The notes under the pieces are model-generated. The model saw only the letters and a list, made by a program, of their open reading frames with translations. It had not been told where the DNA came from and made no database searches. The position numbers were made by a program, and so were the translations under genes. This document shows, one piece after another, positions 1-64,000 of a DNA stretch of 64,000 nucleotides; position 1 is the stretch's first letter, and each line of letters opens with the position of its first letter. This DNA is from Clostridia bacterium (GTDB taxonomy: Bacteria; Bacillota; Clostridia; Oscillospirales; CAG-272), in assembly GCA_017453255.1 (NCBI GenBank), contig JAFTKN010000020.1, positions 12,399-76,398 of the forward strand, read 5' to 3'.

Positions 1-1490
1 ATGTAGGTTTCTATTGAAATACTACCGTTATTAAGACAAGCATCAAGCAAGGAAATATCACCAGCAACCGATGAGCTTTTACCGTTAATTGCCTCTACTG
101 TTACATCAAGAACTGCGTTTTCGTAGCTTGAGGAGTTAAAAATCTCTAAAATTTCCTTTGCTTCCTCGTTTTTGTAAGAAACATGTCTTGCAAATGCTTG
201 TTCATAATAGTATAGCTTTAAAAATTGCGCAACTACAAAGCCTTGCTTTCTTTTTGCTCTATAGTAACTGCTTTTTAATTCCTCGATAGGCATCTGCGCT
301 TGTGCCTGAAGGTATGCAATCGCTGCACCAGAAAGTCCAGAATTAAAGCCATCGCCGGTCATAACCTCGGTTGCGCCTGTTACAGTTCTTGTAAGGTCGC
401 ATAAAGTGTTTGTAATTTGAATAGGTACTTGGCTTAGGCTTTGCTCGGGCATTTTCTTGATGCCGTCGCCTGTTCCTGAATAGTCAATAAGCACTTGTCC
501 TGGTGCATTTGATACCTTTTGTCCCTTTAAGGCATTTGGTAGAGCAATGTATTTCCCCCATGCGCACTCTTGGGCGTTTAAAAGACTCATAGCAAGGTTG
601 AAGTTGATTGCCTTTTGATTTGGAATTATGCCCTCAATCTCTGAAAGACCATAGATAGAGCCCTCTTTTTTCTCGTAATACCCACAAACAATAGGGTAAA
701 GTGGTGCTCTTAGCTTGTCTGGCTCTTCCTTTTGCAAGATAGGCTCAGGCGCAATCTTAAAGGGCTTATTAATAATCGAGCCTTTGGTTGCCCTTTCACA
801 ATAAACCTCGCCGTCGATGCGAAAATATCTTGTTAAAACTGTGATCTTTTCACCATTCGGGTTGAGATTATAGGGCAAGCAGTCGTTGTCAGGACTTAAT
901 TCGCTTAAATTTGCGTCCTTGTCGGCTATCTTTTTGAGTCCGTTAATGCTGAGCCTGCTTGAAACCAATATCCACTCCTGCTTTTGCTCGTCGAGCTGAC
1001 TTGGATTTTCAAAAAAGATATTTAAAGGGTCAATTAGCTCGCACATAAGCCCTCCATCTCGCCTTCCGTCAATGCCTGTCACATTGCTGTCCCAATAATA
1101 ATGATAGAAATACGAGCCTTTTTTGATTCCGTCGTCAATAGCACGTGCATCAAGCTCGTCTTGACCTAAGGATTTTGCTACAAAATCGTAAAAGTCATTG
1201 AATTTGTCAATATCTACCATAGGAGAGTAGCTTTTAAACATTATTTTGACTGGTGAGTTTAAAATTGCAGCCTTTTTGCCTCTACAAATCATTTTTACAA
1301 TGTTTACAACAGGTCTTGGAAGATTTTTTGTGCTTTGAGTAGGGCTTGGCCATTGCCTTCCCTCATAAAAATCAACATAAACAGGAATACTTTGTCTAAT
1401 TCCTAAGGAAATTTGGTTGCTAATTCCTTGTTGATAGAGTTGCCATAAGTGAGTTTCCTTGCTGTTTAGCTCTTTTTGCCGTTCAGCCAC
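1..1490 (-). CDS. Phage portal protein (SPP1 Gp6-like); C-terminus lies beyond the window edge
   Basis: Not in the ORF track (non-ATG start, truncated). The minus-strand frame is open from 1490 to base 1. It reads ..LWQLYQQGISNQISLGIRQSIPVYVDFYEGRQWPSPTQSTKNLPRPVVNIVKMICRGKKAAIL.., a typical portal N-terminal region. GTG at 1490 sits 10 nt after AAGGAGG (1501-1507). The gene lies directly downstream of terL. Confidence 0.7.
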   Translation of the reverse strand, partial: MAERQKELNSKETHLWQLYQQGISNQISLGIRQSIPVYVDFYEGRQWPSPTQSTKNLPRPVVNIVKMICRGKKAAILNSPVKIMFKSYSPMVDIDKFNDFYDFVAKSLGQDELDARAIDDGIKKGSYFYHYYWDSNVTGIDGRRDGGLMCELIDPLNIFFENPSQLDEQKQEWILVSSRLSINGLKKIADKDANLSELSPDNDCLPYNLNPNGEKITVLTRYFRIDGEVYCERATKGSIINKPFKIAPEPILQKEEPDKLRAPLYPIVCGYYEKKEGSIYGLSEIEGIIPNQKAINFNLAMSLLNAQECAWGKYIALPNALKGQKVSNAPGQVLIDYSGTGDGIKKMPEQSLSQVPIQITNTLCDLTRTVTGATEVMTGDGFNSGLSGAAIAYLQAQAQMPIEELKSSYYRAKRKQGFVVAQFLKLYYYEQAFARHVSYKNEEAKEILEIFNSSSYENAVLDVTVEAINGKSSSVAGDISLLDACLNNGSISIETY

Positions 1491-1624
1491 TCGTCAAGCA
1501 CCTCCTTGTAGGAGATTTCGTTGTCGCTTTTTCTTTCACTTGCCTCAGCTTTGTCAAAAACCACCTGCTCAAGCCTTGAAATACGCATAGAAAGCTCCAA
1601 TAATAATTGTTTGTTTTTTGTCAT
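1466..1624 (-). CDS. Small phage protein (about 52 aa, helical) between terminase and portal
   Basis: The ORF-track entry is 1466..1663. An internal ATG at 1624 (MTKNKQLLLELS..) follows GGAGTGG and sits 1 nt after the terL stop (TGGTAAAATG). The 3' end overlaps the portal start. No recognisable family. Confidence 0.45.
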   Translation of the reverse strand: MTKNKQLLLELSMRISRLEQVVFDKAEASERKSDNEISYKEVLDEWLNGKKS

Positions 1625-1625
1625 T

Positions 1626-3392
1626 TTACCACTCCAAAATAGCTTCTTCTTGTAAGACATCATGATGGAAGGAGTTTGCCAAAATATCGTACCCTGTGTC
1701 GATAATTTCGGTTTTATGGCTATAATCTATGCCGATAAAATGTGCGATTGCACTGGCTAACACTAAATCATCATGACTACCATTTGCGCCTGCACTTTTT
1801 CCGTCAGAATGCTTAATAAATGTGCTCATTTCGATAAGCGTTTGCCTGTCGGTTTCAAGATAAATGCTTTCTCTCATAATCGAAACAAGGTTAGAAATGA
1901 TTATGGGGCGAGAAATTGAGCTTGTTACAAAGCCATAAAAGCCCTCGACTCGGTCAATATCAGTTGAAAGTGATTTCGACACATAAAGATTTTCATATCC
2001 CAAGGAGCGTAAAACTCTTACAGGGTGACGTGAATAGTTAGTTTCAACACCAATTAGAGCATTGTTGTAATATTTTCCAAGGCAATAAAGCTGATGGGCA
2101 AACAAGTCCTCATCAATGTTTTTAATGTGAAGGGTCGCTACGCATTTTTGATTAGTGTTGTCAATAACCTTTGCACAAAAGTAATCCTCTCCACAGCCTG
2201 CTGTGTCGGCGCCTATAACATAGGGCTTTAAAAGCAGCTGACCGTTTTTGCGGATTTTATAGGGCTCTTCCACTATTGATATGTAACCATTTGCGTCCTC
2301 TACAAAGCTGATTTCGGACACTGGGTTGGGTGTTTTCGAAAAATCGGGCTCTTTTTGAAGCTTGTATGCAAAGTATCCCTTTTTGCTTTTAATATCGAAC
2401 AAATTGAGGTAATTTGCAATAGCCTCCTTGTCAAAAATACAATTACCACTTGTAATAAACGCTTCCTCGCAGGAGCAGGGGTACTCCTGCTTGATTGAGC
2501 TTTTATCTATGTAGGAGTTGTATTTTTTTGCATACCAAGAAAGCTGTTCCTTTGATAGACCCTTCTTTTTTAGCATTGACAATCGAGATTTAAGCCATGA
2601 GTCGCAATTTTTTAACTCATTAAGCTCGCCACTAACATATTCGTCGCTATCCCACCAGCTATAAAACAAATTATGGCATGAGCCACTATCCCAAAGCTCC
2701 TTTGCCTCGTTAAAGCCATTTGCTGTTGTTTCAAAAATACAGATTGCATTTTTGGTAGCTGATTCTTGAATTGATTTTTGCAAATCGGCAAGAGAGCATT
2801 TAAAAAATGCTACTTCTGAATAGTGAATAAAGGACAGTGTTCTGCTTCTTCCTACGTTTGCACTTGCTGATGCAACTCGCCAAGAGGAATTTAGCTTGTC
2901 AAAGTATAATTCGTTTACAGAGTTGAACTTTTCTGTTGGCTTTAATCTGCTTGGTAGATTAGAATACATAAATTTAGCTTTGTCAATAAAAATTGCCTTT
3001 GTATTGTCATCTCTGTCGGCTAAGGTAAAGCCTGAAAAATTCCTTGTCGTGATAGCGTAAGAGAGCTGAATTGCAGTAATCAAGGTAGTAAATCCCTGTT
3101 GTCTTCCTTTTAAGATGAAAAACGGTTTTGTGTGGGGACGTATCTCTAATTCGGCTAAAAAGTCCCTTTGAACCTTGTTTAAAAAGAAGGGAACACTCCT
3201 CTTTTCCTTGTTTACTATCGTGAAGCAGGCCTCAATTAATAAATAAGGCTTTTTAATGACCTGTTCTCTTAAGCTCTCATTATCAAGAACTTCATCTGCA
3301 ATCGCCCTTGTCAGCTCTCTGTCAAGCTCAATGCTATGCTCCTTTTCCCATAACTCTTTTCGTTTGAAAACTAAATCGCTGATAAATTTGAT
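1626..3392 (-). CDS. terL: Phage terminase large subunit
   Basis: The ORF-track 485-aa product has a terminase-like ATPase/nuclease layout. The frame stays open upstream to an in-frame TAA at 3414-3416. That extension encodes ..LWEKEHSIELDRELTRAIADEVLDNESLREQVIKKPYLLIEACFTIVNKEKRSVPFFLNKVQRDFLAEL... The only start-like codon behind the strong SD AAAGGAGG (3403-3410) is ATC at 3392, so the start is uncertain. Confidence 0.8.
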   Translation of the reverse strand: MKFISDLVFKRKELWEKEHSIELDRELTRAIADEVLDNESLREQVIKKPYLLIEACFTIVNKEKRSVPFFLNKVQRDFLAELEIRPHTKPFFILKGRQQGFTTLITAIQLSYAITTRNFSGFTLADRDDNTKAIFIDKAKFMYSNLPSRLKPTEKFNSVNELYFDKLNSSWRVASASANVGRSRTLSFIHYSEVAFFKCSLADLQKSIQESATKNAICIFETTANGFNEAKELWDSGSCHNLFYSWWDSDEYVSGELNELKNCDSWLKSRLSMLKKKGLSKEQLSWYAKKYNSYIDKSSIKQEYPCSCEEAFITSGNCIFDKEAIANYLNLFDIKSKKGYFAYKLQKEPDFSKTPNPVSEISFVEDANGYISIVEEPYKIRKNGQLLLKPYVIGADTAGCGEDYFCAKVIDNTNQKCVATLHIKNIDEDLFAHQLYCLGKYYNNALIGVETNYSRHPVRVLRSLGYENLYVSKSLSTDIDRVEGFYGFVTSSISRPIIISNLVSIMRESIYLETDRQTLIEMSTFIKHSDGKSAGANGSHDDLVLASAIAHFIGIDYSHKTEIIDTGYDILANSFHHDVLQEEAILEW

Positions 3393-3417
3393 TTTTCCTT
3401 CCTCCTTTCTGCCTTAC

Positions 3418-3475
3418 ATCTCTATTATCGCATAAAAAAACCGTACCCAAACGGTACACTTTTGCCAAAATCGAA
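3418..3475 (-). repeat. 58-bp cassette: minus-strand terminator hairpin plus extended -10 (TGCGATAAT). A second copy lies at 45573-45630.
   Basis: ATCTCTATTATCGCATAAAAAAACCGTACC(C/T)AAACGGTACA(C/G)TTTTGC(C/T)AAAATCGAA has 3 mismatches in 58 nt versus the copy upstream of the Rhs gene. On the minus strand the order is GTACC-N5-GGTAC hairpin, T7, then TGCGATAAT. Confidence 0.8.
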
Positions 3476-3720
3476 AAAATTTTCAAAATTTGTCATTTTG
3501 ACAGAGCTTGCAAATGTCCTTTTTCCGTCCTGTCATCTCGATCGAGCTTGCGAGTGGAGAGATCTATCAAAAATTAAGTTTTTTACACCTCATCTACCAC
3601 CAAAGGCTACCAGCTGGGGAAGGCTACAAATAGATTTCTCAACTACACTTGAAATGATAGTGCTTGGGTGGTGACTTCTCGACTTCGATTTAAATGAAAT
3701 TGTGTGGGCGCATGAAATGG
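3476..3720. repeat. Hairpin-rich REP/MITE-like intergenic repeat block; inverted copy of modules at 15098-15342
   Basis: 3531-3567 is the reverse complement of 15098-15134 with 1 mismatch. 3579-3640 is the reverse complement of 15241-15312 apart from a small indel. It contains the hairpins CCTTCCCCAG..GGGGAAGG and ACCACC..GGTGGT. Confidence 0.8.
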
Positions 3721-3736
3721 CTTGCTTATTTTTTTC

Positions 3737-3765
3737 TTGACATTATTTATTATAAGTGCTATACT
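3737..3765 (+). promoter_or_regulatory. Sigma-A type promoter of the ACT-UPF0210-metY-metA operon
   Basis: TTGACA (3737-3742), 17-nt spacer, TATACT (3760-3765). The ATG is 30 nt downstream of the -10, behind AGGAG. Confidence 0.6.
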
Positions 3766-3795
3766 TTAATAAATTAAAATTATAGGAGAAGTAAG

Positions 3796-4065
3796 ATGAA
3801 GGCTGTTGTAACTGTAATAGGTAAGGACTCTGTTGGTATTATTGCAGAGGTTAGTGCAGAGTGCGCAAAGCATAATGCAAATATTGTTGATATTACTCAA
3901 AGCGTACTCAAGGATTATTTTGCTATGATTATGCTTGTTGAAATAGAAAAGATGGAAACTGAATTTGCAGTTTTTCAAAGGGAGCTTAGTGCTCTTGGAG
4001 AGAAGAAGGGACTTGACATTCGTGCTATGCACGAGGATATTTTCAATTCAATGCACCGTATTTAA
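3796..4065 (+). CDS. ACT domain-containing protein (UPF0237-like)
   Basis: 89 aa. MKAVVTVIGKDSVGIIAEVS.. is a typical stand-alone ACT fold signature. It is paired with the UPF0210 gene, as is common in Firmicutes. Confidence 0.8.
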   Translation: MKAVVTVIGKDSVGIIAEVSAECAKHNANIVDITQSVLKDYFAMIMLVEIEKMETEFAVFQRELSALGEKKGLDIRAMHEDIFNSMHRI

Positions 4066-4075
4066 GAGGTAAGAA

Positions 4076-5434
4076 ATGCTAAACATTAATGATATATTAG
4101 AAACCGTCAATATGATTAAGCAGGAAAACCTTGATATACGTACTATCACAATGGGAATTTCCTTGCTTGATTGCATTAGTGACGACCAAAAAAGACTTGA
4201 AACGAAAATTTATGATAAAATAACAAAAAGCGCTAAAAACCTTGTTGCTACTGCAAATGAGCTTGAGGCAACATATGGTATTCCTATTATTAACAAGCGT
4301 GTGTCCGTTACACCTATTTCCTTGGTTGGAGCAGGCTGTGATGTTGATGGCTATGTTAGACTTGCAGGGGTGCTTGAAAAGGCGGCAAACGAGATTGGAA
4401 TTAACTTTATAGGTGGCTTTGGTGCACTTGTTCAAAAGGGAATGACTAAGGGTGCTAAAAATCTTATTGATTCTATTCCTGTTGCCCTTTCTCAAACCAC
4501 AAAGGTATGCTCCAGCATAAATGTAGCAAGCACAAAGGCAGGCATTAATATGGATGCTGTTAAGCTAATGGGCGAGATAATGAAGGAAACTGCTTATCTT
4601 ACAAGGGATAATGACTCAATCGGCTGTGCTAAGCTTGTTGTGTTTGCAAACATTCCAGAGGATAATCCCTTTATGGCAGGCGCTATGCACGGAATGGGCG
4701 AGCCAGATACTGTAATTAATGTAGGCGTTAGTGGACCTGGCGTTGTTGCATCAGCTATCAAGCGTGAGGGCTTTTGCGATTTTTCTCATCTTGCTGATGT
4801 TATTAAAAAGACAGCATTTAAGATTACAAGAGTAGGTCAGCTTATTGCCTATGAGGCATCTAAAAAGCTTAATACACCTTATGGAATTATAGACCTTTCC
4901 CTTGCTCCAACACCAGCAGTTGGTGATTCGGTTGCTCATATTCTTGAAAATATGGGACTTGAAAAATGTGGTACACACGGAACAACTGCTGCCCTTGCAA
5001 TGCTTAATGATGCAGTTAAGAAGGGTGGAGTAATGGCATCAAGCCACGTAGGTGGTCTTAGCGGTGCATTTATTCCTGTTTCTGAGGATGCAGGTATGAT
5101 TGATGCTGCTGAATGTGGAGCTCTGTCTATTGAAAAATTAGAGGCTATGACAGCTGTTTGCTCGGTGGGACTTGATATGATTGCTGTTCCAGGAGATACA
5201 AGTGCATCAACCCTTAGCGGAATTATCGCAGATGAGATAGCGATTGGCGTGATAAATAATAAAACAACGGCAGTACGTCTTATCCCTGTTTATGGTAAGG
5301 GCGTTGGCGAAAATGTGGAGTTTGGTGGCTTACTCGGACATGCTCCAATTATGAAGCTAAGTGATTATTCCTCTGAGGAGTTTATAAAGCGTGGTGGAAG
5401 GATTCCTGCTCCTATCCATAGCTTAAGAAACTAA
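4076..5434 (+). CDS. UPF0210 / PFL-like (DUF711) family protein
   Basis: 452 aa. The N-terminus [33 protein letters not shown] and the C-terminus ..[13 protein letters not shown] are characteristic of UPF0210. It starts 10 nt after the ACT gene. Confidence 0.8.
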
Positions 5435-5470
5435 AAAAGCAGGACCACGTGTCTTTAAAAGGAGTATAAA

Positions 5471-6739
5471 ATGAAAAAATTAGATACTATTTGCGTGCAA
5501 GGTGGCTACACTCCAAAGAGTGGTGAGCCAAGAGTAACACCTATCGTTCAAAGCACAACATATTATTACGAGAAGGCAAGCGAAATGGCTGACCTTTTCG
5601 ACCTTAAGGCAGACGGATATTTTTATACAAGACTTGCAAATCCTACAGTTAGCGTTTTTGAAAAGAAGCTTTGTGAGCTTGACGGTGGCACATCTGCTAT
5701 TGCAACTGCCTCTGGTATGAGTGCAACATTGCTTGCAGTTTTAAACGTCTGTAATGCAGGTGATAATGTAGTTGCATCAAGAGCAATTTATGGTGGAAGC
5801 TATAATTTATTTTCTGTTACATTACCAAAATATGGCATAGAGTGTCGCTTTTTTGACCCAGACGATAAAAAAGATGACATTGAAAAATTGATTGATGATA
5901 AAACAAAAATTATATTTGCAGAAACAGTTGCAAACCCAACAATAGTAGTATTAGATTTTGAAAAGCTAAGCGAAATTGCGAAAAAGCATAAGGTTTTGTT
6001 CATGGTAGACAACACTCTTGTAACACCTGTTCTTTGCAGACCACTTGATTTTGGAGCTAATATTGTAATTTACTCATCATCGAAATATCTTGATGGGCAC
6101 GCAGTAGCGCTTGGTGGCTGTATTGTTGATGGTGGCAATTTTGATTTTACGGCTACAAATAGATATGAGGAGTTTTTAGTTCCTGATGAAAGCTATCACG
6201 GACTTGTTTATGCTGATTTAGGAAACACAGCCTTTGGAGTGAAGTGCAGAGTACAAATGATGAGAGATTTAGGCGCTATTATGAGCCCTGAAAATGCTTT
6301 CCTTACTAATTTAGGCATGGAAACCCTTGCTCTAAGAATGGAAAGACACTCTGAAAATGCTAAAAGGGTTGCAGAGTACCTGAGCAAGCATCCTAAGGTA
6401 GAATGGGTAAAGCACCCATCTCTTGAAAACAATAATTACCACGCGCTTGCTATGAAATATATGCCTAACGGGCAGGGCGGAATGATGAGCTTTGGTGTTA
6501 AGGGTGGCAAGGACAAGGCATCTGAATTTATGGAAAAGCTTGAAATGATTGCTATTGTAACTCACGTAGCAGATAGTCGTAGCTGTGTGCTTCACCCAGC
6601 TTCAACAACTCACCGTCAGCTATCAAGTGCCGACCTTGAGGCAATCGGTATTAAGGACAATCTAATTCGCTTGTCCGTTGGTATCGAAAATGCCGAGGAT
6701 ATTATAGCTGATATTGATAAAGCCTTAGCAAGCATATAA
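5471..6739 (+). CDS. metY: O-acetylhomoserine sulfhydrylase / aminocarboxypropyltransferase (PLP-dependent)
   Basis: 422 aa. Cys/Met-metabolism PLP family, with the SSSKYLDGH PLP-lysine motif and ..HPASTTHRQL... Confidence 0.85.
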   Translation: MKKLDTICVQGGYTPKSGEPRVTPIVQSTTYYYEKASEMADLFDLKADGYFYTRLANPTVSVFEKKLCELDGGTSAIATASGMSATLLAVLNVCNAGDNVVASRAIYGGSYNLFSVTLPKYGIECRFFDPDDKKDDIEKLIDDKTKIIFAETVANPTIVVLDFEKLSEIAKKHKVLFMVDNTLVTPVLCRPLDFGANIVIYSSSKYLDGHAVALGGCIVDGGNFDFTATNRYEEFLVPDESYHGLVYADLGNTAFGVKCRVQMMRDLGAIMSPENAFLTNLGMETLALRMERHSENAKRVAEYLSKHPKVEWVKHPSLENNNYHALAMKYMPNGQGGMMSFGVKGGKDKASEFMEKLEMIAIVTHVADSRSCVLHPASTTHRQLSSADLEAIGIKDNLIRLSVGIENAEDIIADIDKALASI

Positions 6740-6771
6740 TTTAAGTAGCCTTACGGAAAGGAGAAACAAAA

Positions 6772-7809
6772 ATGCCAATTATAATTCCTAAGGATATTCC
6801 TGCATATCAAACGCTTTATGATGAAAACATTTTTGTTATGAATCACGAAAGGGCTATGAAGCAGGATATTAGACCTATTGAAATAGCGATTTTAAATTTA
6901 ATGCCCACAAAGATAGAAACAGAAACTCAGCTTATAAGACTTCTTTCAAATTCACCTTTGCAGATAAAGGTGACGTTGATAGGAACGGAGAGCTATGTGG
7001 GTAAAAACACTCCTCTCGGACATTTGCAAAAGTTCTATAAAACCTTTTCTGAGGTGAAAAATTCCCATTTTGACGGCATGATTATTACAGGCGCTCCTGT
7101 TGAAATGATGGAGTTTGAGGAGGTTAAATATTGGAAGGAGCTTACCGAAATATTTGATTTTGCTGATACAAATGTAACAAGCACAATCTTTATTTGCTGG
7201 GGAGCACAGGCAGCCCTGCATTATTATTATGGGCTTGACAAGTATATACTTGACAAAAAAATGTTCGGTATATTTAAGCATACAAAATATGTTAAATTTG
7301 ACCCACTTCTGAAGGGCACAGACGAGGAATTTCATATGCCTCACTCACGACATACCTCAATGAGGGAGGATGATATAAGAAGCGTTGATGACCTTATGCT
7401 CTTAGCAGGCTCTGACGAAATAGGGCCATCTGTTATTCGTTCACAGGACGGAAGACGAATTTTCCTAATGGGACATATGGAATATGATAGAGATACCCTT
7501 AAAAATGAATATTTGAGAGATTTAGCAAAGGGGCTTAACATAGACGAGCCACAGCACTATTTTAGAGATGATAAAAAGACAAAAATCGCTCCGAACTGGT
7601 TCTCAACAGCTAATATAATTTATTCAAATTGGCTTAACTATTATGTTTATCAAATGACTCCATATGATATTGAGGGAATAAGTAGGAAAATTTTAAAAAA
7701 GAAGAAAAACACTGCTTTACAACCGAAAACAAGCACTCCTCAAACACAAAGAAGTGCTGACAAATTTATTACAAAGGTTAGCAATAAGGAAAAGGTACTT
7801 GAAGAATAA
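6772..7809 (+). CDS. metA: Homoserine O-acyltransferase (MetA family) with a C-terminal extension of about 40 aa rich in K, T and Q
   Basis: MPIIIPKDIPAYQTLYDENIFVMNHERAMKQDIRPIEIAILNLMPTKIETETQLIRLL is the canonical MetA N-terminus. The conserved core ends near ..NWLNYYVYQMTPYD and extra residues follow. Confidence 0.85.
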   Translation: MPIIIPKDIPAYQTLYDENIFVMNHERAMKQDIRPIEIAILNLMPTKIETETQLIRLLSNSPLQIKVTLIGTESYVGKNTPLGHLQKFYKTFSEVKNSHFDGMIITGAPVEMMEFEEVKYWKELTEIFDFADTNVTSTIFICWGAQAALHYYYGLDKYILDKKMFGIFKHTKYVKFDPLLKGTDEEFHMPHSRHTSMREDDIRSVDDLMLLAGSDEIGPSVIRSQDGRRIFLMGHMEYDRDTLKNEYLRDLAKGLNIDEPQHYFRDDKKTKIAPNWFSTANIIYSNWLNYYVYQMTPYDIEGISRKILKKKKNTALQPKTSTPQTQRSADKFITKVSNKEKVLEE

Positions 7810-7810
7810 A

Positions 7811-7840
7811 AAAGGCGACCACGTGTCGCTTTTTTTGTTT
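7811..7840 (+). terminator. Rho-independent terminator after metA
   Basis: AAAAAGGCGACCACGTGTCGC followed by a T-run. Confidence 0.7.
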
Positions 7841-8002
7841 TTTTGGTGATAGGTAAAGGTGCTAATTGATTAATTCACAAAAACTTAACAATTTTGGTGG
7901 CTTTGACAAAATAAACAAAATTAAATAGTTAAAAACGTTTTTTTACTCTGAAAAGTGGTAAGAAGACGTTCTTTTTTATGCAGAATTCACAAAAACAGTC
8001 TG

Positions 8003-8018
8003 TTTTTTTTTTTTTTTT
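8003..8018. repeat. T16 homopolymer 7 nt upstream of the -35 of the LRR paralog-1 promoter
   Basis: Counted directly. It is confirmed by the antisense ORF-track translation ..QKKKKN.. (CAA AAA x4 AAC = 16 A). Confidence 0.9.
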
Positions 8019-8025
8019 GTGCGAC

Positions 8026-8054
8026 TTGACAATTTTCCACGTTAATGTTAGAAT
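8026..8054 (+). promoter_or_regulatory. Sigma-A promoter with extended -10 for LRR paralog 1
   Basis: TTGACA (8026-8031), 17-nt spacer ending in TGT, TAGAAT (8049-8054). RBS AAAGGAG lies before the ATG at 8094. Confidence 0.6.
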
Positions 8055-8093
8055 ATTTGTGCGTAAAACTATATTCTATAAAGGAGAATTTAT

Positions 8094-10502
8094 ATGAGAA
8101 GAAAACTATTATTAGTGCTATCAATGGTAGCCTTGCTTGTTTTAGTTCTTGCTTTTTCTGTAAGTGCTGATAATTCACTTAAGTCGCAGGGAACAAACGC
8201 GTTTGGCGAGCTTTCTTTCTTTGATGAGAGCGTTACTGTTGGTAGAACTGACAGCGCAAACGGCTTTACTCCATATATGAAGGACGGCGAGACCTACGCA
8301 AGAGTAGTTGTTGGAGATGGTACAACCTTCTACACCTTCCCAACCTACTACATAATGGAGAAAAATGCCTACGAAGGTACAGCTCCACTTTGGCAACACA
8401 ATTTCACATCGCTTAACAGCGCAATGGAATCGGCAACTGGAACAAATCCAAGCTGGGGTATAGCAAATGTATATCGTTTGGAACTACCATATTCAATGAA
8501 GTATCTTAATGCAGCAGGTAGCCAAAAATTTGATGGTTATTCAAATATGATTGAGCTAACTCTTGCTCCTGATATGACAACTGCTGGAACAACCAACGTG
8601 TATGGCTTGTTTAGATATTGTCCTAATCTTGAGGTTATTTACAATATTGATACCTTTGTATTTTTAAAGGGCTGTGCAACAGATGCATTTTATAACGATG
8701 AAAAGCTAACAAGCTTAACACTTTGTGTATCTCCTGACGTTGTAGGAACACCAAGTCAGATTTTCTACAACTGCAAAGCGCTTGTAAGTGTCAACTTTGT
8801 AGAGGCATTTCCCAATATTACTGGTGTAGAAACGAACTGCTTTGCAAATTGCAATGCGCTTAAGTCAATTTCTTCTGCACGTAGCAATGATGGTGTACTT
8901 GTTTTACCATCAGCGTTTACTTATATTGGTAACAATGCGTTCCAAAACTGTGATAGCGTAAAGGCTGTTAAGTTTACAGGTAGCTCTGTTAAAATACTAC
9001 AAAACTCATTTAACTCAATGGATAGCCTTGAGTTTGTGTATTTTCCAAGAGAGTCCACACTTAACCTTCCAAGCTGTGAGGTTTTCTCGAACAATACAAA
9101 TCTAAAGGCAGTTGCATTCCCAGATGACTGCACACTAATTCCTGACCGTGGCTTTAAGAATTGTACTAATCTTCAGGCTGTATATCTACCAGCAAATCTT
9201 TACGAGCTAAAGACAAATGGTGGTGGACAGGGTGCGTTTGCTTACAACAACAATATGTATTTTGTTCAGGATTGGTTTAGCGTTCTTGACGAAAACGGAG
9301 AGTTTTTGCTTGATAGCTTTGTTCAACCAACAAGACCTGACGTGTACTATTTCCCAAATACCTTGACCCTTTTCTATAATAGAGATAGTGGTACAGGCTT
9401 TGATGCTAACTACAACCTAAACCCTGTAATGGTATTACCAACGACAGTTACAAAGCTTTGGGTATATGATGGTTGCTTCTATGATTGTGGTAAGACAGGA
9501 AACAAGTTTACAATAGTATGCCTTGGTGATATGACTGATGTAAGAATCGGCATGAGAGAGAATAGAGCAAAGGGCATAAGCTATATATTTGCCAACGCAA
9601 ACGATGTAGATTTAAGTAGCATTACTATTGTTGATACAAACGCAGGCTATTCCCCATCCTTAAATGGCGATGAAAGTGTATTCTTCTGTGCATCAGACAA
9701 ATACTTTACACTTTACAATCTTGGTGGCTCAAATGATGCAACACAATACACAAACGACAATACAACCCTTGTGGTTGATGCAACTAAGCACCTAACAAGT
9801 CCAAGGGCTACAAAAACAACTGAAGCGACCTGCACAACAATAGAGGGAACAACCTATTATTGCTTCTGCGAAAAGCTACTAAAGGAAGAAAAAACAGGTG
9901 ACGCCTTAGGTCACTTAAATAGTGAGGTTAAGGACATAGCATATAATGGTGCTACAATGTTCTTTGAAAATGGTGACACAACATATTATTGCGAAAGATG
10001 TAAGGAAAATCACGTTGTAGTAGGCTCTGCATCTATAATCTTTGTAGCAAAGGGCTATACATATACAGAAGGTAATAATCCAAGCAAGGCAATTATGCAG
10101 TCCTTTGCAGTAAATAGGGAAGCATTAGACCTTTATAACCAATATACCGCAAACACAATAGAGGGCTATGGCTTAGTAGCGGCAAGCACAAGCACAACAG
10201 AAGTGTTTGATAATGGTGTAGCGGGCACAAATGGAGCAGTAGCAAGCTTTAAGGATAAGACCTATGATATCATGGAAATGAAGATTACAGGTATAGAAAA
10301 GAATGAAAGCTATGCTCAGACAGCGCTTAATTGCTGTGCATACATTTTAGTTAAAAATGGTGAAAGTGTTGATAGCTACTATGCAACTGAGGTGCTTGAT
10401 AGCGACCTTGAAGGCATACAGGTAAGTGTAACAGAAACACTAACAGGTGGCGCAAGCTACGACCAAATTTACGGAAATAGAAATCCGCAAGCAGTTGAAT
10501 AA
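8094..10502 (+). CDS. Secreted BspA-type leucine-rich-repeat surface protein, paralog 1
   Basis: 802 aa. Signal peptide MRRKLLLVLSMVALLVLVLAFSVSA. It has repeated ..F.NC..L..V.. LRR_5-like units. The Cys-rich C-terminal domain is shared with the 15398 and 17409 products (..AIMQSFAVNREALDLY.., ..YDIMEMKITG.., ..CCAYILV..). Confidence 0.7.
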   Translation: MRRKLLLVLSMVALLVLVLAFSVSADNSLKSQGTNAFGELSFFDESVTVGRTDSANGFTPYMKDGETYARVVVGDGTTFYTFPTYYIMEKNAYEGTAPLWQHNFTSLNSAMESATGTNPSWGIANVYRLELPYSMKYLNAAGSQKFDGYSNMIELTLAPDMTTAGTTNVYGLFRYCPNLEVIYNIDTFVFLKGCATDAFYNDEKLTSLTLCVSPDVVGTPSQIFYNCKALVSVNFVEAFPNITGVETNCFANCNALKSISSARSNDGVLVLPSAFTYIGNNAFQNCDSVKAVKFTGSSVKILQNSFNSMDSLEFVYFPRESTLNLPSCEVFSNNTNLKAVAFPDDCTLIPDRGFKNCTNLQAVYLPANLYELKTNGGGQGAFAYNNNMYFVQDWFSVLDENGEFLLDSFVQPTRPDVYYFPNTLTLFYNRDSGTGFDANYNLNPVMVLPTTVTKLWVYDGCFYDCGKTGNKFTIVCLGDMTDVRIGMRENRAKGISYIFANANDVDLSSITIVDTNAGYSPSLNGDESVFFCASDKYFTLYNLGGSNDATQYTNDNTTLVVDATKHLTSPRATKTTEATCTTIEGTTYYCFCEKLLKEEKTGDALGHLNSEVKDIAYNGATMFFENGDTTYYCERCKENHVVVGSASIIFVAKGYTYTEGNNPSKAIMQSFAVNREALDLYNQYTANTIEGYGLVAASTSTTEVFDNGVAGTNGAVASFKDKTYDIMEMKITGIEKNESYAQTALNCCAYILVKNGESVDSYYATEVLDSDLEGIQVSVTETLTGGASYDQIYGNRNPQAVE

Positions 10503-10512
10503 ATTAAATCAC

Positions 10513-10540
10513 AAAAAGGCGACCATGCGTCGCCTTTTTG
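10513..10540 (+). terminator. Rho-independent terminator after LRR paralog 1
   Basis: AAAAAGGCGACCATGCGTCGCCTTTTT. Confidence 0.75.
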
Positions 10541-10820
10541 TGTATTTTAAAATATTATTTTAAAAATTTAAAAACATATGGAAATTTGTGCTATTTTGTT
10601 TTATAATAAAAGCAAAGATAAATATTATTTGCGTGAAGTAGCTTATGAGATATGAAAACGGTAAAGCATATGTGTTAAGACTCATGCATTGGTGGTGGCT
10701 AATGAGCGACTTGGCACGAAGTGGCGATATGAATGGCGCTGTTTATCTTTATGACATAGATTATTAGGCATTGTGCATAAGACTAAGTAATAATAAAGAA
10801 TATTTAAAGGATTAAAATTT

Positions 10821-12080
10821 ATGAGAAAAGAGAAGGTAATTCAATTCGGTGAGGGTGGCTTTTTACGTGGCTTTGTAGATTGGATGCTACAAAAGGTAAA
10901 CGAAAAAACTGACTTTAATGGTAGCGTGGTAGTTGTTCAGCCTATTGAAAGGGGTATGTGCGACCAGCTTACTAAGCAGGGATGTCGATATACTCATATG
11001 ATAAGAGGTAAAGAGGGCGTTGAGGTTAGCGAAATTGACGTAATTTCGCGATGTGTAAAGCCATATGACGATTTTGATAGCTACATAGCACTTGCCGAAA
11101 ATAAGGATTTTCGCTTTATTGTTTCAAACACAACTGAGGCAGGAATAGCGGTTAATGAGGGTGATAAGCTCACAGACAGACCAGCAAGCTCCTTCCCAGG
11201 TAAGCTGACTCAGCTTTTATATAAGAGATATGAGCTTGGCTTAGGTGGCTTTGTGTTCTTACCCTGCGAGCTAAGTGACGATAATGGAATTGAGCTAAGA
11301 AAATGTATTCTTAAATATGCAGATATGTGGTCACTTGGAGACGGCTTTAAAAAATGGATAAATGAGGAAAACATATTTACCATTACATTGGTTGACCGTA
11401 TAAATACAGGCTATCCTAAAAATGAGGATACAGGAATCGACGATAAAATGCTAAATACATCAGAGTATTTTCATTTGTGGGTAATAGACGGCTACGAGGG
11501 GCTATTTAACGAATTACCCCTTGACAAGTGTGGATTAAACGTAATTTTGACCGATCAAATTGATATGTACCACACAAGAAAGGTGCGTATTTTAAATGGT
11601 GCACATACATCACTTGTTCCCCATGCACTTTTAAGTGGCTATGATACAGTAAAGAGCTGTGTTGATAGCGAGGAAATGCTAAGCCATATTAAAAAATGTG
11701 TATATGACGAGATTATTCCTACTCTTGATTTGCCAACAAATGAGCTTTTAAGCTATGCTGATAGCGTTTTAAATCGTTTTGCAAACCCATATATTAAGCA
11801 TTATCTTTCCTCGATTGCATTAAACTCGGTAAGCAAGTTCAGAGTTAGAGTTTTGCCATCTATCCTTGAATATATTAAGCGCTTTGACAAGGTGCCAAAG
11901 ACACTTGTTTTCTCCTTTGCTCGTTTAATTGAGTTTTACAAAAAGGGCACACCAAACGATGCAGATAGCATAATGGAATTTATGAAAAATGCAAGCGTCA
12001 AGGATATTTTAGCAAACAAAGAGCTTTGGGGACAGGACTTAACCTTCCTTTATGATGAGGTTTCTAAATATGTTGATTAA
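10821..12080 (+). CDS. uxaB: Tagaturonate reductase / altronate oxidoreductase (mannitol dehydrogenase family)
   Basis: 419 aa. The N-terminal Rossmann motif VIQFGEGGFLRGFVDWM is typical of UxaB. It sits in operon context with uxaA and uxaC. Confidence 0.7.
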   Translation: MRKEKVIQFGEGGFLRGFVDWMLQKVNEKTDFNGSVVVVQPIERGMCDQLTKQGCRYTHMIRGKEGVEVSEIDVISRCVKPYDDFDSYIALAENKDFRFIVSNTTEAGIAVNEGDKLTDRPASSFPGKLTQLLYKRYELGLGGFVFLPCELSDDNGIELRKCILKYADMWSLGDGFKKWINEENIFTITLVDRINTGYPKNEDTGIDDKMLNTSEYFHLWVIDGYEGLFNELPLDKCGLNVILTDQIDMYHTRKVRILNGAHTSLVPHALLSGYDTVKSCVDSEEMLSHIKKCVYDEIIPTLDLPTNELLSYADSVLNRFANPYIKHYLSSIALNSVSKFRVRVLPSILEYIKRFDKVPKTLVFSFARLIEFYKKGTPNDADSIMEFMKNASVKDILANKELWGQDLTFLYDEVSKYVD

Positions 12081-13446
12081 TAGTCTTGATAATGTTGAAA
12101 TAAACATTGAAAATGGACACAAATATGCTCGCCGAGATATAAAAAAAGGCGAGGACGTGGTTAAATATGGCTTCCCTATAGGTCATGCGACTATGGATAT
12201 TAAAAAGGGAGAGCACATTCATTCCCATAACCTAAAAACCAACTTAGCAGGCAAGCTTGAATATACATATAGCTATAAGGATTATAGTATTGGAAAAGTA
12301 GAAACAGATTTAACCTTTGACGGCTATGAAAGAGAAAATGGCGACGTTGGTATAAGAAATGATATTTGGATTGTAAATACTGTTGGCTGTGTAAACAACA
12401 CGGCAAAAAAGCTTAGCGAGCTAACAGGAGCTAAATATTTCCCTCACCCCTATGGCTGTTCTCAGCTTGGGGATGACCAAAGCGTTACACAAAAAATTCT
12501 TTGTGGTATGATAAATCACCCTAACGCAGGTGGCGTTTTGGTGCTCGGCTTAGGCTGTGAAAACAACAATATTGAGGAAATGAAAAAAGCTCTTGGTAAG
12601 TATAATTCAAAGAGAGTTAAATTCCTCGTTTGCCAAGAGGAAAATGACGAAATTAGCGTAGGCGTGTCGCTAATTAAGGAGTTAGAGGAATACGCAAGCA
12701 CCTTTAAAAGAACAAAAATTCCAGTATCAAGACTTAAAATCGGCTTGAAATGTGGTGGTAGCGACGGATATAGTGGAATAACTGCTAATCCCCTTGTTGG
12801 TAGCCTTTGCGATAGAATTGTTAGCTATGGTGGTGCGTGTGCACTAACTGAAGTACCCGAAATGTTTGGAGCTGAAACACTTTTGATGGAAAGATGCGTA
12901 AGCTATGAGGTGTTTTCTAAGTGTGTTTCCTTAATTAATGATTTTAAGGACTATTTTGAAAGACATAATCAGGTAATTTACGAAAATCCCTCACCAGGAA
13001 ATAAGGCAGGGGGAATAACAACTCTTGAGGAAAAGTCGCTCGGCTGTGTTACTAAGGGTGGACATAGTCCTGTTTGTGATGTTTTAAGCTATGGTGACAC
13101 AATTAAGACAAGTGGGCTTTCCTTAGTAAATGGACCTGGAAATGATATTGTTGCTGTGACTAATTTAATGGCTTGTGGTTGTCATATGATTTTGTTTACT
13201 ACAGGCAGAGGAACTCCCTTAGGTGGGGCAGTTCCTACCTTAAAGATTTCTACTAATCATTTGCTTTTTGAAAGAAAGAATAACTGGATAGATTTTGATG
13301 CTTCTGGTGTGCTAAATGGCGAAATGGAAAGATTGACAGATGAGCTTGAAAGGTTAATTATCGACACAGCAAGTGGAAAAAAAGCCAAAAATGAAATAAA
13401 TGGATATAGCGAAATTGCTATATTCAAGGACGGAGTAACGCTATGA
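12070..13446 (+). CDS. uxaA: Altronate dehydratase
   Basis: SAF domain N-terminus (..ARRDIKKGEDVVKYGFPIGHATMDIKKGEHIHSHNLKT..) and a UxaA C-terminal domain. I prefer the ATG at 12070, which overlaps the uxaB stop (ATGTTGATTAA), over the ORF-track start at 12052. Confidence 0.8.
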   Translation: MLINSLDNVEINIENGHKYARRDIKKGEDVVKYGFPIGHATMDIKKGEHIHSHNLKTNLAGKLEYTYSYKDYSIGKVETDLTFDGYERENGDVGIRNDIWIVNTVGCVNNTAKKLSELTGAKYFPHPYGCSQLGDDQSVTQKILCGMINHPNAGGVLVLGLGCENNNIEEMKKALGKYNSKRVKFLVCQEENDEISVGVSLIKELEEYASTFKRTKIPVSRLKIGLKCGGSDGYSGITANPLVGSLCDRIVSYGGACALTEVPEMFGAETLLMERCVSYEVFSKCVSLINDFKDYFERHNQVIYENPSPGNKAGGITTLEEKSLGCVTKGGHSPVCDVLSYGDTIKTSGLSLVNGPGNDIVAVTNLMACGCHMILFTTGRGTPLGGAVPTLKISTNHLLFERKNNWIDFDASGVLNGEMERLTDELERLIIDTASGKKAKNEINGYSEIAIFKDGVTL

Positions 13447-14831
13447 GCTATATAAAAAAGGATTTTTTATTAACAAACGAAACTGCAAAAAATCTCTATT
13501 TTAATTATGCAAAGGGTATGCCAATTTTCGACTACCATTGTCATTTATCAGAGTATCAAATTCTCGAAAATAAGGAGTTCAATGACCTTTACGAGATTTG
13601 GCTCTCTGGCGACCACTACAAGTGGCGTTTAATGCGTAATTATGGTATAAACGAGGAGTATATAACAGGTAGTAAGACTAATAAGGAAAAGTTTTTAGCA
13701 TACTGCAAGGCTATTTCAACTGCCTTTGGAAATCCACTTTACCATTGGTCACAGGTTGAAATTGAGGAATATTTTGGCTGTACTCTTGAAATCAATGAGG
13801 AAAATGCTGAAAGAATCTGGCAGGAGTGCAACGAATATATTAAAGCAAATAAAATCACACCTCAAAGTCTAATTGAAAGCTCAAATGTTAAATGTCTATG
13901 CACAACAAATGAGGTTTTTGATAATTTAGCGGTGTTTGACAAAATAAAGGATAAGGACTACAAGTTTTCTGTAATTCCTGCATTCAGAGCTGATAAAATA
14001 ATGAATATTGATGCTGAAAAGTATTTAACATTTATCGGTTATCTTGAAGAAAAAACAAATAAAATAGAGGGAATTGGCGACCTTGAGAATGCTTTGGAAA
14101 ATAGATTAAATGCCTTTATTAAGGCTGGCTGTAAGGCAAGCGATATTGCAGTTGAGGCTGTTTATACAGTTTCCGAAAGGGACGAGGCAGACAGAGTATT
14201 AAGGGCTGTTTTAAAGGGTAACAAGCCAAGTGAAGGCGATACAGAAATATTTAAGGGCTACTTAACCTACTATTTAATGAAGCTATATGCGAAATATAAC
14301 ATAGCAACCGAATTACACATAGGCGCTATGCGTAATAACAATAGTGTAATGCTTGCAAAGCTCGGACTTGATACAGGCTATGATAGCATTTCGGATAAAA
14401 ATAGCATATCAAAGCTTTCACGTTTAATGGATAAGCTAAATAATGAAGGACTTTTGCCTAAGCTAATTATTTTCAATCTAAATCCAAAAATGAATACAGA
14501 AATTATGACTCTTTTAGGTTGCTTCCAAGATGACTGTGCAAGAGGAAAGATTCAATATGGCGCAGCATGGTGGTTCCTTGATAACAAGCCATATATGGAG
14601 AAGCACTTAAGCGACCTTTGTCAAACAGGACATATCGGTGCATTTGTTGGAATGCTTACAGATAGCCGTTCATTCTTGTCCTATCCAAGACATCATTATT
14701 TCCGTAGAATTTTGTGCAACTACTTAGGCACACTTATCGAAAAGGGTGAGATGACCTCGAATTTAAACCTTGTTTCAAGAGTGGTTAAGGACATTTGCTA
14801 CTATAACGCAAAGGCATACTTTGAAATATAA
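13443..14831 (+). CDS. uxaC: Glucuronate (uronate) isomerase
   Basis: 462 aa. MSYIKKDFLLTNETAKNLYFNYAKGMPIFDYHCHL is the canonical UxaC N-terminus. A 4-nt overlap with uxaA is present. Confidence 0.9.
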   Translation: MSYIKKDFLLTNETAKNLYFNYAKGMPIFDYHCHLSEYQILENKEFNDLYEIWLSGDHYKWRLMRNYGINEEYITGSKTNKEKFLAYCKAISTAFGNPLYHWSQVEIEEYFGCTLEINEENAERIWQECNEYIKANKITPQSLIESSNVKCLCTTNEVFDNLAVFDKIKDKDYKFSVIPAFRADKIMNIDAEKYLTFIGYLEEKTNKIEGIGDLENALENRLNAFIKAGCKASDIAVEAVYTVSERDEADRVLRAVLKGNKPSEGDTEIFKGYLTYYLMKLYAKYNIATELHIGAMRNNNSVMLAKLGLDTGYDSISDKNSISKLSRLMDKLNNEGLLPKLIIFNLNPKMNTEIMTLLGCFQDDCARGKIQYGAAWWFLDNKPYMEKHLSDLCQTGHIGAFVGMLTDSRSFLSYPRHHYFRRILCNYLGTLIEKGEMTSNLNLVSRVVKDICYYNAKAYFEI

Positions 14832-14841
14832 TAAAACAACA

Positions 14842-14870
14842 AAAAAACGACCACGTGTCGCTTTTTTGTT
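14842..14870 (+). terminator. Rho-independent terminator after uxaC
   Basis: AAAAAAACGACCACGTGTCGC followed by a T-run. It has the same CGACCACGTGTCGC core as the terminator at 7811. Confidence 0.55.
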
Positions 14871-14958
14871 TGTTTTTGAAGAAACTCTCGACTTGAATAA
14901 AACCGAAAATGCTGTTTAGTGTCGTTTTGGCTCATCTACCCAATGTTGTCCTTTCAAG

Positions 14959-15058
14959 CATTACTACACACTGTCATTTCGAGCACTACTACACATTGTC
15001 ATTTCGAGCACTACTACACATTGTCATTTCGAGCATTACTACACACTGTCATTTCGAG
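14959..15058. repeat. Tandem array of four 25-bp units (CA(T/C)TACTACACA(C/T)TGTCATTTCGAG)
   Basis: Units lie at 14959-14983, 14984-15008, 15009-15033 and 15034-15058. Coordinates were anchored to the ORF-track entry starting at 14909. The units are head-to-tail with no spacers. Confidence 0.9.
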
Positions 15059-15350
15059 CGAAGCCGAGAAATCTATTTTCTGATAAGTTAATATTCAATA
15101 GATCTCTCCACTCGCAAGCTCGGTCGAGATGACAGAGTAGTTGAGTGAGCACACACATTGTCGTTTCGAGTGAAGCGAGAATACGCCGATCCACATTGTC
15201 ATTTCGAGCACCACTACACATTGTCATTTCGAGCGAAGTCGAGAAATCTATTTGTAGCCTTCCCCAGTTGGGGAAGGGGGACCACCTTTGGTGGTGGATG
15301 AGGTGTAAAAAAGCTAACTTTTAATAGCTCTCCACTCGCAAGGCTAAATA
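15059..15350. repeat. REP/MITE-like repeat block; partner of 3476-3720 in inverted orientation
   Basis: Contains further TGTCATTTCGAGCGAAG(C/T)CGAGAAATCT units (15059-15075, 15218-15250). Also contains the modules ATAGATCTCTCCACTCGCAAGCTCGGTCGAGATGACA and GAGAAATCTATTTGTAGCCTTCCCCAGTTGGGGAAGG..GGTGGTGGATGAGGTGTAAAAAA. Confidence 0.8.
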
Positions 15351-15351
15351 G

Positions 15352-15390
15352 AAGAAAGAAAAAACACAGCCACAAAATGTGACTGTGTTT
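15352..15390 (-). terminator. Terminator of LRR paralog 2
   Basis: Hairpin AACACAGCCAC-AAAAT-GTGACTGTGTT (15363-15389), followed on the minus strand by a T-run. Confidence 0.7.
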
Positions 15391-15397
15391 AATTTTA

Positions 15398-17305
15398 TTA
15401 GTTACCTAAGCTATTATAAGTAAAGCTAACTGCTGTATCGCTTGCAGAGTTATTATGCAAGTATGTAATTTCTCCGTTTAGAAGAACATAAGCACAGAGA
15501 TAAACTGAAGCATTTTCGTGACTAGAAAGACCATTAAGCTTCATTTCAAAAATATCGTAGTTGCGCTTTGTGAAATCAACGCTTGCTACCTTATCCTTAA
15601 AGCTACCATCTGCATACAAAACACCATTGAAACGAGCTTGCTCTGTTTCGTCAGTTGAATTAAGCTTATCAACGCCTGCTAAAAGACCAAATGAAATTTT
15701 ACCACAAACGCCCTCATACTTTTCAAACAAGCTATAGTTGACGGAGAAGCTTTGTAAAACAGCATCGCCGAGGTTTTCCTGCTTTGAGAAGCCTAAGAAG
15801 CTAAATAGTGGAGCTAATGTTTCCTTTGTTTCTTCCTTAGCACACTGTGCTCTTGAGCATGTGCCTATAATACTACAATCACTAATGAACTTGCCGTCTG
15901 CAAAGCTTGCACTAAGTGTTTCACCAAATGCGTGCTCGCCATTATAGAAGGCATCACAGTGGTTTACACCATAAACGATATAGTTTTTCGTTGTTTTATC
16001 AGTTGCATTATTGTACTCCTCTAAGGAAACAATTGTTGCACCAGTAAAGGCACTATTTTTGTTGGTGCTGGTTTTACTCTTGAGTGCTTCAGCTTGATCC
16101 TGTGTTCCAGTAAAGAAGAAAGCTACTCCGCTTGTAGTAAGACCATTAAATGTGCATTCTCCAAAAGCACCCAAGCCTGCTGGAATGTAAAAATTTTTTG
16201 CATAGAAATACTCAAAGCAGTATGTTCCACCAAAGGTGGTAAGGCTTTCTGGTAAAACAATTGTGTTAATTGTTTGTCTACTTCCTGCAAACGAGCACTC
16301 GTAAAGTGTTGTTACACCATTTGGAATTACCAATTTATCTTGTGTTATGTTGTTGCCCTTGAATGCGTTCTTTCCAATGTAGGTTACACTTGAAGGAATC
16401 GTCAATGATGTAATTGGGCAACCCTCAAAGCTTCTGTACGGAACAGTTGTAATTTTTAAATTTTCAAAGTTCTCAATAGATGAAAGAGAGAAACAATTAT
16501 AGAACATTCCCTCTGTACCTAATGTTGTAAGTCCTGATGGAAAATAGAAGCTTGTTAATCCTGTTTTTTCAAAATGATAGTTACCATTAAGAGTTTTCAA
16601 TTTTGAATTTTCACTAAAATTTATAGTAGTAAGAGATGAACAACTAGCAAAAGCGTGGTCGCCGAATGTTGTAACTGCATCTGGAATTGTAATGCTCGAT
16701 ATAGCAGAGCTTCTGAAAGCGTTGGCTGAAATTTCGGTTACTGTGTTTGGTAGTTCAATATTACCAGTTAAAGATGAGCAAGAATAAAAAGTGTTTTGAT
16801 ATATTTTAGAAATCTTTGTATTCTTAAGACCTGTAATTGTTGTAAGGTTTGTACATTCGCTAAAGAAGAATTCGCCCATTAACTCAAGAGTAGTTGGTAA
16901 GGAAGCTTCAACGAGAGATTTATATCTTTCAAACTTAGCTCCGCCGTTACTTGATTCAACAGAGGTTTTAATACCCTCTGGAATTTCGATACGTACAAGA
17001 TTGCTTAAAACATTATCACCTAAACCAAGTGCTGTCTTTACGTTTGAGTTGATGCTCCAAGTAAATTGTGTGTTGTCTTGAATTAAATAGTAGGTTGGTA
17101 CTGTGTAGTATGTACCATTTACTGCTAAAACAGCACGTGCGTTTTCGTTAATTATGGTTGGCTTAGCAACACCTTCAATTATAGTTAAATCGCTATATTC
17201 GTCAGTTGTTTTTCCGTTAATTACATTTTCAGCATTTACAGAAAAAGCAAGAATTAAAACAAGCAAAGCCACCATAGAAACAACTAATAGTAATCTTTTT
17301 TTCAT
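15398..17305 (-). CDS. Secreted BspA-type leucine-rich-repeat surface protein, paralog 2
   Basis: 635 aa. Signal peptide MKKRLLLVVSMVALLVLILAFSVNA is nearly identical to that of paralog 1. It has LRR_5-like units and the shared C-terminal domain (..LAPLFSFLGFSK..AVLQSFSVNYSLFEKY..YDIFEMKLNG..LCAYVLLNG..). Confidence 0.7.
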   Translation of the reverse strand: MKKRLLLVVSMVALLVLILAFSVNAENVINGKTTDEYSDLTIIEGVAKPTIINENARAVLAVNGTYYTVPTYYLIQDNTQFTWSINSNVKTALGLGDNVLSNLVRIEIPEGIKTSVESSNGGAKFERYKSLVEASLPTTLELMGEFFFSECTNLTTITGLKNTKISKIYQNTFYSCSSLTGNIELPNTVTEISANAFRSSAISSITIPDAVTTFGDHAFASCSSLTTINFSENSKLKTLNGNYHFEKTGLTSFYFPSGLTTLGTEGMFYNCFSLSSIENFENLKITTVPYRSFEGCPITSLTIPSSVTYIGKNAFKGNNITQDKLVIPNGVTTLYECSFAGSRQTINTIVLPESLTTFGGTYCFEYFYAKNFYIPAGLGAFGECTFNGLTTSGVAFFFTGTQDQAEALKSKTSTNKNSAFTGATIVSLEEYNNATDKTTKNYIVYGVNHCDAFYNGEHAFGETLSASFADGKFISDCSIIGTCSRAQCAKEETKETLAPLFSFLGFSKQENLGDAVLQSFSVNYSLFEKYEGVCGKISFGLLAGVDKLNSTDETEQARFNGVLYADGSFKDKVASVDFTKRNYDIFEMKLNGLSSHENASVYLCAYVLLNGEITYLHNNSASDTAVSFTYNSLGN

Positions 17306-17339
17306 AAAATTTCTCCTTTTAAGATATTTTTACATTTTA

Positions 17340-17368
17340 ATAATAACATATAAGGAGTGATTTGTCAA
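17340..17368 (-). promoter_or_regulatory. Sigma-A promoter of LRR paralog 2
   Basis: On the minus strand: TTGACA (17363-17368), 17-nt spacer, TATTAT (17340-17345), then AAAGGAG and the ATG at 17305. Confidence 0.5.
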
Positions 17369-17373
17369 TGAAA

Positions 17374-17407
17374 AAAGATTGCTCGCATATTCGAGCAATC
17401 TTTTTTT
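17374..17407 (-). terminator. Terminator after LRR paralog 3
   Basis: GATTGCTCG-AATATG-CGAGCAATC hairpin (17377-17400), flanked by an A-run and a T-run. Confidence 0.75.
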
Positions 17408-17408
17408 G

Positions 17409-19142
17409 TTATGATATAGAGCTATAAGAAATTGTAGTAGGAGTATTGCTTACTGTACCATTATGTAGGTAGAAAAGCTGTCCGTTTACCAAAATATAGC
17501 CACAGCAGTAAATTTGTGCGTTTGCGTAATTGTCGAGTCCTGTTATTTTTAATTCAAAAATATCATAGCCTCTCTTTGAAAAATCAATGCTTGCAACCTT
17601 GTCCTTAAAGGAATTGCTTTCGCTATCGTAAAGAACACCACCAAACTGACCTGCTACCTCGTCACTGGGGTCAACGTCCTCAACGGCACCTATCAAGCCA
17701 AAGGATATATTACCAAAGAGTGAGGTGTATTCGTCAACAAGGCTTCTATCTATTGCAAAGGATTGCATAACTGCTCCAGTATATTCAGCCTTGGAGAAGC
17801 CTGCAAAGGAGAATAGTGGGCTAAGGGTAGATTTTATAACTCCCTCGCCACAGCCCTCTCTTGTACATATAGAGCCAACATTGCAGGTGCTTATAAAGCT
17901 ACCTCCTGTAAAAACAGGAGTGTCAGTACCGGAGAGTGCGTGTGCATCAAACAACACGTCACAGGGCTTACAGCCATAAACCAACAGGTTTCTGCCACTA
18001 AAGGTTTTGCCCTCAGGGACTGTGCCGTCTTCCTTGTACGCAAGGTATTCCTCGTAGGTGCAGGCTGTAGCGTCAGAAAAGGTCGCGTTACCACTTTGAG
18101 CAGTTACTAATGTGATTAAAGCCTCATAGTCCTCTCCTACAAAGAAATATACACCTGTACTCTTTGCATTTTGTGGGAATTTGGTGCAACCATAAGAGAA
18201 GTTTGTTGAAACCGATTCGGGCATAACAAATGCAACCGTTTCAAGAGCATCGCATTCGGAAAACATACTTGTACCCCAAGCCGACCCGTGTATTCTGGCA
18301 AATTTAAGACTGGCGTTGCTTTCGAAAACGCCGGTGCCAACGGTGGTTACGGTTGCGGGAATATCTATTGATTCAAGACCAGCACCGAAAAACGCATAGC
18401 TTTTTAAGGTTTCAAGAGAGCTTGGAAGAGCTATGCTTTTGAGAGCCTTGCAGTTTTTGAATGCTCTTTCGCCAATAGTGGTTACACTATTAAGTCCAGA
18501 AACTGTGGAAAGAGATGAACAACCATCAAAGCAGTTTGCATCAATAGTAGTGACACAACTAGGAATGTTTACATATCTAAGGGCTGTTGCAGTTTGAAAT
18601 GCACGGTCTGTGTTAAAGCTCTCTAATGATTCGGGAAGATAGACCTCCTCAATTTTAGGATTTTGATAGAAAGGAAACTCTGCAACTGAAACAAGCCCCT
18701 GCGCAAGCTTTACATAAACGACACAGTCAACGTTGCCAGTTCTGAAAACTCTGTCCCCCATAGACGTATATCCCGTTGGCATTTCGAATTTGCAAACGGA
18801 ATCAACTGTATAAGTAATTCCTGTCGCAGTATTTATTGAGCTAAAGTCGAACTCTGTTGTAGAAGCAGAAAATACCGTATCCGTGCATTTTAAAATGTAA
18901 TACGAGGGATAGGTTGTATAAACCGTTGTTTCCTCTTGAGTGTCTGGGTCGGTTACTGTATGTGATAGCATAACCCTTGAGGTTGTGTCAAAGGTAACTG
19001 TACCGTCTGTTGTGGTTTTAGGGCTAAAGCCATCTATGGTTTTGGTTTCTGTCCATTCGGGAACTTCAGCGCCTACTGCAATTACAAAAACACATATTAA
19101 TAGTGACACTAATAGAAGTGTTAATAATATTTTCCTTTTCAT
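17409..19142 (-). CDS. Secreted BspA-type leucine-rich-repeat surface protein, paralog 3
   Basis: 577 aa. Signal peptide MKRKILLTLLLVSLLICVFVIAVGA. It has the shared C-terminal domain (..LSPLFSFAGFSK..AVMQSFAIDRSLVDEY..YDIFELKITG..CCGYILVNG..). It begins 17 nt after the xylB stop with no intervening terminator. Confidence 0.7.
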   Translation of the reverse strand: MKRKILLTLLLVSLLICVFVIAVGAEVPEWTETKTIDGFSPKTTTDGTVTFDTTSRVMLSHTVTDPDTQEETTVYTTYPSYYILKCTDTVFSASTTEFDFSSINTATGITYTVDSVCKFEMPTGYTSMGDRVFRTGNVDCVVYVKLAQGLVSVAEFPFYQNPKIEEVYLPESLESFNTDRAFQTATALRYVNIPSCVTTIDANCFDGCSSLSTVSGLNSVTTIGERAFKNCKALKSIALPSSLETLKSYAFFGAGLESIDIPATVTTVGTGVFESNASLKFARIHGSAWGTSMFSECDALETVAFVMPESVSTNFSYGCTKFPQNAKSTGVYFFVGEDYEALITLVTAQSGNATFSDATACTYEEYLAYKEDGTVPEGKTFSGRNLLVYGCKPCDVLFDAHALSGTDTPVFTGGSFISTCNVGSICTREGCGEGVIKSTLSPLFSFAGFSKAEYTGAVMQSFAIDRSLVDEYTSLFGNISFGLIGAVEDVDPSDEVAGQFGGVLYDSESNSFKDKVASIDFSKRGYDIFELKITGLDNYANAQIYCCGYILVNGQLFYLHNGTVSNTPTTISYSSIS

Positions 19143-19159
19143 TGTTTCCTCCTTAAAAA

Positions 19160-20629
19160 TTAAAATTGCTTGTATATATCTTTAAGTGCTGGATATAGCT
19201 TTTTCCAAAGCTGATATTTCTTTTCGTATTTGTGTGTTAAATCTTTATCTGGGTAGGTAACATCTCTATCCTTAATTAGACTACCACAAGCCTTGTTTAC
19301 GCTTTCAAACCTACCTGTTCCAACCATAGCCAAAATAGCACCACCATAAGCAGGACCCTCCTCGGTTTCTGGTCTTATAACGGGAATGCCTAAAACGTTA
19401 GCCATAATTTTGCGCCATAGAGCACTTTTTGCTCCACCACCACAAAGCTTGGTTTTTTCAATGACAACACCGCCACTTTTTGCTATCTCGACACAGTCAC
19501 GTAAAGCAAAGCTAACACCCTCCAAAACTGCAAGCGTCATTTGCTTGCGTGTTGTGTCAGGGCGCATACCGATGAAAGCACCACGTGCGTTTACGTCATT
19601 ATGAGGACTTCTTTCGCCCATAAGATATGGTAAAAACATTACATTGTTTTCGCCCATATATTGTTCGCACTCGTCTTCCTCGTATCTAAAGTCGCTTGTG
19701 CCTAAAATATCCTCTACCCACCATTTGTTACAGGATGCAGCAGAGAGGATACAGCCCATCAAATGGTATTTTCCGTTTGAATGGCAAAAGCTGTGTAATG
19801 CGTTAGACTCATCAACGAAAAAGCTATCCTGTGAAACGAATACAGTACCACTTGTGCCTAAGGAAATGTTACAGTCACCATGATTTACAGCACCTGTTCC
19901 TACCGAGGCGGCAGCGTTATCTCCTGCACCAATGATTATGCTAAGCTGTCCAAAGCCGAGCTTACTTGCAATTTCTGGCTTTAATGTGCCTATTTTTTCA
20001 TAGGACTCGTAAAGAGAGGGTAGCATATCTCTTGTAATGCCTGCAATTTTTATCATTTCCTCGCTCCATTTTCTGTTTTTAACGTCTAAAAGGAGCATGC
20101 CTGAGGCATCAGAAAGGTCAGTTGCAAAGACGCCACTTAGCATATAAGCTAAATAGTCCTTTGGTAGCATTATCTTTTCTATTTTATTAAAGTTATCTAT
20201 TTCGTTATTCTTAACCCATAGTATTTTAGGTAAAGTGAAGCCTGCAAAGGCAATATTTGCAGTATTAGAGGACAAAGCGTCCTTGCCGATTATATTGTTT
20301 AGGTAATCTGTTTCAGCACCTGTTCTTCCATCGTTCCATAATATAGCAGGACGGATAACATTATCGTTCTTATCAAGAAGAACAAGACCATGCATCTGTC
20401 CACCGAAGGAAAGAGCTTCAATTTCAAGCTTGCTTGTGTCCTTAGTAAGCTCAGAAAGTCCCTCTAAGGTAGCCTTGTACCAATCCTCTGGATTTTGCTC
20501 ACTCCAGCCATCGTGTGGGTAGGAAATAGGGTAGGATTTAGTAACGGAATTTAGTATTTTGCCATTTTCGTCAACTAATATCAGCTTAACACCCGATGTA
20601 CCTAAATCTATTCCAATATAGCTTTTCAT
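19160..20629 (-). CDS. xylB: Xylulokinase (FGGY family)
   Basis: 489 aa. [37 protein letters not shown]. It overlaps the xylA stop by 4 nt. Confidence 0.9.
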
Positions 20630-21939
20630 CTAAATAGCACCTGATTAATTATAGCCTCAAGATGCTCCTGCTTACCACTGCCTGGTAATTCAGCCTTGCC
20701 CTTATTTTCAGCATAAGAAGCAATTTCCTCAAGAGTAGCACCACTCATAATCTTGTTTCCAAGCTCTGTATTAAAGTAGCTTTCGTATCTCTTTTTCTTA
20801 AATTCCTCAAGTCTGCCGTCCTCAATAAGCTCTGAAGCCTTGATAAGACCTAAAGCAAAGGTATCCATACCTAAGATAAAGCCCTCAAACATGTCCTCGT
20901 AGGTATATGATGGACGTCTGTTCTTAGCATCAAAGTTGAAGCCACCTGTAAGACCACCAGCATTCAAAACCTCAAGCATACACATAGTAGCTGTGTAAAC
21001 GTCAAATGGAAACTCGTCAGTATCCCAGCCAAGGAGATAGTCGCCCTGATTTGCATCAATAGAGCCAAGCATACCATTAATTGCACTAACTCTCAAATCG
21101 TGCTCGAAGGTATGACCTGCCAAGGTTGCATGGTTTGCCTCAATATTCATCTTAAAGTCCTTGTCAAGACCGTGCGCTTTTAAAAAGCCGATAGCGGTTG
21201 CAGCATCAAAGTCATATTGATGCTTCATTGGCTCCTTTGGCTTTGGCTCAATATAGAAATCACCAGTAAAGCCGATTTTTCTACCATAATTAACAGCCAT
21301 CTTCATAAGCCTTGCAATATTTTCCTGCTCTAATTTCATATCGGTGTTGAGTAGAGTTTCATATCCCTCACGTCCACCCCAGAATACATAGCCCCTGCCA
21401 CCTAATTTAACAGTAAGCTCAAGTGCCTTTTTTACCTGTGCACAGGCAAAGGCAAAAACCTCAGCACTGTTAGATGAGCCAGCACCATTACAGAAGCGAG
21501 GGTTAGAGAACATATTTGCAGTTCCCCATAGACACTTAATGTCAGTACCCTTCATTTTTTCGAGTATGTAGTCAGTGATTTCGTCAAGGCGACGATTGGT
21601 TTCCTTAATATCCTCAGCCTCTGGAACAATATCAACGTCATGGAAGCAGAAATATTTAATTCCTAATTTTTCCATAAATTCAAAGCCTGCATCAACCTTA
21701 GCCTTAGCGTGCTCCATAGTTCCGTATTCCTTGCCGAAGGATTTGTTAGCCACACCTCTACCAAACATATCTGTGCCCTCAGCACAAAGATTGTGCCACC
21801 ATGCCATAGCAAAAGGTAAGTGCTCACTCATTTTCTTGCCTAAAATAACTCTGTCAGCATCATAATACTTGAATGAAAGTGGATTTTTCGAGCCTGGTCC
21901 CTCGTATTTAATTTTTTCGATTCCTTCAAAAATAGCCAT
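20626..21939 (-). CDS. xylA: Xylose isomerase
   Basis: 437 aa with ..FCFHDVD.., ..[16 protein letters not shown].., ..[10 protein letters not shown]... These are canonical class II XylA motifs. Confidence 0.95.
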
Positions 21940-21977
21940 AATATGCCCCTTTATGTTTAAAATATTTATTTAATTTA

Positions 21978-22006
21978 ATTTTAGCATTAAATATAACAAA
22001 AGTCAA
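21978..22006 (-). promoter_or_regulatory. Candidate xylAB promoter
   Basis: On the minus strand: TTGACT (22001-22006), 17-nt spacer, TAAAAT (21978-21983). Confidence 0.5.
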
Positions 22007-22027
22007 CACTAAATGAAGCTGAAATTC

Positions 22028-22057
22028 TTGACACAGCAGGTGAAGCTATAGTAAAAT
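22028..22057 (+). promoter_or_regulatory. Candidate GH31-GH3 promoter
   Basis: TTGACA (22028-22033), 18-nt spacer, TAAAAT (22052-22057). Confidence 0.5.
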
Positions 22058-22058
22058 G

Positions 22059-22076
22059 TATGTAACAGTTTACATA
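22059..22076. promoter_or_regulatory. Perfect 7-bp inverted repeat TATGTAA-CAGT-TTACATA just downstream of the -10; candidate operator
   Basis: Read directly from the sequence. It overlaps the predicted transcription start of the GH31 operon. No cognate regulator was identified in the window. Confidence 0.3.
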
Positions 22077-22091
22077 TAACAGGAGAGAAGC

Positions 22092-24041
22092 ATGCTTTAC
22101 ACGGAAAATAATGCGCTTATTAGATTTTATAATTCTGAGATATTAAAAATCGAGCCTTGGGGAGAAAGCTCGCTAAGAGTCAGATGCTCTCCAGAGGGAA
22201 GACTTTCAAATAAGGATAGAGCACTCACAGAAAAAATAGATAAATGTAGTGCTAAGATTACAATAAATGAGGACTTTGGCGAGATTGTAAACGGAAAAAT
22301 ACGAGCAACCGTTGATAAAAACGGAAGGGTTACAATCTATAATCAGCGTGGGGAGATTATGCTTGATGAGGCGCTAAGGCTTCAGCCACTTAAAGCCCCT
22401 GCAAGATTTTTTAAGCCAAACCATTTAGGCAAATATCAGCTGACAATGAGCTTTGAAAGCAACGAAAAGGAAAAAATATTTGGTATGGGTCAGTACCAGC
22501 AGGAGATTTTGAACCTAAAGGGCTGTACTCTTGAGCTTGCACACAGAAATTCACAGGCGAGCGTACCATTTTACATATCCAGCTTAGGCTATGGCTTTTT
22601 GTGGAACTTACCAGCTATTGGCGAGGCTACCTTTGCAAGAAATATTACAAAATTCAAGGCTGAGTCCACAGACGAGCTTGACTATTTAGTAATTGTAGCA
22701 GACACCCCAAGCGAAATTGAAAGAATTTATATGAGGGCTGTGGGACACGCTCCTAAAATGCCTGAATATGCTCTGGGCTTATGGCAATCGAAGCTACGCT
22801 ATCGCACACAGGACGAGCTAATGGGCGTAGCGAGAAAATATAAGGAATTAAATATTCCACTAAGCGTTATTGTCTGCGACTTTTTCCATTGGCCTCATCA
22901 GGGTGATTTCCGTTTCGATTATGACTATTTTCCAAAGCCAGAGGAAATGACTAAGGAGCTAAAGGAAATGGGTACAGAGCTAATGGTATCTGTTTGGCCA
23001 ACTATCGAGTTTGAAAGCGAAAGCTATAAGGAAATGCTTGAGAGGGGCTATCTCATCAGAAATGATAGAGGACCCTCTAACCATACAGAATGCTTTAAGC
23101 CTGCTGTTTTTTATGATACTACAAACCCAGAGGCAAGAAAATATGTGTGGGAAAAGGTAAAAAGAAATTATTACGATAAGGGGATAAGACTTTTTTGGCT
23201 TGACGAGGCAGAGCCTGAATACATGCTTTATGATTTTGATAATCATAGGTATTTTGAGGGTAACTCTACCGAGGTTGGAAATGTCTATCCTGTTGATTAT
23301 GCTAAGGGCTTTTATGAGGGGCTTATAGCCTCAGGTGAAGAAGAGCCAATTAGCCTAATTCGTTGTGCATGGGCAGGAAGCGCCAAGTATGGCGCACTTG
23401 TTTGGAGTGGTGACATTATGCCTACCTTTGAGGCTATGAGATGTCAGGTAAGAGCAGGTCTTAATATGGCTATTGCTGGTATTCCTTGGTGGACAACAGA
23501 TATAGGTGGCTTTGATTATGGAGATCCTGCAAGTGAGGAGTATAGAGAGCTTACAATCCGTTGGTTTCAGTATGCTACCTTCTGCCCGATTTTGCGTATG
23601 CACGGCTATCAAGCGCCATATATCCCTGCTAAGGAGGGACTAACAGGTGGTGGAATGTGCTATACAGGTGGCGATAATGAAATTTGGTCCTATGGAGAAA
23701 AGGCATTTGAAATAATGAAAAATCATGTTTTCTATCGTGAAAAAATGAAGCCTTATTTAAAGAGCATAATGGACGAGGCGCACGAAAAGGGAAATCCACC
23801 AATGCGACCAATGTTTTACGAATTTCCAGAGGATAAAGGATGCTGGGACGTTGAGGATCAATATATGTTTGGTAGCAAGCTGATGGTTTGCCCTGTTTGC
23901 GAGCTTGGACAAAGACAAAGAGAGGTATATTTACCTAACGGCAAATGGAAAAATGTATTCACAGGCGAAATATACGAGGGTGGAAAGGCAATAACGGCTG
24001 ATGCACCGATAGAATATACTCCTGTTTATGAAAGGTTATAA
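22092..24041 (+). CDS. Glycoside hydrolase family 31 (alpha-xylosidase / alpha-glucosidase-like)
   Basis: 649 aa. FWLDEAEPE resembles the GH31 nucleophile motif W.DMNEP. WTTDIGGF resembles the acid/base motif. Confidence 0.8.
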   Translation: MLYTENNALIRFYNSEILKIEPWGESSLRVRCSPEGRLSNKDRALTEKIDKCSAKITINEDFGEIVNGKIRATVDKNGRVTIYNQRGEIMLDEALRLQPLKAPARFFKPNHLGKYQLTMSFESNEKEKIFGMGQYQQEILNLKGCTLELAHRNSQASVPFYISSLGYGFLWNLPAIGEATFARNITKFKAESTDELDYLVIVADTPSEIERIYMRAVGHAPKMPEYALGLWQSKLRYRTQDELMGVARKYKELNIPLSVIVCDFFHWPHQGDFRFDYDYFPKPEEMTKELKEMGTELMVSVWPTIEFESESYKEMLERGYLIRNDRGPSNHTECFKPAVFYDTTNPEARKYVWEKVKRNYYDKGIRLFWLDEAEPEYMLYDFDNHRYFEGNSTEVGNVYPVDYAKGFYEGLIASGEEEPISLIRCAWAGSAKYGALVWSGDIMPTFEAMRCQVRAGLNMAIAGIPWWTTDIGGFDYGDPASEEYRELTIRWFQYATFCPILRMHGYQAPYIPAKEGLTGGGMCYTGGDNEIWSYGEKAFEIMKNHVFYREKMKPYLKSIMDEAHEKGNPPMRPMFYEFPEDKGCWDVEDQYMFGSKLMVCPVCELGQRQREVYLPNGKWKNVFTGEIYEGGKAITADAPIEYTPVYERL

Positions 24042-24043
24042 TT

Positions 24044-26158
24044 ATGGCTAATATAAGCGAAAAGAATAAAAAGAAATTTGAAAAGAGAGCAAGAGAGCTT
24101 GTTTCTCAAATGACATTAGAGGAAAAAATCGGTCAAATGGTTCATCAGGCTGAAGAAATTGAAAGGCTTAATATTAAGAGCTATAATTGGTGGAACGAGG
24201 CACTTCACGGAGTTGCAAGGGCAGGAATTGCTACAGTTTTTCCTCAGTCAATCGGCTTAGGAGCTACCTTTGATCCCGAGCTAATCGAAAAAATAGGTAA
24301 TGTAATTTCAACCGAGGCAAGAGCAAAATATAACATAGCTCAAAGTGTTGGAGATACAGGCTACTACAAGGGACTAACCTACTGGTCGCCAAATGTAAAT
24401 ATATTTAGAGATCCAAGGTGGGGTAGAGGTCACGAAACCTATGGTGAGGACCCATATCTAACCTCTATTTTGGGCGTTAGCTTTATAAATGGTGTTCAAG
24501 GCTATGACGAAAAATATCTAAAGGCGGCAGCCTGTGCTAAGCACTTTGCAGTTCATTCAGGACCTGAAAGCCTACGACATGAGTTTGATGCTAAGGTAAA
24601 TCAAAGAGATTTATATGAAACCTATCTTCCTGCCTTTGAAGCTTGTGTCAAGGAGGCTAAGGTTGAGGGTGTAATGGGTGCGTATAACCGAACAAATGGT
24701 GAGGCTTGCTGTGGTAGTCCCACACTTCTAAAGGGTGTTTTAAGAAACGACTGGGGCTTTGGCGGCTATGTGACCTCAGACTGCGAGGCTATTAGATATT
24801 TTCACGAGTACCATAAGGTAACAGAAAATGCTATGGAGTCAGTAAAATTAGCTGTTGAAAACGGTTGTGACGTAAACTGTGGTTGTTGCTACAAGCACGG
24901 AGTAAATGCAGTTAAAACAGGCTTGCTTGATGAGAAATTTGTTGACGAGGCTTGTGTTCGCTTATTCACAACAAGAATGAAGCTTGGTGAGTTTGATAAA
25001 ACAAATCCATATAACAAAATTCCATATTCTAAGGTAGGCTGTAAGGAGCATGTTGAGCTTGCTAAGGAAAGTGCAAGACAAAGCCTGGTTCTTTTGAAAA
25101 ACAACGGCATTTTACCATTAAGCAAAAGATATAAGAAAATCGGTGTAATCGGACCTAATGCGAGCAGTATTGTTGCCCTTCATGGTAACTATAATGGTAA
25201 TTCTCAAAGATACATAACTGTACTTGAGGGACTTCAGGATTATGTGGAAAAAATCGGGGGACGTGTCTATTATTCCGAGGGCTGTCATCTTTATAAGGAC
25301 TCTGCATACTGGGAAAAATATGATAGAAATGACGAGATCATGGCAATCTGCAAGGAGTGCGATGTTGTAGTCGGTGTGTTTGGTCTTGACGAAACCTTGG
25401 AGGGCGAGGCTGGATGCTGTGACTTTAACAAGGACGGTGACAAGTCAGGACTTAAATTCCCTGGTATTCAAGACGAAATTATGAGCATGATCGCTAAAAA
25501 TGCAAAAAAATGTATTCTTGTAAATCTTACAGGTAGTGCAATGGACTTATGCTTGCAGGATGAGGAATATGATGCTATAATTCAAGGCTGGTACCCTGGT
25601 GAAAGAGGTGGAAATGCTATTGCAGAGCTAATTTATGGCGATTTCTCACCATCTGGAAAGCTCCCAGTTACATTTTATAAATCAGATAAGGATTTACCAC
25701 CCTTTGATTGCTATGATATGAAGGGAAGGACATACAGATATTTAAAGACTGAGCCCCTTTACCCCTTTGGCTATGGCTTAAGCTATACTGATTTTGAGCT
25801 TACTGATTTGAGCATAAGCGAGGATAAAATAGGCAAAAACCCCATACACGTGTCTGTAAAAGTGAAAAATACAGGTAAAAAAGCAGGCAAGGAAAAAATC
25901 CAAGCCTACGTTAAAGCTCATATAGACGATGCACCCAACTTTACTCTTAGAAGGGTAGTACCAATAGAGCTTAAAAGAGGCGAGGAAAGAGAAATTTCCT
26001 TTACGTTAGAGCCAAAGGATTTTGCACTATGCAATGAAAATGGAAAAAGAGTGCTTAATAATTGCCGTTATACCCTGTATGTAGGCACAAGCCAGCCTGA
26101 CTGTCGTAGCATAGAGCTAACAGGAAAAAGACCATTAAGTATAGATCTACAGGGTTAA
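24044..26158 (+). CDS. Glycoside hydrolase family 3 (beta-xylosidase / beta-glucosidase-like)
   Basis: 704 aa with ..NIFRDPRWGRGHETYGEDP.. and the GYVTSDCEAI nucleophile motif. It has a C-terminal Fn3-like domain. The gap to the GH31 gene is 2 nt. Confidence 0.85.
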   Translation: MANISEKNKKKFEKRARELVSQMTLEEKIGQMVHQAEEIERLNIKSYNWWNEALHGVARAGIATVFPQSIGLGATFDPELIEKIGNVISTEARAKYNIAQSVGDTGYYKGLTYWSPNVNIFRDPRWGRGHETYGEDPYLTSILGVSFINGVQGYDEKYLKAAACAKHFAVHSGPESLRHEFDAKVNQRDLYETYLPAFEACVKEAKVEGVMGAYNRTNGEACCGSPTLLKGVLRNDWGFGGYVTSDCEAIRYFHEYHKVTENAMESVKLAVENGCDVNCGCCYKHGVNAVKTGLLDEKFVDEACVRLFTTRMKLGEFDKTNPYNKIPYSKVGCKEHVELAKESARQSLVLLKNNGILPLSKRYKKIGVIGPNASSIVALHGNYNGNSQRYITVLEGLQDYVEKIGGRVYYSEGCHLYKDSAYWEKYDRNDEIMAICKECDVVVGVFGLDETLEGEAGCCDFNKDGDKSGLKFPGIQDEIMSMIAKNAKKCILVNLTGSAMDLCLQDEEYDAIIQGWYPGERGGNAIAELIYGDFSPSGKLPVTFYKSDKDLPPFDCYDMKGRTYRYLKTEPLYPFGYGLSYTDFELTDLSISEDKIGKNPIHVSVKVKNTGKKAGKEKIQAYVKAHIDDAPNFTLRRVVPIELKRGEEREISFTLEPKDFALCNENGKRVLNNCRYTLYVGTSQPDCRSIELTGKRPLSIDLQG

Positions 26159-26180
26159 TAAAGAACGATATATAAATGAA

Positions 26181-26212
26181 AAAGTCACAACCATAGCAGG
26201 CTGTGACCTTTT
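26181..26212. terminator. Bidirectional terminator between the GH3 and XRE genes
   Basis: AAAAAGTCACAACC-ATAGCA-GGCTGTGACCTTTTT. Confidence 0.7.
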
Positions 26213-26214
26213 TC

Positions 26215-26424
26215 TTAGTATCTTTCTTTTTTGTTTGTTTCGCCGAGAAGATAATCAACGCTTACACCGTAGAAACGAGATAATTTAATCAAAATGTCGG
26301 TAGGAATATCGTTCTCTCCTGTTTCGTACTTTGAGTAGCCTGTCTGTGACATTCCAAGTATTTTCGCTAACTGTGTTTGAGTTAAATCTCTATCCTCTCG
26401 CAAATCACGAATTCTTGAAAACAT
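26215..26424 (-). CDS. XRE-family helix-turn-helix transcriptional regulator (about 69 aa)
   Basis: MFSRIRDLREDRDLTQTQLAKILGMSQTGYSKYETGENDIPTDILIKLSRFYGVSVDYLLG is a classic Cro/CI HTH. The first ATG is at 26424; the ORF-track start at 26436 is a TTG. Confidence 0.8.
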   Translation of the reverse strand: MFSRIRDLREDRDLTQTQLAKILGMSQTGYSKYETGENDIPTDILIKLSRFYGVSVDYLLGETNKKERY

Positions 26425-26578
26425 AAGCCTCTCCAATTTCTAAAAATTTGTTATGTGCTAAAAAGATATGCAACTTTACGTAAATATTTTACAACACGTG
26501 TCAATATCTCGTCAAAATTTAACCTAAAAAAGATTATTCTAATTAAGGCTTAAAATCGACACTCTGTTAAGAATTTTA

Positions 26579-26607
26579 TTGAAATTTCAAGCAAGTTGTT
26601 TTATAAT
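26579..26607 (+). promoter_or_regulatory. Candidate GH92 promoter
   Basis: TTGAAA (26579-26584), 17-nt spacer, TATAAT (26602-26607). Confidence 0.5.
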
Positions 26608-26655
26608 AGAAAAAGGACTATTACATATATATATTTTACTACATCTGGAGGAAAA

Positions 26656-28563
26656 ATGAAATACTTATCTTTAGTAAATATAAAAGCAGGGACTAAAAAC
26701 ACACCAAGATTTTCAAAAGGAAACATACTCCCTTTAACAAAATATCCATTTGGAATGGTTGCCTTTTGCCCACAAACTGAATATCAAGAAAATAGAGAAG
26801 GTTGGTTTTACGACCCTGATATGCCTTATTTAGAGGGTATCAGACTCACTAATCAGCCAAGTCCGTGGATAGGTGATTTTGCGTCACTTTTATTAATGGT
26901 GCAAAATGATATAATTTCAGACACTCCTGCCTTAGCTTATAGTGGAATTAGACTCTCTGACACTAAATTATCTCCTGACTATTTAAAGGTGAAAATGCTA
27001 CGTCCAGAGTGCGTTTTTGAGCTAACACCAACAGAAAGATGTGCAAAAATTCGCATAAGCCTTGAAAATGATAGACAAAGCTATCTTTCCCTTTTTTCAC
27101 AAAAAGAAAACACAAGCTTTGAAATTGATGAAAATGAAATCAAGGTTACTTTAAATAGTGACAAAAGAGAAGGGCTAAAGGCATACTTCGTAATTAAAGT
27201 CAAAAAGGGAGAAATTTCTAAGGAAAAAAGCTATGGAGCAAAAAACTGCTTTCATATAGCCTTGAATTCAAAAAGCATTACCCTGTGTCTATCTCTTTCC
27301 TATATCAGTCACGAGCTTGCAAGAGAAAGTATTGAAAACGAGTGTGGAGCATTTTCCTTTAGTGCTATAAGAAAAAGGGCAAGGGACGAGTGGGAGGAAA
27401 AGCTATCACGAATCAAAATAGAGGACACAAGGGATAAAATGAAGGTGTTTTATACCTGTATGTATAGATGCTTTTTGTTCCCCTCAAAAATTTATGAAAT
27501 TCAAAATGGTAAAAGTGTCTATTTTTCACCCTATAAGAAGCAGGTTAAGGCTGGGGTGAGATACACAAATACAGGCTTTTGGGATACAGCAAGAACGCTG
27601 TTTCCACTTTATACGCTGATAGCCAAGGACGAGCTAATAGAAATAATGAAGGGCTTTTTGTGTGACTATATAGACTGTGGCTATTTACCAAGATGGACGT
27701 CCTATGATGAAAGAGGCTGTATGCCAAGCACCCTGATAGATTTAACTATTGCCGAATGTGCAACAAAGGGCATTTTGGATAAGGATACCTTAGAGCTTCT
27801 TTTCGAGGGAATGATAAAGCATGCAAATGTAAGGTCAAATGACAAGCGCTTCGGTAGAGAAGGAATTGATAAGTACCTCGAATATGGATACGTTCCCTGT
27901 GATTTTTGTAAGGAAAGCGTTAATTTAACCCTTGATTTTGCGCTGGGTGATTATTGTATTTCCAAGGTTGCTAAGGCCTTGGGTAAAAGAGAAATAGAAA
28001 AGGAATATTTGGCTCGTAGCAAAAATTACATAAATCTTTTTGATAAGGAAAGTGGATTTATAAGGCCAAAGGACTCAAAGGGTAATTTTAAGTCTGACTT
28101 TGACCCGCTTAGCTGGGGACAGGACTATACTGAGGGTAGCGCATGGCAAACAAGCTTGTTTGTTCCCCATGATATAGACAACTTAGCCAAGCTTTTGGGT
28201 GGGAAAGAACAGCTACTAAAAAGGCTCGACTTAACATTAAATACAAAGCCGAGGTATAGAGCTGGTGGTTACATGTGTGAAATTCACGAAATGACTGAAA
28301 TGGCACAGGCAGATTTCGGTCAAATAGCAATTTCAAATCAGCCCTCGTTCCATATCCCATATATGTATGCTTACTTAGGAGAAAAGGAAAAAGCAAGAGA
28401 GCTTGTTTCAAAAATGTGCAAGCTATTTACAAAGGAGGGCTATCCAGGAGACGAGGATAACGGCTCAATGTCAGCGTGGTATATCCTTTCTCAAATTGGC
28501 AAATATCCCCTCTGCCCACCAGATGGCTTTGTGGAGATTGAGCCACTTATTAAAATTAGATAA
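26656..28563 (+). CDS. Glycoside hydrolase family 92-like (alpha-mannosidase family)
   Basis: GDEDNGSMSAWY matches the GH92 hallmark (E/D)D.G.MSAWY, and the N-terminus has ..YPFGMVAFCPQT... I chose the start at the ATG at 26656 behind GGAGG. The ORF-track start at 26596 is a TTG inside the promoter. Confidence 0.65.
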   Translation: MKYLSLVNIKAGTKNTPRFSKGNILPLTKYPFGMVAFCPQTEYQENREGWFYDPDMPYLEGIRLTNQPSPWIGDFASLLLMVQNDIISDTPALAYSGIRLSDTKLSPDYLKVKMLRPECVFELTPTERCAKIRISLENDRQSYLSLFSQKENTSFEIDENEIKVTLNSDKREGLKAYFVIKVKKGEISKEKSYGAKNCFHIALNSKSITLCLSLSYISHELARESIENECGAFSFSAIRKRARDEWEEKLSRIKIEDTRDKMKVFYTCMYRCFLFPSKIYEIQNGKSVYFSPYKKQVKAGVRYTNTGFWDTARTLFPLYTLIAKDELIEIMKGFLCDYIDCGYLPRWTSYDERGCMPSTLIDLTIAECATKGILDKDTLELLFEGMIKHANVRSNDKRFGREGIDKYLEYGYVPCDFCKESVNLTLDFALGDYCISKVAKALGKREIEKEYLARSKNYINLFDKESGFIRPKDSKGNFKSDFDPLSWGQDYTEGSAWQTSLFVPHDIDNLAKLLGGKEQLLKRLDLTLNTKPRYRAGGYMCEIHEMTEMAQADFGQIAISNQPSFHIPYMYAYLGEKEKARELVSKMCKLFTKEGYPGDEDNGSMSAWYILSQIGKYPLCPPDGFVEIEPLIKIR

Positions 28564-28575
28564 TCAAGTATATAA

Positions 28576-28606
28576 AGCAGGGGCTTTTATGGCTCCTGTT
28601 TTTTCT
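28576..28606 (+). terminator. Terminator after the GH92 gene; insulates the downstream 8-gene operon
   Basis: CAGGGGC-TTTTATG-GCTCCTG followed by T8. Confidence 0.65.
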
Positions 28607-28723
28607 TTGTATATTTATGCACAAAAAACGAATATTTCAAGCAAAAATACAGAAAATACTTTTAGCAATTTGCACAAAATTGTTGAAAAAGGAAACAAAA
28701 TGTCAAAAAATGGCTTATTGCTA

Positions 28724-28752
28724 TTGAATATAAATATATTATATGATAAAAT
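28724..28752 (+). promoter_or_regulatory. Candidate promoter of the 8-gene operon
   Basis: TTGAAT (28724-28729), 17-nt spacer ending in TGA, TAAAAT (28747-28752). The region is AT-rich, so a chance match is possible. Confidence 0.3.
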
Positions 28753-28843
28753 AAATCTAACAATTTAAAAGGAGTTAAACGGTAAAGCTTTAATTAATTG
28801 TAATCTTATTCAAAGGCGAAATTTTTTATAAAAGGAGAGAAAA

Positions 28844-29545
28844 ATGAAAAAATTTAAAGAATCAAAGTTTATAATTGGCTTTAGTGCGATTTTAGCAATA
28901 ATTTTTGCAGTAATAAGCCTTGTTGTGTTCTTGGTATTGAAGGACCTTAATGCTACCTTCTGGCTTGGATATATTTTCTTAGCCCTTGCCTTCGTGCTTG
29001 CTGAGTGCGTTGTAATCTTCTTATTTAAGAACAAAAAGAAGGATGCTATTTTTCTTGGTATTCCACTTGTAACCTATACGCTTATTTATTTAGGCGTGGC
29101 GTTGGCTTGCTCACTATTATTCATGGTGCTCAAGGACTTTGTTCCATGGCAAGTTTCATTAATAGTTAATATTTTACCGTTTGCTATATTTATAGTTGTT
29201 GCTATATTTGCAATCCTTGCTCGTTCAGTAGTTGAGGAAATCAATGAGAATGTAGCTAAGAAGGTTAGAAATCTTAAGTCACTCGTTGTTGACGTTGACC
29301 TTATGGTTGAAACCTGTCAGGATGACGAGCTTAAGAATAAGCTTAAAAAGCTTTCTGAAACAATTAAATATTCTGACCCTATGTCAAACGATGCAGTAGC
29401 AGACGTTGAGGACAGAATTATAGCTAAGATGGCTGAGCTCCGTGTTTATAATGAAAACGGACAAATTGAGGATGCAACAAAGGCTGTTACAAGTCTTGAA
29501 ATCCTTTATGTAGAAAGAAACAGAAAATTAGCAATTTCAAAATAA
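28844..29545 (+). CDS. Operon gene A: 4-TM membrane protein with a cytoplasmic helical tail of about 95 aa (unknown family)
   Basis: 233 aa. Four hydrophobic helices lie in residues 9-135, then ..RNLKSLVVDVDLMVETCQDDELKNKLKKLSETIKYSDPMSND... RBS AAAGGAGAG. Confidence 0.75.
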   Translation: MKKFKESKFIIGFSAILAIIFAVISLVVFLVLKDLNATFWLGYIFLALAFVLAECVVIFLFKNKKKDAIFLGIPLVTYTLIYLGVALACSLLFMVLKDFVPWQVSLIVNILPFAIFIVVAIFAILARSVVEEINENVAKKVRNLKSLVVDVDLMVETCQDDELKNKLKKLSETIKYSDPMSNDAVADVEDRIIAKMAELRVYNENGQIEDATKAVTSLEILYVERNRKLAISK

Positions 29546-29565
29546 GCACAAAGAGGTAAATACAG

Positions 29566-31560
29566 ATGGCAGTTAATTATGTTGCAAGGCGCTGTTCACA
29601 ATGTGGCGGTGAATTGGAATACATAAAAGAGAGAAAGCTGTATGTATGTATGTACTGTGGTGCTGAATTTGAGCGTAAGGAAGAAAAGCGTGAGGGCATG
29701 TTTGCCCTCAAAAACGTGGTTAGACAGACTATTTTGGAAACCACCTATCGCCGTCTTGACAATGCTCAGAGAAACCTCGTTGAGTGCGAAAAGATTGATG
29801 CAAAATATGTTGGTACACAGATTGCAAAGATAGTTTATCAAATGATAAGGGTTACAACTCCTGGTGCGTGTCTTCCACATGAGGCAAGGGGACTCTTTGA
29901 GCAGATGAAGCGTAGCTATCTTCAATTAAAGGAGGACTATCCTGAAATTTCTGAGGATGAGGAGATTTTGTACGAGGATTTAGAGGAGAGCGATATTTAT
30001 GCTACACTCCTTCTCGTATTTGATTCCTTAGGGGACAAGTCAAGACGTGACTTTGTTCGTAGCCTCATTAATCCACGTGAGGTTTACTCACAGGATGCAA
30101 ATAGCAATCTTCTTACATATGCTCTGAAGAATAGCGACAACGATTTTGTAGATGCAATCATTTCAAACTATAATAATCTCAATGTTAAGCTTGCTATGAC
30201 AGAAATACTTAAAAAGCAGGCAGATGTGCCTACTAAGGCATCAAATGTAGCTAAATTGCTTTCTACAAAGCAGTTTGGAATTGATGACAAGAGATTAATT
30301 GAGGATTATATTGAAAGCTCACAGGACAGTGGAGAAACTAAGGCAGGAATTGCTGCAGCTTCAGTTACTAATGGAATTAACCTAAGCCTTGACATAGTTA
30401 CAAGGAATGTTCTTTCCAAGGTAAATAATGAGCAGGCAAGAGCCTTGATTTCTGCATATTGCACACATAAGCTAAATGATGCAGAGGTGCTTAAGATTTT
30501 AACCTTCACATTTGCTTCACAAAAGGCAGATGCTATGTTGGGTGCAATCGAGTGCCTTGAAAATGGTAATCAATATATTTTCATTCCATCAAAGGTAATT
30601 TCCTCCGTTTTAGACTCCAATCTTAGCGGAAGTGAAAAAAGAGAGGTTTTGGAGAAGGTATATAGCCATAATTTAGAGCAAAAGGCTCAGGAAAATGCCT
30701 TGACAAGCTATCTTTGCTTTAACACAGATAGCGCAGAGGAAAGATATGAGCTTATTCCATTTTTGCTTGAGCACGTGGCTAATATTCCTAACCAAACTGT
30801 TGAGAGCTATGTTTTAAAGTGTGCTCTTGACGTGGAAAGTAAGCCTGAAATCGTGGAAATGATGTTTAATAAGGGGCTTAACCTAAGCTTCTACAAGGAT
30901 TTAGTTACAAAGTATCTAAAGACTAATGTAGATACGCCAGACGTTAAGAGCGAGGTTTTAAGGGTTCTTATTGACGCAGGCTTGAAGCTTGATAGTGATA
31001 CACTTGAGAGCTTTATTTGTCAGCCAAGCGAAAATGATGCAATGAAAATCAGCTTTATTAATAAAATGGTTGAAAACGGCACAGCTATAAGAAACGACTG
31101 CGCAAGCAAGTATCTTGAAAGAATGCCGATTGACAAGTATAATACAGAGCTTTTAGGCTTGCTTTATAATCAAAGAAGCGTGTTTAGCGCTAAGGCTGTT
31201 GAAAATTATCTACTCTATTTTAGAGATGATGAGAAAACAAAGCTTACAAGAGCAAGACTATTTATCGAAAATTGTGTTGGGGATATTGGTGGCTATTATT
31301 GTAGCATTGCACATCTCCAAAACAGAGTGACCTGTAATATTGCTCAAGCCTATATGCTTTTAGCTCCAGATAATGTTGATTTAATTCGTAACGTAATTGA
31401 CTATATGCTCGCAGGTAAGCTTTTGAAGCTTAACGGTGAGGTTATGGTATCAAACGAGAGAATTAAGTTCAAGAAATATGTGGTTGCAAATAAAGGCTCT
31501 ATAGGTGGAAAAACAAATTCGCTTTGTGAGCATTATAAGGTATTTTCACTATTATTTTAA
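29566..31560 (+). CDS. Operon gene B: N-terminal zinc-ribbon protein with a long helical (ankyrin-like?) repeat region (unknown family)
   Basis: 664 aa. CSQCGG..(14)..CMYCG lies at 29593-29658. It is followed by repeated ..L(L/I)..G(L/A).(L/I).. helical modules (MFNKGLNLSF, LIDAGLKLDSD, MVENGTAIRND). No TM segment. Confidence 0.75.
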   Translation: MAVNYVARRCSQCGGELEYIKERKLYVCMYCGAEFERKEEKREGMFALKNVVRQTILETTYRRLDNAQRNLVECEKIDAKYVGTQIAKIVYQMIRVTTPGACLPHEARGLFEQMKRSYLQLKEDYPEISEDEEILYEDLEESDIYATLLLVFDSLGDKSRRDFVRSLINPREVYSQDANSNLLTYALKNSDNDFVDAIISNYNNLNVKLAMTEILKKQADVPTKASNVAKLLSTKQFGIDDKRLIEDYIESSQDSGETKAGIAAASVTNGINLSLDIVTRNVLSKVNNEQARALISAYCTHKLNDAEVLKILTFTFASQKADAMLGAIECLENGNQYIFIPSKVISSVLDSNLSGSEKREVLEKVYSHNLEQKAQENALTSYLCFNTDSAEERYELIPFLLEHVANIPNQTVESYVLKCALDVESKPEIVEMMFNKGLNLSFYKDLVTKYLKTNVDTPDVKSEVLRVLIDAGLKLDSDTLESFICQPSENDAMKISFINKMVENGTAIRNDCASKYLERMPIDKYNTELLGLLYNQRSVFSAKAVENYLLYFRDDEKTKLTRARLFIENCVGDIGGYYCSIAHLQNRVTCNIAQAYMLLAPDNVDLIRNVIDYMLAGKLLKLNGEVMVSNERIKFKKYVVANKGSIGGKTNSLCEHYKVFSLLF

Positions 31561-31578
31561 AACAAAGGAGAACGAGAG

Positions 31579-33339
31579 ATGACTCAGGAAGAGTATAATC
31601 AAGAGGTCAACCGATTACAATCTCTCATAAACGATCTGGAAAACAGGGCAAACAGGCTTATTGTTGAAAACCAACAGCTAACACAGGAGCTTGTTCAGTC
31701 CTTAGCAGACGTTGAGGTTTTGACATCGAAATGCAGACAGCTTGATGACGTAGTCTATGATGAGGTGGATTATTTGTCTGGCGTTGTTGGACAGGCTGAC
31801 CTCGAGGTAAAGCATATCTTTGATGCTTTAAACGAGCTTACAGCACAATTCTTCACCTTTAAGCGTCTTTCTACCGCTTCTAAAAACATCACTCAATATA
31901 CTGACGAGTATTACACAAAGTTCCATTATTATAATGAGCTTAGAAGAATTACTCTCGGCTATGTTATCGGTCTTGATGCTAATATTGTATCAAGCGATGT
32001 AATGAGGAAAAAGGTAGAAAAAGCTTATTTGCAAAACACTGAATACTGGTTAGCTTACTGTATTACTGCCGTTATGCTATGGGCAAGTAATGAAAAAACA
32101 GCTGCTAATCGTGCAATAAGCAAGGCATTATCAATTAATTATTTTAATTCCTGCTTATTCTTCCTTCTTATCAACCTAAGATTTAACAGAATGGACGCTG
32201 CTAAGAAGTGGTATGTAAACTACCTCGACCATGCAGACAGAGATGACTTGGGTGATGAGTGGCAATATCTACTTCAAGCATACTTGTTTGGAGTATTTGG
32301 AGCAGACGAAAAGTTCCAGACTCTTGTAATGAATTGCTTTAAGGATATGGTTAGTCAGCTTGAAATGACAACCGTTGACTTTGCAAAGAAGTTTACAAAG
32401 AGAGCGCTTGAATTTGCTCAGCTTTACCTACATAAAACAAGGAAAGAATATGTTACTATCCGTCGTAACAGCCCAGATTACGAGGATATTATGGACTTGC
32501 TTTCTACTGCTGAGAAAAACGCAGAAATAGCAAAATATTATGACGATTTGACACAGGTTGAGGCTAACGAGGGCGAAAACCTTGCTCAAAGAATCGAAAA
32601 TGTTCTTTATTCCTTGATTAACGACTATGATGATGAGGAATACAAGGTTGTTAAGAACATTAAGCTCAATGAGGCAATAGTTGCTGCAAAGGGCGATATG
32701 GCAGAGGCACAGGCTAAGACTGAAAAGCTATTTGCCGAGAGAGAGGAAAAGAAGAACTTCGGCGACCTTCTAAGAACATGGGCATTCTGTGAGGATGGTC
32801 AAACTGACGTAACAGTAAAAAGATTTTCAATATCCTTCATGAAGGATGCTATCTCAAAGGGATATGAGGAATTTGCTGAGGATTACAGAAAGAACGAGCC
32901 AGATGAGATTAATTTTGAAATCGACGGCTGTCATATGAAATGTAATGAAAATCAGCTTGACAAGGCAGAGAGTGCAATTAATAAGCACTACGATAAAAAC
33001 AAGCTTGCTAATACAATTAAGGACAAGCTTGTGCTTATATTCCTATGTATTACCTTGGGTGGAGCTTTACTCTGCGGTATCGGAGCAATAGTAATTGCTT
33101 GCGCAGGTAACCCAATAGCCATTAGTATTCTATTTGCACTTGGCGCAATCGTGCTTGGTGTAGGTATCTTCTTGATTTGCAGGCGAGTTATTGAGCTGAA
33201 GCAAATGCGTGAGGAAAAGAAGAAAAAGGCGATAGCTATTATGAAGCAGGCACTTGGTGAGCTTGCAGAGTGGCGTCAAGCTTACAAGGAAGCTGACAGC
33301 GAAAATGCAAATCTTATCAAGGTCTTTGAAAAATATTGA
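31579..33339 (+). CDS. Operon gene C: coiled-coil protein with a C-terminal TM hairpin, paralog 1 of 3 (unknown family)
   Basis: 586 aa. N-terminal heptad region (..NRLQSLINDLENRANRLIVENQQLTQELVQ..). Conserved core YWLAYCITAVMLWASNEKTAANRAISKALSINYFNSCLFFLLINLRFNRMDAAKKWY. Two TM helices at about 33030-33185, then the tail ..ALGELAEWRQAYKEA... Confidence 0.8.
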   Translation: MTQEEYNQEVNRLQSLINDLENRANRLIVENQQLTQELVQSLADVEVLTSKCRQLDDVVYDEVDYLSGVVGQADLEVKHIFDALNELTAQFFTFKRLSTASKNITQYTDEYYTKFHYYNELRRITLGYVIGLDANIVSSDVMRKKVEKAYLQNTEYWLAYCITAVMLWASNEKTAANRAISKALSINYFNSCLFFLLINLRFNRMDAAKKWYVNYLDHADRDDLGDEWQYLLQAYLFGVFGADEKFQTLVMNCFKDMVSQLEMTTVDFAKKFTKRALEFAQLYLHKTRKEYVTIRRNSPDYEDIMDLLSTAEKNAEIAKYYDDLTQVEANEGENLAQRIENVLYSLINDYDDEEYKVVKNIKLNEAIVAAKGDMAEAQAKTEKLFAEREEKKNFGDLLRTWAFCEDGQTDVTVKRFSISFMKDAISKGYEEFAEDYRKNEPDEINFEIDGCHMKCNENQLDKAESAINKHYDKNKLANTIKDKLVLIFLCITLGGALLCGIGAIVIACAGNPIAISILFALGAIVLGVGIFLICRRVIELKQMREEKKKKAIAIMKQALGELAEWRQAYKEADSENANLIKVFEKY

Positions 33340-33353
33340 TTGGAGGGTAAAAT

Positions 33354-34973
33354 ATGGCAAACGCATTATATGCCATTAACAGGCTTGACGAAACCATTAA
33401 TTCGTTCAAGTCAAGAGTTGATGTCAAGGTAACAGACGTTGATAACTCCACAGCGAGTATCCGTTCAACCGCTGACAGAATATATGAAAATATTGAGCGC
33501 TTCAAGGTTGATATGCTTCACGGCGAGGAAACACAGATAGCGCACGAGAATATTTTAAGAATTGACCAGATTATCAAGGAGCAGTTTGGTAATCACGAGG
33601 CAATCAGACGTACAGTTTTAGGTATCGTTAAGGACTTCGATATTAACCTCGTACGTAATAGCACAATTCAAGAGCTTTCTGAGGAATTATGGATTACAAG
33701 CTCAAGATATTGGCTATCCTATGCACTTTTAGCAATTACAGCTTGGGTAAACAACTACCCAGAGGTTGCAAAGAACGCCCTTTCCGAATGTGGAAGAAAG
33801 GACGCTATTAAAACAACATTATTCTTCTGCCTTACAAATCTTCGTTTTGGAAGAATGGAGGCAGCAAAGAAATGGTTCTACGAGTATTTCAATACTCTTG
33901 ACCCAACAATGCTTCAGCAGGAAACAGCAATTCTATTGCAATCCTTCTTAAACGGCATTTTCGGTAAGGATAAGGAGCTTGAGGGCGAAATCACAAAGCT
34001 TATTGATAGCTGGATTACAATTATCGAGGAGCAGGACGAGATTTCAGCGCAGCTTGTTGAATCCTATTATACCTATATTCAGAATTTACACCCAGAGTGT
34101 GAATTTAACTATCCAAAGCTACTTAAGCATTGTGCTGGTACAGGCACACTTAAGCAGACTATTACAGACGCATCAAAGTATGAGCTTCTTATAGACTTTG
34201 TAAAGGAGCTTGACGTTGAGGCTGTCGAGCAAACTGATGAAAACTATAAAAACAGAGTTGATGCTATCTTGGCTAAGCTTATCACTAACTATGATGCTGA
34301 CGAGCTTGAGCTTAGAAGACAACAGGCATACTACCGTTGCATAGCTGATAATAAGGGTGACGTTGAGGCTGCTGAGGCTCAGTTCACAGCTATGATGGAG
34401 CTTGAAAACGAGCATTTCAATATCGGTAAGCAAATGGTAAGATGGGCTATTTATGATGATAGCGAAAAGACAGACGTTCAGGTAAGAAAGTTCGGCTTCC
34501 AAAAGACAAAGGGCTGGTTTACCAAGGCTGTTGAAAGCTTCGATTCTGAGCTTGGCGCAAGCGTTCCAACACATTTCGATTTGTCAATCGACACATGGAA
34601 GGGTACAACAGACGGAAACGACGAGGCTGATCAGCACGATAGCATTGAGGCACACTTTAAAAACAACAAGCTACAAAATACAGTAGTTAATAAGTTTAAC
34701 GCAGTTGTTCTTGCAATTTTGGTTATCTCTGCAATAGTTGGAGTAATTATGATTGCAGCAGGTGCTGGCGCATGGGCATTAATCGTAACTGGTGTATGTG
34801 CAATTATTTTAGTAATTAGAGTAATTATTGCATTCAATAAATATCCAAATAGAATTAATGCAGCTAAGAAGGTGCTTAGTGAATGTATAGCAGAAATCGC
34901 AGAATATAGACGTAGCTATGAGGAAAAGCACGCTATGAAGGACGAGCTTTTCTCAATGGTAGAATTTCTTTAA
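33354..34973 (+). CDS. Operon gene D: coiled-coil protein with a C-terminal TM hairpin, paralog 2 of 3
   Basis: 539 aa. Core YWLSYALLAITAWVNNYPEVAKNALSECGRKDAIKTTLFFCLTNLRFGRMEAAKKWF. Two TM helices at about 34700-34850. Tail ..CIAEIAEYRRSYEEK... Confidence 0.8.
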   Translation: MANALYAINRLDETINSFKSRVDVKVTDVDNSTASIRSTADRIYENIERFKVDMLHGEETQIAHENILRIDQIIKEQFGNHEAIRRTVLGIVKDFDINLVRNSTIQELSEELWITSSRYWLSYALLAITAWVNNYPEVAKNALSECGRKDAIKTTLFFCLTNLRFGRMEAAKKWFYEYFNTLDPTMLQQETAILLQSFLNGIFGKDKELEGEITKLIDSWITIIEEQDEISAQLVESYYTYIQNLHPECEFNYPKLLKHCAGTGTLKQTITDASKYELLIDFVKELDVEAVEQTDENYKNRVDAILAKLITNYDADELELRRQQAYYRCIADNKGDVEAAEAQFTAMMELENEHFNIGKQMVRWAIYDDSEKTDVQVRKFGFQKTKGWFTKAVESFDSELGASVPTHFDLSIDTWKGTTDGNDEADQHDSIEAHFKNNKLQNTVVNKFNAVVLAILVISAIVGVIMIAAGAGAWALIVTGVCAIILVIRVIIAFNKYPNRINAAKKVLSECIAEIAEYRRSYEEKHAMKDELFSMVEFL

Positions 34974-34992
34974 TTAGAAAAGGAGAGTTAAT

Positions 34993-35163
34993 ATGAGTAA
35001 CGAAGTAAAGGACCAAGAATTAGACCTTAGCTTTGAGGAAATGATGCAAAACTTTACCTCACCAGCAGCAGAGGGAATGGAAATATCCGACGAGAGATTA
35101 CAGGAAATGAATAAAAAGCTTCCTGAGTGGAGCTTAGAGCCTCCATACAGCTTCCTTAAATGA
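34993..35163 (+). CDS. Operon gene E: 56-aa acidic peptide (absent from the ORF track, which lists nothing shorter than 60 aa)
   Basis: ATG at 34993 lies 7 nt after AAAGGAGAG. Product: MSNEVKDQELDLSFEEMMQNFTSPAAEGMEISDERLQEMNKKLPEWSLEPPYSFLK. Its stop overlaps the start of gene F (AAATGA at 35158-35163). Confidence 0.55.
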   Translation: MSNEVKDQELDLSFEEMMQNFTSPAAEGMEISDERLQEMNKKLPEWSLEPPYSFLK

Positions 35164-35636
35164 TTGCTGTATCTAAGCCAAGTAGCTATAGCGACTGGAT
35201 TCGGGCATTTGAAAATATTAAAAGCTATCCACTAAGTCAAGACTCCTATTATGAGCTTGAGCTGGGAAGGCTTGATACATATTCGTCAATGAGTCACCCC
35301 TTTAATTCTATGCTGACCGATACCATAAACGTGGTTTTGAATAGATGTATAGATAGCTTTTCAAGGGAGCTTGATATGTGCTTAAGCTTTAACGAGATAG
35401 ATAATATTGAGCTTGTCTTTAGTCATTTGAAAACAAACGTGAGAAGAGTATTCTTCTTTGAGCGTCTTGGCTTCCTACCCGATAGCGTAAAAAACGAGCT
35501 TTCGGAAAAAATCAAGGAGCAAATGTCTGCGTTTTGGAATACGGTTGTTAATCATCTTACAAAAGAGGCTATGAACAACCAAATCGGAGCGTTAGAGGAC
35601 ACGTTGTTCCTTATCAAAAGAATTAAATTGTTTTAA
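35160..35636 (+). CDS. Operon gene F: 158-aa soluble protein (unknown family)
   Basis: ATGA overlap with gene E. No TM segment and no motif I recognise. Confidence 0.65.
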   Translation: MIAVSKPSSYSDWIRAFENIKSYPLSQDSYYELELGRLDTYSSMSHPFNSMLTDTINVVLNRCIDSFSRELDMCLSFNEIDNIELVFSHLKTNVRRVFFFERLGFLPDSVKNELSEKIKEQMSAFWNTVVNHLTKEAMNNQIGALEDTLFLIKRIKLF

Positions 35637-35651
35637 GCATAGGTGTATAAA

Positions 35652-37151
35652 ATGGGGAATTATAATTCTACTAAAAAAGAGATAAAAAATTACATATGCG
35701 CAAGAACTCCGCTAATCGTAATTGATTCAAGCGAGAGGGAGAGAGTAGAAAGAATGCTCAAGGAGATATCAAGTGAGCTTAATATCGAGCTTCTTTACTA
35801 CACCGACGAAAAAAAGGCTTGTCACCTAAATGGTGGCTCGTCAAGGGATGTTGACGACCCTTTAGCATTTATATCCCAAACCTTTAGGAAAAATAGAAAT
35901 TCCACCTTTGCCTTCGGAGATATTAAAAGAATAAGCGAGGATAATATTTATAGCCGTGAGGTTCTTAATATTCTCTATTTAGCAAAGGAAACAAATTCCA
36001 CTTTGATTTTAATCACAGCTGATAATGTGTGGTCAAGGCTTGCCTCCTTTGGTATGCTTACTACCCTTGATTATCCTGACGTGGACGAAAGAATACACCA
36101 AATTAATCAATTTGTATCACGCTATCGCTCCAGATTTAAAATAAGCTGGGACGAAACAGATATTCGTATGGCTGCAACTCTTATGAGAGGCTTTACAGAG
36201 ATACAAACAGAAAATATTTTATCAACAACTCTTATTACCAATAACGGCTTAGGTAAGGAAAATTTAGCAGAGCTAACAGCTCAAAAGAGCAAGCTTTATG
36301 GTGCAGTTTCCTGTATCCAAGCAGTAAATGTTCCAAAGGGACTTTGTGCATCAGGACTTGAAAATCTCAAAGGCTGGCTACTCGATAAAAGAAGAATATT
36401 CTTCGCATCTGATAGTGAGCTTGAAAGCAGAGATTTAACCACTCCTAAGGGTATTTTGCTTGCGGGCATACCTGGCTGTGGAAAATCCTTATCTGCAAAA
36501 ATGGTCGCTAAGGAATGGAATTTACCATTGTTTAGATTTGATATCGGCTCAGTTTATGACAAGTGGGTTGGTGAGAGTGAAAAGAAAATGAAGGAAGCGC
36601 TTCAATTTATTGATAATGTTGCGCCCTGCGTTTTATGGGTTGATGAAATAGAGAAGGCGCTTTCCACCTCCGATTCAGGAAATGATACAGGAAAGAGAGT
36701 TTTAGGACAATTTCTGTTCTGGCTTCAGGAGTCTAAGAGTAGAGTATTTTTAGTTGCAACAGCCAACGATATATCCAAGCTCCCCTTTGAGCTATTTAGA
36801 AAGGGACGTTTTTCTGAAATGTTCTTCATAGATTTGCCTAACAAGAGGGAGAGAGAGGACACTATCAAGTATTACGTGAACAAATCGCTTCATAAAACCT
36901 TACCAGACGAGGTAATAAACAGCCTTGTTGAAATATCTGAGGGCTATTCCTATTCAGATATTGAATATAGCGTTAAGGAGTGCGCACAGCACGCTTTAAC
37001 CGAGGGTGATGAGGCTATAAATTCACAGCTTATATTAGAAAAATTCAAGAGAATTGTACCTATTGCAAAGGCTAATCCTGAAATGGTAGATAGGATTAGG
37101 GCTTGGGGAACCGAGCATGCAGTAGCAGCATCAAAACAGGAGGAAAAATGA
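35652..37151 (+). CDS. Operon gene G: AAA+ ATPase (classic AAA clade) with an N-terminal domain of about 250 aa lacking Walker motifs
   Basis: Walker A GIPGCGKS (36465-36488). Walker B VLWVDEIE (36630-36653). ..VFLVATANDISKLPFELFRKGRFSEMFFIDLP.. covers sensor-1 and the SRH/arginine-finger region. I prefer the ATG at 35652 behind AGGTG over the GTG at 35643. Confidence 0.85.
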   Translation: MGNYNSTKKEIKNYICARTPLIVIDSSERERVERMLKEISSELNIELLYYTDEKKACHLNGGSSRDVDDPLAFISQTFRKNRNSTFAFGDIKRISEDNIYSREVLNILYLAKETNSTLILITADNVWSRLASFGMLTTLDYPDVDERIHQINQFVSRYRSRFKISWDETDIRMAATLMRGFTEIQTENILSTTLITNNGLGKENLAELTAQKSKLYGAVSCIQAVNVPKGLCASGLENLKGWLLDKRRIFFASDSELESRDLTTPKGILLAGIPGCGKSLSAKMVAKEWNLPLFRFDIGSVYDKWVGESEKKMKEALQFIDNVAPCVLWVDEIEKALSTSDSGNDTGKRVLGQFLFWLQESKSRVFLVATANDISKLPFELFRKGRFSEMFFIDLPNKREREDTIKYYVNKSLHKTLPDEVINSLVEISEGYSYSDIEYSVKECAQHALTEGDEAINSQLILEKFKRIVPIAKANPEMVDRIRAWGTEHAVAASKQEEK

Positions 37152-38884
37152 GTCTTGCAGAATTACAAAATTATGCAAATGCGCTACAAAATCAGGTAAG
37201 ACAGCTCGAAAATGAAAACAGAGAGCTTTTACAAGAGCTTTCCGTTGTTGAGCGTGGAGTTTTAGGCGCTATGAACGAGCTTGAGGCGTTTAACTCCAAA
37301 ATTAGAAATACCTTTGACTATTGCGCAAACTCCATGGCATATTCTCACGACAAGGCAGTACAGTCAATAGTTGTGCAGGGCGAGATAGAGGAGCTTTATA
37401 AGAGATTTAAGCATATAGAGCTTGCTAACAAGAAGATTCGTGCCTGCAACAATAAAAAATATTACGATTTTGCAAACTATAGAGCTGTAAGAAAGATTGT
37501 TCAAGGTATAATGGATAACTTAGACCTTAACATGATAAGCAACCGTACAATTATGAAGGCGGTTGAGGTACAGCATTTGCAAACACCTGATTATTGGCTA
37601 ACCTGTGCATTAATTGCCGTAATGGCATGGAAAAGCGATGATAAAAGACTTGCTGATAGAGCCTTAGCAGAGGCTATCAAGCTTGATAAGAAGAATACAT
37701 CACTATTCTTTATGCTCTTTAATCTTCGTGTAGATAGGGAGGATGCGGCTCTAAAATGGTTTGAGTCCTTCCAGGAATGTGAAATGAAGGGTAGCGACGA
37801 GGATACATTCCTTATGCTCTTTACCCTTATTACAAAAACAATAGCAGATAGAGTTGATGACGGAGCGCAGAATGCTGCTCTTAAGTTCATTAAGAGAATT
37901 TACGATGAGTGTGTAGGCTCTGAGAGCTATGACGAAGGTGCACTCGTTGATAAAATTGAGAGCTTCTATGCTCAAATGATGCCTCATGACGCACTCGAAT
38001 ATCCACTACTTCAAAAGCACCTAACTGACTACAGTCAGCTAACATATCAAATGATGCTTGCTAAGAATAATATTTCTATTCTTGAGTATCTTTTGAAGCT
38101 TGAGGACGTTAAGGATAAGAGAAATAGCTATATTAAGCAATATATCGACCAGCTTGTATTAAGACCTAACGCAACTGAAAAGAGCGTTTATGATGAGATT
38201 GAGTATAACGAATACATAATCAAATATCAGGGCTATGTTGATCAAGCGAAGGAAGCTTATGACGAAATGTGCGCAAAGCGTGAAAGCGAGATTAAGCTTG
38301 TTGATAGCATGGTTGATTGGATTCAAGACGGCGAAAACTCTGAAAAGGTAAACGATTTAGTTAAATTAAATATGTTTACTATGGTTAAGCCACTTGAGGA
38401 AAAGGCTATTGAGAATTATACTGAGGCTTATAGAGCAAGAGTTAATCATAAGCATGGCGTAAAAATCAACGACTATAAAACAACAGTTGATTTCAAGAAT
38501 CAGACAAGCGAAACTCAAAAGGTAAAGGACTTCTATGAGGCTAAAAAGCAGGCAGAATTAAAGACAGTAAAGAATACACCAATTATTCTTTCCTTTATAA
38601 TCGCTGTTTTAACCTGTGCAGGAGCAATCGCTCTACAAATTGCAGTAGGGGGTATGTGGCTCTGGATCTTAGGCTTTACTGGCGTAAGTGCATTAGTAGG
38701 AGTAATTTATATCTTTAAAAACAAGAACAGACGTGGAACTATTATACTAAATTGCGAAAAGGACGCAAACGTAACGGGCGCAATTTTAGAAAAGCTATTT
38801 GTTCAGTATGCTGAATACGAAAAGGAGTATGAGGAATACGACGGATACGCTGAAAGAATAGTAAACGAGCTTGCAAAGATTTAA
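37148..38884 (+). CDS. Operon gene H: coiled-coil protein with a C-terminal TM hairpin, paralog 3 of 3
   Basis: 578 aa from the ATG at 37148, which overlaps the AAA+ stop (ATGA) behind AGGAGG. N-terminus ..LQNQVRQLENENRELLQELS... Core YWLTCALIAVMAWKSDDKRLADRALAEAIKLDKKNTSLFFMLFNLRVDREDAALKWF. TM hairpin at about 38578-38715. Tail ..FVQYAEYEKEYEEY... Confidence 0.8.
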   Translation: MSLAELQNYANALQNQVRQLENENRELLQELSVVERGVLGAMNELEAFNSKIRNTFDYCANSMAYSHDKAVQSIVVQGEIEELYKRFKHIELANKKIRACNNKKYYDFANYRAVRKIVQGIMDNLDLNMISNRTIMKAVEVQHLQTPDYWLTCALIAVMAWKSDDKRLADRALAEAIKLDKKNTSLFFMLFNLRVDREDAALKWFESFQECEMKGSDEDTFLMLFTLITKTIADRVDDGAQNAALKFIKRIYDECVGSESYDEGALVDKIESFYAQMMPHDALEYPLLQKHLTDYSQLTYQMMLAKNNISILEYLLKLEDVKDKRNSYIKQYIDQLVLRPNATEKSVYDEIEYNEYIIKYQGYVDQAKEAYDEMCAKRESEIKLVDSMVDWIQDGENSEKVNDLVKLNMFTMVKPLEEKAIENYTEAYRARVNHKHGVKINDYKTTVDFKNQTSETQKVKDFYEAKKQAELKTVKNTPIILSFIIAVLTCAGAIALQIAVGGMWLWILGFTGVSALVGVIYIFKNKNRRGTIILNCEKDANVTGAILEKLFVQYAEYEKEYEEYDGYAERIVNELAKI

Positions 38885-38885
38885 T

Positions 38886-38926
38886 AAAAAAGAGTGAGAA
38901 CGCATTACCGCGTGCTCACTCTTTTT
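38886..38926 (+). terminator. Strong terminator of the 8-gene operon; left copy of a duplicated sequence (see 45652-45697)
   Basis: AAAAAAGAGTGAGAACGC-ATTACC-GCGTGCTCACTCTTTTT: a 13-bp stem with 1 mismatch, followed by T5. Confidence 0.85.
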
Positions 38927-38934
38927 ATTTAATT

Positions 38935-39468
38935 TTATTTTTTGCAATAAAAATCATTCATCATTTGCTCTGCGTCGATATCATTTAATGAATCATTATA
39001 CTGACTTACTCTTAGCTTAATCTCGTTAATTATTTTTATTCTTTGTTTTCTTGAAAATCCAGCAATCAAAATTTTCTTTCTTTCCCTGCTTTTTAGTAAC
39101 AGTTCAATGTTTGTTCTTAACAGCTTTGTAAGTTTGATTTCTCCTTTTTCGAGAATATTATATTTTTGAATTGGGAAATCATCAGTTTTTCCTGACACAA
39201 TTCTTATGTCGATTATATCTTCGTATTTAACATTAATACAATGTTGAATAGCATTAATCCCATTAAGCTTTCTTTTTTTCTTTAGACCAGGAACAAATAC
39301 GCTATCTTTAGTAAAAGTTATTCGTCCATAATAAATAAAAATAATAATAATCGCAACAAAGAATGCAACACCTATCATCGTTATAGCCATTTCAAAATAC
39401 AGTTCTTTTACCAATCCGATTGTAGCCATTACAATCAAAAAAGCGAGCATGCTGTAAATAAAAAGCAT
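38935..39468 (-). CDS. 2-TM immunity-like protein, paralog 3 (orphan); possibly 5'-truncated by a homopolymer frameshift
   Basis: 177 aa. N-terminal TM pair plus a C-terminal domain ..FSRKQRIKIINEIKLRVSQYNDSLNDID.., homologous to the 39770 and 40396 products. An upstream ATG at 39512-39514 is followed by an A8 tract and is out of frame by one base. Confidence 0.65.
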   Translation of the reverse strand: MLFIYSMLAFLIVMATIGLVKELYFEMAITMIGVAFFVAIIIIFIYYGRITFTKDSVFVPGLKKKRKLNGINAIQHCINVKYEDIIDIRIVSGKTDDFPIQKYNILEKGEIKLTKLLRTNIELLLKSRERKKILIAGFSRKQRIKIINEIKLRVSQYNDSLNDIDAEQMMNDFYCKK

Positions 39469-39534
39469 TCCACAAACATACCATTTATTAAAGTAAAAAA
39501 TAGTTTTTTTTCATTACAAACAACCTTCAAAATT

Positions 39535-39703
39535 TAATTACCATACGCATCAGAAAAACCACTTTGCAGAGTTTCAAATAAGCCATCAAAAAACGTCTTT
39601 TATATATTGTTGAATTACCCAAAAGCTACTAAAGAGCACTTTGGAAAACCCCTACCCACGCATCATATACATATTTTACCATAGTGGTTCCTTTTGTGTC
39701 AAG
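39535..39703 (-). pseudogene. Vestigial Rhs core / toxin-tip fragment upstream of the orphan immunity gene
   Basis: 39655-39703 aligns with 41750-41798 inside the Rhs gene: 27 nt are identical, then about two-thirds match. It encodes ..LDTKGTTMVKYVYDAW.., versus ..LDSEGNTVVKYVYDAWGNH.. in the intact gene. The frame then hits a stop after 8 codons. Confidence 0.6.
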
Positions 39704-39769
39704 TTTGCTATTGAATTTTAAAAAGCGTTGTGATAAACTAAACATATAATTATACAAGGGGGATAACAA

Positions 39770-40366
39770 ATGGAGAAAAGGGTTTTTCGCGCTTGGGAAG
39801 ATACAAGGGTTAAAATTTTTCTGATAGTTACAATTTTTTTAATTCCATTTTTACTTGTATCAAACGCAATGCTTTTTAAAAGTGAATATCAATATCCTGC
39901 TTGGAAAGTAATATATGGAATATGTTCCATTTTTATTTATATAGTTTTTTTAAGCTACTGGGCATGTTGCTTGATATATAAAGTAACGCTCTTACCAGAA
40001 GGAGTTTTATACAAACAAAATACCTTGCAAATTATACCATATAGCCAAATAAGCAAAATCAGATTTATTTATAGCAAAAGAGATGAAAATGGTAATTTTA
40101 TTAAGCCTACCCACATACGCGATAGTAATTATTTAACACCAAAAGCATATACAGAATTTACATTAAATGACGGCAAAATATATAGAATAAGAATTGAAGG
40201 AATGACCAAAAAGCTTACAATTAAAATACTTGAAGAAATAAAGGCTCGCTCCATTGCTTATAACGATGCCCTAAAGGATTTTGATCCAATTAAAACTGTC
40301 AAAAAATCAAAGTTTACCTTTAAAGAACCTAAAGAAAGCTTTATAATTCCAAAAAATTTGCATTAA
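39770..40366 (+). CDS. 2-TM immunity-like protein, paralog 2 (opposite strand)
   Basis: 198 aa. TM pair plus ..GMTKKLTIKILEEIKARSIAYNDALKDFD... It is convergent with paralog 1. Confidence 0.65.
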   Translation: MEKRVFRAWEDTRVKIFLIVTIFLIPFLLVSNAMLFKSEYQYPAWKVIYGICSIFIYIVFLSYWACCLIYKVTLLPEGVLYKQNTLQIIPYSQISKIRFIYSKRDENGNFIKPTHIRDSNYLTPKAYTEFTLNDGKIYRIRIEGMTKKLTIKILEEIKARSIAYNDALKDFDPIKTVKKSKFTFKEPKESFIIPKNLH

Positions 40367-40397
40367 GAAAAGACCTCTTTTAGAGGTCTTTCTTTTT
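40367..40397. terminator. Bidirectional terminator between the convergent immunity paralogs
   Basis: AAGACCTCT-TTT-AGAGGTCTT: a 9-bp stem flanked by an A-run and a T-run. Confidence 0.75.
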
Positions 40398-40965
40398 ATT
40401 TCAATATAACTTTACCATCAATTTGAGGCATTAAAAGCTCTCTAACTAATTGGTTATAGCTTTTTGTTAAATCTGTCCTTCTGTTTATTTGGCTTATTAT
40501 TTTTTCTCTTTGCTTGTCAGAGTAGGGAGAAATATCAAACCACATTGAATCTTCATTCTTTAGAATAAATTCTAAATAAAGATTTATATTTTTAACTTCC
40601 TTATCATTTTCGTCCAAAATGACTTTTTTGTCAGCGTCTTTGTACGAAAAAACTAACTTAACATATTCAATATTAAAATAGAGAATTTTGCATTTATTAA
40701 ACCGATTTTTGGAATTTCCATTATTCACTTTTTGAAGAAATTCTATTTGCTCCTTATTAAATGTTATTTTGATTGCTTTTAAGTAAGTACGTATTGTTGG
40801 AACAATCGGCACAATGAAAAACATAATAGAAAAAATTAAAGCAAATAAGTAAAATTCTTTTTCAATTAAAAAAAGGATAAACGGAAAAAACATAAAGAAT
40901 AAATACGAACAAGCAATAAACATTTTTGATGTTGACATATCTATAGGTCTAAACTTTTTCCCCAT
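40396..40965 (-). CDS. 2-TM immunity-like protein, paralog 1 (cognate position, directly downstream of the Rhs toxin)
   Basis: 189 aa. It starts 11 nt after the Rhs stop. TM pair plus ..YSDKQREKIISQINRRTDLTKSYNQLV... Confidence 0.7.
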   Translation of the reverse strand: MGKKFRPIDMSTSKMFIACSYLFFMFFPFILFLIEKEFYLFALIFSIMFFIVPIVPTIRTYLKAIKITFNKEQIEFLQKVNNGNSKNRFNKCKILYFNIEYVKLVFSYKDADKKVILDENDKEVKNINLYLEFILKNEDSMWFDISPYSDKQREKIISQINRRTDLTKSYNQLVRELLMPQIDGKVILK

Positions 40966-40976
40966 ATAACCACTCC

Positions 40977-43900
40977 TTAATCAACTAATTGTTGCGTAAG
41001 CTTTTCAAAGCCAAATAAAGAATAATAAAATTCTGCAAGACTTGCACCTGCACCATCTTCCAAGCTATCCATTAAGTTTTTACCGAATTGTTTTAGATTT
41101 TTGTTAAACAAAATGGTGTCCAAATCCGAAGAACTACCATCACTGAAGGCAAAGGAAAAGATTCCTGCAAATCCAGATATAATCAATATTTCTTTTGCTG
41201 TGTGATTTTTACCATCAATCCAATTTTCAAATTGCATACTGCCAGCCTTGGTTAAAAAGCCTGATACAAACGCACCCGTTTTATTTAAAAACGAGTTTCC
41301 TAAAAAGCCTAAACCTGCACTGAAAGCTCCACCAAGAGCTCCGCCAACAATACTACCTAAAAATCCACTCCAAGACCAATTCCACTCTCCTGTTATCACA
41401 AAAGAAATAACAGTGCTAGCAGTGTACGAAATTGCACTAGAAATCGCTCCAATGACAGCTCCAACAAGAATTGAAATCAAAAAATTTCCACTTGGATCTA
41501 CATACATAACAGGGTTATTGTTACAGTACGCGTATAGGTTAGTACCACCGATAGTTTCTGGGTCAAGATAGCTAATATCATCAGGTGAGATGAATCTGCA
41601 AATTGTTGGGTCGTAATATCTTGCGTTCAAGTAATATAGCTTTGTTTCAGTATCGTAGTAGTATGAACGATATCTGATTGGGTTAATGCGACCAATATGT
41701 GCTTCATCGGTTATTGCAGCACCATTTGCGTCAAGCACACTATGATTTCCCCACGCATCATATACATATTTTACCACAGTATTACCCTCGGAGTCAAGAA
41801 TTTCGATTACATTACCGAAAATATCCTTGCGATAGAAATATTTTTCTCCCAGATATTCAAAGGCATAAACAGAGGAGTTATTATCGTAGAAAAATTTAAT
41901 TCCGTTTGATTGTCTGAATATCTGATTTTGCATATTGTATTCGTAAGTAATTTCAGAATCTCCTGTCTTTGAAATTCGTCTTCCAAAAGCGTCGTATTCA
42001 AAGGTTATATCACCATAAGATGTAAGCTTTCTTCCTGAGCCCCATTCAAGTGTCTTTCCCTTGTATGCCGTTGGATTGCCTAAGAGGTCATATGTAATTT
42101 CATTTCCGTCAAAAGAAATCAGATTTCCAACCATATCATAACTATAGTTGAATATTTTTCGATATGCGTTACTTTCGTTTAACTCTCGCTCTGATTCAAA
42201 TGAAAAACCATATAATTTTTTTGAAGCAATATTACCCTTGTTATCATAAGAATAGAAAGCTGTAGCATTTAGCCCCCTATTATTTTCTCTAACAAGTCTA
42301 CCGAGTGTATCATATTTATGCTCAACTGTAAGTACACCATTTTCATATATTTTTGTGATATTACCCATTTTATCATATTTATATCTGATGTTGTCACCTA
42401 AAATTAAAGCTTCGCCATTCTTTTTGCTATATTGAATCGCTACAGGTAATTTAGTAGCATGGTCGCCATTTTTAAGATATGTAATATCCTCTGAGTATAT
42501 ATCTTCAACATAATTAGAAATAGTCTTTCCTCTATTTCTTCCTAAGCAGTCAGTTTTTAGCTTATGTGTTGTACCATCGTTTACATAAGTATATTCCTTT
42601 AGATTGCCTAATATATCGTAGGTATATTGATTATACATAGCTCTTGGATTTGTTGTACTGTTAATTGTTTCACAGGAAATTTTTCCGTTAGCAGTATAGG
42701 TATATGTCTGGCTATATATTTCGTTTAACTCACCATCTTCTAAATACTCGTATAATCTTTCAGTTGAAAGCTTTCCACAACTATCATATGTGTACTTAAT
42801 GATATTAACATTTACACCATTTTCTTGTTGAATAATAGAGGTTACTTTACCATTTGAAATGACTTTGATTAACTTTTTAGAGCTTTCACCCTTTATGATT
42901 TCTTTTGTTTCTGTTGTTGGTGAAACCTCATGCTTTTCGATACTGCCGTCTGCATAGGTTACAGTTGTCTTTTCGGTATTTGTTGTATTGTCCTTTTCGT
43001 ATAGGTATTGTGCATATTCATTACCATTTATTGTAACAGAGGTGACTCTATCCTTGTAATCATATGTGTACTCGTATGTATTGCTATCACTAATAACCTT
43101 AGTTAAAAGACCATTTGTATATATTTTTTGAATACTGTTTTCCTCTCCGTCTGCTGTGCTTTGAGTAATTGCAGAGTTGCCATTCATATTGTCAAAGCCA
43201 AAGGAATATCTGCTTCCGTTAGGGTATTTTGTGCTACAAACTGTATTTGTTCCATCAAAATATTCATACATTGTACGATTTTTTCCTAAGAGGTCAAATT
43301 CAGCAATTTTTTGTCCCTTTTCGTTTACCTCAATTTCCTCATAATACTTTGATGATGGATCAAGGGAATTATATGTAATCTTTTTTATCTCGAAGCCGTT
43401 TTTATCGTAAACATGCTCCTCAATATTAATTCCGTTTGCTTTTTCCTCACCCTCTGTATAGCTTTGCTTCTTTAATAGCTGTCCTCTGTCGTTATATTCG
43501 AGCAATACAATATGATTAAGTTCCTTTATTGGACTTGATATATCAGTATATATCTTTTCGTTTGTTACTACTTTTGATACTTGTCCCTTTTCGTTATATG
43601 TGTAGGTTTTGACTATATCCTGCTTATAACCATTGTCAGTATCACTAATTTTCTTATTTGTAACAGCTTCGCTTTTTACTCTGTTAAAGGCATCGAGGGT
43701 TACGGTGCTTTGACACATATTCTCAAACGTCACCGTTTCTCCGTACAAGCCATTTTCCTGAACAGAGGAAACGTTATATTTTCCCATTCCTACATGTTCA
43801 TATTTTTCTGCCTTTGTGTACTTTCCGTTTTCTAACACGCAATGCTCGGTTATTCTTCCGTCTGCATCAAAGGTGTAAGCTTCGACAATTTGTTGCTCTT

Positions 43901-45497
43901 GGTTTGTTAATGTTGCACTTGTACCACATACCAAATCTATCTTTTTAATGCTTTGTGGTATTACAGTATCATTTTCAATGTTACTAATATTTGCAAAATA
44001 TTCAACAGATGATAACATATCATTCGCGTAGCTCATCTGCACAAATTTGTTATTATAAGCAACCTTAAAGCCACTCAAGCCTGTTTCGTCAAGTGTTAAA
44101 TCAAATGTTAGTTCTTGCTTATTTGGATATATAACCTTAACTAAATTTTCGTCGCTATCATACTCATATGAGGTTACCTCGCCTAAGGAATTGATGATTT
44201 CCCTTAGTAAGCCGACGTCGTCATCATAATGCAAGGTAATTCCGTTTCCGTCCTTATTACATACTTTGGTAATTTTATATCCATTTGTTGAATAGTGTTT
44301 CGTTCTTTCAATAACTGTATAATTGTCACTATTCTTGTTGTAAATTACACATAAATCACCATCTTCGTTAAAGCCCTTAACTATATTTTCGTCTATTACA
44401 TAATATATAGGTGCTTGTTTTTTCATTACAGCAAGCTCATCATAAAGAACGCTTAATTCCTTACGATAGCTTTCATAATTGTGTTGATTTTCTTCGCTTT
44501 TTTCAAGTAACATATCAATTTGTCCTTGAATATTTGCTAATTGCTTTTTTAACACCGTTTGATTTTCGTCCTCTAAGGTTGTGTTAAATTGGCTTAATAA
44601 AGATCTGTATTGTGCAAGCTGTAATCTTGTAAAGAGATAATTTTCGTTTATGCCAAGCTGTCTATACGAATAACTACTAAATTCGCTTTTATCTGCAATT
44701 TCAAAATCAATTACTCCGTTCTCAAAAACAGCTACATATGATATATAGTCCTCAATCTTTTCTGAATCATCTTCAATAGTCGAAAAATCTACAGTATCAT
44801 AAATGTTTTTTATGTAAGCTCTATTTTTTTCGCCTGTCTTTTGCATTTCATCAATTTGCCATCTGATTAAGTCCATTTGCTCCTCTGTATATGGCTTTTG
44901 AAGAATTAAGGACTCATATGTTAAAACTTCACTTTTTGTCATAAATTTAACTGTTCCGTCAGAAAGAGTTACTTGTACAATATTTTCAAGGGCATTTTCA
45001 TATGAAAATATTTTTTCCTCTATTTTTTTGATTTCTTCATTTCTTTGCTCATATAAATCAGTACCTTCCATTTTACTATATGGAATTTCTGCCTTTAAAC
45101 CGTCGTCTGAATATAGTTCTCTATATGCCTTTGTTTCTTTTGTCAAGGTCATGTATACTAAATCGCCATTAGGATTGATTTTAAGCTGATTTCTTGATAT
45201 CTCATAAGGCTCACCATTTGCATCAACACAATAATATTTGTTTTTCATATAGTGATTTTTTCCAAACGCATCTATATATAGAAACTCTCCAGACTCCTCC
45301 TTGACTCCCTCGCCTAAATTGAGCTTTACTCCGTTTCCAAAGCCATATTTGCTGAGCAAATGAGGCGTAAATATTTGAGAAATTTTAATTCCTAAATTTT
45401 TATCCTCAATACCTTTAAAAATTACTGCTGTTTTGCCTGTGTTTAGTTCTACCTGTAAATCGGCATTATTTACAAGTGATAATGTTTTTTTGTTCAT
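40977..45497 (-). CDS. Rhs / YD-repeat polymorphic toxin with a glycine-zipper hydrophobic C-terminal tip
   Basis: 1506 aa with dozens of YD repeats (..YTYD..G.., ..YEYD..). Rhs-associated core ..NPIRYRSYYYDTETKLYYLNARYYDPTICRFISPDDISYLDP..NLYAYCNNNPVMYVDPSGN. The 168-aa tip (40980-41483) is rich in G, A, S and hydrophobic residues (GAVIGAISSAIS, GSIVGGALGGAFSAGLGFLG). There is no N-terminal signal peptide, LXG or PAAR that I can see. Confidence 0.9.
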   Translation of the reverse strand: MNKKTLSLVNNADLQVELNTGKTAVIFKGIEDKNLGIKISQIFTPHLLSKYGFGNGVKLNLGEGVKEESGEFLYIDAFGKNHYMKNKYYCVDANGEPYEISRNQLKINPNGDLVYMTLTKETKAYRELYSDDGLKAEIPYSKMEGTDLYEQRNEEIKKIEEKIFSYENALENIVQVTLSDGTVKFMTKSEVLTYESLILQKPYTEEQMDLIRWQIDEMQKTGEKNRAYIKNIYDTVDFSTIEDDSEKIEDYISYVAVFENGVIDFEIADKSEFSSYSYRQLGINENYLFTRLQLAQYRSLLSQFNTTLEDENQTVLKKQLANIQGQIDMLLEKSEENQHNYESYRKELSVLYDELAVMKKQAPIYYVIDENIVKGFNEDGDLCVIYNKNSDNYTVIERTKHYSTNGYKITKVCNKDGNGITLHYDDDVGLLREIINSLGEVTSYEYDSDENLVKVIYPNKQELTFDLTLDETGLSGFKVAYNNKFVQMSYANDMLSSVEYFANISNIENDTVIPQSIKKIDLVCGTSATLTNQEQQIVEAYTFDADGRITEHCVLENGKYTKAEKYEHVGMGKYNVSSVQENGLYGETVTFENMCQSTVTLDAFNRVKSEAVTNKKISDTDNGYKQDIVKTYTYNEKGQVSKVVTNEKIYTDISSPIKELNHIVLLEYNDRGQLLKKQSYTEGEEKANGINIEEHVYDKNGFEIKKITYNSLDPSSKYYEEIEVNEKGQKIAEFDLLGKNRTMYEYFDGTNTVCSTKYPNGSRYSFGFDNMNGNSAITQSTADGEENSIQKIYTNGLLTKVISDSNTYEYTYDYKDRVTSVTINGNEYAQYLYEKDNTTNTEKTTVTYADGSIEKHEVSPTTETKEIIKGESSKKLIKVISNGKVTSIIQQENGVNVNIIKYTYDSCGKLSTERLYEYLEDGELNEIYSQTYTYTANGKISCETINSTTNPRAMYNQYTYDILGNLKEYTYVNDGTTHKLKTDCLGRNRGKTISNYVEDIYSEDITYLKNGDHATKLPVAIQYSKKNGEALILGDNIRYKYDKMGNITKIYENGVLTVEHKYDTLGRLVRENNRGLNATAFYSYDNKGNIASKKLYGFSFESERELNESNAYRKIFNYSYDMVGNLISFDGNEITYDLLGNPTAYKGKTLEWGSGRKLTSYGDITFEYDAFGRRISKTGDSEITYEYNMQNQIFRQSNGIKFFYDNNSSVYAFEYLGEKYFYRKDIFGNVIEILDSEGNTVVKYVYDAWGNHSVLDANGAAITDEAHIGRINPIRYRSYYYDTETKLYYLNARYYDPTICRFISPDDISYLDPETIGGTNLYAYCNNNPVMYVDPSGNFLISILVGAVIGAISSAISYTASTVISFVITGEWNWSWSGFLGSIVGGALGGAFSAGLGFLGNSFLNKTGAFVSGFLTKAGSMQFENWIDGKNHTAKEILIISGFAGIFSFAFSDGSSSDLDTILFNKNLKQFGKNLMDSLEDGAGASLAEFYYSLFGFEKLTQQLVD

Positions 45498-45572
45498 TAA
45501 TTTCTCCTTTTAATTATAGGTCTTTTTTGGTAGATTTTTTCGTAGGGTTTTTCCGCACTGCTTGTTCCTTGT

Positions 45573-45630
45573 ATCTCTATTATCGCATAAAAAAACCGTA
45601 CCTAAACGGTACAGTTTTGCTAAAATCGAA
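45573..45630 (-). repeat. Second copy of the 58-bp terminator/extended -10 cassette (partner 3418-3475), upstream of the Rhs gene
   Basis: 55 of 58 nt are identical. Weaker similarity continues for about 15 nt toward the gene (GAGATACAAGGAACAAG versus GAGATGTAAGGCAGAAAG). Confidence 0.8.
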
Positions 45631-45651
45631 TTTTTTCTAAGACTATGGCAG

Positions 45652-45697
45652 AAAAAAGAGTGAGAACGCATTAAACTGCGCTTTCACTCTTTTTTTA
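45652..45697 (+). repeat. Right copy of the duplicated operon terminator (degenerate hairpin)
   Basis: AAAAAAGAGTGAGAACGCATTA-AACT-GCGCTTTCACTCTTTTTTT. The first 22 nt are identical to 38886-38907. The stem is weaker than in the left copy. Confidence 0.8.
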
Positions 45698-45743
45698 TTG
45701 AAAAAAATGTGCTATAATTAAGAAAAATGCTACGGAGAAGTAT

Positions 45744-47321
45744 ATGCTAACTAATAAAAATCCTGTATTAAAGGGCTTTCATCCCGACCCTTCAATTTTA
45801 AGAGTAGGGGACGACTATTACCTCGCAACCTCTACGTTTCAATGGTTTCCTGGGGTTAATTTGTATCACTCTCGTGACTTGGTAAACTGGGAACAGCTAC
45901 CATCACCATTAAGGAGAGTAAGTCAGCTTGACATGCAGGGAAATCCTAATTCTGGTGGTGTTTGGGCGCCTTGCTTAAGCTATGATAATGGCACATTTTA
46001 TCTTATATATACAAATGTTAAGAATTTCCACGGAATTTTTAAGGACACTCACAACTATCTCGTTACAACGACAGACCTTTACGGCGAGTGGAGTGAGCCA
46101 ATTTATCTAAATTCCAGTGGCTTTGATCCATCACTTTTCCACGATGACGATGGAAGAAAATACCTTGTGAATATGCGTTGGGATCACAGAATGGAAAAGC
46201 ACGATTTTGCAGGTATTTTAATGCAAGAATATTCCGTTCGTGAAAAAAAGCTAATAGGAGAAATTAAAACTATATATAAAGGAACAGAAATTGGTGCAAC
46301 TGAAGCCCCTCACCTTTATAAAAAGGACGGCTATTATTACTTAGTGGTTGCCGAGGGTGGAACAATGTATAATCACGGCGTAAGACTTGCAAGAAGCAAG
46401 GAGCTATGGGGAGAATATGAAAGCGATCCTACACCTGTTCTAACCACGAGAGATAACCCTGAAATGTATATGCAGAGAACAGGGCACGGCTCAATTATCG
46501 ACACTCCCTCGGGCAAATGGTATATTGCATATCTTTGCGCACGCCCTGTAGATGGAAAATTTAGCATCTTAGGTAGAGAAACCTGTATTTGTGAGCTTGA
46601 ATGGGTTGACGGTTGGCTAAGACTAAAAAATGGTGGGGTAGTTCCACCAGAGAGCTACGAGGTTGATTTAGAGGAATGTAAGGTATCACCCTTGCCAGAA
46701 ACGGACTACTTTTCCAGTGGTTTACCTCTACACTATAACACGCTAAGATTGCCTCTTGAAAAAATCGGCTCTTTAACTGATCGTAAGGGCTTTTTAAGGC
46801 TTTATGGAAATGAAGCAATAACCTCTTGGAACAATCAGTCAATGGTTGCAAGAAGGCTTGATAGCTTTAAGGTAGAGGCTACTGCAGTTCTTGAGTTTGA
46901 GCCGAAAACCCTACAGCAAATGGCTGGACTATCTCTCTTTTATGACACGTATAATTTCCTTTACGCTTATGTAAGCTACGATGAGGAAAGCGGTCAAAAT
47001 TGTATAAGAATAGTTGTTCGTGACAGGCTAAAATTCTACAATCCAATAAAGGACTATCGTGTGCTAATAGGTAACAGTAAAAGAGTACACTTAAGGGTTA
47101 ACGTTGACTATTTAAGGGCTGATTTTTCCTACTCCTTAGACGGAGAAAAATATGAAGCCTTAGCCACAGATCTTGATATTTCCTGCCTGAGTGACGAAGC
47201 CTATTGCGACATCGGACACGAGGGACACACAGGCACGTTTATAGCCCTTTGCTGTCAAGATTTAACAGGAAACAAAAAATATTGTGACTTTGAAAGCCTG
47301 ACATACAAAAGATTGAAATAA
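45744..47321 (+). CDS. xynB: Glycoside hydrolase family 43 beta-xylosidase / alpha-L-arabinofuranosidase
   Basis: 525 aa. NPVLKGFHPDPSILRVGDDYYLATSTFQWFPGV.. is the canonical GH43 XynB-type N-terminus. It has a C-terminal beta-sandwich. Confidence 0.85.
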   Translation: MLTNKNPVLKGFHPDPSILRVGDDYYLATSTFQWFPGVNLYHSRDLVNWEQLPSPLRRVSQLDMQGNPNSGGVWAPCLSYDNGTFYLIYTNVKNFHGIFKDTHNYLVTTTDLYGEWSEPIYLNSSGFDPSLFHDDDGRKYLVNMRWDHRMEKHDFAGILMQEYSVREKKLIGEIKTIYKGTEIGATEAPHLYKKDGYYYLVVAEGGTMYNHGVRLARSKELWGEYESDPTPVLTTRDNPEMYMQRTGHGSIIDTPSGKWYIAYLCARPVDGKFSILGRETCICELEWVDGWLRLKNGGVVPPESYEVDLEECKVSPLPETDYFSSGLPLHYNTLRLPLEKIGSLTDRKGFLRLYGNEAITSWNNQSMVARRLDSFKVEATAVLEFEPKTLQQMAGLSLFYDTYNFLYAYVSYDEESGQNCIRIVVRDRLKFYNPIKDYRVLIGNSKRVHLRVNVDYLRADFSYSLDGEKYEALATDLDISCLSDEAYCDIGHEGHTGTFIALCCQDLTGNKKYCDFESLTYKRLK

Positions 47322-47350
47322 AAAATGCGACACCCTGTGTCGCATTTTTA
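47321..47350. terminator. Bidirectional terminator (GH43 gene / lipoprotein gene)
   Basis: ATGCGACAC-CCT-GTGTCGCAT flanked by an A-run and a T-run. Confidence 0.75.
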
Positions 47351-47360
47351 TTTAATTTGA

Positions 47361-47957
47361 TTAATTAACAGTTTTTTTGAACAAGCGGATTGAGTTTATA
47401 AATATTGAACCAACTTGTGGGTCGGTTTCAAACGCTGATGATGTTGTCACTGTTGCAATACCTGCAACCCTAACCCCAGAATTGTAAATAAAAGCCATGG
47501 TTTGGGTAATAATAATTCCACCGCCTCTGTCATATTCAAGTCGATAAACACCGGGGGCAAGCTCCTCATATTTTGAAACCTCATATCCTTCAGCGTTAAG
47601 TGCAGCAACGAAAGTGCTTTCAAATTTTCCGAGTGTCATTGGCTCGTATTCTTCACCCTCCTCAGTTTCCCCGTACGTAAGCGAGAGAGAAGAACCAGTC
47701 ATCAGATCAATTACGGCAACGGAACCCTCATTTCCCTGCACGTTTTCTGATGTTGTTAGACTTGCTGGATAATAGAAAGCAACATTATTGTTTTCGTACA
47801 ATTTGTATCCACTTGGTTGTTCTGTAACTGAGCCTAATTCAAACGAATCACCATCGTCACCATTGTCGCCATCACCATTTCCACCACAGCTTGCAAAAAC
47901 AAGCATTGAGGCGAAAATTAACGCAAATACCATTAAAATGCTTAGAAATTTTTTCAT
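47361..47957 (-). CDS. Lipoprotein (unknown function), paralog a
   Basis: MKKFLSILMVFALIFASMLVFASCGG has a lipobox (FASC). I chose the start at the second ATG, which has proper RBS spacing. ..NNNVAFYYPASL.. resembles ..NSEIYFAYPENW.. in the neighbouring gene. Confidence 0.6.
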   Translation of the reverse strand: MKKFLSILMVFALIFASMLVFASCGGNGDGDNGDDGDSFELGSVTEQPSGYKLYENNNVAFYYPASLTTSENVQGNEGSVAVIDLMTGSSLSLTYGETEEGEEYEPMTLGKFESTFVAALNAEGYEVSKYEELAPGVYRLEYDRGGGIIITQTMAFIYNSGVRVAGIATVTTSSAFETDPQVGSIFINSIRLFKKTVN

Positions 47958-48017
47958 TGTCATTCTCCTTAAATTTTAATCTTGGTAAGATTATTATATC
48001 ACCAAATTATAATTTTG

Positions 48018-48542
48018 TCAATTAATACCTAATGTATTAAATACAGTTCTAACAAGGGAAAGGTCGTCAGTTACCTCGGTTATCATTACGTTATACATTC
48101 CGTCATGTGCCTTAAACATATATATGGTTTGCTTCATATTAATACCGTTTGTGCTTGTGTCGTAGCTAATTGTAGCAATATCAAAGCCCTTTGTTAAATC
48201 GTGAGTGATCGTTAAATTGCTAACCTCCAAGCCAGAGGCAGTAAGTGAGGGTAAAAGATATTTATTAAAGCTATCAACCGTTAAATTATCAAGGTTAGAG
48301 TGGTATTCACCCTTAGACACGGTTATATTGTTACCGCCAACACTTGGCATAAGCCTTGTAACCTCGTTGATCGTTTGTGAAATCCAATTTTCAGGATAAG
48401 CAAAGTAAATCTCGGAGTTATAAAACATAATGTACCCCTTTGGTGCATCAGGTATATTAACCTCCTCCTTACAGCTACTTAAGGCTATAACAGAAAATAG
48501 CATTAAAGCTACCAATAGAAATATTAAAAAGCGTTTTTTCAT
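48018..48542 (-). CDS. Lipoprotein (unknown function), paralog b
   Basis: MKKRFLIFLLVALMLFSVIALSSCKEE has a lipobox (LSSC). The start at 48542 lies behind AGGGGG. Confidence 0.6.
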   Translation of the reverse strand: MKKRFLIFLLVALMLFSVIALSSCKEEVNIPDAPKGYIMFYNSEIYFAYPENWISQTINEVTRLMPSVGGNNITVSKGEYHSNLDNLTVDSFNKYLLPSLTASGLEVSNLTITHDLTKGFDIATISYDTSTNGINMKQTIYMFKAHDGMYNVMITEVTDDLSLVRTVFNTLGIN

Positions 48543-48671
48543 AAAACCCCCTAAAGCTATTCTCATTAAGTATATCATAATTATAATATCTTATTTATAA
48601 AAAGTCAATGCTTGACAGAAAGGAAATAAGCATTTATAATAATTATATAATAATTCTCGTAGGGGGCATTT

Positions 48672-49280
48672 ATGGCTATAAAAAATATAATCTTTGATTT
48701 CGGACAGGTTTTAGTATATTTCCAAACAAAATATATGGTTGATACCTATACAGATAATTTAGAGGATAGAAAATTACTTAGCGAGGTTGTCTTTGATAGG
48801 CTCTATTGGGACAGGCTTGATGCAGGAACTATTTCAAATGAGGAAACAGTTGAGCAGTGCAAAAAAAGACTACCACAAAGGTTACATAGCCTTTGCGAAA
48901 AAATCTACTATAATTGGATTTATAATATCCCTGAAATTGAGGGAATGAGAGAGCTTTTAAAATATTTAAAAAGCACATACGGAGTAAAATTATATCTCCT
49001 TTCCAATATATCAAAGTATTTTTCCTCTCACAAGGACGAAATTGAAATTTTAAAGGAGCTTGACGGCTATGTTTTTTCTGGAGAAATAGGCATAACCAAG
49101 CCAAGCGATGCAATTTTTCAGCACCTACTCGAAAAATTCAATCTAAAAGCCGAGGAATGTATCTTTGTTGACGACCGAATTGATAATATAGAGGGTGCAA
49201 TCCGTAACGGACTAAACGGCTATGTCTTTGACGGAAACGCCCAAAAGCTCAAGGAGTATCTTGACAGAATATTGAAGTAA
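48672..49280 (+). CDS. HAD-superfamily hydrolase (subfamily IA-like)
   Basis: 202 aa. Motif I-like IIFDFGQVL, ..LLSNIS.. and ..FVDDRIDNIEGA.. (motif IV). Confidence 0.7.
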   Translation: MAIKNIIFDFGQVLVYFQTKYMVDTYTDNLEDRKLLSEVVFDRLYWDRLDAGTISNEETVEQCKKRLPQRLHSLCEKIYYNWIYNIPEIEGMRELLKYLKSTYGVKLYLLSNISKYFSSHKDEIEILKELDGYVFSGEIGITKPSDAIFQHLLEKFNLKAEECIFVDDRIDNIEGAIRNGLNGYVFDGNAQKLKEYLDRILK

Positions 49281-49307
49281 AAAGGAGCAGAAATCTGCTC
49301 CTTTTTG
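49281..49307. terminator. Bidirectional terminator (HAD gene / GDPD gene)
   Basis: AAAGGAGCAG-AAAT-CTGCTCCTTTTT. Confidence 0.75.
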
Positions 49308-49333
49308 ATATTTAAAATACTGTAAACCATTAT

Positions 49334-50161
49334 TTATCTGTTTTGGATATAATCCTTTAGCATTAAAAGCCAGTCAGTTTGGATAATGTCAAAGCCCTTG
49401 TCAATTAGCCAGCCCCAGCCCTTTTGTGGGTTGTCACCTAAGGATATGTCGTCGGTGTGGTGGGCAGAGATTACGTCTGCCTCGTTATAAATAATTGAGT
49501 TTGCCCACAAAAGAAGTCCCTTAGAGTGCATGCTTTCCATATATTCGTCGCTTACACATTCACATTCTTCTGTGTTGAAAAGAATCTCAGCACCAATTAT
49601 ATTAATTCCCTCTGAAATAAGCCTGTCGGTAGCATTATCCTTACCCCAATACAAAGGCATAAACATAAGTCCCTTAGCGTGTGTTTTTAATAAATTAATG
49701 CAGTTTTCGTCAACGTAGCTCTTAACAATAACCTGCTTTTCAACGCCACATTCATATATAACCTTAGAAATACCCTCAATATCAGTCCAAAACTTATCAA
49801 CATTTATGTAAACCTTATCCTTAAGAAGCTCAAAAACCTCCTTAAGAGTAGGCACATAATAGCTTGTAATTACGCTGTCCTGATTATATAGTCTGAGCTT
49901 TCTAACCTCGCTTGAATCAAGCTCTGAAATAGGCTTTGACTTTAAAAATACATGCTCCATTCCTGGATGGAATACAAAAAGCTCTCCATCCTTAGATCTT
50001 GCAACATCAAGCTCAATTATATCAGCTCCTTGATTTATTGCAGTTTTGAATGCAGTAATGCTATTACAAGGAACATTTGCTCCACAAACGCCCCTGTGTG
50101 CAACCAAAAATGGAGCACCCTTAATTTTTCTGTTTTCTAAAATACTTTTGTTAAAATCCAT
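49334..50161 (-). CDS. Glycerophosphodiester phosphodiesterase family protein
   Basis: 275 aa. VAHRGVCG.. with ..ADIIELDV.. (HR..E.D signature). Confidence 0.75.
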   Translation of the reverse strand: MDFNKSILENRKIKGAPFLVAHRGVCGANVPCNSITAFKTAINQGADIIELDVARSKDGELFVFHPGMEHVFLKSKPISELDSSEVRKLRLYNQDSVITSYYVPTLKEVFELLKDKVYINVDKFWTDIEGISKVIYECGVEKQVIVKSYVDENCINLLKTHAKGLMFMPLYWGKDNATDRLISEGINIIGAEILFNTEECECVSDEYMESMHSKGLLLWANSIIYNEADVISAHHTDDISLGDNPQKGWGWLIDKGFDIIQTDWLLMLKDYIQNR

Positions 50162-50162
50162 A

Positions 50163-52163
50163 TTAATCTCCTTCAGGTAAATATTGTGATAATCTTAAAA
50201 ATACATATCTTGATAAGCCACAGTCTGGTGTTTTGGGGAATTTAGTAGCAATTTTATGAGAAATTTCCTCGCTAAAGCTATGAAATCCACCACCATTTAT
50301 CATATCTGGGTTATAAATTGCATATGCTGTGCCATTTAATTGAATTTTTGAAAGGTTAGTCATAAAGGTGTTTTTTGCATTTAATAAATGATTTCTATCA
50401 CCACTTAAAAGATAGTAGAGTAGGTCTGCCTCGCCACGCCAAATTGACCATGCGTGACCTGCACAAATTGCAGGGCCGTCGCCATCACCCTCCCATTGTG
50501 TTTCCCACCAACGAAGAGAGGAATTATACATTTGACAAATAGGTGTGTTTATTACCCAGCTTTTATGTATATCAAGAATTTCCTTAGCCTTTTTTAGATA
50601 CGTGTCGAGGTTTTTTCTGTTTTTGCAGTAGTAAAGCAAAAGCAAAGCACTGCAGGAAATTGAGCCGTCCTCCATTTCCATTTCGCACTCCTTGCTTCTT
50701 CCACCCTCGGTTGGGAAAAGCATACCACGCTTATATACATATTCTGCCATTTTGTCAGCTGATAAAAAGCATTTTTGACTAAGCTCACTATCTATATCCT
50801 TAAAGTAGTTAGCTACGTCTAAAATTGGTATAATAGGACAGCAAACGGTTGTGTAATCCTCGCCCTCGCCATTTTCCCATATAACCTCTATACGCCCGTC
50901 ATCTCTCTGGTAATAGTCGATAAGACAATTTGTAGCGCCTTTTAAATAGGTTAAATATTTTTCGTCCTTAAAATATTTATAAGCATCTAAAAGAATTGTA
51001 ATTCCGAAAAATAGCTCCTGCACACGTCTTGATTTATATACATTATAGGCTAAAAAGCTGTCGCGAGGCTTATTTAGTATTGTAATTCTTTCAGTAGCCT
51101 TGCTTTCGTCATTTTCTGTAATAATATCAAGGTATTTAATTACCTTTTTTTCAATTTCTCTGGTTTCTTTAGCAGAGAGCTTATTCTTATATTTTAATAA
51201 GAATCTAATGGAAGCACTTATCCAGCATTGATGCTCGCATAGGTTTCTATCCGTGTGATTTTCCATTACCTCTAAATCAATAGAAAGGATAGCTTTTTTG
51301 TATAAGGTAAATATGTCGCTAAAGCAATATGCAGTAGCCGAAGCACCCTTTTTCCCTTTGTAAAATGGCGTAAGCGTAACTTCTCCCTCGTTAAGTAGCT
51401 TAACGCTATCTAAGGTGTCAAGAGGTGCTTTTTCCTCACCCTGTGTCGTTAAAATTGTGTCACAATCACCGTGAGTGGTAAGAGAAAGCTCTGTCCCAGC
51501 CTCACCACCACTTAGCTCATAGCTTAAAAAGGGAAGATTATAAAGCTTAGCTAAAATATCAAGTCCGTTTTTAAAGCTGTCGCAGGCAAATAAGCCAACT
51601 TTAAATCTGCCACCGCCACTTTTTCCACCATATGCTTTGTCAAACTCCTTAAAAAGCTTAAGGCTTATAAAGTAATGCCCCCAGCCATAAGGTGAATAGT
51701 CCATTTTCCACCCACAGCCATCAAATAGGCAAGCCATTATACAGTTACCATTCGGCTTAGAAAGATAAGCATAAGTAATATTGTTTTCTGAATAGGGCGA
51801 GTTAAGCAAAAATTGATTTTCCCAACCACCACCATTCAGCTTCCCCATAAAATTGAAGGGAAGGGACAAGCCAAGCTCTGAAATATCAGGTCTTTCACAG
51901 CAAATTTCTAACAAAACGCCCTTTTCGATTTCTGTAATTTCAAGCGTAGCACCAAGCTCCTTGCTAATCCACAGGCTTCCTTCTTTAATAAAGGAATCCT
52001 GCCTGTCTATATAGGGGGTAGCTGACGGCTTTTTCCCTTTTGTTATATCGTCACCTGTGAGAGTATAGCAAAGGGTGATTTCACCATTGAAAATTAAATC
52101 ATCAATTTTCCTCGTGTCATAAAACGTAAAAGCGCTTTTATCATAGATAATCAATAAAATCAC
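50163..52163 (-). CDS. Large soluble protein of unknown function (possibly an alpha/alpha-barrel glycosidase-like fold)
   Basis: 666 aa. It ends 1 nt upstream of the GDPD gene start (operon). The start is a GTG at 52163 or a TTG at 52154 behind GAGGTG. Only weak fold-level impressions (W-rich ..RWWETQWEGDGDGP..HAWSIW..). No firm family. Confidence 0.5.
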   Translation of the reverse strand: MILLIIYDKSAFTFYDTRKIDDLIFNGEITLCYTLTGDDITKGKKPSATPYIDRQDSFIKEGSLWISKELGATLEITEIEKGVLLEICCERPDISELGLSLPFNFMGKLNGGGWENQFLLNSPYSENNITYAYLSKPNGNCIMACLFDGCGWKMDYSPYGWGHYFISLKLFKEFDKAYGGKSGGGRFKVGLFACDSFKNGLDILAKLYNLPFLSYELSGGEAGTELSLTTHGDCDTILTTQGEEKAPLDTLDSVKLLNEGEVTLTPFYKGKKGASATAYCFSDIFTLYKKAILSIDLEVMENHTDRNLCEHQCWISASIRFLLKYKNKLSAKETREIEKKVIKYLDIITENDESKATERITILNKPRDSFLAYNVYKSRRVQELFFGITILLDAYKYFKDEKYLTYLKGATNCLIDYYQRDDGRIEVIWENGEGEDYTTVCCPIIPILDVANYFKDIDSELSQKCFLSADKMAEYVYKRGMLFPTEGGRSKECEMEMEDGSISCSALLLLYYCKNRKNLDTYLKKAKEILDIHKSWVINTPICQMYNSSLRWWETQWEGDGDGPAICAGHAWSIWRGEADLLYYLLSGDRNHLLNAKNTFMTNLSKIQLNGTAYAIYNPDMINGGGFHSFSEEISHKIATKFPKTPDCGLSRYVFLRLSQYLPEGD

Positions 52164-52221
52164 CTCAAAAATATTTTATCATATAAAGAAGCAAATTTCA
52201 ATAAATAAAAAACAGGCATCG

Positions 52222-52408
52222 CTAAGCGTGATACTCTTAACGGAGTATTCACGCTTAACTATGATTGCCCTCACGGGCAAGTTATGAGTTATGAGATGCT
52301 TCGCATCGTTATGATTGGCTTTGCCAAGTTTTAGGGTTAGTAGGGCAATCATACCATAACATTTGCGCAGCAAATTCATAACGGTGAGCGTTGGCGAGCC
52401 TTATAACT
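52222..52408. repeat. Array of short, sequence-diverse hairpins punctuated by the heptamer GTTATGA / TCATAAC (BIME-like)
   Basis: The order is: TTGCCCTCACGGGCAA, GTTATGA, GTTATGA, GATGCTTCGCATC, GTTATGA, TTGGCTTTGCCAA. The orientation then flips: CATAAC, ATTTGCGCAGCAAAT, TCATAAC, GGTGAGCG..CGAGCC, TTATAAC. A long hairpin at 52222-52258 precedes the array. Confidence 0.8.
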
Positions 52409-52424
52409 CTAAACTGAAAACCAA

Positions 52425-52481
52425 CAGAAAAAGAGATAACATTTCGGCAAATAACCGATTTGTTATCTCTTTCTGCTTGTA
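52425..52481 (-). terminator. Terminator after zinc-ribbon paralog 1
   Basis: AGAGATAACA..(loop)..TGTTATCTCT (52432-52480), with a T-run on the minus strand. Confidence 0.7.
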
Positions 52482-52561
52482 ATATGGGTTTGGGCTTTAG
52501 CATAATTTTCAAATTCTCCGCTAAGAACATCACCTTTATTGCGACGCCTATTTTTATTATA

Positions 52562-53089
52562 TCAATGAACTAAAAATATATAAACAAATCTAAAAAATAC
52601 AAACAAGTAGATAAATATTACAAGTCCTACCCCAATTAGTGACTTGTTATGCTTGATTTTGTAAAAGGCAATAGATGCAAAAACAATGGAAAGAACGCTT
52701 ATAACAATAAACAGCGAACCGTTAAGAAAGTCAAGAGGCAAAAGAGCTAAAAAAAGGGCAATGATAGCCAAAACTGGCACTTTAGCAGGTGCTTGCTTTT
52801 TATCCTGCTGAACCTGCTCTACAGGTGCTTCGTTTTCGTTAAGTTCTGTGTTAAGCTCCTCTTGATAATTGCTATCTTGATAAGCAGAAGTGCTTGAAGA
52901 TTCTTGATAAGTTGATGCTTGAAAGGAATTAAAGCTATCAAATGTATTTGTTGAAGAAAAGCTTTGAGTAGGCTCTTTTTTTGGTGTAGCCTTAGGCTCT
53001 TCAAAGGGCTTAAACTCGATTGCGCCCTTACAGCGAGTACAAACCTTTGCACTATTTACATTGAAGGCTTTACAATGCGGACAAATCAT
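52562..53089 (-). CDS. Zinc-ribbon + DUF4190-like membrane protein, paralog 1
   Basis: Start at MICPHCKAFNVNSAKVCTRCKG behind AGGAG. S/T/Q/E-rich linker. C-terminal pair of TM helices. Confidence 0.65.
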   Translation of the reverse strand: MICPHCKAFNVNSAKVCTRCKGAIEFKPFEEPKATPKKEPTQSFSSTNTFDSFNSFQASTYQESSSTSAYQDSNYQEELNTELNENEAPVEQVQQDKKQAPAKVPVLAIIALFLALLPLDFLNGSLFIVISVLSIVFASIAFYKIKHNKSLIGVGLVIFIYLFVFFRFVYIFLVH

Positions 53090-53218
53090 AAAAACTCCTA
53101 AAACGAAATTTATAGTTATCAAAGGTATAATATCATATTTTTAAATGAAATGCAATGATAAGGAAAATAAAAACAGAAATTCAATAAAGAATTTCTGTTT
53201 TCAGTATTGATTTATGGC

Positions 53219-53692
53219 TCAAAAATAGTAAGCGAGCATTGAAGCACCCTGCGCTAAAAAGATAATCATTACAACAACGTCAATGATTGAAATGACAAGA
53301 CCAGCTAAGGCAAGACCCTTGCCCTTAATTCTTGAATCCTGACTCATTTTGTAAAGAGCTATTGATGCAAAAATAGTACCAATAATACCACAAATAATAC
53401 CAGCAATAATAAGTCCAGCTAAGGAAATTACAAACGAGGCAATTGCTAAGCCTGAATATTTTTCACCACCTGCATTTTGTGGATATTGTGGCTGTGGATT
53501 ATACTGATTATTTTGCTGAGAATAAGTACCTTGATAGTTGCTTTGATTATTATAGTTATTTTGGTTATAAGCTCCCTGATAGCTTTGTTGATTTGCCTGA
53601 GAATTTGAGCCTGACTCATCAAACTTCATTCCACAGTGTGAGCAAAACTTTGCACTATTCATATTAAAAGCATTACATTTTGGACAATTCAT
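53219..53692 (-). CDS. Zinc-ribbon + DUF4190-like membrane protein, paralog 2 (Q/N/Y-rich linker)
   Basis: MNCPKCNAFNMNSAKFCSHCGMKF. Linker SNSQANQQSYQGAYNQNNYNNQSNYQGTYSQQNNQYNPQPQYPQ. TM pair ..IASFVISLAGLIIAGIICGIIG.. and ..LALAGLVISIIDVVVMIIF... Confidence 0.65.
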   Translation of the reverse strand: MNCPKCNAFNMNSAKFCSHCGMKFDESGSNSQANQQSYQGAYNQNNYNNQSNYQGTYSQQNNQYNPQPQYPQNAGGEKYSGLAIASFVISLAGLIIAGIICGIIGTIFASIALYKMSQDSRIKGKGLALAGLVISIIDVVVMIIFLAQGASMLAYYF

Positions 53693-53882
53693 ATGTATTT
53701 CCCCCCCAATCATATTATCATTTTTATATTATCATAGCTTTATTGAAAAGTCAAGAAATTTAGATTATCTTACTTTATTTCTGTAACTAACTATGGTTGC
53801 TTAAAATGCCGATTAAAAACGCTCTTTTTATATTTTTTCCGTTTCTAAAAATGGCCGACTAATATTATGCCAGCCTAAAATG

Positions 53883-54251
53883 CTACATTGTAAACGAAAT
53901 AATCATTAAAACGCAGTCAAAAACCGATATTGATAAGCCGAGTATAGCTATTACGTAGCCCTTTACGTTTGGCTTTCTTCCAATGTCAACAAGTGCAAGA
54001 ATACCTAAAACGATACCGATAACACCACAAATTATGCCTGCAATTAAAATTCCAACAAGGGAGAGGATAAGAGAGGCAATGGCCTTACTTGAATACTTTT
54101 CGCCTACAGGCTGTGGCTTATAATATGTGCGTCTTGTGTTGCTCACAGGCTCCTTGGCTTTAGTCTGCTGATTTTCTGCAAATTTCATTCCACAGGAGGC
54201 ACAAAAGGTAGCTGTATCAACATTAAAGGTATTGCAATTAGGACAGTTCAT
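53883..54251 (-). CDS. Zinc-ribbon + DUF4190-like membrane protein, paralog 3 (short linker)
   Basis: MNCPNCNTFNVDTATFCASCGMKF. Same TM-pair architecture. RBS GGGGGA. Confidence 0.65.
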   Translation of the reverse strand: MNCPNCNTFNVDTATFCASCGMKFAENQQTKAKEPVSNTRRTYYKPQPVGEKYSSKAIASLILSLVGILIAGIICGVIGIVLGILALVDIGRKPNVKGYVIAILGLSISVFDCVLMIISFTM

Positions 54252-54341
54252 ATTCGTTTCCCCCTTTAGTTTTTTATAATTATAAATTAAATAGTTAAAA
54301 AAGTCAAGGTTAGATCAAATCAATTCGGTTCGATTTTAGCC

Positions 54342-55667
54342 CTACTCTTTGTCGTCAATTTCTCGTTCCTTTTTTGTGACTATTGTCTTTTCAATACGAT
54401 GGTCCTCAATTTTCAAAACCTGAATAATTAAATCCTCGGTTGAAAGAGAAAGCTTAGTTCCATCGTCTGGAATTGAATCAAGTAAGCCGAATATGTATCC
54501 ACCAAAGGTATCAAAATCCTCGGCTTGAAGCTTAATATCAAGCTCCTTTTCTACGTCGCTAATTGAGGCAGAGCCAAGAATTTCCCATTGAGTATCTGTA
54601 ATTTTGGTTATTTCAATAATTTCCTCGTCGTCCTTGTCATTAAGCTCACCAACCAAAACCTCTAAGAGGTCGTGCATTGTGACAACACCAAGCGTTCCAC
54701 CATATTCGTCAACAACGACGCTAAAATAGTTTCTTGTTTCCTTCATTTTTTCAAATAGTGTATCCGCCTTAATGCTTTCTGATACAAAATATGGCTTGTC
54801 AACTGCCTTTTTCATAGTTGATTCCATATCTGTGCATTCGCTTCTGAAGAATCGTTTTGCATTTAAAATACCAACAATATTATCAGTATTTTCCTTGCAA
54901 ATAGGATAAAAGCCGTGACGAGTGCTTGTCAAAAGCTTTTTCCAATCCTGAAAGCTATCCTCTAAATAAAGGAAGGAAACGTCTGTACGGTGAGTGCAGA
55001 TTTCTGATACAGTAATATCGTCAAATTCAAATATATTCTGAATCATTTCGTTTTCACTCTTGTCAATCTCACCAGATTCTGATGAGGAATTAATTAAAAG
55101 TCGTATCTCCTCCTCGGACGCCTTAGCCTCTGTTTCGTTTGGATTGATTTTGAAGAGTCTTAAGAAAATGTTAGTTGTTTTAGTTAAAACCCAAACAAAG
55201 GGCTTAAAGCATACAGAAACAAAGGACAAAAGCCCAAGCACACGCAAGGCAGATTTCTCTGGATTTTTCATAGCAACTCTTTTTGGAACAAGCTCACCAA
55301 AGACGATTGAGAAAAATGCAAGAGCTAATGTAATTAAAATAAGAGATAGTGTATTAATAGCTCCTTTTACAGCTCCGTCTGTAATATTAAAGCTTGAAAT
55401 TATAAATATAGAAAGTGGCTCAGATAGGTTTTCTGCAGCAAAGGCAGAGCCTAAAAGGGAGGAAAGAGTAATTGCAACCTGAATTGTTGACAAAAACTTA
55501 GATGGGTTATTACTTAGCTTTAAAAGCCTTTTAGCACCCTTGTGTCCGTCCTTAGCCATTAGCTCAAGCTTAGGCTGTGAGGAGGAAATAACGGCAATTT
55601 CTGCTGAGGCAAAAATAGCATTTAAGCTAATTAGTACAATTTGAATGATAATAGCAACTGCTAACAT
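54342..55667 (-). CDS. CNNM/TlyC-family transporter (DUF21 - CBS pair - CorC_HlyC)
   Basis: 441 aa. N-terminal 4-TM DUF21 (..LNAIFASAEIAVIS..), a CBS pair and a C-terminal CorC/HlyC domain (..FGGYIFGLLDSIPDDG..). Confidence 0.85.
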   Translation of the reverse strand: MLAVAIIIQIVLISLNAIFASAEIAVISSSQPKLELMAKDGHKGAKRLLKLSNNPSKFLSTIQVAITLSSLLGSAFAAENLSEPLSIFIISSFNITDGAVKGAINTLSLILITLALAFFSIVFGELVPKRVAMKNPEKSALRVLGLLSFVSVCFKPFVWVLTKTTNIFLRLFKINPNETEAKASEEEIRLLINSSSESGEIDKSENEMIQNIFEFDDITVSEICTHRTDVSFLYLEDSFQDWKKLLTSTRHGFYPICKENTDNIVGILNAKRFFRSECTDMESTMKKAVDKPYFVSESIKADTLFEKMKETRNYFSVVVDEYGGTLGVVTMHDLLEVLVGELNDKDDEEIIEITKITDTQWEILGSASISDVEKELDIKLQAEDFDTFGGYIFGLLDSIPDDGTKLSLSTEDLIIQVLKIEDHRIEKTIVTKKEREIDDKE

Positions 55668-55820
55668 AAATATATAAATCTCCTTGAAATTCTAAAAAAG
55701 CACAAAAAGGCATTACCTATAAAATCGCTTTATAGGCAACACCTTATCTATAACCTTAAATATATTAAAAATCGACTGACGCCGTCGTCCATAATAACAA
55801 AAAACTCCTTAAAATTCTTG

Positions 55821-55913
55821 TATGCCTGATGGGAATAGAACCAACTTGCCTATGGGCGATAAATCACCGTGCATTTATCAGACCTTTGTCTTGAAATATT
55901 CTCATTAGGCATA
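55821..55913 (+). ncRNA. 93-nt structured element or MITE: 17-bp terminal stem with two G-U pairs plus an internal 7-bp hairpin
   Basis: TATGCCTGATGGGAATA (55821-55837) pairs with TATTCTCATTAGGCATA (55897-55913). Both non-Watson-Crick positions are G-U on the plus strand only. Inner hairpin GATAAAT/ATTTATC lies at 55858-55879. A shortened relative is at 56031-56073. Confidence 0.35.
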
Positions 55914-55955
55914 TGAATTATATCATACTAAATTCTCTGTGTCAAGGCTGTTTTG

Positions 55956-55984
55956 TTGACAGTGTTTAGAAAAAATGTTAAAAT
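55956..55984 (+). promoter_or_regulatory. Sigma-A promoter with extended -10 for the ECF sigma operon
   Basis: TTGACA (55956-55961), 17-nt spacer ending in TGT, TAAAAT (55979-55984). Confidence 0.5.
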
Positions 55985-56030
55985 ATTTTTAAAGAAGCTG
56001 TAACGTACAGATAAAAAAATCCGTCGTTAT

Positions 56031-56073
56031 GTCTGATGGGCATAGAACCAATTTGGTTTTATTCTCATCAGGC
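56031..56073 (+). promoter_or_regulatory. Hairpin in the 5' leader of the sigma-factor gene (short relative of 55821-55913)
   Basis: GTCTGATGGGCAT pairs with ATTCTCATCAGGC (two G-U pairs, one mismatch). The loop contains the mini-hairpin AACCAA-TT-TGGTT. It ends 31 nt before the ATG at 56105. Confidence 0.4.
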
Positions 56074-56104
56074 GTGCGTTCAATGCTACAAAGGGGGTGG
56101 AGCT

Positions 56105-56656
56105 ATGGATGACAAGAGAATAGTTGAGCTATTTTTGGAAAGAAATGAGCAGGCAATTTTAGAAAGCGAAAAGAAATATAAAAGGCTCATTACATATATA
56201 GCAAAAAATATTCTTAGGTCAGATAGCGACAGCGAGGAGACAGTAAACGACACCTACCTAAGAGCATGGGATTCTATTCCACCGAATAAGCCAGTAAATC
56301 TTGGTGCTTACCTCGGCAAAATTGCAAGAAATTTATCTCTCGACAAATTAAACAAGCAAAAAGCACAAAAGCGTGGTGGAGATGAGGTAACTCTTGCCTT
56401 TGAGGAGCTTGAGGGAGTAATCGGAGAGGAAAAGGGCGAGGGCTTAATTGACGAAATAGCCTTGAAAAATGCAATAAATAGTTTTCTTTCAGAGCTAAAA
56501 AGTGATAAGAGAATTATTTTTGTTCAAAGATATTGGTATTTTTGCTCAATCGAGGAGATAGCCAAAAACAATGGCTTAAAGGAAAATAACGTAAAGATTA
56601 TTCTTTTAAGACTAAGAGATAAGCTTAAAAGATATTTAGAAAAGGAGGGATTTTGA
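56105..56656 (+). CDS. ECF-type sigma-70 family RNA polymerase sigma factor
   Basis: Start at MDDKRIVELFLERNEQAI.. behind GGGGGTGGAG. Region 2 ..TVNDTYLRAWDSIPP... Region 4 HTH ..CSIEEIAKNNGLKENNVKIILLRLRDKLKRYL... The ORF-track start at 56036 lies inside the leader hairpin. Confidence 0.8.
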   Translation: MDDKRIVELFLERNEQAILESEKKYKRLITYIAKNILRSDSDSEETVNDTYLRAWDSIPPNKPVNLGAYLGKIARNLSLDKLNKQKAQKRGGDEVTLAFEELEGVIGEEKGEGLIDEIALKNAINSFLSELKSDKRIIFVQRYWYFCSIEEIAKNNGLKENNVKIILLRLRDKLKRYLEKEGF

Positions 56657-56657
56657 T

Positions 56658-58757
56658 ATGAATAATAAGAATGTCAATAATATGCTAATGCAAATTGATG
56701 ATGAATATATCAGCGAGGCAAATCCAGAAAAGCCAAAAAAAACTTCCTTCGTTAAAAAGTACATTTGGAAAAATATAGCTGCATGTCTTGTTGTTGTATT
56801 GCTTGCTACCAATATTGTCACATTAATTCCGTTGTTTAATAGAAACGAACCTAACTTAGATACGGAAAATGGCGACATACTTCCACCAATTGAGGATAAC
56901 ACAGAAAATCAGGAGGGCTTAGACGATGTAGAAAACAATGTACAAGATGCAGTTTTACCACCAAGCACCCTGCCTGAAGGCTCTACCGACAATGAAGGCT
57001 CTACAGATAATGAAAGCGCGGAAAGTGGAAAATTAGAAGAAAGCACAAGCAATGCGCTACTCACCCCATTATCAAGCGAATACGATAAGGTGGTTGAAAA
57101 GCTTGAGGAAAACGGCTATTGCAAGGAGGACCAGCTAAAGGAAGAAATACAGGATTCTATGGGAGACCTCAAAGATGGTTTGGAAAAGAACGAAAGCGCT
57201 TTAGAAAATTATGTAGAGGTAACAGACAATCAAGTAAATGGCGTTATCGAGGCAGACTTATTTAAAAGAACAGAAAGTCATATTTTCTATATTCAAGGTA
57301 CTTCCTTGGTTATATATGAAATCAACGGTGCTTCATCCTCTATGGTTGGAAAAATCTCACTTATCGAGGAGCTAACAAGGATAAAAAACAAGCTTAAAAA
57401 TGGTTTTAGTGATTCTATTGAGGATATAGATGGTGAGGAGATTTCTTATCTTGAAATGGTGTTATCACAGGACGGAAAGACAATAACAGTCGTTACTCAG
57501 GCAGATGAGCTTAATTATTTTGAGGGTGTAGCTATTACAACAATAAGCGTTGAAAACCCAGAAAATCCTTATATTAAAAACACAAGGGCAGTTTTAGGCA
57601 AATATATAACTACAAGATTTATTAACAATCAGCTAATTGTAATTACAGAGTACGAGGCATTTAAGGATTCAAAGGGGTTAAACTACGGCTATGTTCCTAT
57701 GGTCTATACAAATGGTGACTTTGAGCACGTGCCAGCAGATAGAATTTATATGCCAGAGAGCATAAATAGTGCTAATTATACAGTAATTACAATGCTTGAC
57801 CAATCAAAGGGAAATATCAAGGATATATATGCGTATCTCGATTTAGGCTCGAGTGTTTATGTATCAAATAACACTATTTATTTGTCAAAATTTGATACAG
57901 TAACGGATAAGAGCTTAAGCATTGAAAAGTCAGAAAGCACACTTACATTAATTGGATATGACCAATATAGCTTTACACACAAGGGTATATTAACCTTTGA
58001 TGGTGAGATTAAAAATCAATATAGCATTGATGAGTATAATGGTATTTTAAGAGTGGTAACAACTCTTAGAGAGAAAAAGGTTACTATCAATGATGAAATA
58101 GAAGATGTTCTTGCAGGCGTTGATGATATAGGCGACGAAAGAACAAATGTAGCGCTATTTTGCTTTGATTTAAAAACACTGAATAAGGTGTGCGAGATAA
58201 GAAACTTTGCACCAGATGGTGAGGAGGTTCAGTCAGTACGCTTTGACAAAAATTATGTATATGTTTGTACTGCTATTGTCGTAAAAATGACCGACCCTGT
58301 GTTCTTTATTGACCTAACCGACTTAGATAATCCTAAGATTAGCCAAACGGGCGAAATTGATGGTTATTCAATCTCACTTGTTAATTTTGGTAATGGATAT
58401 TTGCTTGGTATAGGCTATGGCGCAAGCACCACAACCTTAAAAATTGAGATTTATAAGGAAGAAAATGGAGAGGTTATCTCGGTCGCTACCTACGAAGCAA
58501 CAAATACAAGATTTTCTGAAGATTATAAAGCATACTTTATAGATAGGGAAAAGGGCTTAATTGGCTTAGGAGTAACCGAAAGCAATGTTCAAAAGTATAT
58601 AGTATTAAGCTTTAATAAGTCAACCGAAACCCTTGATTTGATTTTAAACGAAAATATAAATGGAAGCTATAACCTAAAAAGAGCAACCCTTATAGATAAC
58701 GAGCTTTATATCCTATCCCCATCAGGACTATATGTAAGAGAGCTTGTAACAGAATAA
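56658..58757 (+). CDS. Membrane-anchored beta-propeller domain protein (putative anti-sigma / sensor partner)
   Basis: 699 aa. It starts 1 nt after the sigma gene stop. Cytoplasmic N-tail, one TM (..IAACLVVVLLATNIVTLIPLF..), an acidic linker, then ..VTDNQVNGVIEADLFKRTESHIFYIQG.., typical of the secreted beta-propeller (PF09826-like) family. Confidence 0.65.
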   Translation: MNNKNVNNMLMQIDDEYISEANPEKPKKTSFVKKYIWKNIAACLVVVLLATNIVTLIPLFNRNEPNLDTENGDILPPIEDNTENQEGLDDVENNVQDAVLPPSTLPEGSTDNEGSTDNESAESGKLEESTSNALLTPLSSEYDKVVEKLEENGYCKEDQLKEEIQDSMGDLKDGLEKNESALENYVEVTDNQVNGVIEADLFKRTESHIFYIQGTSLVIYEINGASSSMVGKISLIEELTRIKNKLKNGFSDSIEDIDGEEISYLEMVLSQDGKTITVVTQADELNYFEGVAITTISVENPENPYIKNTRAVLGKYITTRFINNQLIVITEYEAFKDSKGLNYGYVPMVYTNGDFEHVPADRIYMPESINSANYTVITMLDQSKGNIKDIYAYLDLGSSVYVSNNTIYLSKFDTVTDKSLSIEKSESTLTLIGYDQYSFTHKGILTFDGEIKNQYSIDEYNGILRVVTTLREKKVTINDEIEDVLAGVDDIGDERTNVALFCFDLKTLNKVCEIRNFAPDGEEVQSVRFDKNYVYVCTAIVVKMTDPVFFIDLTDLDNPKISQTGEIDGYSISLVNFGNGYLLGIGYGASTTTLKIEIYKEENGEVISVATYEATNTRFSEDYKAYFIDREKGLIGLGVTESNVQKYIVLSFNKSTETLDLILNENINGSYNLKRATLIDNELYILSPSGLYVRELVTE

Positions 58758-58786
58758 AAAAGTGCGACACGTGTCGCACTTTTCTT
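58757..58786 (+). terminator. Terminator: perfect 20-nt palindrome AGTGCGACACGTGTCGCACT followed by a T-run
   Basis: 58761-58780. Read directly from the sequence. Confidence 0.75.
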
Positions 58787-58790
58787 ATAT

Positions 58791-58856
58791 CAAAAGAGAG
58801 GAACAGACGTTTTTTGTCTATTCCTCTCGCTTTTTGTTCTACGCTTCTATCCGACT
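58791..58856. repeat. 66-bp direct repeat, copy 1 (contains a bidirectional terminator-like hairpin)
   Basis: CAAAAGAGAGGAACAGACGTTTTTTGTCTATTCCTCTCGCTTTTTGTTCTACGCTTCTATCCGACT. It differs from copy 2 at one position. Confidence 0.9.
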
Positions 58857-59034
58857 ACGCACAAGCTTCACATAGAGGCATCGGGAGGGGTGGAGAAACT
58901 GGGTTCTCGTACACGTCGGCGTACTTTGTACGACAGAGTAGAGAGCACAGTTAAAAAAGCGAATAAAAAGAAATTTTCTCAGTAAAATAGAAGAATAAAA
59001 AAATCGTAGAGAGAAAATTTCCACGTTGCAACAA

Positions 59035-59100
59035 CAAAAGAGAGGAACAGATGTTTTTTGTCTATTCCTCTCGCTTTTTGTTCTACGCTTCTATCCGACT
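59035..59100. repeat. 66-bp direct repeat, copy 2; ends 4 nt before the pyrI stop codon
   Basis: 65 of 66 nt are identical to 58791-58856. On the minus strand the hairpin plus TTTTG could terminate the pyr operon. Confidence 0.9.
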
Positions 59101-59104
59101 GCCT

Positions 59105-59521
59105 CTACTTAGCTTTTGTTTCGCAGTATAAACAGCGATACACCCTGTTTTCCTTGTCCGTCAAGGTAAACACATGGTCAAGCTCCTGCTCGCAGGAGGT
59201 AATACAGCGTGGATTTTTACACTCAATAACATTAACTAATTTTTCAGGAAGGCTAACGTGCTTCTTTTCAACGATTTTGCCGTCCTTTATAATATTTACA
59301 GTAACATTTGGGTCGATATAGCCTAAAATTGCTGTGTCAAGCTCTATGTCTGCATCAATTTTGATAATGTCCTTTTTGCCCATTTGTCTGCTTGCAACAT
59401 TTTTGCCGATAACAACCTGACAATCAAGTGTATCGAGCTTTAAAAGGGAATAAAGCTCCATTCCCTTACCAGAGGTAATATGGTCGATTACAATACCATT
59501 TTTTATTTCGTCAATATTCAT
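59105..59521 (-). CDS. pyrI: Aspartate carbamoyltransferase regulatory chain
   Basis: 138 aa. C-terminal zinc domain CKNPRCIT..(n)..YRCLYCE. Confidence 0.85.
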   Translation of the reverse strand: MNIDEIKNGIVIDHITSGKGMELYSLLKLDTLDCQVVIGKNVASRQMGKKDIIKIDADIELDTAILGYIDPNVTVNIIKDGKIVEKKHVSLPEKLVNVIECKNPRCITSCEQELDHVFTLTDKENRVYRCLYCETKAK

Positions 59522-59532
59522 TCCATAGCCTC

Positions 59533-60447
59533 CTACTTAATGCCTAAAAGCATTAAAATTAATGCCATACGCATATATTTTCCGTTTAAAGCCTGTTCAA
59601 AATAGCAAGCACGTGGATCGCTATCCACCTTAACACTAATTTCGTTTACACGTGGTAGTGGATGCATAATGCAAAGATCCTTTTTAGCATTTGAAAGCTT
59701 AGCTAAATCTAAAATATAGCTATCCTTAAGTCGAAGATAGTCCTCCTCGTTAAAGAAGCGTTCCTTTTGTACCCTTGTCATATAAAGAATATCAAGCTCT
59801 GGCATAGCACCTACTAAGTCAGTGGTTTCTACATACTCAATTCCATTTTTGTCTAAGACCTCAGTTTTTACATAGCCTGGAATTTGAAGCTCTGTAGGGG
59901 AAATAAGAACAAACTTAATACCCTCATATCTTGACATAGCAGAAATTAGAGAGTGAACAGTTCTACCGAACTTAAGGTCGCCACAAAGACCTATTGTAAG
60001 GTTGTTAAAGCGTCCCTTTTTTCTCTTAATGGTTAGTAAATCTGCAAGAGTCTGCGTTGGGTGATTGTGTCCTCCGTCACCTGCATTTACAACAGGAATT
60101 GTCGCATTCATAGATGCAACAAGTGGTGCACCCTCCTTAGGATGACGCATGGCTATAATGTCAGCATAGCAGGAAATCATCTTTGCAGTATCGGCAACGC
60201 TTTCGCCCTTTGCACTTGATGATGAGCTTGCCTCTGAAAAGCCAAGAACATTACCACCAAGCTCGTACATAGCAGCCTCGAAGCTTAGACGTGTTCTTGT
60301 AGATGGCTCGAAGAATAGAGTAGCAAGCTTTTTGCCGCGACACTTCTCATTGTATTTTGAAGGATTTGCGATAATATCAAGAGCCGTGTTAATAAGACTA
60401 TCAAGCTCCTCAAGCGACAATTCCTTAATGTCTATAAGACTTCTCAT
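59533..60447 (-). CDS. pyrB: Aspartate carbamoyltransferase catalytic chain
   Basis: 304 aa with [13 protein letters not shown], ..HPTQ.. and [10 protein letters not shown]. Confidence 0.95.
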
Positions 60448-60509
60448 AGTTTCTCCTTTGCGAGCCTTACAGGCTGGTGAAACCCTCTAAAGCTCTTGTA
60501 ATTTCAAAC

Positions 60510-60628
60510 GTGACATAGTCACTCATAACGCTTGCGAGAGCAAGCTCATAACGTTTTGCAAAAGCAAAGCTCATAACTTACACGCAAGTGTAATCATAAC
60601 TGCAAGGCAACCCTTGCTTTGCCTTGCC
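60510..60628. repeat. Second heptamer-punctuated hairpin array, inside the pyrE-pyrB spacer
   Basis: Plus strand: GTGACATAGTCAC, TCATAAC, GCTTGCGAGAGCAAGC, TCATAAC, GTTTTGCAAAAGCAAAGC, TCATAAC, TTACACGCAAGTGTAA, TCATAAC, TGCAAGGCAACCCTTGCTTTGCCTTGCC. The heptamer is invariant four times, and every stem sequence differs. Confidence 0.85.
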
Positions 60629-61279
60629 TTATGCTCCGTAAACCTCAAGATATTTTTTAATTCTATCTACGTTTTCCTTGTTTTCTTCGCTTTCGCTAAG
60701 GTATTCAATAATGTCATAAACGTCAACAACAGAGTAAACAGGGAAGCCAAATTCCTCCTCAATTTCCATCATTGCACCCTTTTGACCTTGTCCCTTTTCC
60801 TTTCTGTCAACCATTACGAAGGTAGCGCAAACCTTAACGCCCTCAACACCCTTCATAATTTCCATAGTTTCTCTTATAGCAGTACCAGCTGTAATAACGT
60901 CCTCAACGATTACAACCTCCTCGCCTGCCTTTGGCTTATAGCCTACAAAAACGCCACCCTCACCATGGTCCTTAACCTCTTTTCTGTTAAAGAAGAATGG
61001 AAGGTTTAGTCCGTTTTCAGAAAGTGCGATTGAGGTAGCAACTGCGATTGAAATACCCTTATATGCAGGACCGTAAAGTGCAGCATTTTTCTTTCCGAGC
61101 TTGTCAAGATATGCCTTAGCATAGAACTGACCGAGCTTAGAAATATGCTCACCTGTCTTTATTTCACCTGCGTTAATGAAATAAGGGATTTTTCTACCAC
61201 TCTTAGCAGTAAAATCACCAAACTTCAAAACTCCTGCACTTTGTAAAAATTCAATAAATTCTCTCTTGTATTGTTCCAT
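60629..61279 (-). CDS. pyrE: Orotate phosphoribosyltransferase
   Basis: 216 aa. PRPP-binding motif VVIVEDVITAGTA. Confidence 0.9.
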   Translation of the reverse strand: MEQYKREFIEFLQSAGVLKFGDFTAKSGRKIPYFINAGEIKTGEHISKLGQFYAKAYLDKLGKKNAALYGPAYKGISIAVATSIALSENGLNLPFFFNRKEVKDHGEGGVFVGYKPKAGEEVVIVEDVITAGTAIRETMEIMKGVEGVKVCATFVMVDRKEKGQGQKGAMMEIEEEFGFPVYSVVDVYDIIEYLSESEENKENVDRIKKYLEVYGA

Positions 61280-61331
61280 TTTAAAAAATCTCCTTATTTT
61301 TTGTATGCCTGTCCGCCACCTTTAACAGGGA

Positions 61332-61418
61332 GAGAGGTGGCAGAGAAGGGGTGAGTGCGTACACGTCGGCGTACTTTGTACGGTAGAGTAGCAGTCGCAC
61401 CTAAAAGGGCAAAATAAA
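61332..61418. repeat. Dispersed repeat in the pyrF-pyrE spacer; partner at about 58885-58965
   Basis: The shared core CGTACACGTCGGCGTACTTTGTACG lies at 61358-61382 and 58908-58932, with flanking similarity (..GGTGG.AGA..GGG.. / ..AGAGTAG..). The 12-mer TGCCTGTCCGCC also occurs at both ends of the spacer (61306-61317 and 61512-61523). Confidence 0.75.
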
Positions 61419-61526
61419 TTAAAATTTGTTCACAAATTTTTCCCTTAAAGATAGTTATGGCAAGGACTAAATTGTGTTTTTTGTATAAAACCTTGCCCTT
61501 TGTTCTGTGCGTGCCTGTCCGCCCTG

Positions 61527-62225
61527 TTAACCAACAAATTCGTTAACGCAACGTCTATAAGCTGCTACAGGGTCTTCGGCTGCTGTGATAGGTCTTCCTA
61601 CAACTATGTAGTCGCTTCCTATCTTCTTTGCCTCAGCAGGTGTCATAACTCTAACCTGATCGCCCTTATCGCCGTCAGCAAATCTAACACCAGGGGTAAC
61701 TGTAATAAAGTCACTTCCACAGGTGTTATGAACCTTTTCAGCCTCAAGTGGAGAGCATACAATACCTGCAAGTCCTGCCTTTTTAGCATTCATTGCATAG
61801 TGCATTACAACCTTATCCATAGGCTCGTTGATTAAAAGGTCATCTCTCATTCTTTCCTCACTTGTTGAGGTAAGCTGTGTAACTGCAATTAAAAGTGGTC
61901 TTGTGCCGTCCTCACGGGTAAGTCCCTCTAAAGCAGCCTCCATCATAGCGATAGTACCTGATGCGTGCACATTTGTCATATCAACATCAAGTCTTGATAA
62001 AACAGCCATAGCCTTTTTAACTGTATTTGGAATATCATGAAGCTTTAAATCAAGGAATATTTTGTGACCTCTACGCTTAATTTCACGTACGATGTCTGGT
62101 CCTTCAGCATTAAAAAGCTCCATACCAATCTTTACAAATGGCTTTTCGTCTTGAAATTTATCAAGAAAATTAAAAACCTGCTCCTTGCTTGCAAAATCAC
62201 AAGCGATAATTACGTCCTTTCCCAT
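61527..62225 (-). CDS. pyrF: Orotidine 5'-phosphate decarboxylase
   Basis: 232 aa with ..FVKIGMELF.. and ..[11 protein letters not shown]... Confidence 0.9.
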
Positions 62226-63136
62226 TAGTGGGCACCTCCTATTATGTCTTTTAAATTTGTAATTCCGTATTTTTCCATAACCCTTGGTAAATCCTCAATA
62301 ATTTTTGGACAAGCCATAGGGTCAACTAAGTTAGCAGCACCAATTTGAACACAGGAAGCACCTGCAAGCATCATCTCAATAACGTCCTCAGCACAGGAAA
62401 TACCACCACCACCAACGATTGGAATATTTACAGCCTCGTAAACCTGATAAACCATTCTGATAGCAACAGGCTTGATTGCAGGGCCAGAGAAGCCTCCCAT
62501 TTTGTTGTGAATAACAGGCTTTTTCCTCTTTAGGTCTATTTTCATGCCTAAAAGTGTGTTGATTAAGCTGATTCCGTCAGCACCAGCCTCCTCGCAAGCC
62601 TTAGCAATAGCTACAATATCTGTAACGTTTGGAGAAAGCTTAACGATAACAGGCTTTTTGGTAACAGCCTTAACGGCTCTTGTTACCTCGGCTGCAGCCT
62701 CTGGTGAAGTACCAAAGCTCATACCACCACCATGAACATTAGGACAGCTAACATTTACCTCAAACCAACCAATTTGGTCGATTTTGTCAAGCTCCTTAAC
62801 AGTATAAACGTAGTCCTCAACTGAAAAACCACTAACATTAGCCATAACAGGCTTATGAAAGCACTTTTGAAGCTTAGGAATTTCATTTTTAATTACATTT
62901 TCAACACCTGGGTTTTGCAAACCAACAGAGTTGATTAAGCCCATTTCGCACTCTGCAATTCTTGGAGTAGGATTGCCAAAGCGTGGGTCCTTAGTAGTTC
63001 CCTTAAAGGAAAAGCTACCTAAAACATTAATATCATAAATCTCGGCAAATTCATAGCCAAAGCCGAAAGTGCCACTTGCAGGAATTAGAGGATTATCAAG
63101 CTCAATTCCACAAAGCTCTGTCTTTAAGCTTACCAT
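62225..63136 (-). CDS. pyrD: Dihydroorotate dehydrogenase B (NAD+), catalytic subunit
   Basis: 303 aa with ..GLQNPGV.., ..NVSCPNV.. and ..GGGI... Its stop overlaps the pyrF start. Confidence 0.9.
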
Positions 63137-63858
63137 ATAATTTCCTCCTTTACAAGCACAGGTCCGTCCTTACAAATACGCTTGTTACCATATTTTGTCT
63201 TGCATGAACAGCCCATACAAGCGCCAAAGCCACAGCCCATTCTTTCCTCAAAGCTAAACTGTCCACTTGTCTTGCTTGCATTATATACAGCCTTTAGCAT
63301 AGGCTCTGGTCCACAGGTGTAGAAATAAGTATAGTCAACAAGGTCAAAGCCGTCTGTAACAAAGCCCTTTATACCATAGCTTCCGTCTGCAGTTGCCACG
63401 ATAACCTTAGCACCTAAAGCCTTAAACTCATCTTCATAGAAAACCTCGTCCTTAGAATTAAAGCCTAAAATAACGCTTGGTGTCTTTCCCTCTAAGACTA
63501 AATCACGGCAGAGCTTATACATAGGTGGAACTCCTGCACCGCCACCTACAAGAAGTGGCTTGTCCCCACTCTTGCTTGTATCATAGCCATTTCCAAGACC
63601 TGTTAGAGTTAGTAGCTTAACACCCTTATCCATTTTAGCCATAGCCTCAGTGCCCTTACCAACAACCTTGTAAATTATAGTTAGCTCATCACCCTCTACA
63701 TTGCATACAGAGATAGGACGGCGAAGATAAAAGCCGTCAAGCTTAATATTTACAAATTGTCCGCACTTGATATCTGTGCAATCGCCCAAAAGCACCATTT
63801 CATAGGTGTTTTTGGCGATTAATTTGTTAGATTTTATTTCGAAAATTAAGTCCTTCAT
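63130..63858 (-). CDS. pyrK: Dihydroorotate dehydrogenase B electron-transfer subunit
   Basis: 242 aa. FAD/NAD-binding fold plus the C-terminal 2Fe-2S motif CGFGACMGCSC. Confidence 0.9.
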   Translation of the reverse strand: MKDLIFEIKSNKLIAKNTYEMVLLGDCTDIKCGQFVNIKLDGFYLRRPISVCNVEGDELTIIYKVVGKGTEAMAKMDKGVKLLTLTGLGNGYDTSKSGDKPLLVGGGAGVPPMYKLCRDLVLEGKTPSVILGFNSKDEVFYEDEFKALGAKVIVATADGSYGIKGFVTDGFDLVDYTYFYTCGPEPMLKAVYNASKTSGQFSFEERMGCGFGACMGCSCKTKYGNKRICKDGPVLVKEEIIW

Positions 63859-63867
63859 TATAAATCC

Positions 63868-64000
63868 TTATGCATCAATTGTTGAAATAGTAAGTGTAAT
63901 TTCCTCTAAAACGTCAAGCAAGATTCTAACTGTGTCAAGTGAGGTGAATAGAGAAATGTTATTCTCAATAGCAAGATGTCTGATTTGATATCCGTCCTTT
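63868..64000 (-). CDS. carB: Carbamoyl-phosphate synthase large subunit, C-terminal end (partial; runs off the window)
   Basis: The minus-strand translation ..KDGYQIRHLAIENNISLFTSLDTVRILLDVLEEITLTISTIDA* resembles the CarB MGS-like tail. It lies immediately upstream of pyrK. Only 44 codons are visible. Confidence 0.6.
   Translation of the reverse strand, partial: KDGYQIRHLAIENNISLFTSLDTVRILLDVLEEITLTISTIDA

Follow-up and report, generated by a model that had tools for sequence, protein, structure and literature searches.

A conserved Clostridia operon that may be a new machine for the export or control of bacterial toxins

The window, a 64,000-nucleotide stretch of Clostridia bacterium DNA (assembly GCA_017453255.1, contig JAFTKN010000020.1, positions 12,399 to 76,398), contains eight co-directional, closely spaced genes, A to H, bounded by two terminators. 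An ORF check of the window re-found all eight open reading frames at the positions given by an earlier sequence-only reading. The features are as follows.

28574–28602, plus strand: intrinsic terminator of the upstream GH92 gene and left boundary of the operon (terminator scan; RNAfold, -16.7 kcal/mol)
28718–28752, plus strand: candidate sigma-70-type promoter, predicted by consensus scan only
28844–29545, plus strand: gene A, 233 aa (ORF check, hydropathy)
29566–31560, plus strand: gene B, 664 aa (ORF check)
31579–33339, plus strand: gene C, paralog 1, 586 aa (ORF check, AlphaFold2, hydropathy)
33354–34973, plus strand: gene D, paralog 2, 539 aa (ORF check, hydropathy)
34993–35163, plus strand: gene E, acidic, 56 aa (alignment of about 80 orthologs)
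35160–35636, plus strand: gene F, 158 aa, its start overlapping the stop of E (ATGA)
35643 (GTG start) or 35652 (ATG start) to 37151, plus strand: gene G, 499–502 aa, PF00004
37148–38884, plus strand: gene H, paralog 3, 578 aa (ORF check, hydropathy)
About 38890–38924, no strand assigned: strong hairpin flanked by an A-run and a T-run, right boundary of the operon (RNAfold, -23.0 kcal/mol)

The genes are as tightly packed as had been claimed, with intergenic gaps of 20 (A–B), 18 (B–C), 14 (C–D) and 19 nt (D–E), a gap between F and G of 6 or 15 nt for the GTG or ATG start of G, and ATGA overlaps at 35160 (E/F) and 37148 (G/H). A GGAG-type ribosome-binding site had been assigned to every gene; it is clear upstream of A, C, D, E and H, but B has AGAGG and G only AGGTG, and inspection revealed none upstream of F, which is probably translationally coupled. 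The candidate promoter comprises two overlapping matches, TTGCTA-18-TATGAT and TTGAAT-17-TAAAAT, the latter with an extended TG. Terminators do lie on either side of the operon; the downstream hairpin, missed by a simple terminator scan and found by RNAfold, is likely a bidirectional terminator. The setting is glycosidase-rich, as described before, with GH31, GH3 and GH92 genes upstream and an Rhs gene and a GH43 gene downstream. Where a phage module had been placed, 25 kb off, one of the candidate genes encodes a UxaA-like dehydratase.

C, D and H are mutual paralogs of about 25% identity (E 5e-51, 1e-35 and 5e-33), and hydropathy places a single hydrophobic hairpin close to the C-terminus of each, in keeping with the sequence-only reading on both points. 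The AlphaFold2 model of C (mean pLDDT 84.2) predicts a long N-terminal helix (residues 3–114), a TPR-like helical solenoid (118–437), a small β-hairpin, a transmembrane helical hairpin at about 480–541 (nt 33016–33201) and a C-terminal cytoplasmic helix. The model had no significant match among PDB and BFVD folds, nor did C match any PDB profile. The corresponding hairpins occupy residues ~443–498 of D (nt 34680–34847) and ~473–524 of H (nt 38564–38719). D carries the conserved motif YWL..A..AW...A..A...KT.LFF.L..R..R....W. Orthologs of H are 48% identical and are invariably encoded last in the operon.

The remaining non-ATPase products are varied. A has four transmembrane-like segments within residues ~5–134 and, after them, a helical cytoplasmic tail in which an SDP motif is invariant; it is kept in 56 of 79 related loci at 31–45% identity. 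Profile searches assigned it to no family; a weak match to SLATT_4 recurred in only one of 37 members and was treated as noise. Hydropathy detected no transmembrane-like segments in B, E, F or G. B begins with a zinc ribbon (A2L_zn_ribbon, E 2.4e-5, above the Pfam cutoff), continues as a long soluble region without an assignable family or a match among PDB sequences, and follows A in every case, its orthologs being 39–42% identical. E is indeed acidic (13 D/E against 5 K/R). Among about 80 orthologs it ends in a near-invariant motif, KKLP-x-W-S/N-L-EPP-xx-FLK-COOH (nt 35113–35160), whose LPxWxLxPP core is retained in versions from Streptococcus, Fusobacterium, Comamonas and Paenibacillus. F is soluble and fast-evolving, with a predicted six-helix bundle (AlphaFold2, pLDDT 83.5, pTM 0.79) that found no match in a fold search (best E > 1) or against PDB profiles; an ORF of about 160 aa fills its slot in every locus.

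G is a classic-clade AAA+ protein, as first read (PF00004, E 1e-29), with a tandem arrangement. Its N-terminal half is a degenerate AAA domain without a Walker A motif, of which residues 101–195 align with the protein's own C-terminal AAA half by hhalign (E 6e-5, probability 65%). The C-terminal half has a Walker A motif, GIPGCGKS (nt 36465), a pore loop, KWVGESE (36561), which is Vps4-like, a Walker B motif, DEIE (36642), a sensor 1 TAN and arginine fingers in RKGRF. Judged by these motifs, it is an active classic-clade AAA domain with its translocase motifs intact. The closest PDB sequences are VAT and the D2 domain of Cdc48/p97. G also resembles IetA of PADLOC across the AAA domain, but scores 79.7 against a cutoff of 510 with the NCBIfam IteA model.

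Beyond the AAA+ domain and the zinc ribbon, searches of Pfam, NCBIfam, PADLOC, PHROGs, PDB sequences and PDB/BFVD folds returned no match; the judgement that no known system can be assigned therefore stands. The gene order A-B-C-D-E-(F)-G-H is shared by all 52 related loci that retain every gene, in Clostridia, Bacilli and Anaerolineae, which rules out a chance juxtaposition of the eight genes, an outcome that the sequence-only reading had allowed for. A to H thus form a real, widely conserved operon that matches no described system. They are not the full set, as had been supposed: most relatives have nine to twelve genes. Of the informative relatives, 40 of 40 have a gene for an SPFH domain (Band_7_1) and a double zinc ribbon ahead of A; it is missing from the window lineage, which keeps the remaining eight genes whole. 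Four of the genes, D-E-F-G, make up a core that recurs in Streptococcus, Fusobacterium, Comamonas and Paenibacillus. Across these minimal systems G is homologous over its full length (37–41% identity, compared with 70% among orthologs), and D is the paralog nearest to their single-copy form. The minimal five-gene type has one membrane protein only.

Comparison with relatives bears on the neighbouring Rhs gene. The Rhs toxin lacks a signal, and the operon had been proposed as a dedicated device for its export or release. The gene (RHS_repeat, E 1e-27) does adjoin the operon, with three paralogous genes for two-transmembrane, immunity-like proteins in between, and RHS repeats appear twice among the first two downstream genes (2 of 120 flanking proteins scanned at 65 loci). 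However, a sister genome (C 87% identical) has the same eight genes at the same GH92...GH43 locus and no Rhs block; the block has a GC content of 0.32, against 0.37–0.40, and a convergent orientation; and nothing similar to the N-terminus or core of the window Rhs is encoded at any related locus. The Rhs toxin is a later insertion unlinked to the operon, and this reading, now highly improbable, is largely refuted. Its general form, the export or release of toxins, gains support from genes found in relatives.

In 27 of 79 relatives, a cassette lies between B and C that encodes, in order, a HerA-like ATPase, a large acidic protein that varies between loci and a small protein. The ATPase exceeds the Pfam cutoffs for DUF87 and HerA_C, has HerA as its closest PDB match and matches the HerA and mad8 defence models of PADLOC. 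The large proteins have common acidic N-terminal regions and separate C-terminal classes: a C39-like peptidase, Endonuclea_NS_2 (E 9e-25), an HExxH type and a 140-aa class. Two of them, from loci L010 and L011, are 71% identical over 457 N-terminal residues and differ in their C-termini and downstream genes. The downstream gene co-varies perfectly with toxin class (10/10, 5/5 and 7/7). By these sequence patterns, the large acidic proteins behave as polymorphic toxins with cognate immunity genes. No signal peptide or LXG/WXG domain was found in them. A Streptococcus-type variant has the D-E-F-G core flanked by a homologous HerA-like ATPase (E 7e-73) and an acidic HExxH toxin; there, a further flanking gene has a C-terminal tail that resembles HExxH-class immunity proteins (by eye, unscored). 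Secretion systems had been excluded for want of an FtsK/EssC-type ATPase. The window indeed has none, but the exclusion is undermined because the 27 operons carry a HerA/FtsK-superfamily ATPase with a toxin and an immunity gene.

Our best explanation, held tentatively and at somewhat less than even confidence, is that the window holds one copy, without cargo or SPFH gene, of a membrane-anchored AAA+ machine not yet described, which would export or control acidic polymorphic toxins. We counted for it the conservation of the genes as a unit, the wide D-E-F-G core, the motifs of G, the predicted fold of C, the motif of E, the cassette, the swapped toxin C-termini, the co-varying immunity genes, the recurrence in Streptococcus and the absence of a known export signal from the toxins. 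Against it, profile and fold searches revealed no likeness to a known channel or secretion protein in any component, and the minimal type manages with a single membrane protein. About two-thirds of relatives, like the window, lack the HerA gene, the toxin and the immunity gene, which means that the base machine has to work without a client from the operon. Toxin–antidote pairs are also found in abortive-infection systems, and HerA, the nearest match of the accessory ATPase, is a scaffold for intracellular defence effectors as well.

These last points touch on an anti-phage or abortive-infection role, in which an infection-triggered AAA+ protein, with HerA if present, would free the TM-hairpin proteins or embedded toxins to cause death or arrest, the small downstream proteins acting as antitoxins. 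The spread is sporadic (273 relatives among 185,579 species genomes), and the D-E-F-G core lies in the accessory end of the Streptococcus satellite phage Javan368, beside integrase remnants and on a Comamonas megaplasmid; at one related locus a TPR-STAND ATPase lies downstream. The HerA and mad8 matches of the accessory ATPase and the likeness of G to IetA also count for this role. Yet no relatives occur in 2.9 million viral contigs, and the genes on either side of 65 loci are a heterogeneous housekeeping set, not enriched for defence. The PADLOC matches are confined to the generic AAA and HerA domains, with none for the non-ATPase components, so this proposal of the sequence-only reading gained no direct support. 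Moreover, a constant N-terminus with a swapped C-terminal toxin and cognate immunity is a hallmark of exported polymorphic toxins and is atypical of known defence effectors. We regard a defence role as unlikely, though still a serious contender.

The same housekeeping flanks would suit a role in membrane maintenance or remodelling, in which an SPFH scaffold and a Vps4/Cdc48-like AAA+ protein assemble, disassemble or extract coiled-coil TM-hairpin proteins, as in Vps4/ESCRT-III, NSF/SNARE, HflKC-FtsH or YdjI-PspA, with the toxin cassettes as hitch-hikers. The SPFH gene that comes first in relatives, the tandem AAA+ protein and its pore loop fit this idea. Band_7 with a zinc ribbon is also the architecture reported for the Band-7 protein, written YdjL, of the B. 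subtilis ydj (pspA) operon, and "inactive classical AAA + classical AAA" proteins, an architecture that G appears to share, are reported as neighbours of PspA or Snf7 in certain bacteria (PMC11237479, the latter in a supplementary table). However, profile searches found no PspA, Snf7 or ESCRT-III domain in any operon gene, the SPFH gene is dispensed with in the window lineage, and the rare, patchy spread is unlike that of a housekeeping function. The cassette sits inside the operon, flanked by B and C, and accompanies the core again in a distant lineage, which favours functional coupling over hitch-hiking. We consider a remodelling role improbable.

By comparison among relatives, the D-type proteins are predicted membrane-anchored scaffolds, each combining a coiled coil that faces the cytoplasm with a TPR-like solenoid and a TM hairpin, and triplicated here as C, D and H. 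The rest of the core consists of the peptide E, the helical bundle F and the Cdc48/Vps4-like unfoldase G, with its first AAA domain inactive and its second active, to which Clostridia add the 4-TM protein A, B with its zinc ribbon and, in most cases, an SPFH protein like YdjI. We propose that C, D and H form a hetero-oligomeric membrane platform, possibly a channel, on which a G hexamer docks to thread a disordered polypeptide through its KWVGESE loops. TPR grooves typically bind C-terminal tails such as that of E, which may be an adaptor or co-substrate held via its C-terminal motif. The clients would be polymorphic toxins whose long N-terminal regions are acidic and disordered. Because a third of relatives encode such clients in the operon, with a HerA-type ATPase and an immunity gene, antibacterial toxin export or membrane-coupled release would be the likeliest role, with clients encoded elsewhere in this genome. 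We infer every one of these steps, from platform and docking to threading and export.

Several known systems share parts of this design. Type VII secretion (ESX/T7SSb), likewise of Firmicutes or Actinobacteria, also combines polymorphic toxins and neighbouring immunity genes with an ATPase of the FtsK/HerA superfamily. It too has a number of small helical accessory proteins, along with membrane components whose channel architecture is unknown, and in ESX includes a classic-clade AAA+ protein with TPR repeats, EccA (general knowledge and PMC3482391). Here, however, WXG100/LXG proteins are absent, as are a membrane-anchored EssC/EccC of several domains and EsaA, EssA, EssB, YukD, EccB, EccD, EccE or MycP; the ATPase is soluble, HerA-like and optional, and the score with the EccA model is 14.8 (cutoff 467). 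HerA-effector defence systems (Sir2-HerA, DUF4297-HerA, MADS mad8) resemble the relatives' ATPase, which matches their models and solved HerA structures, and IetAS resembles G over the AAA domain. Unlike these, the related operons have no Sir2, DUF4297 or IetS protease, their effectors have cognate immunity genes and a polymorphic-toxin architecture, and the window has no HerA gene.

SPFH-AAA+ and SPFH-PspA systems, such as HflK/C-FtsH and the B. subtilis ydj operon with Band-7 and PspA, share with the relatives an SPFH scaffold, encoded by the first gene (Band_7_1 with a zinc ribbon), and, for HflKC-FtsH, a classic AAA+ partner. The window operon differs in having no SPFH gene or PspA, and G has no protease domain or TM segment. 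The loading ATPase of eCIS/PVC (Pvc15-type) is also a Cdc48-related tandem AAA+ protein serving toxin payloads with disordered N-terminal regions (general knowledge and PMC3482391), although Pfam searches found no sheath, tube or baseplate genes in the window or related loci. Lastly, among the membrane-associated classic-clade AAA+ unfoldases Cdc48/p97-VAT, PEX1/PEX6, Vps4/CdvC, NSF and Msp1, the curated models are far under cutoff (CdvC, 91.9 against 650; CDC48, 88.5 against 803), the N-domain of G has no homologous adaptor-binding domain (neither MIT nor double-psi barrel), and no homologs are known for the partners C, D, H, E and F. G is nonetheless like these unfoldases in being a classic-clade protein nearest to VAT and Cdc48 D2, in its tandem domains with a degenerate first one and an aromatic pore loop, and in its presumed partners, which are membrane-anchored helical or TPR-like proteins together with a peptide whose C-terminus is conserved.

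The eight co-directional ORFs that the sequence-only reading had assigned to this operon are all present on the + strand. They are separated by intergenic gaps of 14–20 nt and by two ATGA overlaps and, as had also been proposed, termination signals lie on both sides:

28574-28602, terminator, -16.7 kcal/mol
28844-29545, + strand, gene A
29566-31560, + strand, gene B
31579-33339, + strand, gene C
33354-34973, + strand, gene D
34993-35163, + strand, gene E
35160-35636, + strand, gene F
35643/35652-37151, + strand, gene G, alternative starts
37148-38884, + strand, gene H
~38890-38924, strong hairpin, -23.0 kcal/mol

A GGAG-type ribosome-binding site had been described before every gene; it precedes A, C, D, E and H, while B has AGAGG, G a weak AGGTG and F none. 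As F lacks a site of its own, its translation is probably coupled to that of the preceding gene. Hydropathy agreed with the membrane content first described: A has four TM-like segments, and C, D and H each have a single hydrophobic hairpin in the C-terminal region; no such segments were found in B, E, F or G. The paralogy of C, D and H likewise held (~25% identity, E-values 5e-51 to 5e-33). The operon follows GH31, GH3 and GH92 genes and precedes a GH43 gene, with an Rhs gene between H and GH43. Promoter-like sites of its own precede gene A, which starts 240 nt past the GH92 terminator; window positions 28603-28843 hold no SPFH/zinc-ribbon gene. Further away, positions 12052-13446 encode a UxaA-like altronate/galactarate dehydratase (51-54% identity to annotated homologs); this part of the window is devoted to sugar-acid metabolism and is not phage.

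Matches to curated families were limited to G (PF00004, 1e-29) and the first 36 residues of B, a zinc ribbon above the Pfam cutoff. The rest of B and proteins A, C, D, E, F and H gave nothing above threshold in Pfam, NCBIfam, PADLOC or PHROGs, and profile and structure searches, which might have placed the genes in a characterised system, assigned them to none. In the AlphaFold2 model of C (mean pLDDT 84), residues 3-114 form a long N-terminal helix and residues 118-437 a TPR-like helical solenoid; a small β-hairpin and a TM helical hairpin come next, and the C-terminal part is another long helix. Comparison shows C, D and H as predicted cytoplasm-facing TM-hairpin/TPR scaffolds, in three ancient paralogs. 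Membership of the TPR family itself was rejected, as Foldseek gave no match at E <0.05 and TM-scores were <0.2; the best PDB match of C (E 0.05, TM-score <0.2) was to generic TPR/HAT repeats, and BFVD likewise held no significant match. We also rejected tripartite α-pore-forming toxins (Hbl/Nhe/Ahl/Smh) as relatives of C, D and H: AhlB/SmhB matched at Foldseek E 0.19-0.45 with TM-scores of 0.10-0.15, and where that family consists of secreted paralog triplets with a ClyA-like fold and a hydrophobic head, the three proteins here lack signal peptides and have soluble parts predicted to be cytoplasmic. SLATT 2-TM effectors gave no recurrent match among orthologs of A; A was rejected as a member on a SLATT_4 match in one of 37 orthologs (E 0.011, cutoff 55 bits), and D matched SLATT_1 weakly (E 0.032). 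F is modelled as a helical bundle (pLDDT 83.5) that matched nothing in fold searches. The alignment behind the model is shallow because homolog searches with F gave few matches, 2 from a single sequence and 6 from a 68-sequence profile; the family evolves fast and defeats the word prefilter. F showed no homology to X3.

More than 600 homologs of C were found, every named one labelled hypothetical. Among 1.84 billion representative proteins, the C/D/H family, with almost every member 540-600 aa long, falls into ~780 clusters at 50% identity. A nine-sequence alignment for the first genome scan contained no usable conserved stretch. Scanning one genome per species, we found 273 relatives and fetched 80 loci, 79 of them of the multi-gene type. 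A, B, C, D, E, G and H are all retained in 52 of the 79, in identical order in all 52, and a ~160-aa ORF occupies the F slot in every locus; the eight genes are therefore no chance juxtaposition, the alternative that a survey of neighbourhoods had been meant to settle. Hosts include Oscillospiraceae, Lachnospiraceae, Ruminococcus, Christensenellaceae, Bacilli MAGs and Anaerolinea and, among cultured carriers of this long type, Hungatella hathewayi WAL-18680 and Pseudoflavonifractor phocaeensis An569. The C/D/H triplication is old, to judge from sequence comparison, since every paralog is matched by separate orthologs (54-58% identity for C, 60-67% for D and 48% for H), closer to it than the other paralogs are (22-27%).

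Further genes were seen directly after H in some relatives. On the same strand, a Sel1-repeat protein of ~930-1000 aa (Sel1 E 4e-113) and a 160-aa protein, which may be a further accessory pair, occur at L010:15567-18865, L009 and L011. At one Lachnospiraceae locus (L029:15683-21286) the protein after H has 1867 aa and combines TPR repeats with a STAND-like ATPase domain.

Wherever the sequence reaches far enough upstream of A (40 loci), A is preceded by a gene for an SPFH (Band_7_1) and double-zinc-ribbon protein, an architecture shared by the Band-7 protein that the ydj operon of B. subtilis encodes (PMC11237479). The SPFH gene is absent from the window and from a sister genome whose copy of the operon occupies the same GH92...GH43 locus.

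G is a classic-clade AAA+ protein (PF00004, Walker A GIPGCGKS, Walker B DEIE, pore loop KWVGESE, sensor 1 TAN, arginine fingers RKGRF), with VAT and Cdc48/p97 D2 as the nearest solved relatives of its AAA domain. Its N-terminal half lacks a Walker A motif and aligns to the sensor-to-lid part of its own AAA domain (hhalign E 6e-5, probability 65%), so G is best described as a tandem in which an inactive AAA domain precedes an active one. Together these features show G as a predicted translocase-competent tandem AAA+ protein. Tandem inactive/active AAA+ proteins have been reported beside PspA or Snf7 (PMC11237479), which, with the SPFH partner, would suit a role in membrane maintenance. We consider such a role improbable, as no PspA/ESCRT-III protein accompanies the operon and its distribution is patchy.

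In 27 of the 79 related loci the operon is accompanied by a cassette, usually between B and C, and upstream of the SPFH gene in two Bacilli MAGs. The cassette always begins with a ~900-aa protein whose HerA/DUF87 domains score above Pfam cutoffs; HerA is its nearest PDB match, and in PADLOC it matches generic models (HerA and mad8). A variable pair follows this ATPase in 26 of the 27 loci, a large protein (215-1133 aa), which in almost all cases has a very acidic N-terminal region, and a small one (73-388 aa). In relatives the large proteins combine a shared N-terminus with recombining C-termini, in three recurrent classes, one with a sub-class bearing an extra C-terminal domain, and three singletons. 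The C-termini comprise a C39-like Cys-His-Asp peptidase domain, the same with extra domains including Endonuclea_NS_2 (E 9e-25), an HExxH metallopeptidase-like domain and an unrelated 140-aa domain. The toxins of L010 and L011, for instance, are 71% identical over 457 N-terminal residues and differ in their C-termini and downstream genes. Putative immunity family tracks putative toxin class perfectly in the relatives (10/10, 5/5, 7/7 and 2/2), and swapped toxin C-termini with a co-varying downstream gene are the signature of polymorphic toxin-immunity systems (PMC3482391). By gene content, these loci show the operon repeatedly in physical linkage with a HerA-type ATPase, a predicted polymorphic toxin and its putative immunity gene.

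The window operon holds no polymorphic toxin-immunity gene; judged by its genes it is a cargo-less copy, like about two thirds of its relatives, and appears to have lost the SPFH gene as well.

Many of the large proteins also carry an HNYG...DPEWQ repeat in 1-6 copies. The unit is ~45 aa long (HNYG..DY..YSQDPEWQxLN) and was seen at L003:7312-9507, at L063:4279-7680 and in the toxins of other relatives. Its P-E-W-x-x-L core resembles the LPEWSLEPP of peptide E, and the two might therefore bind a common receptor.

It had been suggested that the operon exports the neighbouring Rhs toxin. The sister genome (L087) has the same operon without the Rhs block, with an HTH_3 gene in place of the whole block, and no Rhs similar to that of the window occurs at related loci. 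The block (window 38000-46000) has a GC content of 0.32-0.33, against 0.37-0.40 in the operon and flanks. From the lower GC and the sister genome, the Rhs island is a separate, later insertion, and export of this Rhs protein is accordingly unsupported as worded. Between the operon and the Rhs gene lie three paralogous proteins:

38935-39468, - strand
39770-40366, + strand
40396-40965, - strand

Each has ~180-200 aa and an N-terminal hydrophobic segment (BLASTP E 3e-9 and 5e-5); they match no Pfam family, and the trio looks like an immunity-type array.

A minimal D-E-F-G core was found in the Streptococcus satellite phage Javan368, a Comamonas antarctica megaplasmid, Paenibacillus and a 2.1-Mb Fusobacterium vincentii record that is labelled a plasmid. 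G of these minimal systems is 37-41% identical over its full length. A fifth gene, Y160 (~160 aa), always adjoins the minimal module, before D or after G:

L091:14102-14584, Y160
L006:15887-16381, Y160
L005:11540-12025, Y160
L086:9450-9926, Y160

Y160 is 41-57% identical across phyla (Streptococcus to Comamonas), has the motif KCYLGxPYEVHTL...IIEHYKxG...YxFIEVY, belongs to no known family in Pfam or PDB and has no homology to any family of the Clostridial long type; PDB profile searches with the C/D/H family, F and Y160 matched nothing. Peptide E keeps its LPxWxLxPP motif throughout, and the Clostridial tail KKLPxW(S/N)LEPPxxFLK-COOH is near-invariant. The alignments show E as a small peptide whose C-terminus is under strong constraint.

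The Streptococcus-type core, for whose D a metagenome scan returned 399 relatives, also occurs in an extended variant:

L154:6375-20533, extended variant; also L143, L147, L148, L131, L135 and L161

Here an HTH gene (L147), a zinc-ribbon/TM protein (306 aa) and a HerA-like ATPase (890 aa) precede D-E-F-G, and a very acidic 1406-aa HExxH protein follows, and then come proteins of 244 aa, 262 aa (multi-TM) and 176 aa (zinc ribbon) and, last, the 160-aa protein. The ATPase is homologous to the long-type one (HMM E 7e-73). We take the match of the 176-aa protein to the SPFH/zinc-ribbon profile (E 2.7e-9) to be a shared zinc ribbon; the remaining proteins matched no long-type family. Judged by eye, the C-terminal tail of the 244-aa product, encoded after the toxin, is similar to HExxH-class immunity proteins of Clostridial cassettes. 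Because a HerA-like ATPase and an acidic HExxH protein also flank the Streptococcus-type D-E-F-G, the association of cassette and core recurs across classes.

The core's presence on a satellite and a megaplasmid, together with the resemblance to HerA, is what a defence or abortive-infection system might show. We regard that role as unlikely: PADLOC support is limited to ATPase domains, defence or mobile-element genes are not enriched downstream of H, and two IMG/VR scans found no D-family relatives in viral contigs. A G N-domain search of phage records returned Javan368 only.

Our preferred reading, held tentatively, is that the window carries a cargo-less copy of an AAA+ machine that exports or controls toxins. 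C, D and H would form a membrane platform, possibly a channel, on which a G hexamer would dock and thread disordered polypeptide. E could be an adaptor or co-substrate, the acidic toxins would be clients, and the system would export or release them for interbacterial antagonism. Somewhat more doubtful is the specific proposal that monoderms have a new kind of system for protein secretion or delivery, with this operon encoding its base apparatus. In such a system a TPR/TM-hairpin platform and Cdc48-like tandem AAA+, with a HerA-type ATPase where cargo is in cis, would export polymorphic antibacterial toxins whose acidic, disordered N-terminal regions would serve for targeting.

Known delivery of antibacterial toxins by Gram-positive gut and oral bacteria runs mainly through T7SSb, Sec-dependent or phage-derived routes. 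If the proposal is true, there would be an extra route built from families without known homologs, a new toxin-targeting signal in the acidic N-terminal region, in some toxins with HNYG/DPEWQ repeats, and a function for at least six orphan protein families, one with ~780 sequence clusters. Should the role instead be defence or membrane repair, the operon would still show a Cdc48/Vps4-like unfoldase coupling to membrane-anchored TPR scaffolds in bacteria. The question can be tested in H. hathewayi WAL-18680, P. phocaeensis An569, F. vincentii SB055 and C. antarctica. Another version is carried by a satellite recorded from the host Streptococcus oralis U-o2, and oral streptococci of this group undergo natural transformation.

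Among known systems, ESCRT-III/Vps4 (Cdv) and PspA/Vipp1 are set apart by the lack of a Snf7 or PspA_IM30 protein in A-H (Pfam, NCBIfam), and the C and F models match neither fold. Against Vps4/CdvC, G scores 91.9 bits (cutoff 650) over the AAA domain only, and its N-terminal half aligns to AAA, not MIT. IetAS pairs IetA with the protease IetS; the PADLOC IetA models cover residues 256-471 of G only, the NCBIfam IteA score is 79.7 against a cutoff of 510, and the protease partner is absent. FtsH and HflKC-FtsH differ in that G scores 74.6 against 600 for FtsH_fam and has neither Peptidase_M41 nor TM segments, and the window lacks SPFH. For type VII secretion, every defining component tested is absent: no window gene matches FtsK_SpoIIIE as the EssC/EccC ATPase (FtsK_SpoIIIE plus TM) does, the relatives' HerA-like ATPase matches DUF87 and HerA_C with FtsK_SpoIIIE below cutoff (E 0.046), and neither E, F and the other products nor the relatives' toxins are WXG100/LXG proteins. 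Searches of the literature gave no description of the gene set, the nearest being general notes on tandem AAA+ and Band-7 plus zinc-ribbon proteins. All our statements of function derive from comparative genomics and structure prediction. The closest analogy of the gene set, in logic, is type VII secretion, which combines an FtsK/HerA-family ATPase, polymorphic toxins paired with immunity genes and, in ESX, a TPR-repeat AAA+ protein.

Follow-up and report, generated by a model that had tools for sequence, protein, structure and literature searches.

The genes designated here C, D and H encode members of a previously undescribed protein family. In the preferred reading, with a probability of roughly 0.4, they are non-redundant subunits of a single cytoplasmic-membrane complex remodelled by the tandem AAA+ ATPase G of the same operon. 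The analysis covered a stretch of 64,000 nucleotides, termed the window, in which the operon and its flanking signals are arranged as follows.

28574-28602, + strand: terminator-like hairpin 3' of the GH92 gene (consensus scan only, not evidence of function)
28683-28752, + strand: promoter-like sites ahead of gene A (consensus scan only, not evidence of function)
28844..29545, + strand: gene A, 233 aa, first gene of the operon here, where gene S (see below) is missing
29566..31560, + strand: gene B, 664 aa
31579..33339, + strand: paralog C, 586 aa, upstream of the AAA+ gene G
33354..34973, + strand: paralog D, 539 aa, upstream of G
34993..35163, + strand: gene E, 56 aa, acidic
35160..35636, + strand: gene F, 158 aa
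35652..37151, + strand: gene G, 499 aa, tandem AAA+ ATPase
37148..38884, + strand: paralog H, 578 aa, downstream of G

Operon layout and the C/D/H paralogs

The operon begins further upstream than the sequence-only reading had placed it, with A (28844) followed by B. The genes are assigned to a single operon because E/F and G/H are coupled through ATGA overlaps and the other intergenic gaps measure 14-20 nt. At the G/H junction the ATG of H at 37148 overlaps the G stop codon (37149-37151) and is preceded by GGAGG at 37140-37144, 4 nt upstream, which confirms that translation of H is coupled to the end of the AAA+ gene, as proposed; at the E/F junction the stop of E overlaps the start of F. The start of H is corrected to this ATG (578 aa) from TTG 37103. 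G starts at ATG 35652 (499 aa), matching the start in a relative that has a C protein of 87% identity and carries the operon at the same GH92/GH43 position. An RHS toxin cluster adjoins the operon in the window; it is an insertion, absent from that relative.

The three products had been described as aligning over their whole length, and pairwise BLASTP bears this out for all three pairs, each of about 25% identity: C-D aligns with an E value of 5e-51 and 25% identity over 582 columns, C-H with 1e-35 and D-H with 5e-33. Comparison of the ortholog-family profiles with hhalign yields a probability of 100% for every C/D/H pair (E=1e-45 to 1e-63) and detects no other related gene pair in the operon. 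The triplication proposed earlier is genuine and ancient. The family had not been recognised in the sequence-only reading, and it has no match in Pfam, NCBIfam, PADLOC, PHROGs or the PDB sequences. In a neighbour-joining tree C, D and H form one pure clade each, and the single-copy relatives described below form a fourth; D is the copy nearest the single-copy type.

Architecture of C, D and H and their partners

C, D and H share one architecture, in which an N-terminal heptad helix is followed by a helical domain, a hairpin of two transmembrane (TM) helices and a tail helix. The elements located in the three proteins are listed below.

C, residues 135-440: conserved helical domain, opening with the YWL...KW core
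C, 32044-32214, + strand: YWL...KW core (residues 156-212), start of the compact helical domain
C, residues 444-455: beta-hairpin
C, 33028-33180, + strand: 2-TM hairpin
C, 33265-33291, + strand: tail motif AEWRQAYKE
D, 33708-33878, + strand: YWL...KW core (residues 119-175)
D, 34695-34817, + strand: TM hairpin
D, 34899-34925, + strand: tail motif AEYRRSYEE
H, 37592-37762, + strand: YWL...KW core (residues 149-205)
H, 38579-38716, + strand: TM hairpin
H, 38810-38836, + strand: tail motif AEYEKEYEE

Every structural feature that had been read from the sequence recurs in this analysis. The heptad-rich N-terminus corresponds to a helix of ~100-130 residues, modelled by AF2 in C as a single helix spanning residues 3-134 (pLDDT 78-98 per 10-residue block). 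The helices are enriched in hydrophobic residues at the a/d heptad positions (z=3.5-4.6 against shuffled sequences); that of D falls ~35-45 residues short of the length reached in C and H. The YWL...KW core, claimed to be conserved, is the best-conserved stretch of the whole family. Among 132 diverse members W211 is invariant, and Y156, W157, L158, W168, A179 and R204 are each conserved in at least 90%. The two TM helices predicted near the C-terminus coincide in each protein with 41-51 residues that are rich in Gly and Ala and free of charge (C 484-534, D 448-488 and H 478-523); they form a helical hairpin whose turn measures 3 residues. The hairpins contain 14% Gly and 13% Ala and carry a basic flank on their C-terminal side. 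All three tail motifs were located as proposed, and the tail helix bears an AE..[YW] signature (in fuller form AE..[DE][FYW]R/E) that is conserved across phyla. Hydropathy reveals no N-terminal hydrophobic signal segment in any of the three proteins.

The fold of C/D/H is probably real and new, because the AF2 models are very confident (pLDDT 94.6 and 95.4); against the PDB and BFVD these models return no match at E<0.001. The helical domain is predicted to be partly TPR-like, in its first hairpins (the YWL...KW core), rather than a canonical TPR array. Foldseek detects a local resemblance of ~175 residues to MamA, PilW, OGT and NlpI (probability 0.66-0.92, E>=0.3, RMSD 9-19 Å), and C/D/H have no Pfam TPR match.

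The short elements located in E and G are as follows.

E, 35119-35160: C-terminal motif LPEWSLEPPYSFLK
G, 36465-36488, + strand: Walker A, GIPGCGKS
G, 36561-36581, + strand: pore loop, KWVGESE
G, 36630-36653, + strand: Walker B, VLWVDEIE

E and F are universal partners of the C/D/H family, and E, F and G accompany it in expanded and single-copy systems alike. The motif of E fits the family-wide pattern [LF]PxW[DSN]hxP, after which come basic or hydrophobic residues, and is conserved across phyla. F is a small, helical, fast-evolving protein with a conserved N-terminal P.TY.EW motif; it has no match in Pfam or the PDB, and a word-index search returned only two homologs. Judged from its sequence, G is a classic-clade AAA+ protein of the unfoldase type (Cdc48/VAT/p97/NSF), with a C-terminal AAA module predicted to be active and an N-terminal D1 module predicted to be dead. 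The C-terminal half matches PF00004 at 1e-29 (104 bits, cut-off 21.2), and the nearest PDB matches are the D2 domains of VAT, Cdc48, p97 and NSF (9e-45 to 1e-36; VAT and Cdc48 9e-45 to 3e-37, NSF 1e-36). ATAN and RKGRF motifs are also present and the Arg fingers are intact. The N-terminal half, a degenerate AAA copy, aligns to the C-terminal module as an internal duplication (hhalign probability 74%, E=2.9e-5) and has no match among PDB sequences. Gene A encodes ~4 TM helices by hydropathy, and ends in a helical tail on the cytoplasmic side that carries the conserved motif ETIKYSDPM; its only matches, SLATT_4 (E=0.011) and DUFs, are below threshold. Gene B starts with a CxxC...CxxCG zinc ribbon (Pfam A2L_zn_ribbon, 2.4e-5), beyond which there is no recognisable domain and the conservation profile contains no conserved catalytic-type residues.

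Expanded operons, single-copy cassettes and competing explanations

A pattern-limited scan of a collection of 185,579 species yielded 96 confirmed stretches. In 72 of 80 species loci all three paralogs are present, always in the order S-A-B-[X-Y-Z]-C-D-E-F-G-H; the other eight are cut by contig ends. No copy of C, D or H is lost, duplicated or reordered among the 72 complete loci, and lengths are near-constant at ~582, 533 and 571 aa. The copies are non-redundant, and pure clades combined with a fixed order are what separate subunits of a single assembly should show; the near-invariant lengths look more machine-like than those of an arms-race sensor. All 80 expanded loci come from monoderms (Clostridia, Bacilli, Anaerolineae, Bifidobacterium and Eggerthellaceae). 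S, a YdjI-like SPFH protein (Band_7_1 plus double zinc ribbons, 2e-33), is encoded by the first gene in 54/54 other expanded loci; by tblastn it is absent from the 64-kb window, as it is from the 87% relative, and the rest of the operon is intact in both. A directly follows S in 67 loci, and B was found in every locus with upstream sequence. X, a HerA/FtsK/VirD4-like ATPase of 900 aa, lies between B and C in 26 of 67 loci and is absent here. The genes flanking the expanded operons, 148 from 61 species, serve ordinary housekeeping functions; integrases, transposases and defence genes are not enriched among them, and no substrate-like or secretion-signal genes recur beside the operon.

A more diverse, single-copy cassette comprises a C-like protein, an E-motif protein, F, the tandem AAA+ G and a protein I, and contains no SPFH gene. 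It resides on Komagataeibacter plasmids of 26 and 38 kb beside IS3 and RelE/ParE, on a Comamonas megaplasmid and on the Streptococcus phage satellite Javan368; once it neighbours DarT-Macro (DarTG), an ISL3 transposase and an RVT_1 (reverse transcriptase) gene, and elsewhere a DDE transposase. Several single-copy contexts are not defence islands, and a pattern scan of IMG/VR did not find the C/D/H family. The cassette also occurs in diderms (Comamonas, Komagataeibacter and Fusobacterium). The Streptococcus and Blautia single-copy proteins are 75% identical; one Blautia protein appears in ~11,000 of the collection's assembly blocks, and with clustering at 90% at least 3,020 proteins match the satellite copy. 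The single-copy protein presumably works as a homo-oligomer, and the eight-gene operon of the window would be an expanded descendant of the mobile 4-5-gene cassette, with D-E-F-G as the ancestral core. Because the single-copy form resides on plasmids and a phage satellite, the system is probably an uncharacterised membrane-acting, possibly anti-phage, machine. These locations may suggest a conflict or defence role for the cassette; for the expanded system such a role is weakly supported.

In the preferred reading, the heptad helices and the glycine-rich (Gly-zipper-like) hairpins would hold C, D and H together as an oligomer. A conserved groove of the helical domain (invariant R122, W211 and E354) may dock a peptide such as the E motif, F probably recruits G, and G would thread either E or an exposed tail of a C/D/H subunit. 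Threading could switch the complex between assembled/closed and disassembled/open states, with altered membrane permeability or shape as the output. We infer the hetero-oligomerisation of C/D/H; the arrangement suggested earlier, a three-stranded coiled coil anchored by six TM helices, is a hypothetical form of it in which the helix of D would be clearly shorter. Likewise inferred is a function either as conflict/defence effector or in SPFH-type membrane maintenance. The presence of S at the head of every other expanded locus points towards the latter. A machine for membrane maintenance, remodelling or quality control and not for immunity, in which C/D/H act as membrane-anchored scaffolds or adaptors, with the SPFH protein as their organiser and the Cdc48-like ATPase responsible for their turnover, would have analogues in ESCRT-III/Vps4, PspA-YdjI, HflK/C-FtsH and LapB-FtsH. 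SPFH proteins with zinc ribbons are companions both of PspA (YdjI in B. subtilis) and of Vps4-type systems in archaea (PMC10936438; PMC11237479), paralogous helical membrane-associated subunits combined with a classic-clade AAA+ protein are the ESCRT-III/Vps4 pattern, and both the housekeeping flanks and the retained GH92/GH43 position favour this explanation. However, the window and its relative lack S with the remainder intact, the cassette without an SPFH gene is cargo of plasmids and a satellite, the best 50 Foldseek matches include no ESCRT-III, PspA or Vipp1 and Pfam no Snf7 or PspA_IM30, and the distribution is patchy and rare (the 96 stretches of the pattern-limited scan). We consider the maintenance explanation rather doubtful.

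That C, D and H form parallel, independent homo-oligomers, for example sensors or effectors of different specificity served by one common ATPase, is improbable. The single-copy relatives must function without paralogs, the divergence is high (~25% identity) and the helix of D is shorter, but modules that act independently in conflict systems usually vary in copy number, whereas the 72 loci show neither loss, duplication nor reordering and subunit length hardly changes. Still further down the scale, and very improbable, is a monoderm apparatus for macromolecule translocation or secretion, with C/D/H as the membrane channel energised by G and the optional X. The restriction of the expanded loci to monoderms, the occurrence of X and the RHS toxin cluster beside the operon are set against the optional nature of X, the status of the cluster as an insertion missing from the 87% relative, the lack of recurrent substrate-like or secretion-signal genes and the cassettes in the three diderm genera.

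Apart from the ATPase, none of the universal components of the family is named or has a known fold; the cassette with a single copy is abundant. As an effector of immunity or abortive infection, the system would add a membrane mechanism driven by a Cdc48-like unfoldase; as a maintenance machine, it would give Gram-positive gut bacteria a non-ESCRT equivalent of the SPFH/AAA+ theme. With C, D and H fixed as a triplet, the operon offers a natural experiment in the passage from homo-oligomer to obligate hetero-oligomer. A broader proposal, which we hold tentatively and think somewhat unlikely, is that C/D/H with E, F and G represent a novel type of membrane machine, powered by ATP and without kinship to ESCRT-III/PspA, SPFH cages or known pore formers: a gated assembly of glycine-zipper helical hairpins, opened or disassembled under unfoldase control, existing as a mobile homo-oligomer (likely for abortive infection or defence) and as a hetero-trimer-based version of 9-12 genes in gut and rumen monoderms.

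Comparison with known systems

PADLOC-DB v2.0.0 (systems to 2023) gives no credible match at E<=0.1 for A, B, C, D, E, F or H, gene B drawing only weak zinc-ribbon-type matches of <=14 bits. The single-copy C-like, F and I proteins have none at E<=0.01 except for a marginal PglZ match of the Comamonas I-like protein (E=6.6e-4, 16 bits). The sole matching component is G, through its generic AAA domain, to IetA of the IetAS system (Gao_Iet; 7e-29 here, 2e-34 in the satellite copy). The mobile cargo status of the cassette also recalls IetAS, but the match covers that domain alone and the partners bear no relation to those of IetAS; with the NCBIfam model IteA_antiphage the score is 79.7 bits, far short of the cut-off of 510, and no protease gene, IetS-like or other, lies in or beside the operon. 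A 2-TM hairpin followed by a cytoplasmic helix in an NTPase-containing operon resembles SLATT-type effectors. The matches stay below threshold (D to SLATT_1, E=0.032, 14.2 bits against 41; A to SLATT_4, 15.6 bits against 55; none for C and H) and probably reflect TM composition.

The tripartite alpha-pore-forming toxins of the ClyA family (AhlABC, SmhABC, MakA) are likewise made up of three cooperating, diverged paralogs, each with very long helices and a hydrophobic hairpin of helices for insertion into the membrane, and members of this family (AhlB/SmhB/MakA) are the top Foldseek matches of full-length C (E=0.013, probability 0.87). However, the matches are not significant, the TM-scores are 0.14-0.26 with an RMSD of ~17 Å, and the matches vanish when the conserved domain alone is searched. 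The TM hairpins of C/D/H are constitutive, the proteins face the cytoplasm and have an AAA+ partner there, the central domain is unrelated, no signal peptide is present, and the operon partners (AAA+, zinc ribbon) are cytoplasmic.

The ESCRT-III fold consists of an alpha1-alpha2 hairpin against which alpha3-5 pack, in a soluble or peripheral protein. C/D/H share with ESCRT-III/Vps4 (CdvB/CdvC) and PspA/Vipp1 the arrangement of paralogous long-helix membrane-associated subunits beside a classic-clade AAA+ protein, but they are integral membrane proteins (2 TM helices, ~580 aa) that contain a globular domain of helices and lack the ESCRT-III hairpin fold. Neither Pfam Snf7 nor PspA_IM30 is detected at E<=0.1 for C, D or H, the C/D/H profile retrieves no PspA, Vipp1 or CHMP from the PDB sequences, and for either AF2 model the best 50 Foldseek PDB matches contain no ESCRT-III, PspA or Vipp1 chain. 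G differs from Vps4 in carrying a degenerate AAA D1 in place of an MIT domain, and as a CdvC it scores 92 bits against a cut-off of 650, its N-terminal half being its own AAA duplicate. Most C/D/H loci resemble B. subtilis pspA-ydjGHI and the archaeal 'Meth_adaptin' Vps4 loci in encoding an SPFH plus zinc-ribbon protein (PMC10936438, PMC11237479); the operon of the window, which lacks S, does not belong to this SPFH/Band-7 (YdjI-type) group.

LapB/YciM-FtsH and HflK/C-FtsH likewise combine a TM anchor, TPR-like hairpins, a zinc ribbon and a classic-clade AAA+ protein at the inner membrane face. G has no protease domain and there is no sequence relation; in C/D/H only ~3 hairpins resemble TPRs (MamA, PilW, NlpI; probability <=0.92, RMSD 9-10 Å, E>0.3). 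SNARE and SNAP proteins have no structural or sequence match to C/D/H, in which the corresponding parts are fused in one chain; by analogy only, the SNARE/alpha-SNAP/NSF system shares a heptad helix with a membrane anchor, an alpha-solenoid and a tandem AAA+ protein with one inactive ring, NSF being among the PDB matches of G (1e-36).

Organization of the operon and its three paralogs

The operon spans positions 28844-38884 of the window and comprises eight genes, A to H, with intergenic gaps of 14-20 nt and ATGA overlaps at the E/F and G/H junctions. The interval originally singled out, 31579-38884, covers genes C to H, but the operon starts upstream of it, at gene A. GGAGG lies directly 5' of the H start, in agreement with the proposed coupling of H to the stop codon of the AAA+ gene. 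G most likely starts at the ATG at 35652 (499 aa) rather than the GTG at 35643 of the mechanical ORF, and H most likely at the ATG at 37148 (578 aa) rather than the TTG at 37103; both revised starts match the gene calls in a relative with an 87%-identical C protein (L101/L102). By consensus scan only, a terminator-like hairpin was located after the GH92 gene that precedes the operon, and promoter-like sequences were located 5' of A. No tRNA genes or Rfam families were detected anywhere in the 64-kb window.

Genes of the operon, all co-directional (positions in the window)
28844-29545, gene A, protein with ~4 TM helices
29566-31560, gene B, zinc-ribbon protein
31579-33339, gene C, paralog with a 2-TM hairpin
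33354-34973, gene D, paralog with a 2-TM hairpin
34993-35163, gene E, short protein with a C-terminal motif
35160-35636, gene F, small partner
35652-37151, gene G, AAA+ ATPase
37148-38884, gene H, paralog with a 2-TM hairpin

The products of C, D and H align end to end, as the sequence-only reading had stated, with BLASTP E values of 5e-51, 1e-35 and 5e-33 and ~25% identity. Comparison of their ortholog profiles using hhalign resulted in a probability of 100% and E values of 1e-45 to 1e-63. All-versus-all hhalign yielded no other related pairs among the operon families and ruled out B/Y and F/Z as additional paralog pairs (Y and Z being genes of an optional insert). The YWL...KW segment, proposed earlier as a conserved core, is the most conserved stretch of the family. 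Among 132 diverse members, the invariant positions are R122, W211 and E354 (C numbering), and conservation is at least 90% at A100, G127, E147, Y156, W157, L158, W168, A179, R204, G372 and A377. The N-termini, described as heptad-rich, exhibit significant hydrophobic a/d periodicity in all three proteins (z=3.5-4.6 versus shuffles), and the N-terminal helix of D is ~35-45 residues shorter. The TM hairpin noticed near the C-terminus corresponds in C, D and H to 41-51 uncharged residues rich in Gly/Ala, beyond which come a basic flank and then a 50-60-residue tail. The conservation claimed for this tail extends to every C-like protein, the tail helix of which has either AE..[DE][FYW]R or the form seen in the window, AE[YW]R/E..Y.E.

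Downstream of the operon, an RHS/YD-repeat toxin gene is flanked by three small 2-TM proteins, which align at 26-27% identity (BLASTP of the first two, E=3e-9) and look like an immunity or orphan-immunity array. Compared with L101, in which H and GH43 are separated by a single HTH_3 gene, the whole cluster is inserted. The remaining neighbourhood comprises glycoside hydrolases (GH31, GH3, GH92, GH43), a CNNM/CorC transporter and a beta-propeller protein.

Features downstream of the operon (positions in the window)
38935-45497, the RHS cluster as a whole
38935-39468 (-), small 2-TM protein
39770-40366 (+), small 2-TM protein
40396-40965 (-), small 2-TM protein
40977-45497 (-), RHS/YD-repeat toxin, 1506 aa
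50163-52163 (-), 666-aa ORF, no Pfam match at E<=0.001

Predicted structures, the ATPase and the E motif

The AF2 model of C, built with a 132-sequence alignment, is very confident (pLDDT 94.6, pTM 0.78). The conserved domain (residues 100-460) modelled alone forms a compact globule with a pLDDT of 95.4 and pTM of 0.91.

Elements of the AF2 model of C
Residues 3-134, single N-terminal helix
Residues 139-438, all-helical domain
Residues 444-455, beta-hairpin
Residues 460-481, helices
Residues 483-508 and 512-535, helical hairpin with a 3-residue turn
Up to residue 585, unbroken extension of the second TM helix

Foldseek identified no match at E<0.001, either for full-length C in the PDB and BFVD or for the conserved domain in the PDB. 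Full-length C came closest to AhlB/SmhB/MakA in their pore and pre-pore states (E=0.013, TM-score of at most 0.26). For the conserved domain, the best matches were TPR proteins, with ~175 residues resembling MamA, PilW and NlpI at a probability of up to 0.92, yet with an rmsd of 9-19 Å and E of at least 0.3. This weak local likeness suggests a core that is partly TPR-like and otherwise has no solved relative.

Searches of Pfam, NCBIfam, PADLOC and PHROGs with all eight operon proteins recognized only the AAA domain of G and the zinc ribbon of B. The sequence-only reading had not recognized the family, and C, D and H indeed have no above-threshold match in these four databases or among PDB sequences; their sub-threshold SLATT and DUF2207_C matches fall on the TM hairpin and probably reflect its composition. 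Their homologs, where a database name was encountered, are all called 'hypothetical protein'. Profiles of C/D/H, the N-domain of G, F and the cassette-only protein I retrieved nothing from the PDB sequences, and a word-index search found only 2 homologs of F. Neither the family nor the cassette was found described in full-text literature, and the family is absent from PADLOC v2 (2023). The nearest published statement is that bacterial Vps4-like ATPases adjoin an unrelated 'TPR + 6TM' protein (PMC11237479), a description that does not suit the 2-TM C/D/H family. Judged by these searches and the model, C/D/H constitute an undescribed family with a confidently predicted, unmatched fold.

The AAA module of G belongs to the classic clade (PF00004, 104 bits), its closest solved relatives being the D2 rings of VAT, Cdc48, p97 and NSF. 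Its ATPase motifs are competent, with Walker A, Walker B, the KWVG pore loop, sensor-1 and the Arg fingers all intact. Classic-clade AAA+ unfoldases thread polypeptide, and with these motifs G should do so as well. The first 250 residues of G, which lack a Walker A, can be aligned with the AAA module of the same protein (hhalign probability 74%, E=2.9e-5). G is thus a tandem AAA+ whose first domain is degenerate, and it has neither an MIT-type nor a double-psi-barrel N-domain. The full-length type of G is phrog_8638, of unknown function (2e-86 for the window protein, 1e-105 for a satellite phage copy).

The small protein encoded after the C-like gene always carries [LF]PxW[DSN]hxP at its end, then basic residues (KLPEWSLEPPYSFLK in the window, GLPSWDVVPPQIMVRRKKKK in Blautia and ALPAWDLLPATPFIRRVK in Comamonas). 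In the Streptococcus satellite phage Javan368 (L085, MK448457), an unannotated small ORF at 11395-11585, between the C-like and F-like genes, ends in EGLPSWDIVPPQLLVRRKRQK; since it carries the E motif, the deposited annotation misses one system component. We infer that the E and tail motifs are the obvious candidates for engaging the ATPase and for a peptide-in-groove contact involving the TPR-like domain.

The expanded system and the single-copy cassette

Eighty species loci of the expanded system, the form with C, D and H, were fetched. All are from monoderm lineages, among them Oscillospiraceae, Lachnospiraceae, Ruminococcus, Christensenellaceae, Hungatella hathewayi, Pseudoflavonifractor, Anaerolinea, Bifidobacterium, Eggerthellaceae and Bacilli. 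Their genes follow the order S-A-B-[X-Y-Z]-C-D-E-F-G-H; C, D and H are strictly co-retained, and the partnership with E, F and G is universal. The placement noted in the window, with C and D upstream and H downstream of the AAA+ gene, is held in 72 of the 80 loci, the other 8 ending with the contig. S, a YdjI-like SPFH protein (Band_7_1, 2e-33) with several zinc ribbons, comes first in 54/54 other species loci with enough upstream sequence (for example L001:5953-7206; no synteny of the window with L001 at E<1e-20). Unusually, it is absent from the window, in which 28563-28844 is the interval upstream of A. Since the L101/L102 relative also lacks S and has its operon at the same GH3/GH92...GH43 position, the absence is a lineage-specific loss that left the remaining operon intact.

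The optional insert X-Y-Z lies between B and C in L003 (3023-8206) and 25 other loci (e.g. L006, L010, L028). X, a ~900-aa HerA/FtsK/VirD4-like ATPase (mad8 3e-16, CedD 6e-17), was found in 26 of 67 loci and is absent from the window; Y has 660-1130 aa with an acidic low-complexity N-terminus, and Z has 158-388 aa. The 148 nearest flanking proteins from 61 expanded loci are ordinary metabolic and housekeeping proteins, giving no sign of a defence island around the expanded system, and no recurrent accessory gene families were found in the flanks. Extra zinc-ribbon proteins are the sole repeated theme, occurring 7 times among the 148. Peptidase_M48 (HtpX/Ste24-type membrane protease) occurs twice, and another such gene (L104:428-1303) overlaps the start of a single-copy cassette; these protease and zinc-ribbon neighbours may be loose associations.

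Searching plasmids and phages with tblastn, and then looking up contigs, brought the single-copy cassette to light. It comprises 4-5 genes, encoding a C-like protein (~570 aa), a small/zinc-ribbon protein, an F-like protein, a G-type ATPase and protein I (~160 aa, at either end), and it is mobile.

Occurrences of the single-copy cassette
Komagataeibacter plasmids, 26 and 38 kb, beside IS3 and a RelE/ParE pair
Comamonas megaplasmid
Streptococcus satellite phage Javan368
Fusobacterium
Blautia, between ilvC/LysR and VanZ/leuA genes, in one case with an adjoining transposase
One contig, adjoining DarT-Macro, an ISL3 transposase and a reverse-transcriptase gene
Variant cassette, L098:12217-13773, 518-aa Ser/Thr kinase in F's place, between the E-like and AAA+ genes

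At L096, HEAT-kinase and PP2C genes lie directly upstream. Phage-borne copies amount to only 1 satellite among 50,697 phage records, and pattern scans of IMG/VR found none. The Streptococcus and Blautia copies share 75% identity, which implies recent transfer. About 780 clusters (50% identity) match the family, and 55 of the best 150 are of single-copy type. Single-copy proteins score best with the D profile, and a neighbour-joining tree resolves four pure clades, C (29), D (16), H (34) and single-copy (53), with D nearest to the single-copy type; both results argue for D-E-F-G as the ancestral core and for C and H as added copies. Protein I (L088:14380-14886; L085:13775-14257; L086:9540-10025; L093:1106-1576) is absent from the expanded system and matches nothing in Pfam or the PDB. 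Among its invariant residues are C101, E108, H110, H121, Y144 and E148 (KCYLGxPYEVHTLD...IIEHY...FIEVY), and it could be an enzyme or a metal-binding effector.

Possible roles and relation to known systems

C, D and H would be distinct subunits within one membrane complex, with a stoichiometry that is plausibly a multiple of three and could fit a ring of six G subunits. Acting with F, G would remodel this complex, threading either E or the tail of a subunit, and the output may be altered membrane permeability or shape. A role in conflict or defence is favoured, only narrowly, because of the locations of the single-copy cassette. Membrane maintenance or remodelling is a strong rival, since the expanded operon lies among housekeeping genes, its subunit lengths are near-invariant and a YdjI-like SPFH gene almost always opens it; the leading S echoes the SPFH links of the PspA and archaeal Vps4 systems (PMC10936438, PMC11237479). 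A role in transport, to which the HerA-like X and the restriction of the expanded system to monoderms would point, is a weaker rival to the conflict or defence role.

That this family is triplicated, as fixed, non-redundant copies within a conserved AAA+ system of 8-12 genes, is a genuine and non-trivial finding. Among the testable membership features of known systems, the only one clearly found was the bona fide classic-clade AAA+ identity of G. The resemblance to tripartite ClyA-family toxins is superficial only. The most similar workings include those of ESCRT-III/Vps4, PspA-YdjI and HflKC/LapB-FtsH, all of the type in which an AAA+ protein is combined with a multi-paralog membrane scaffold.
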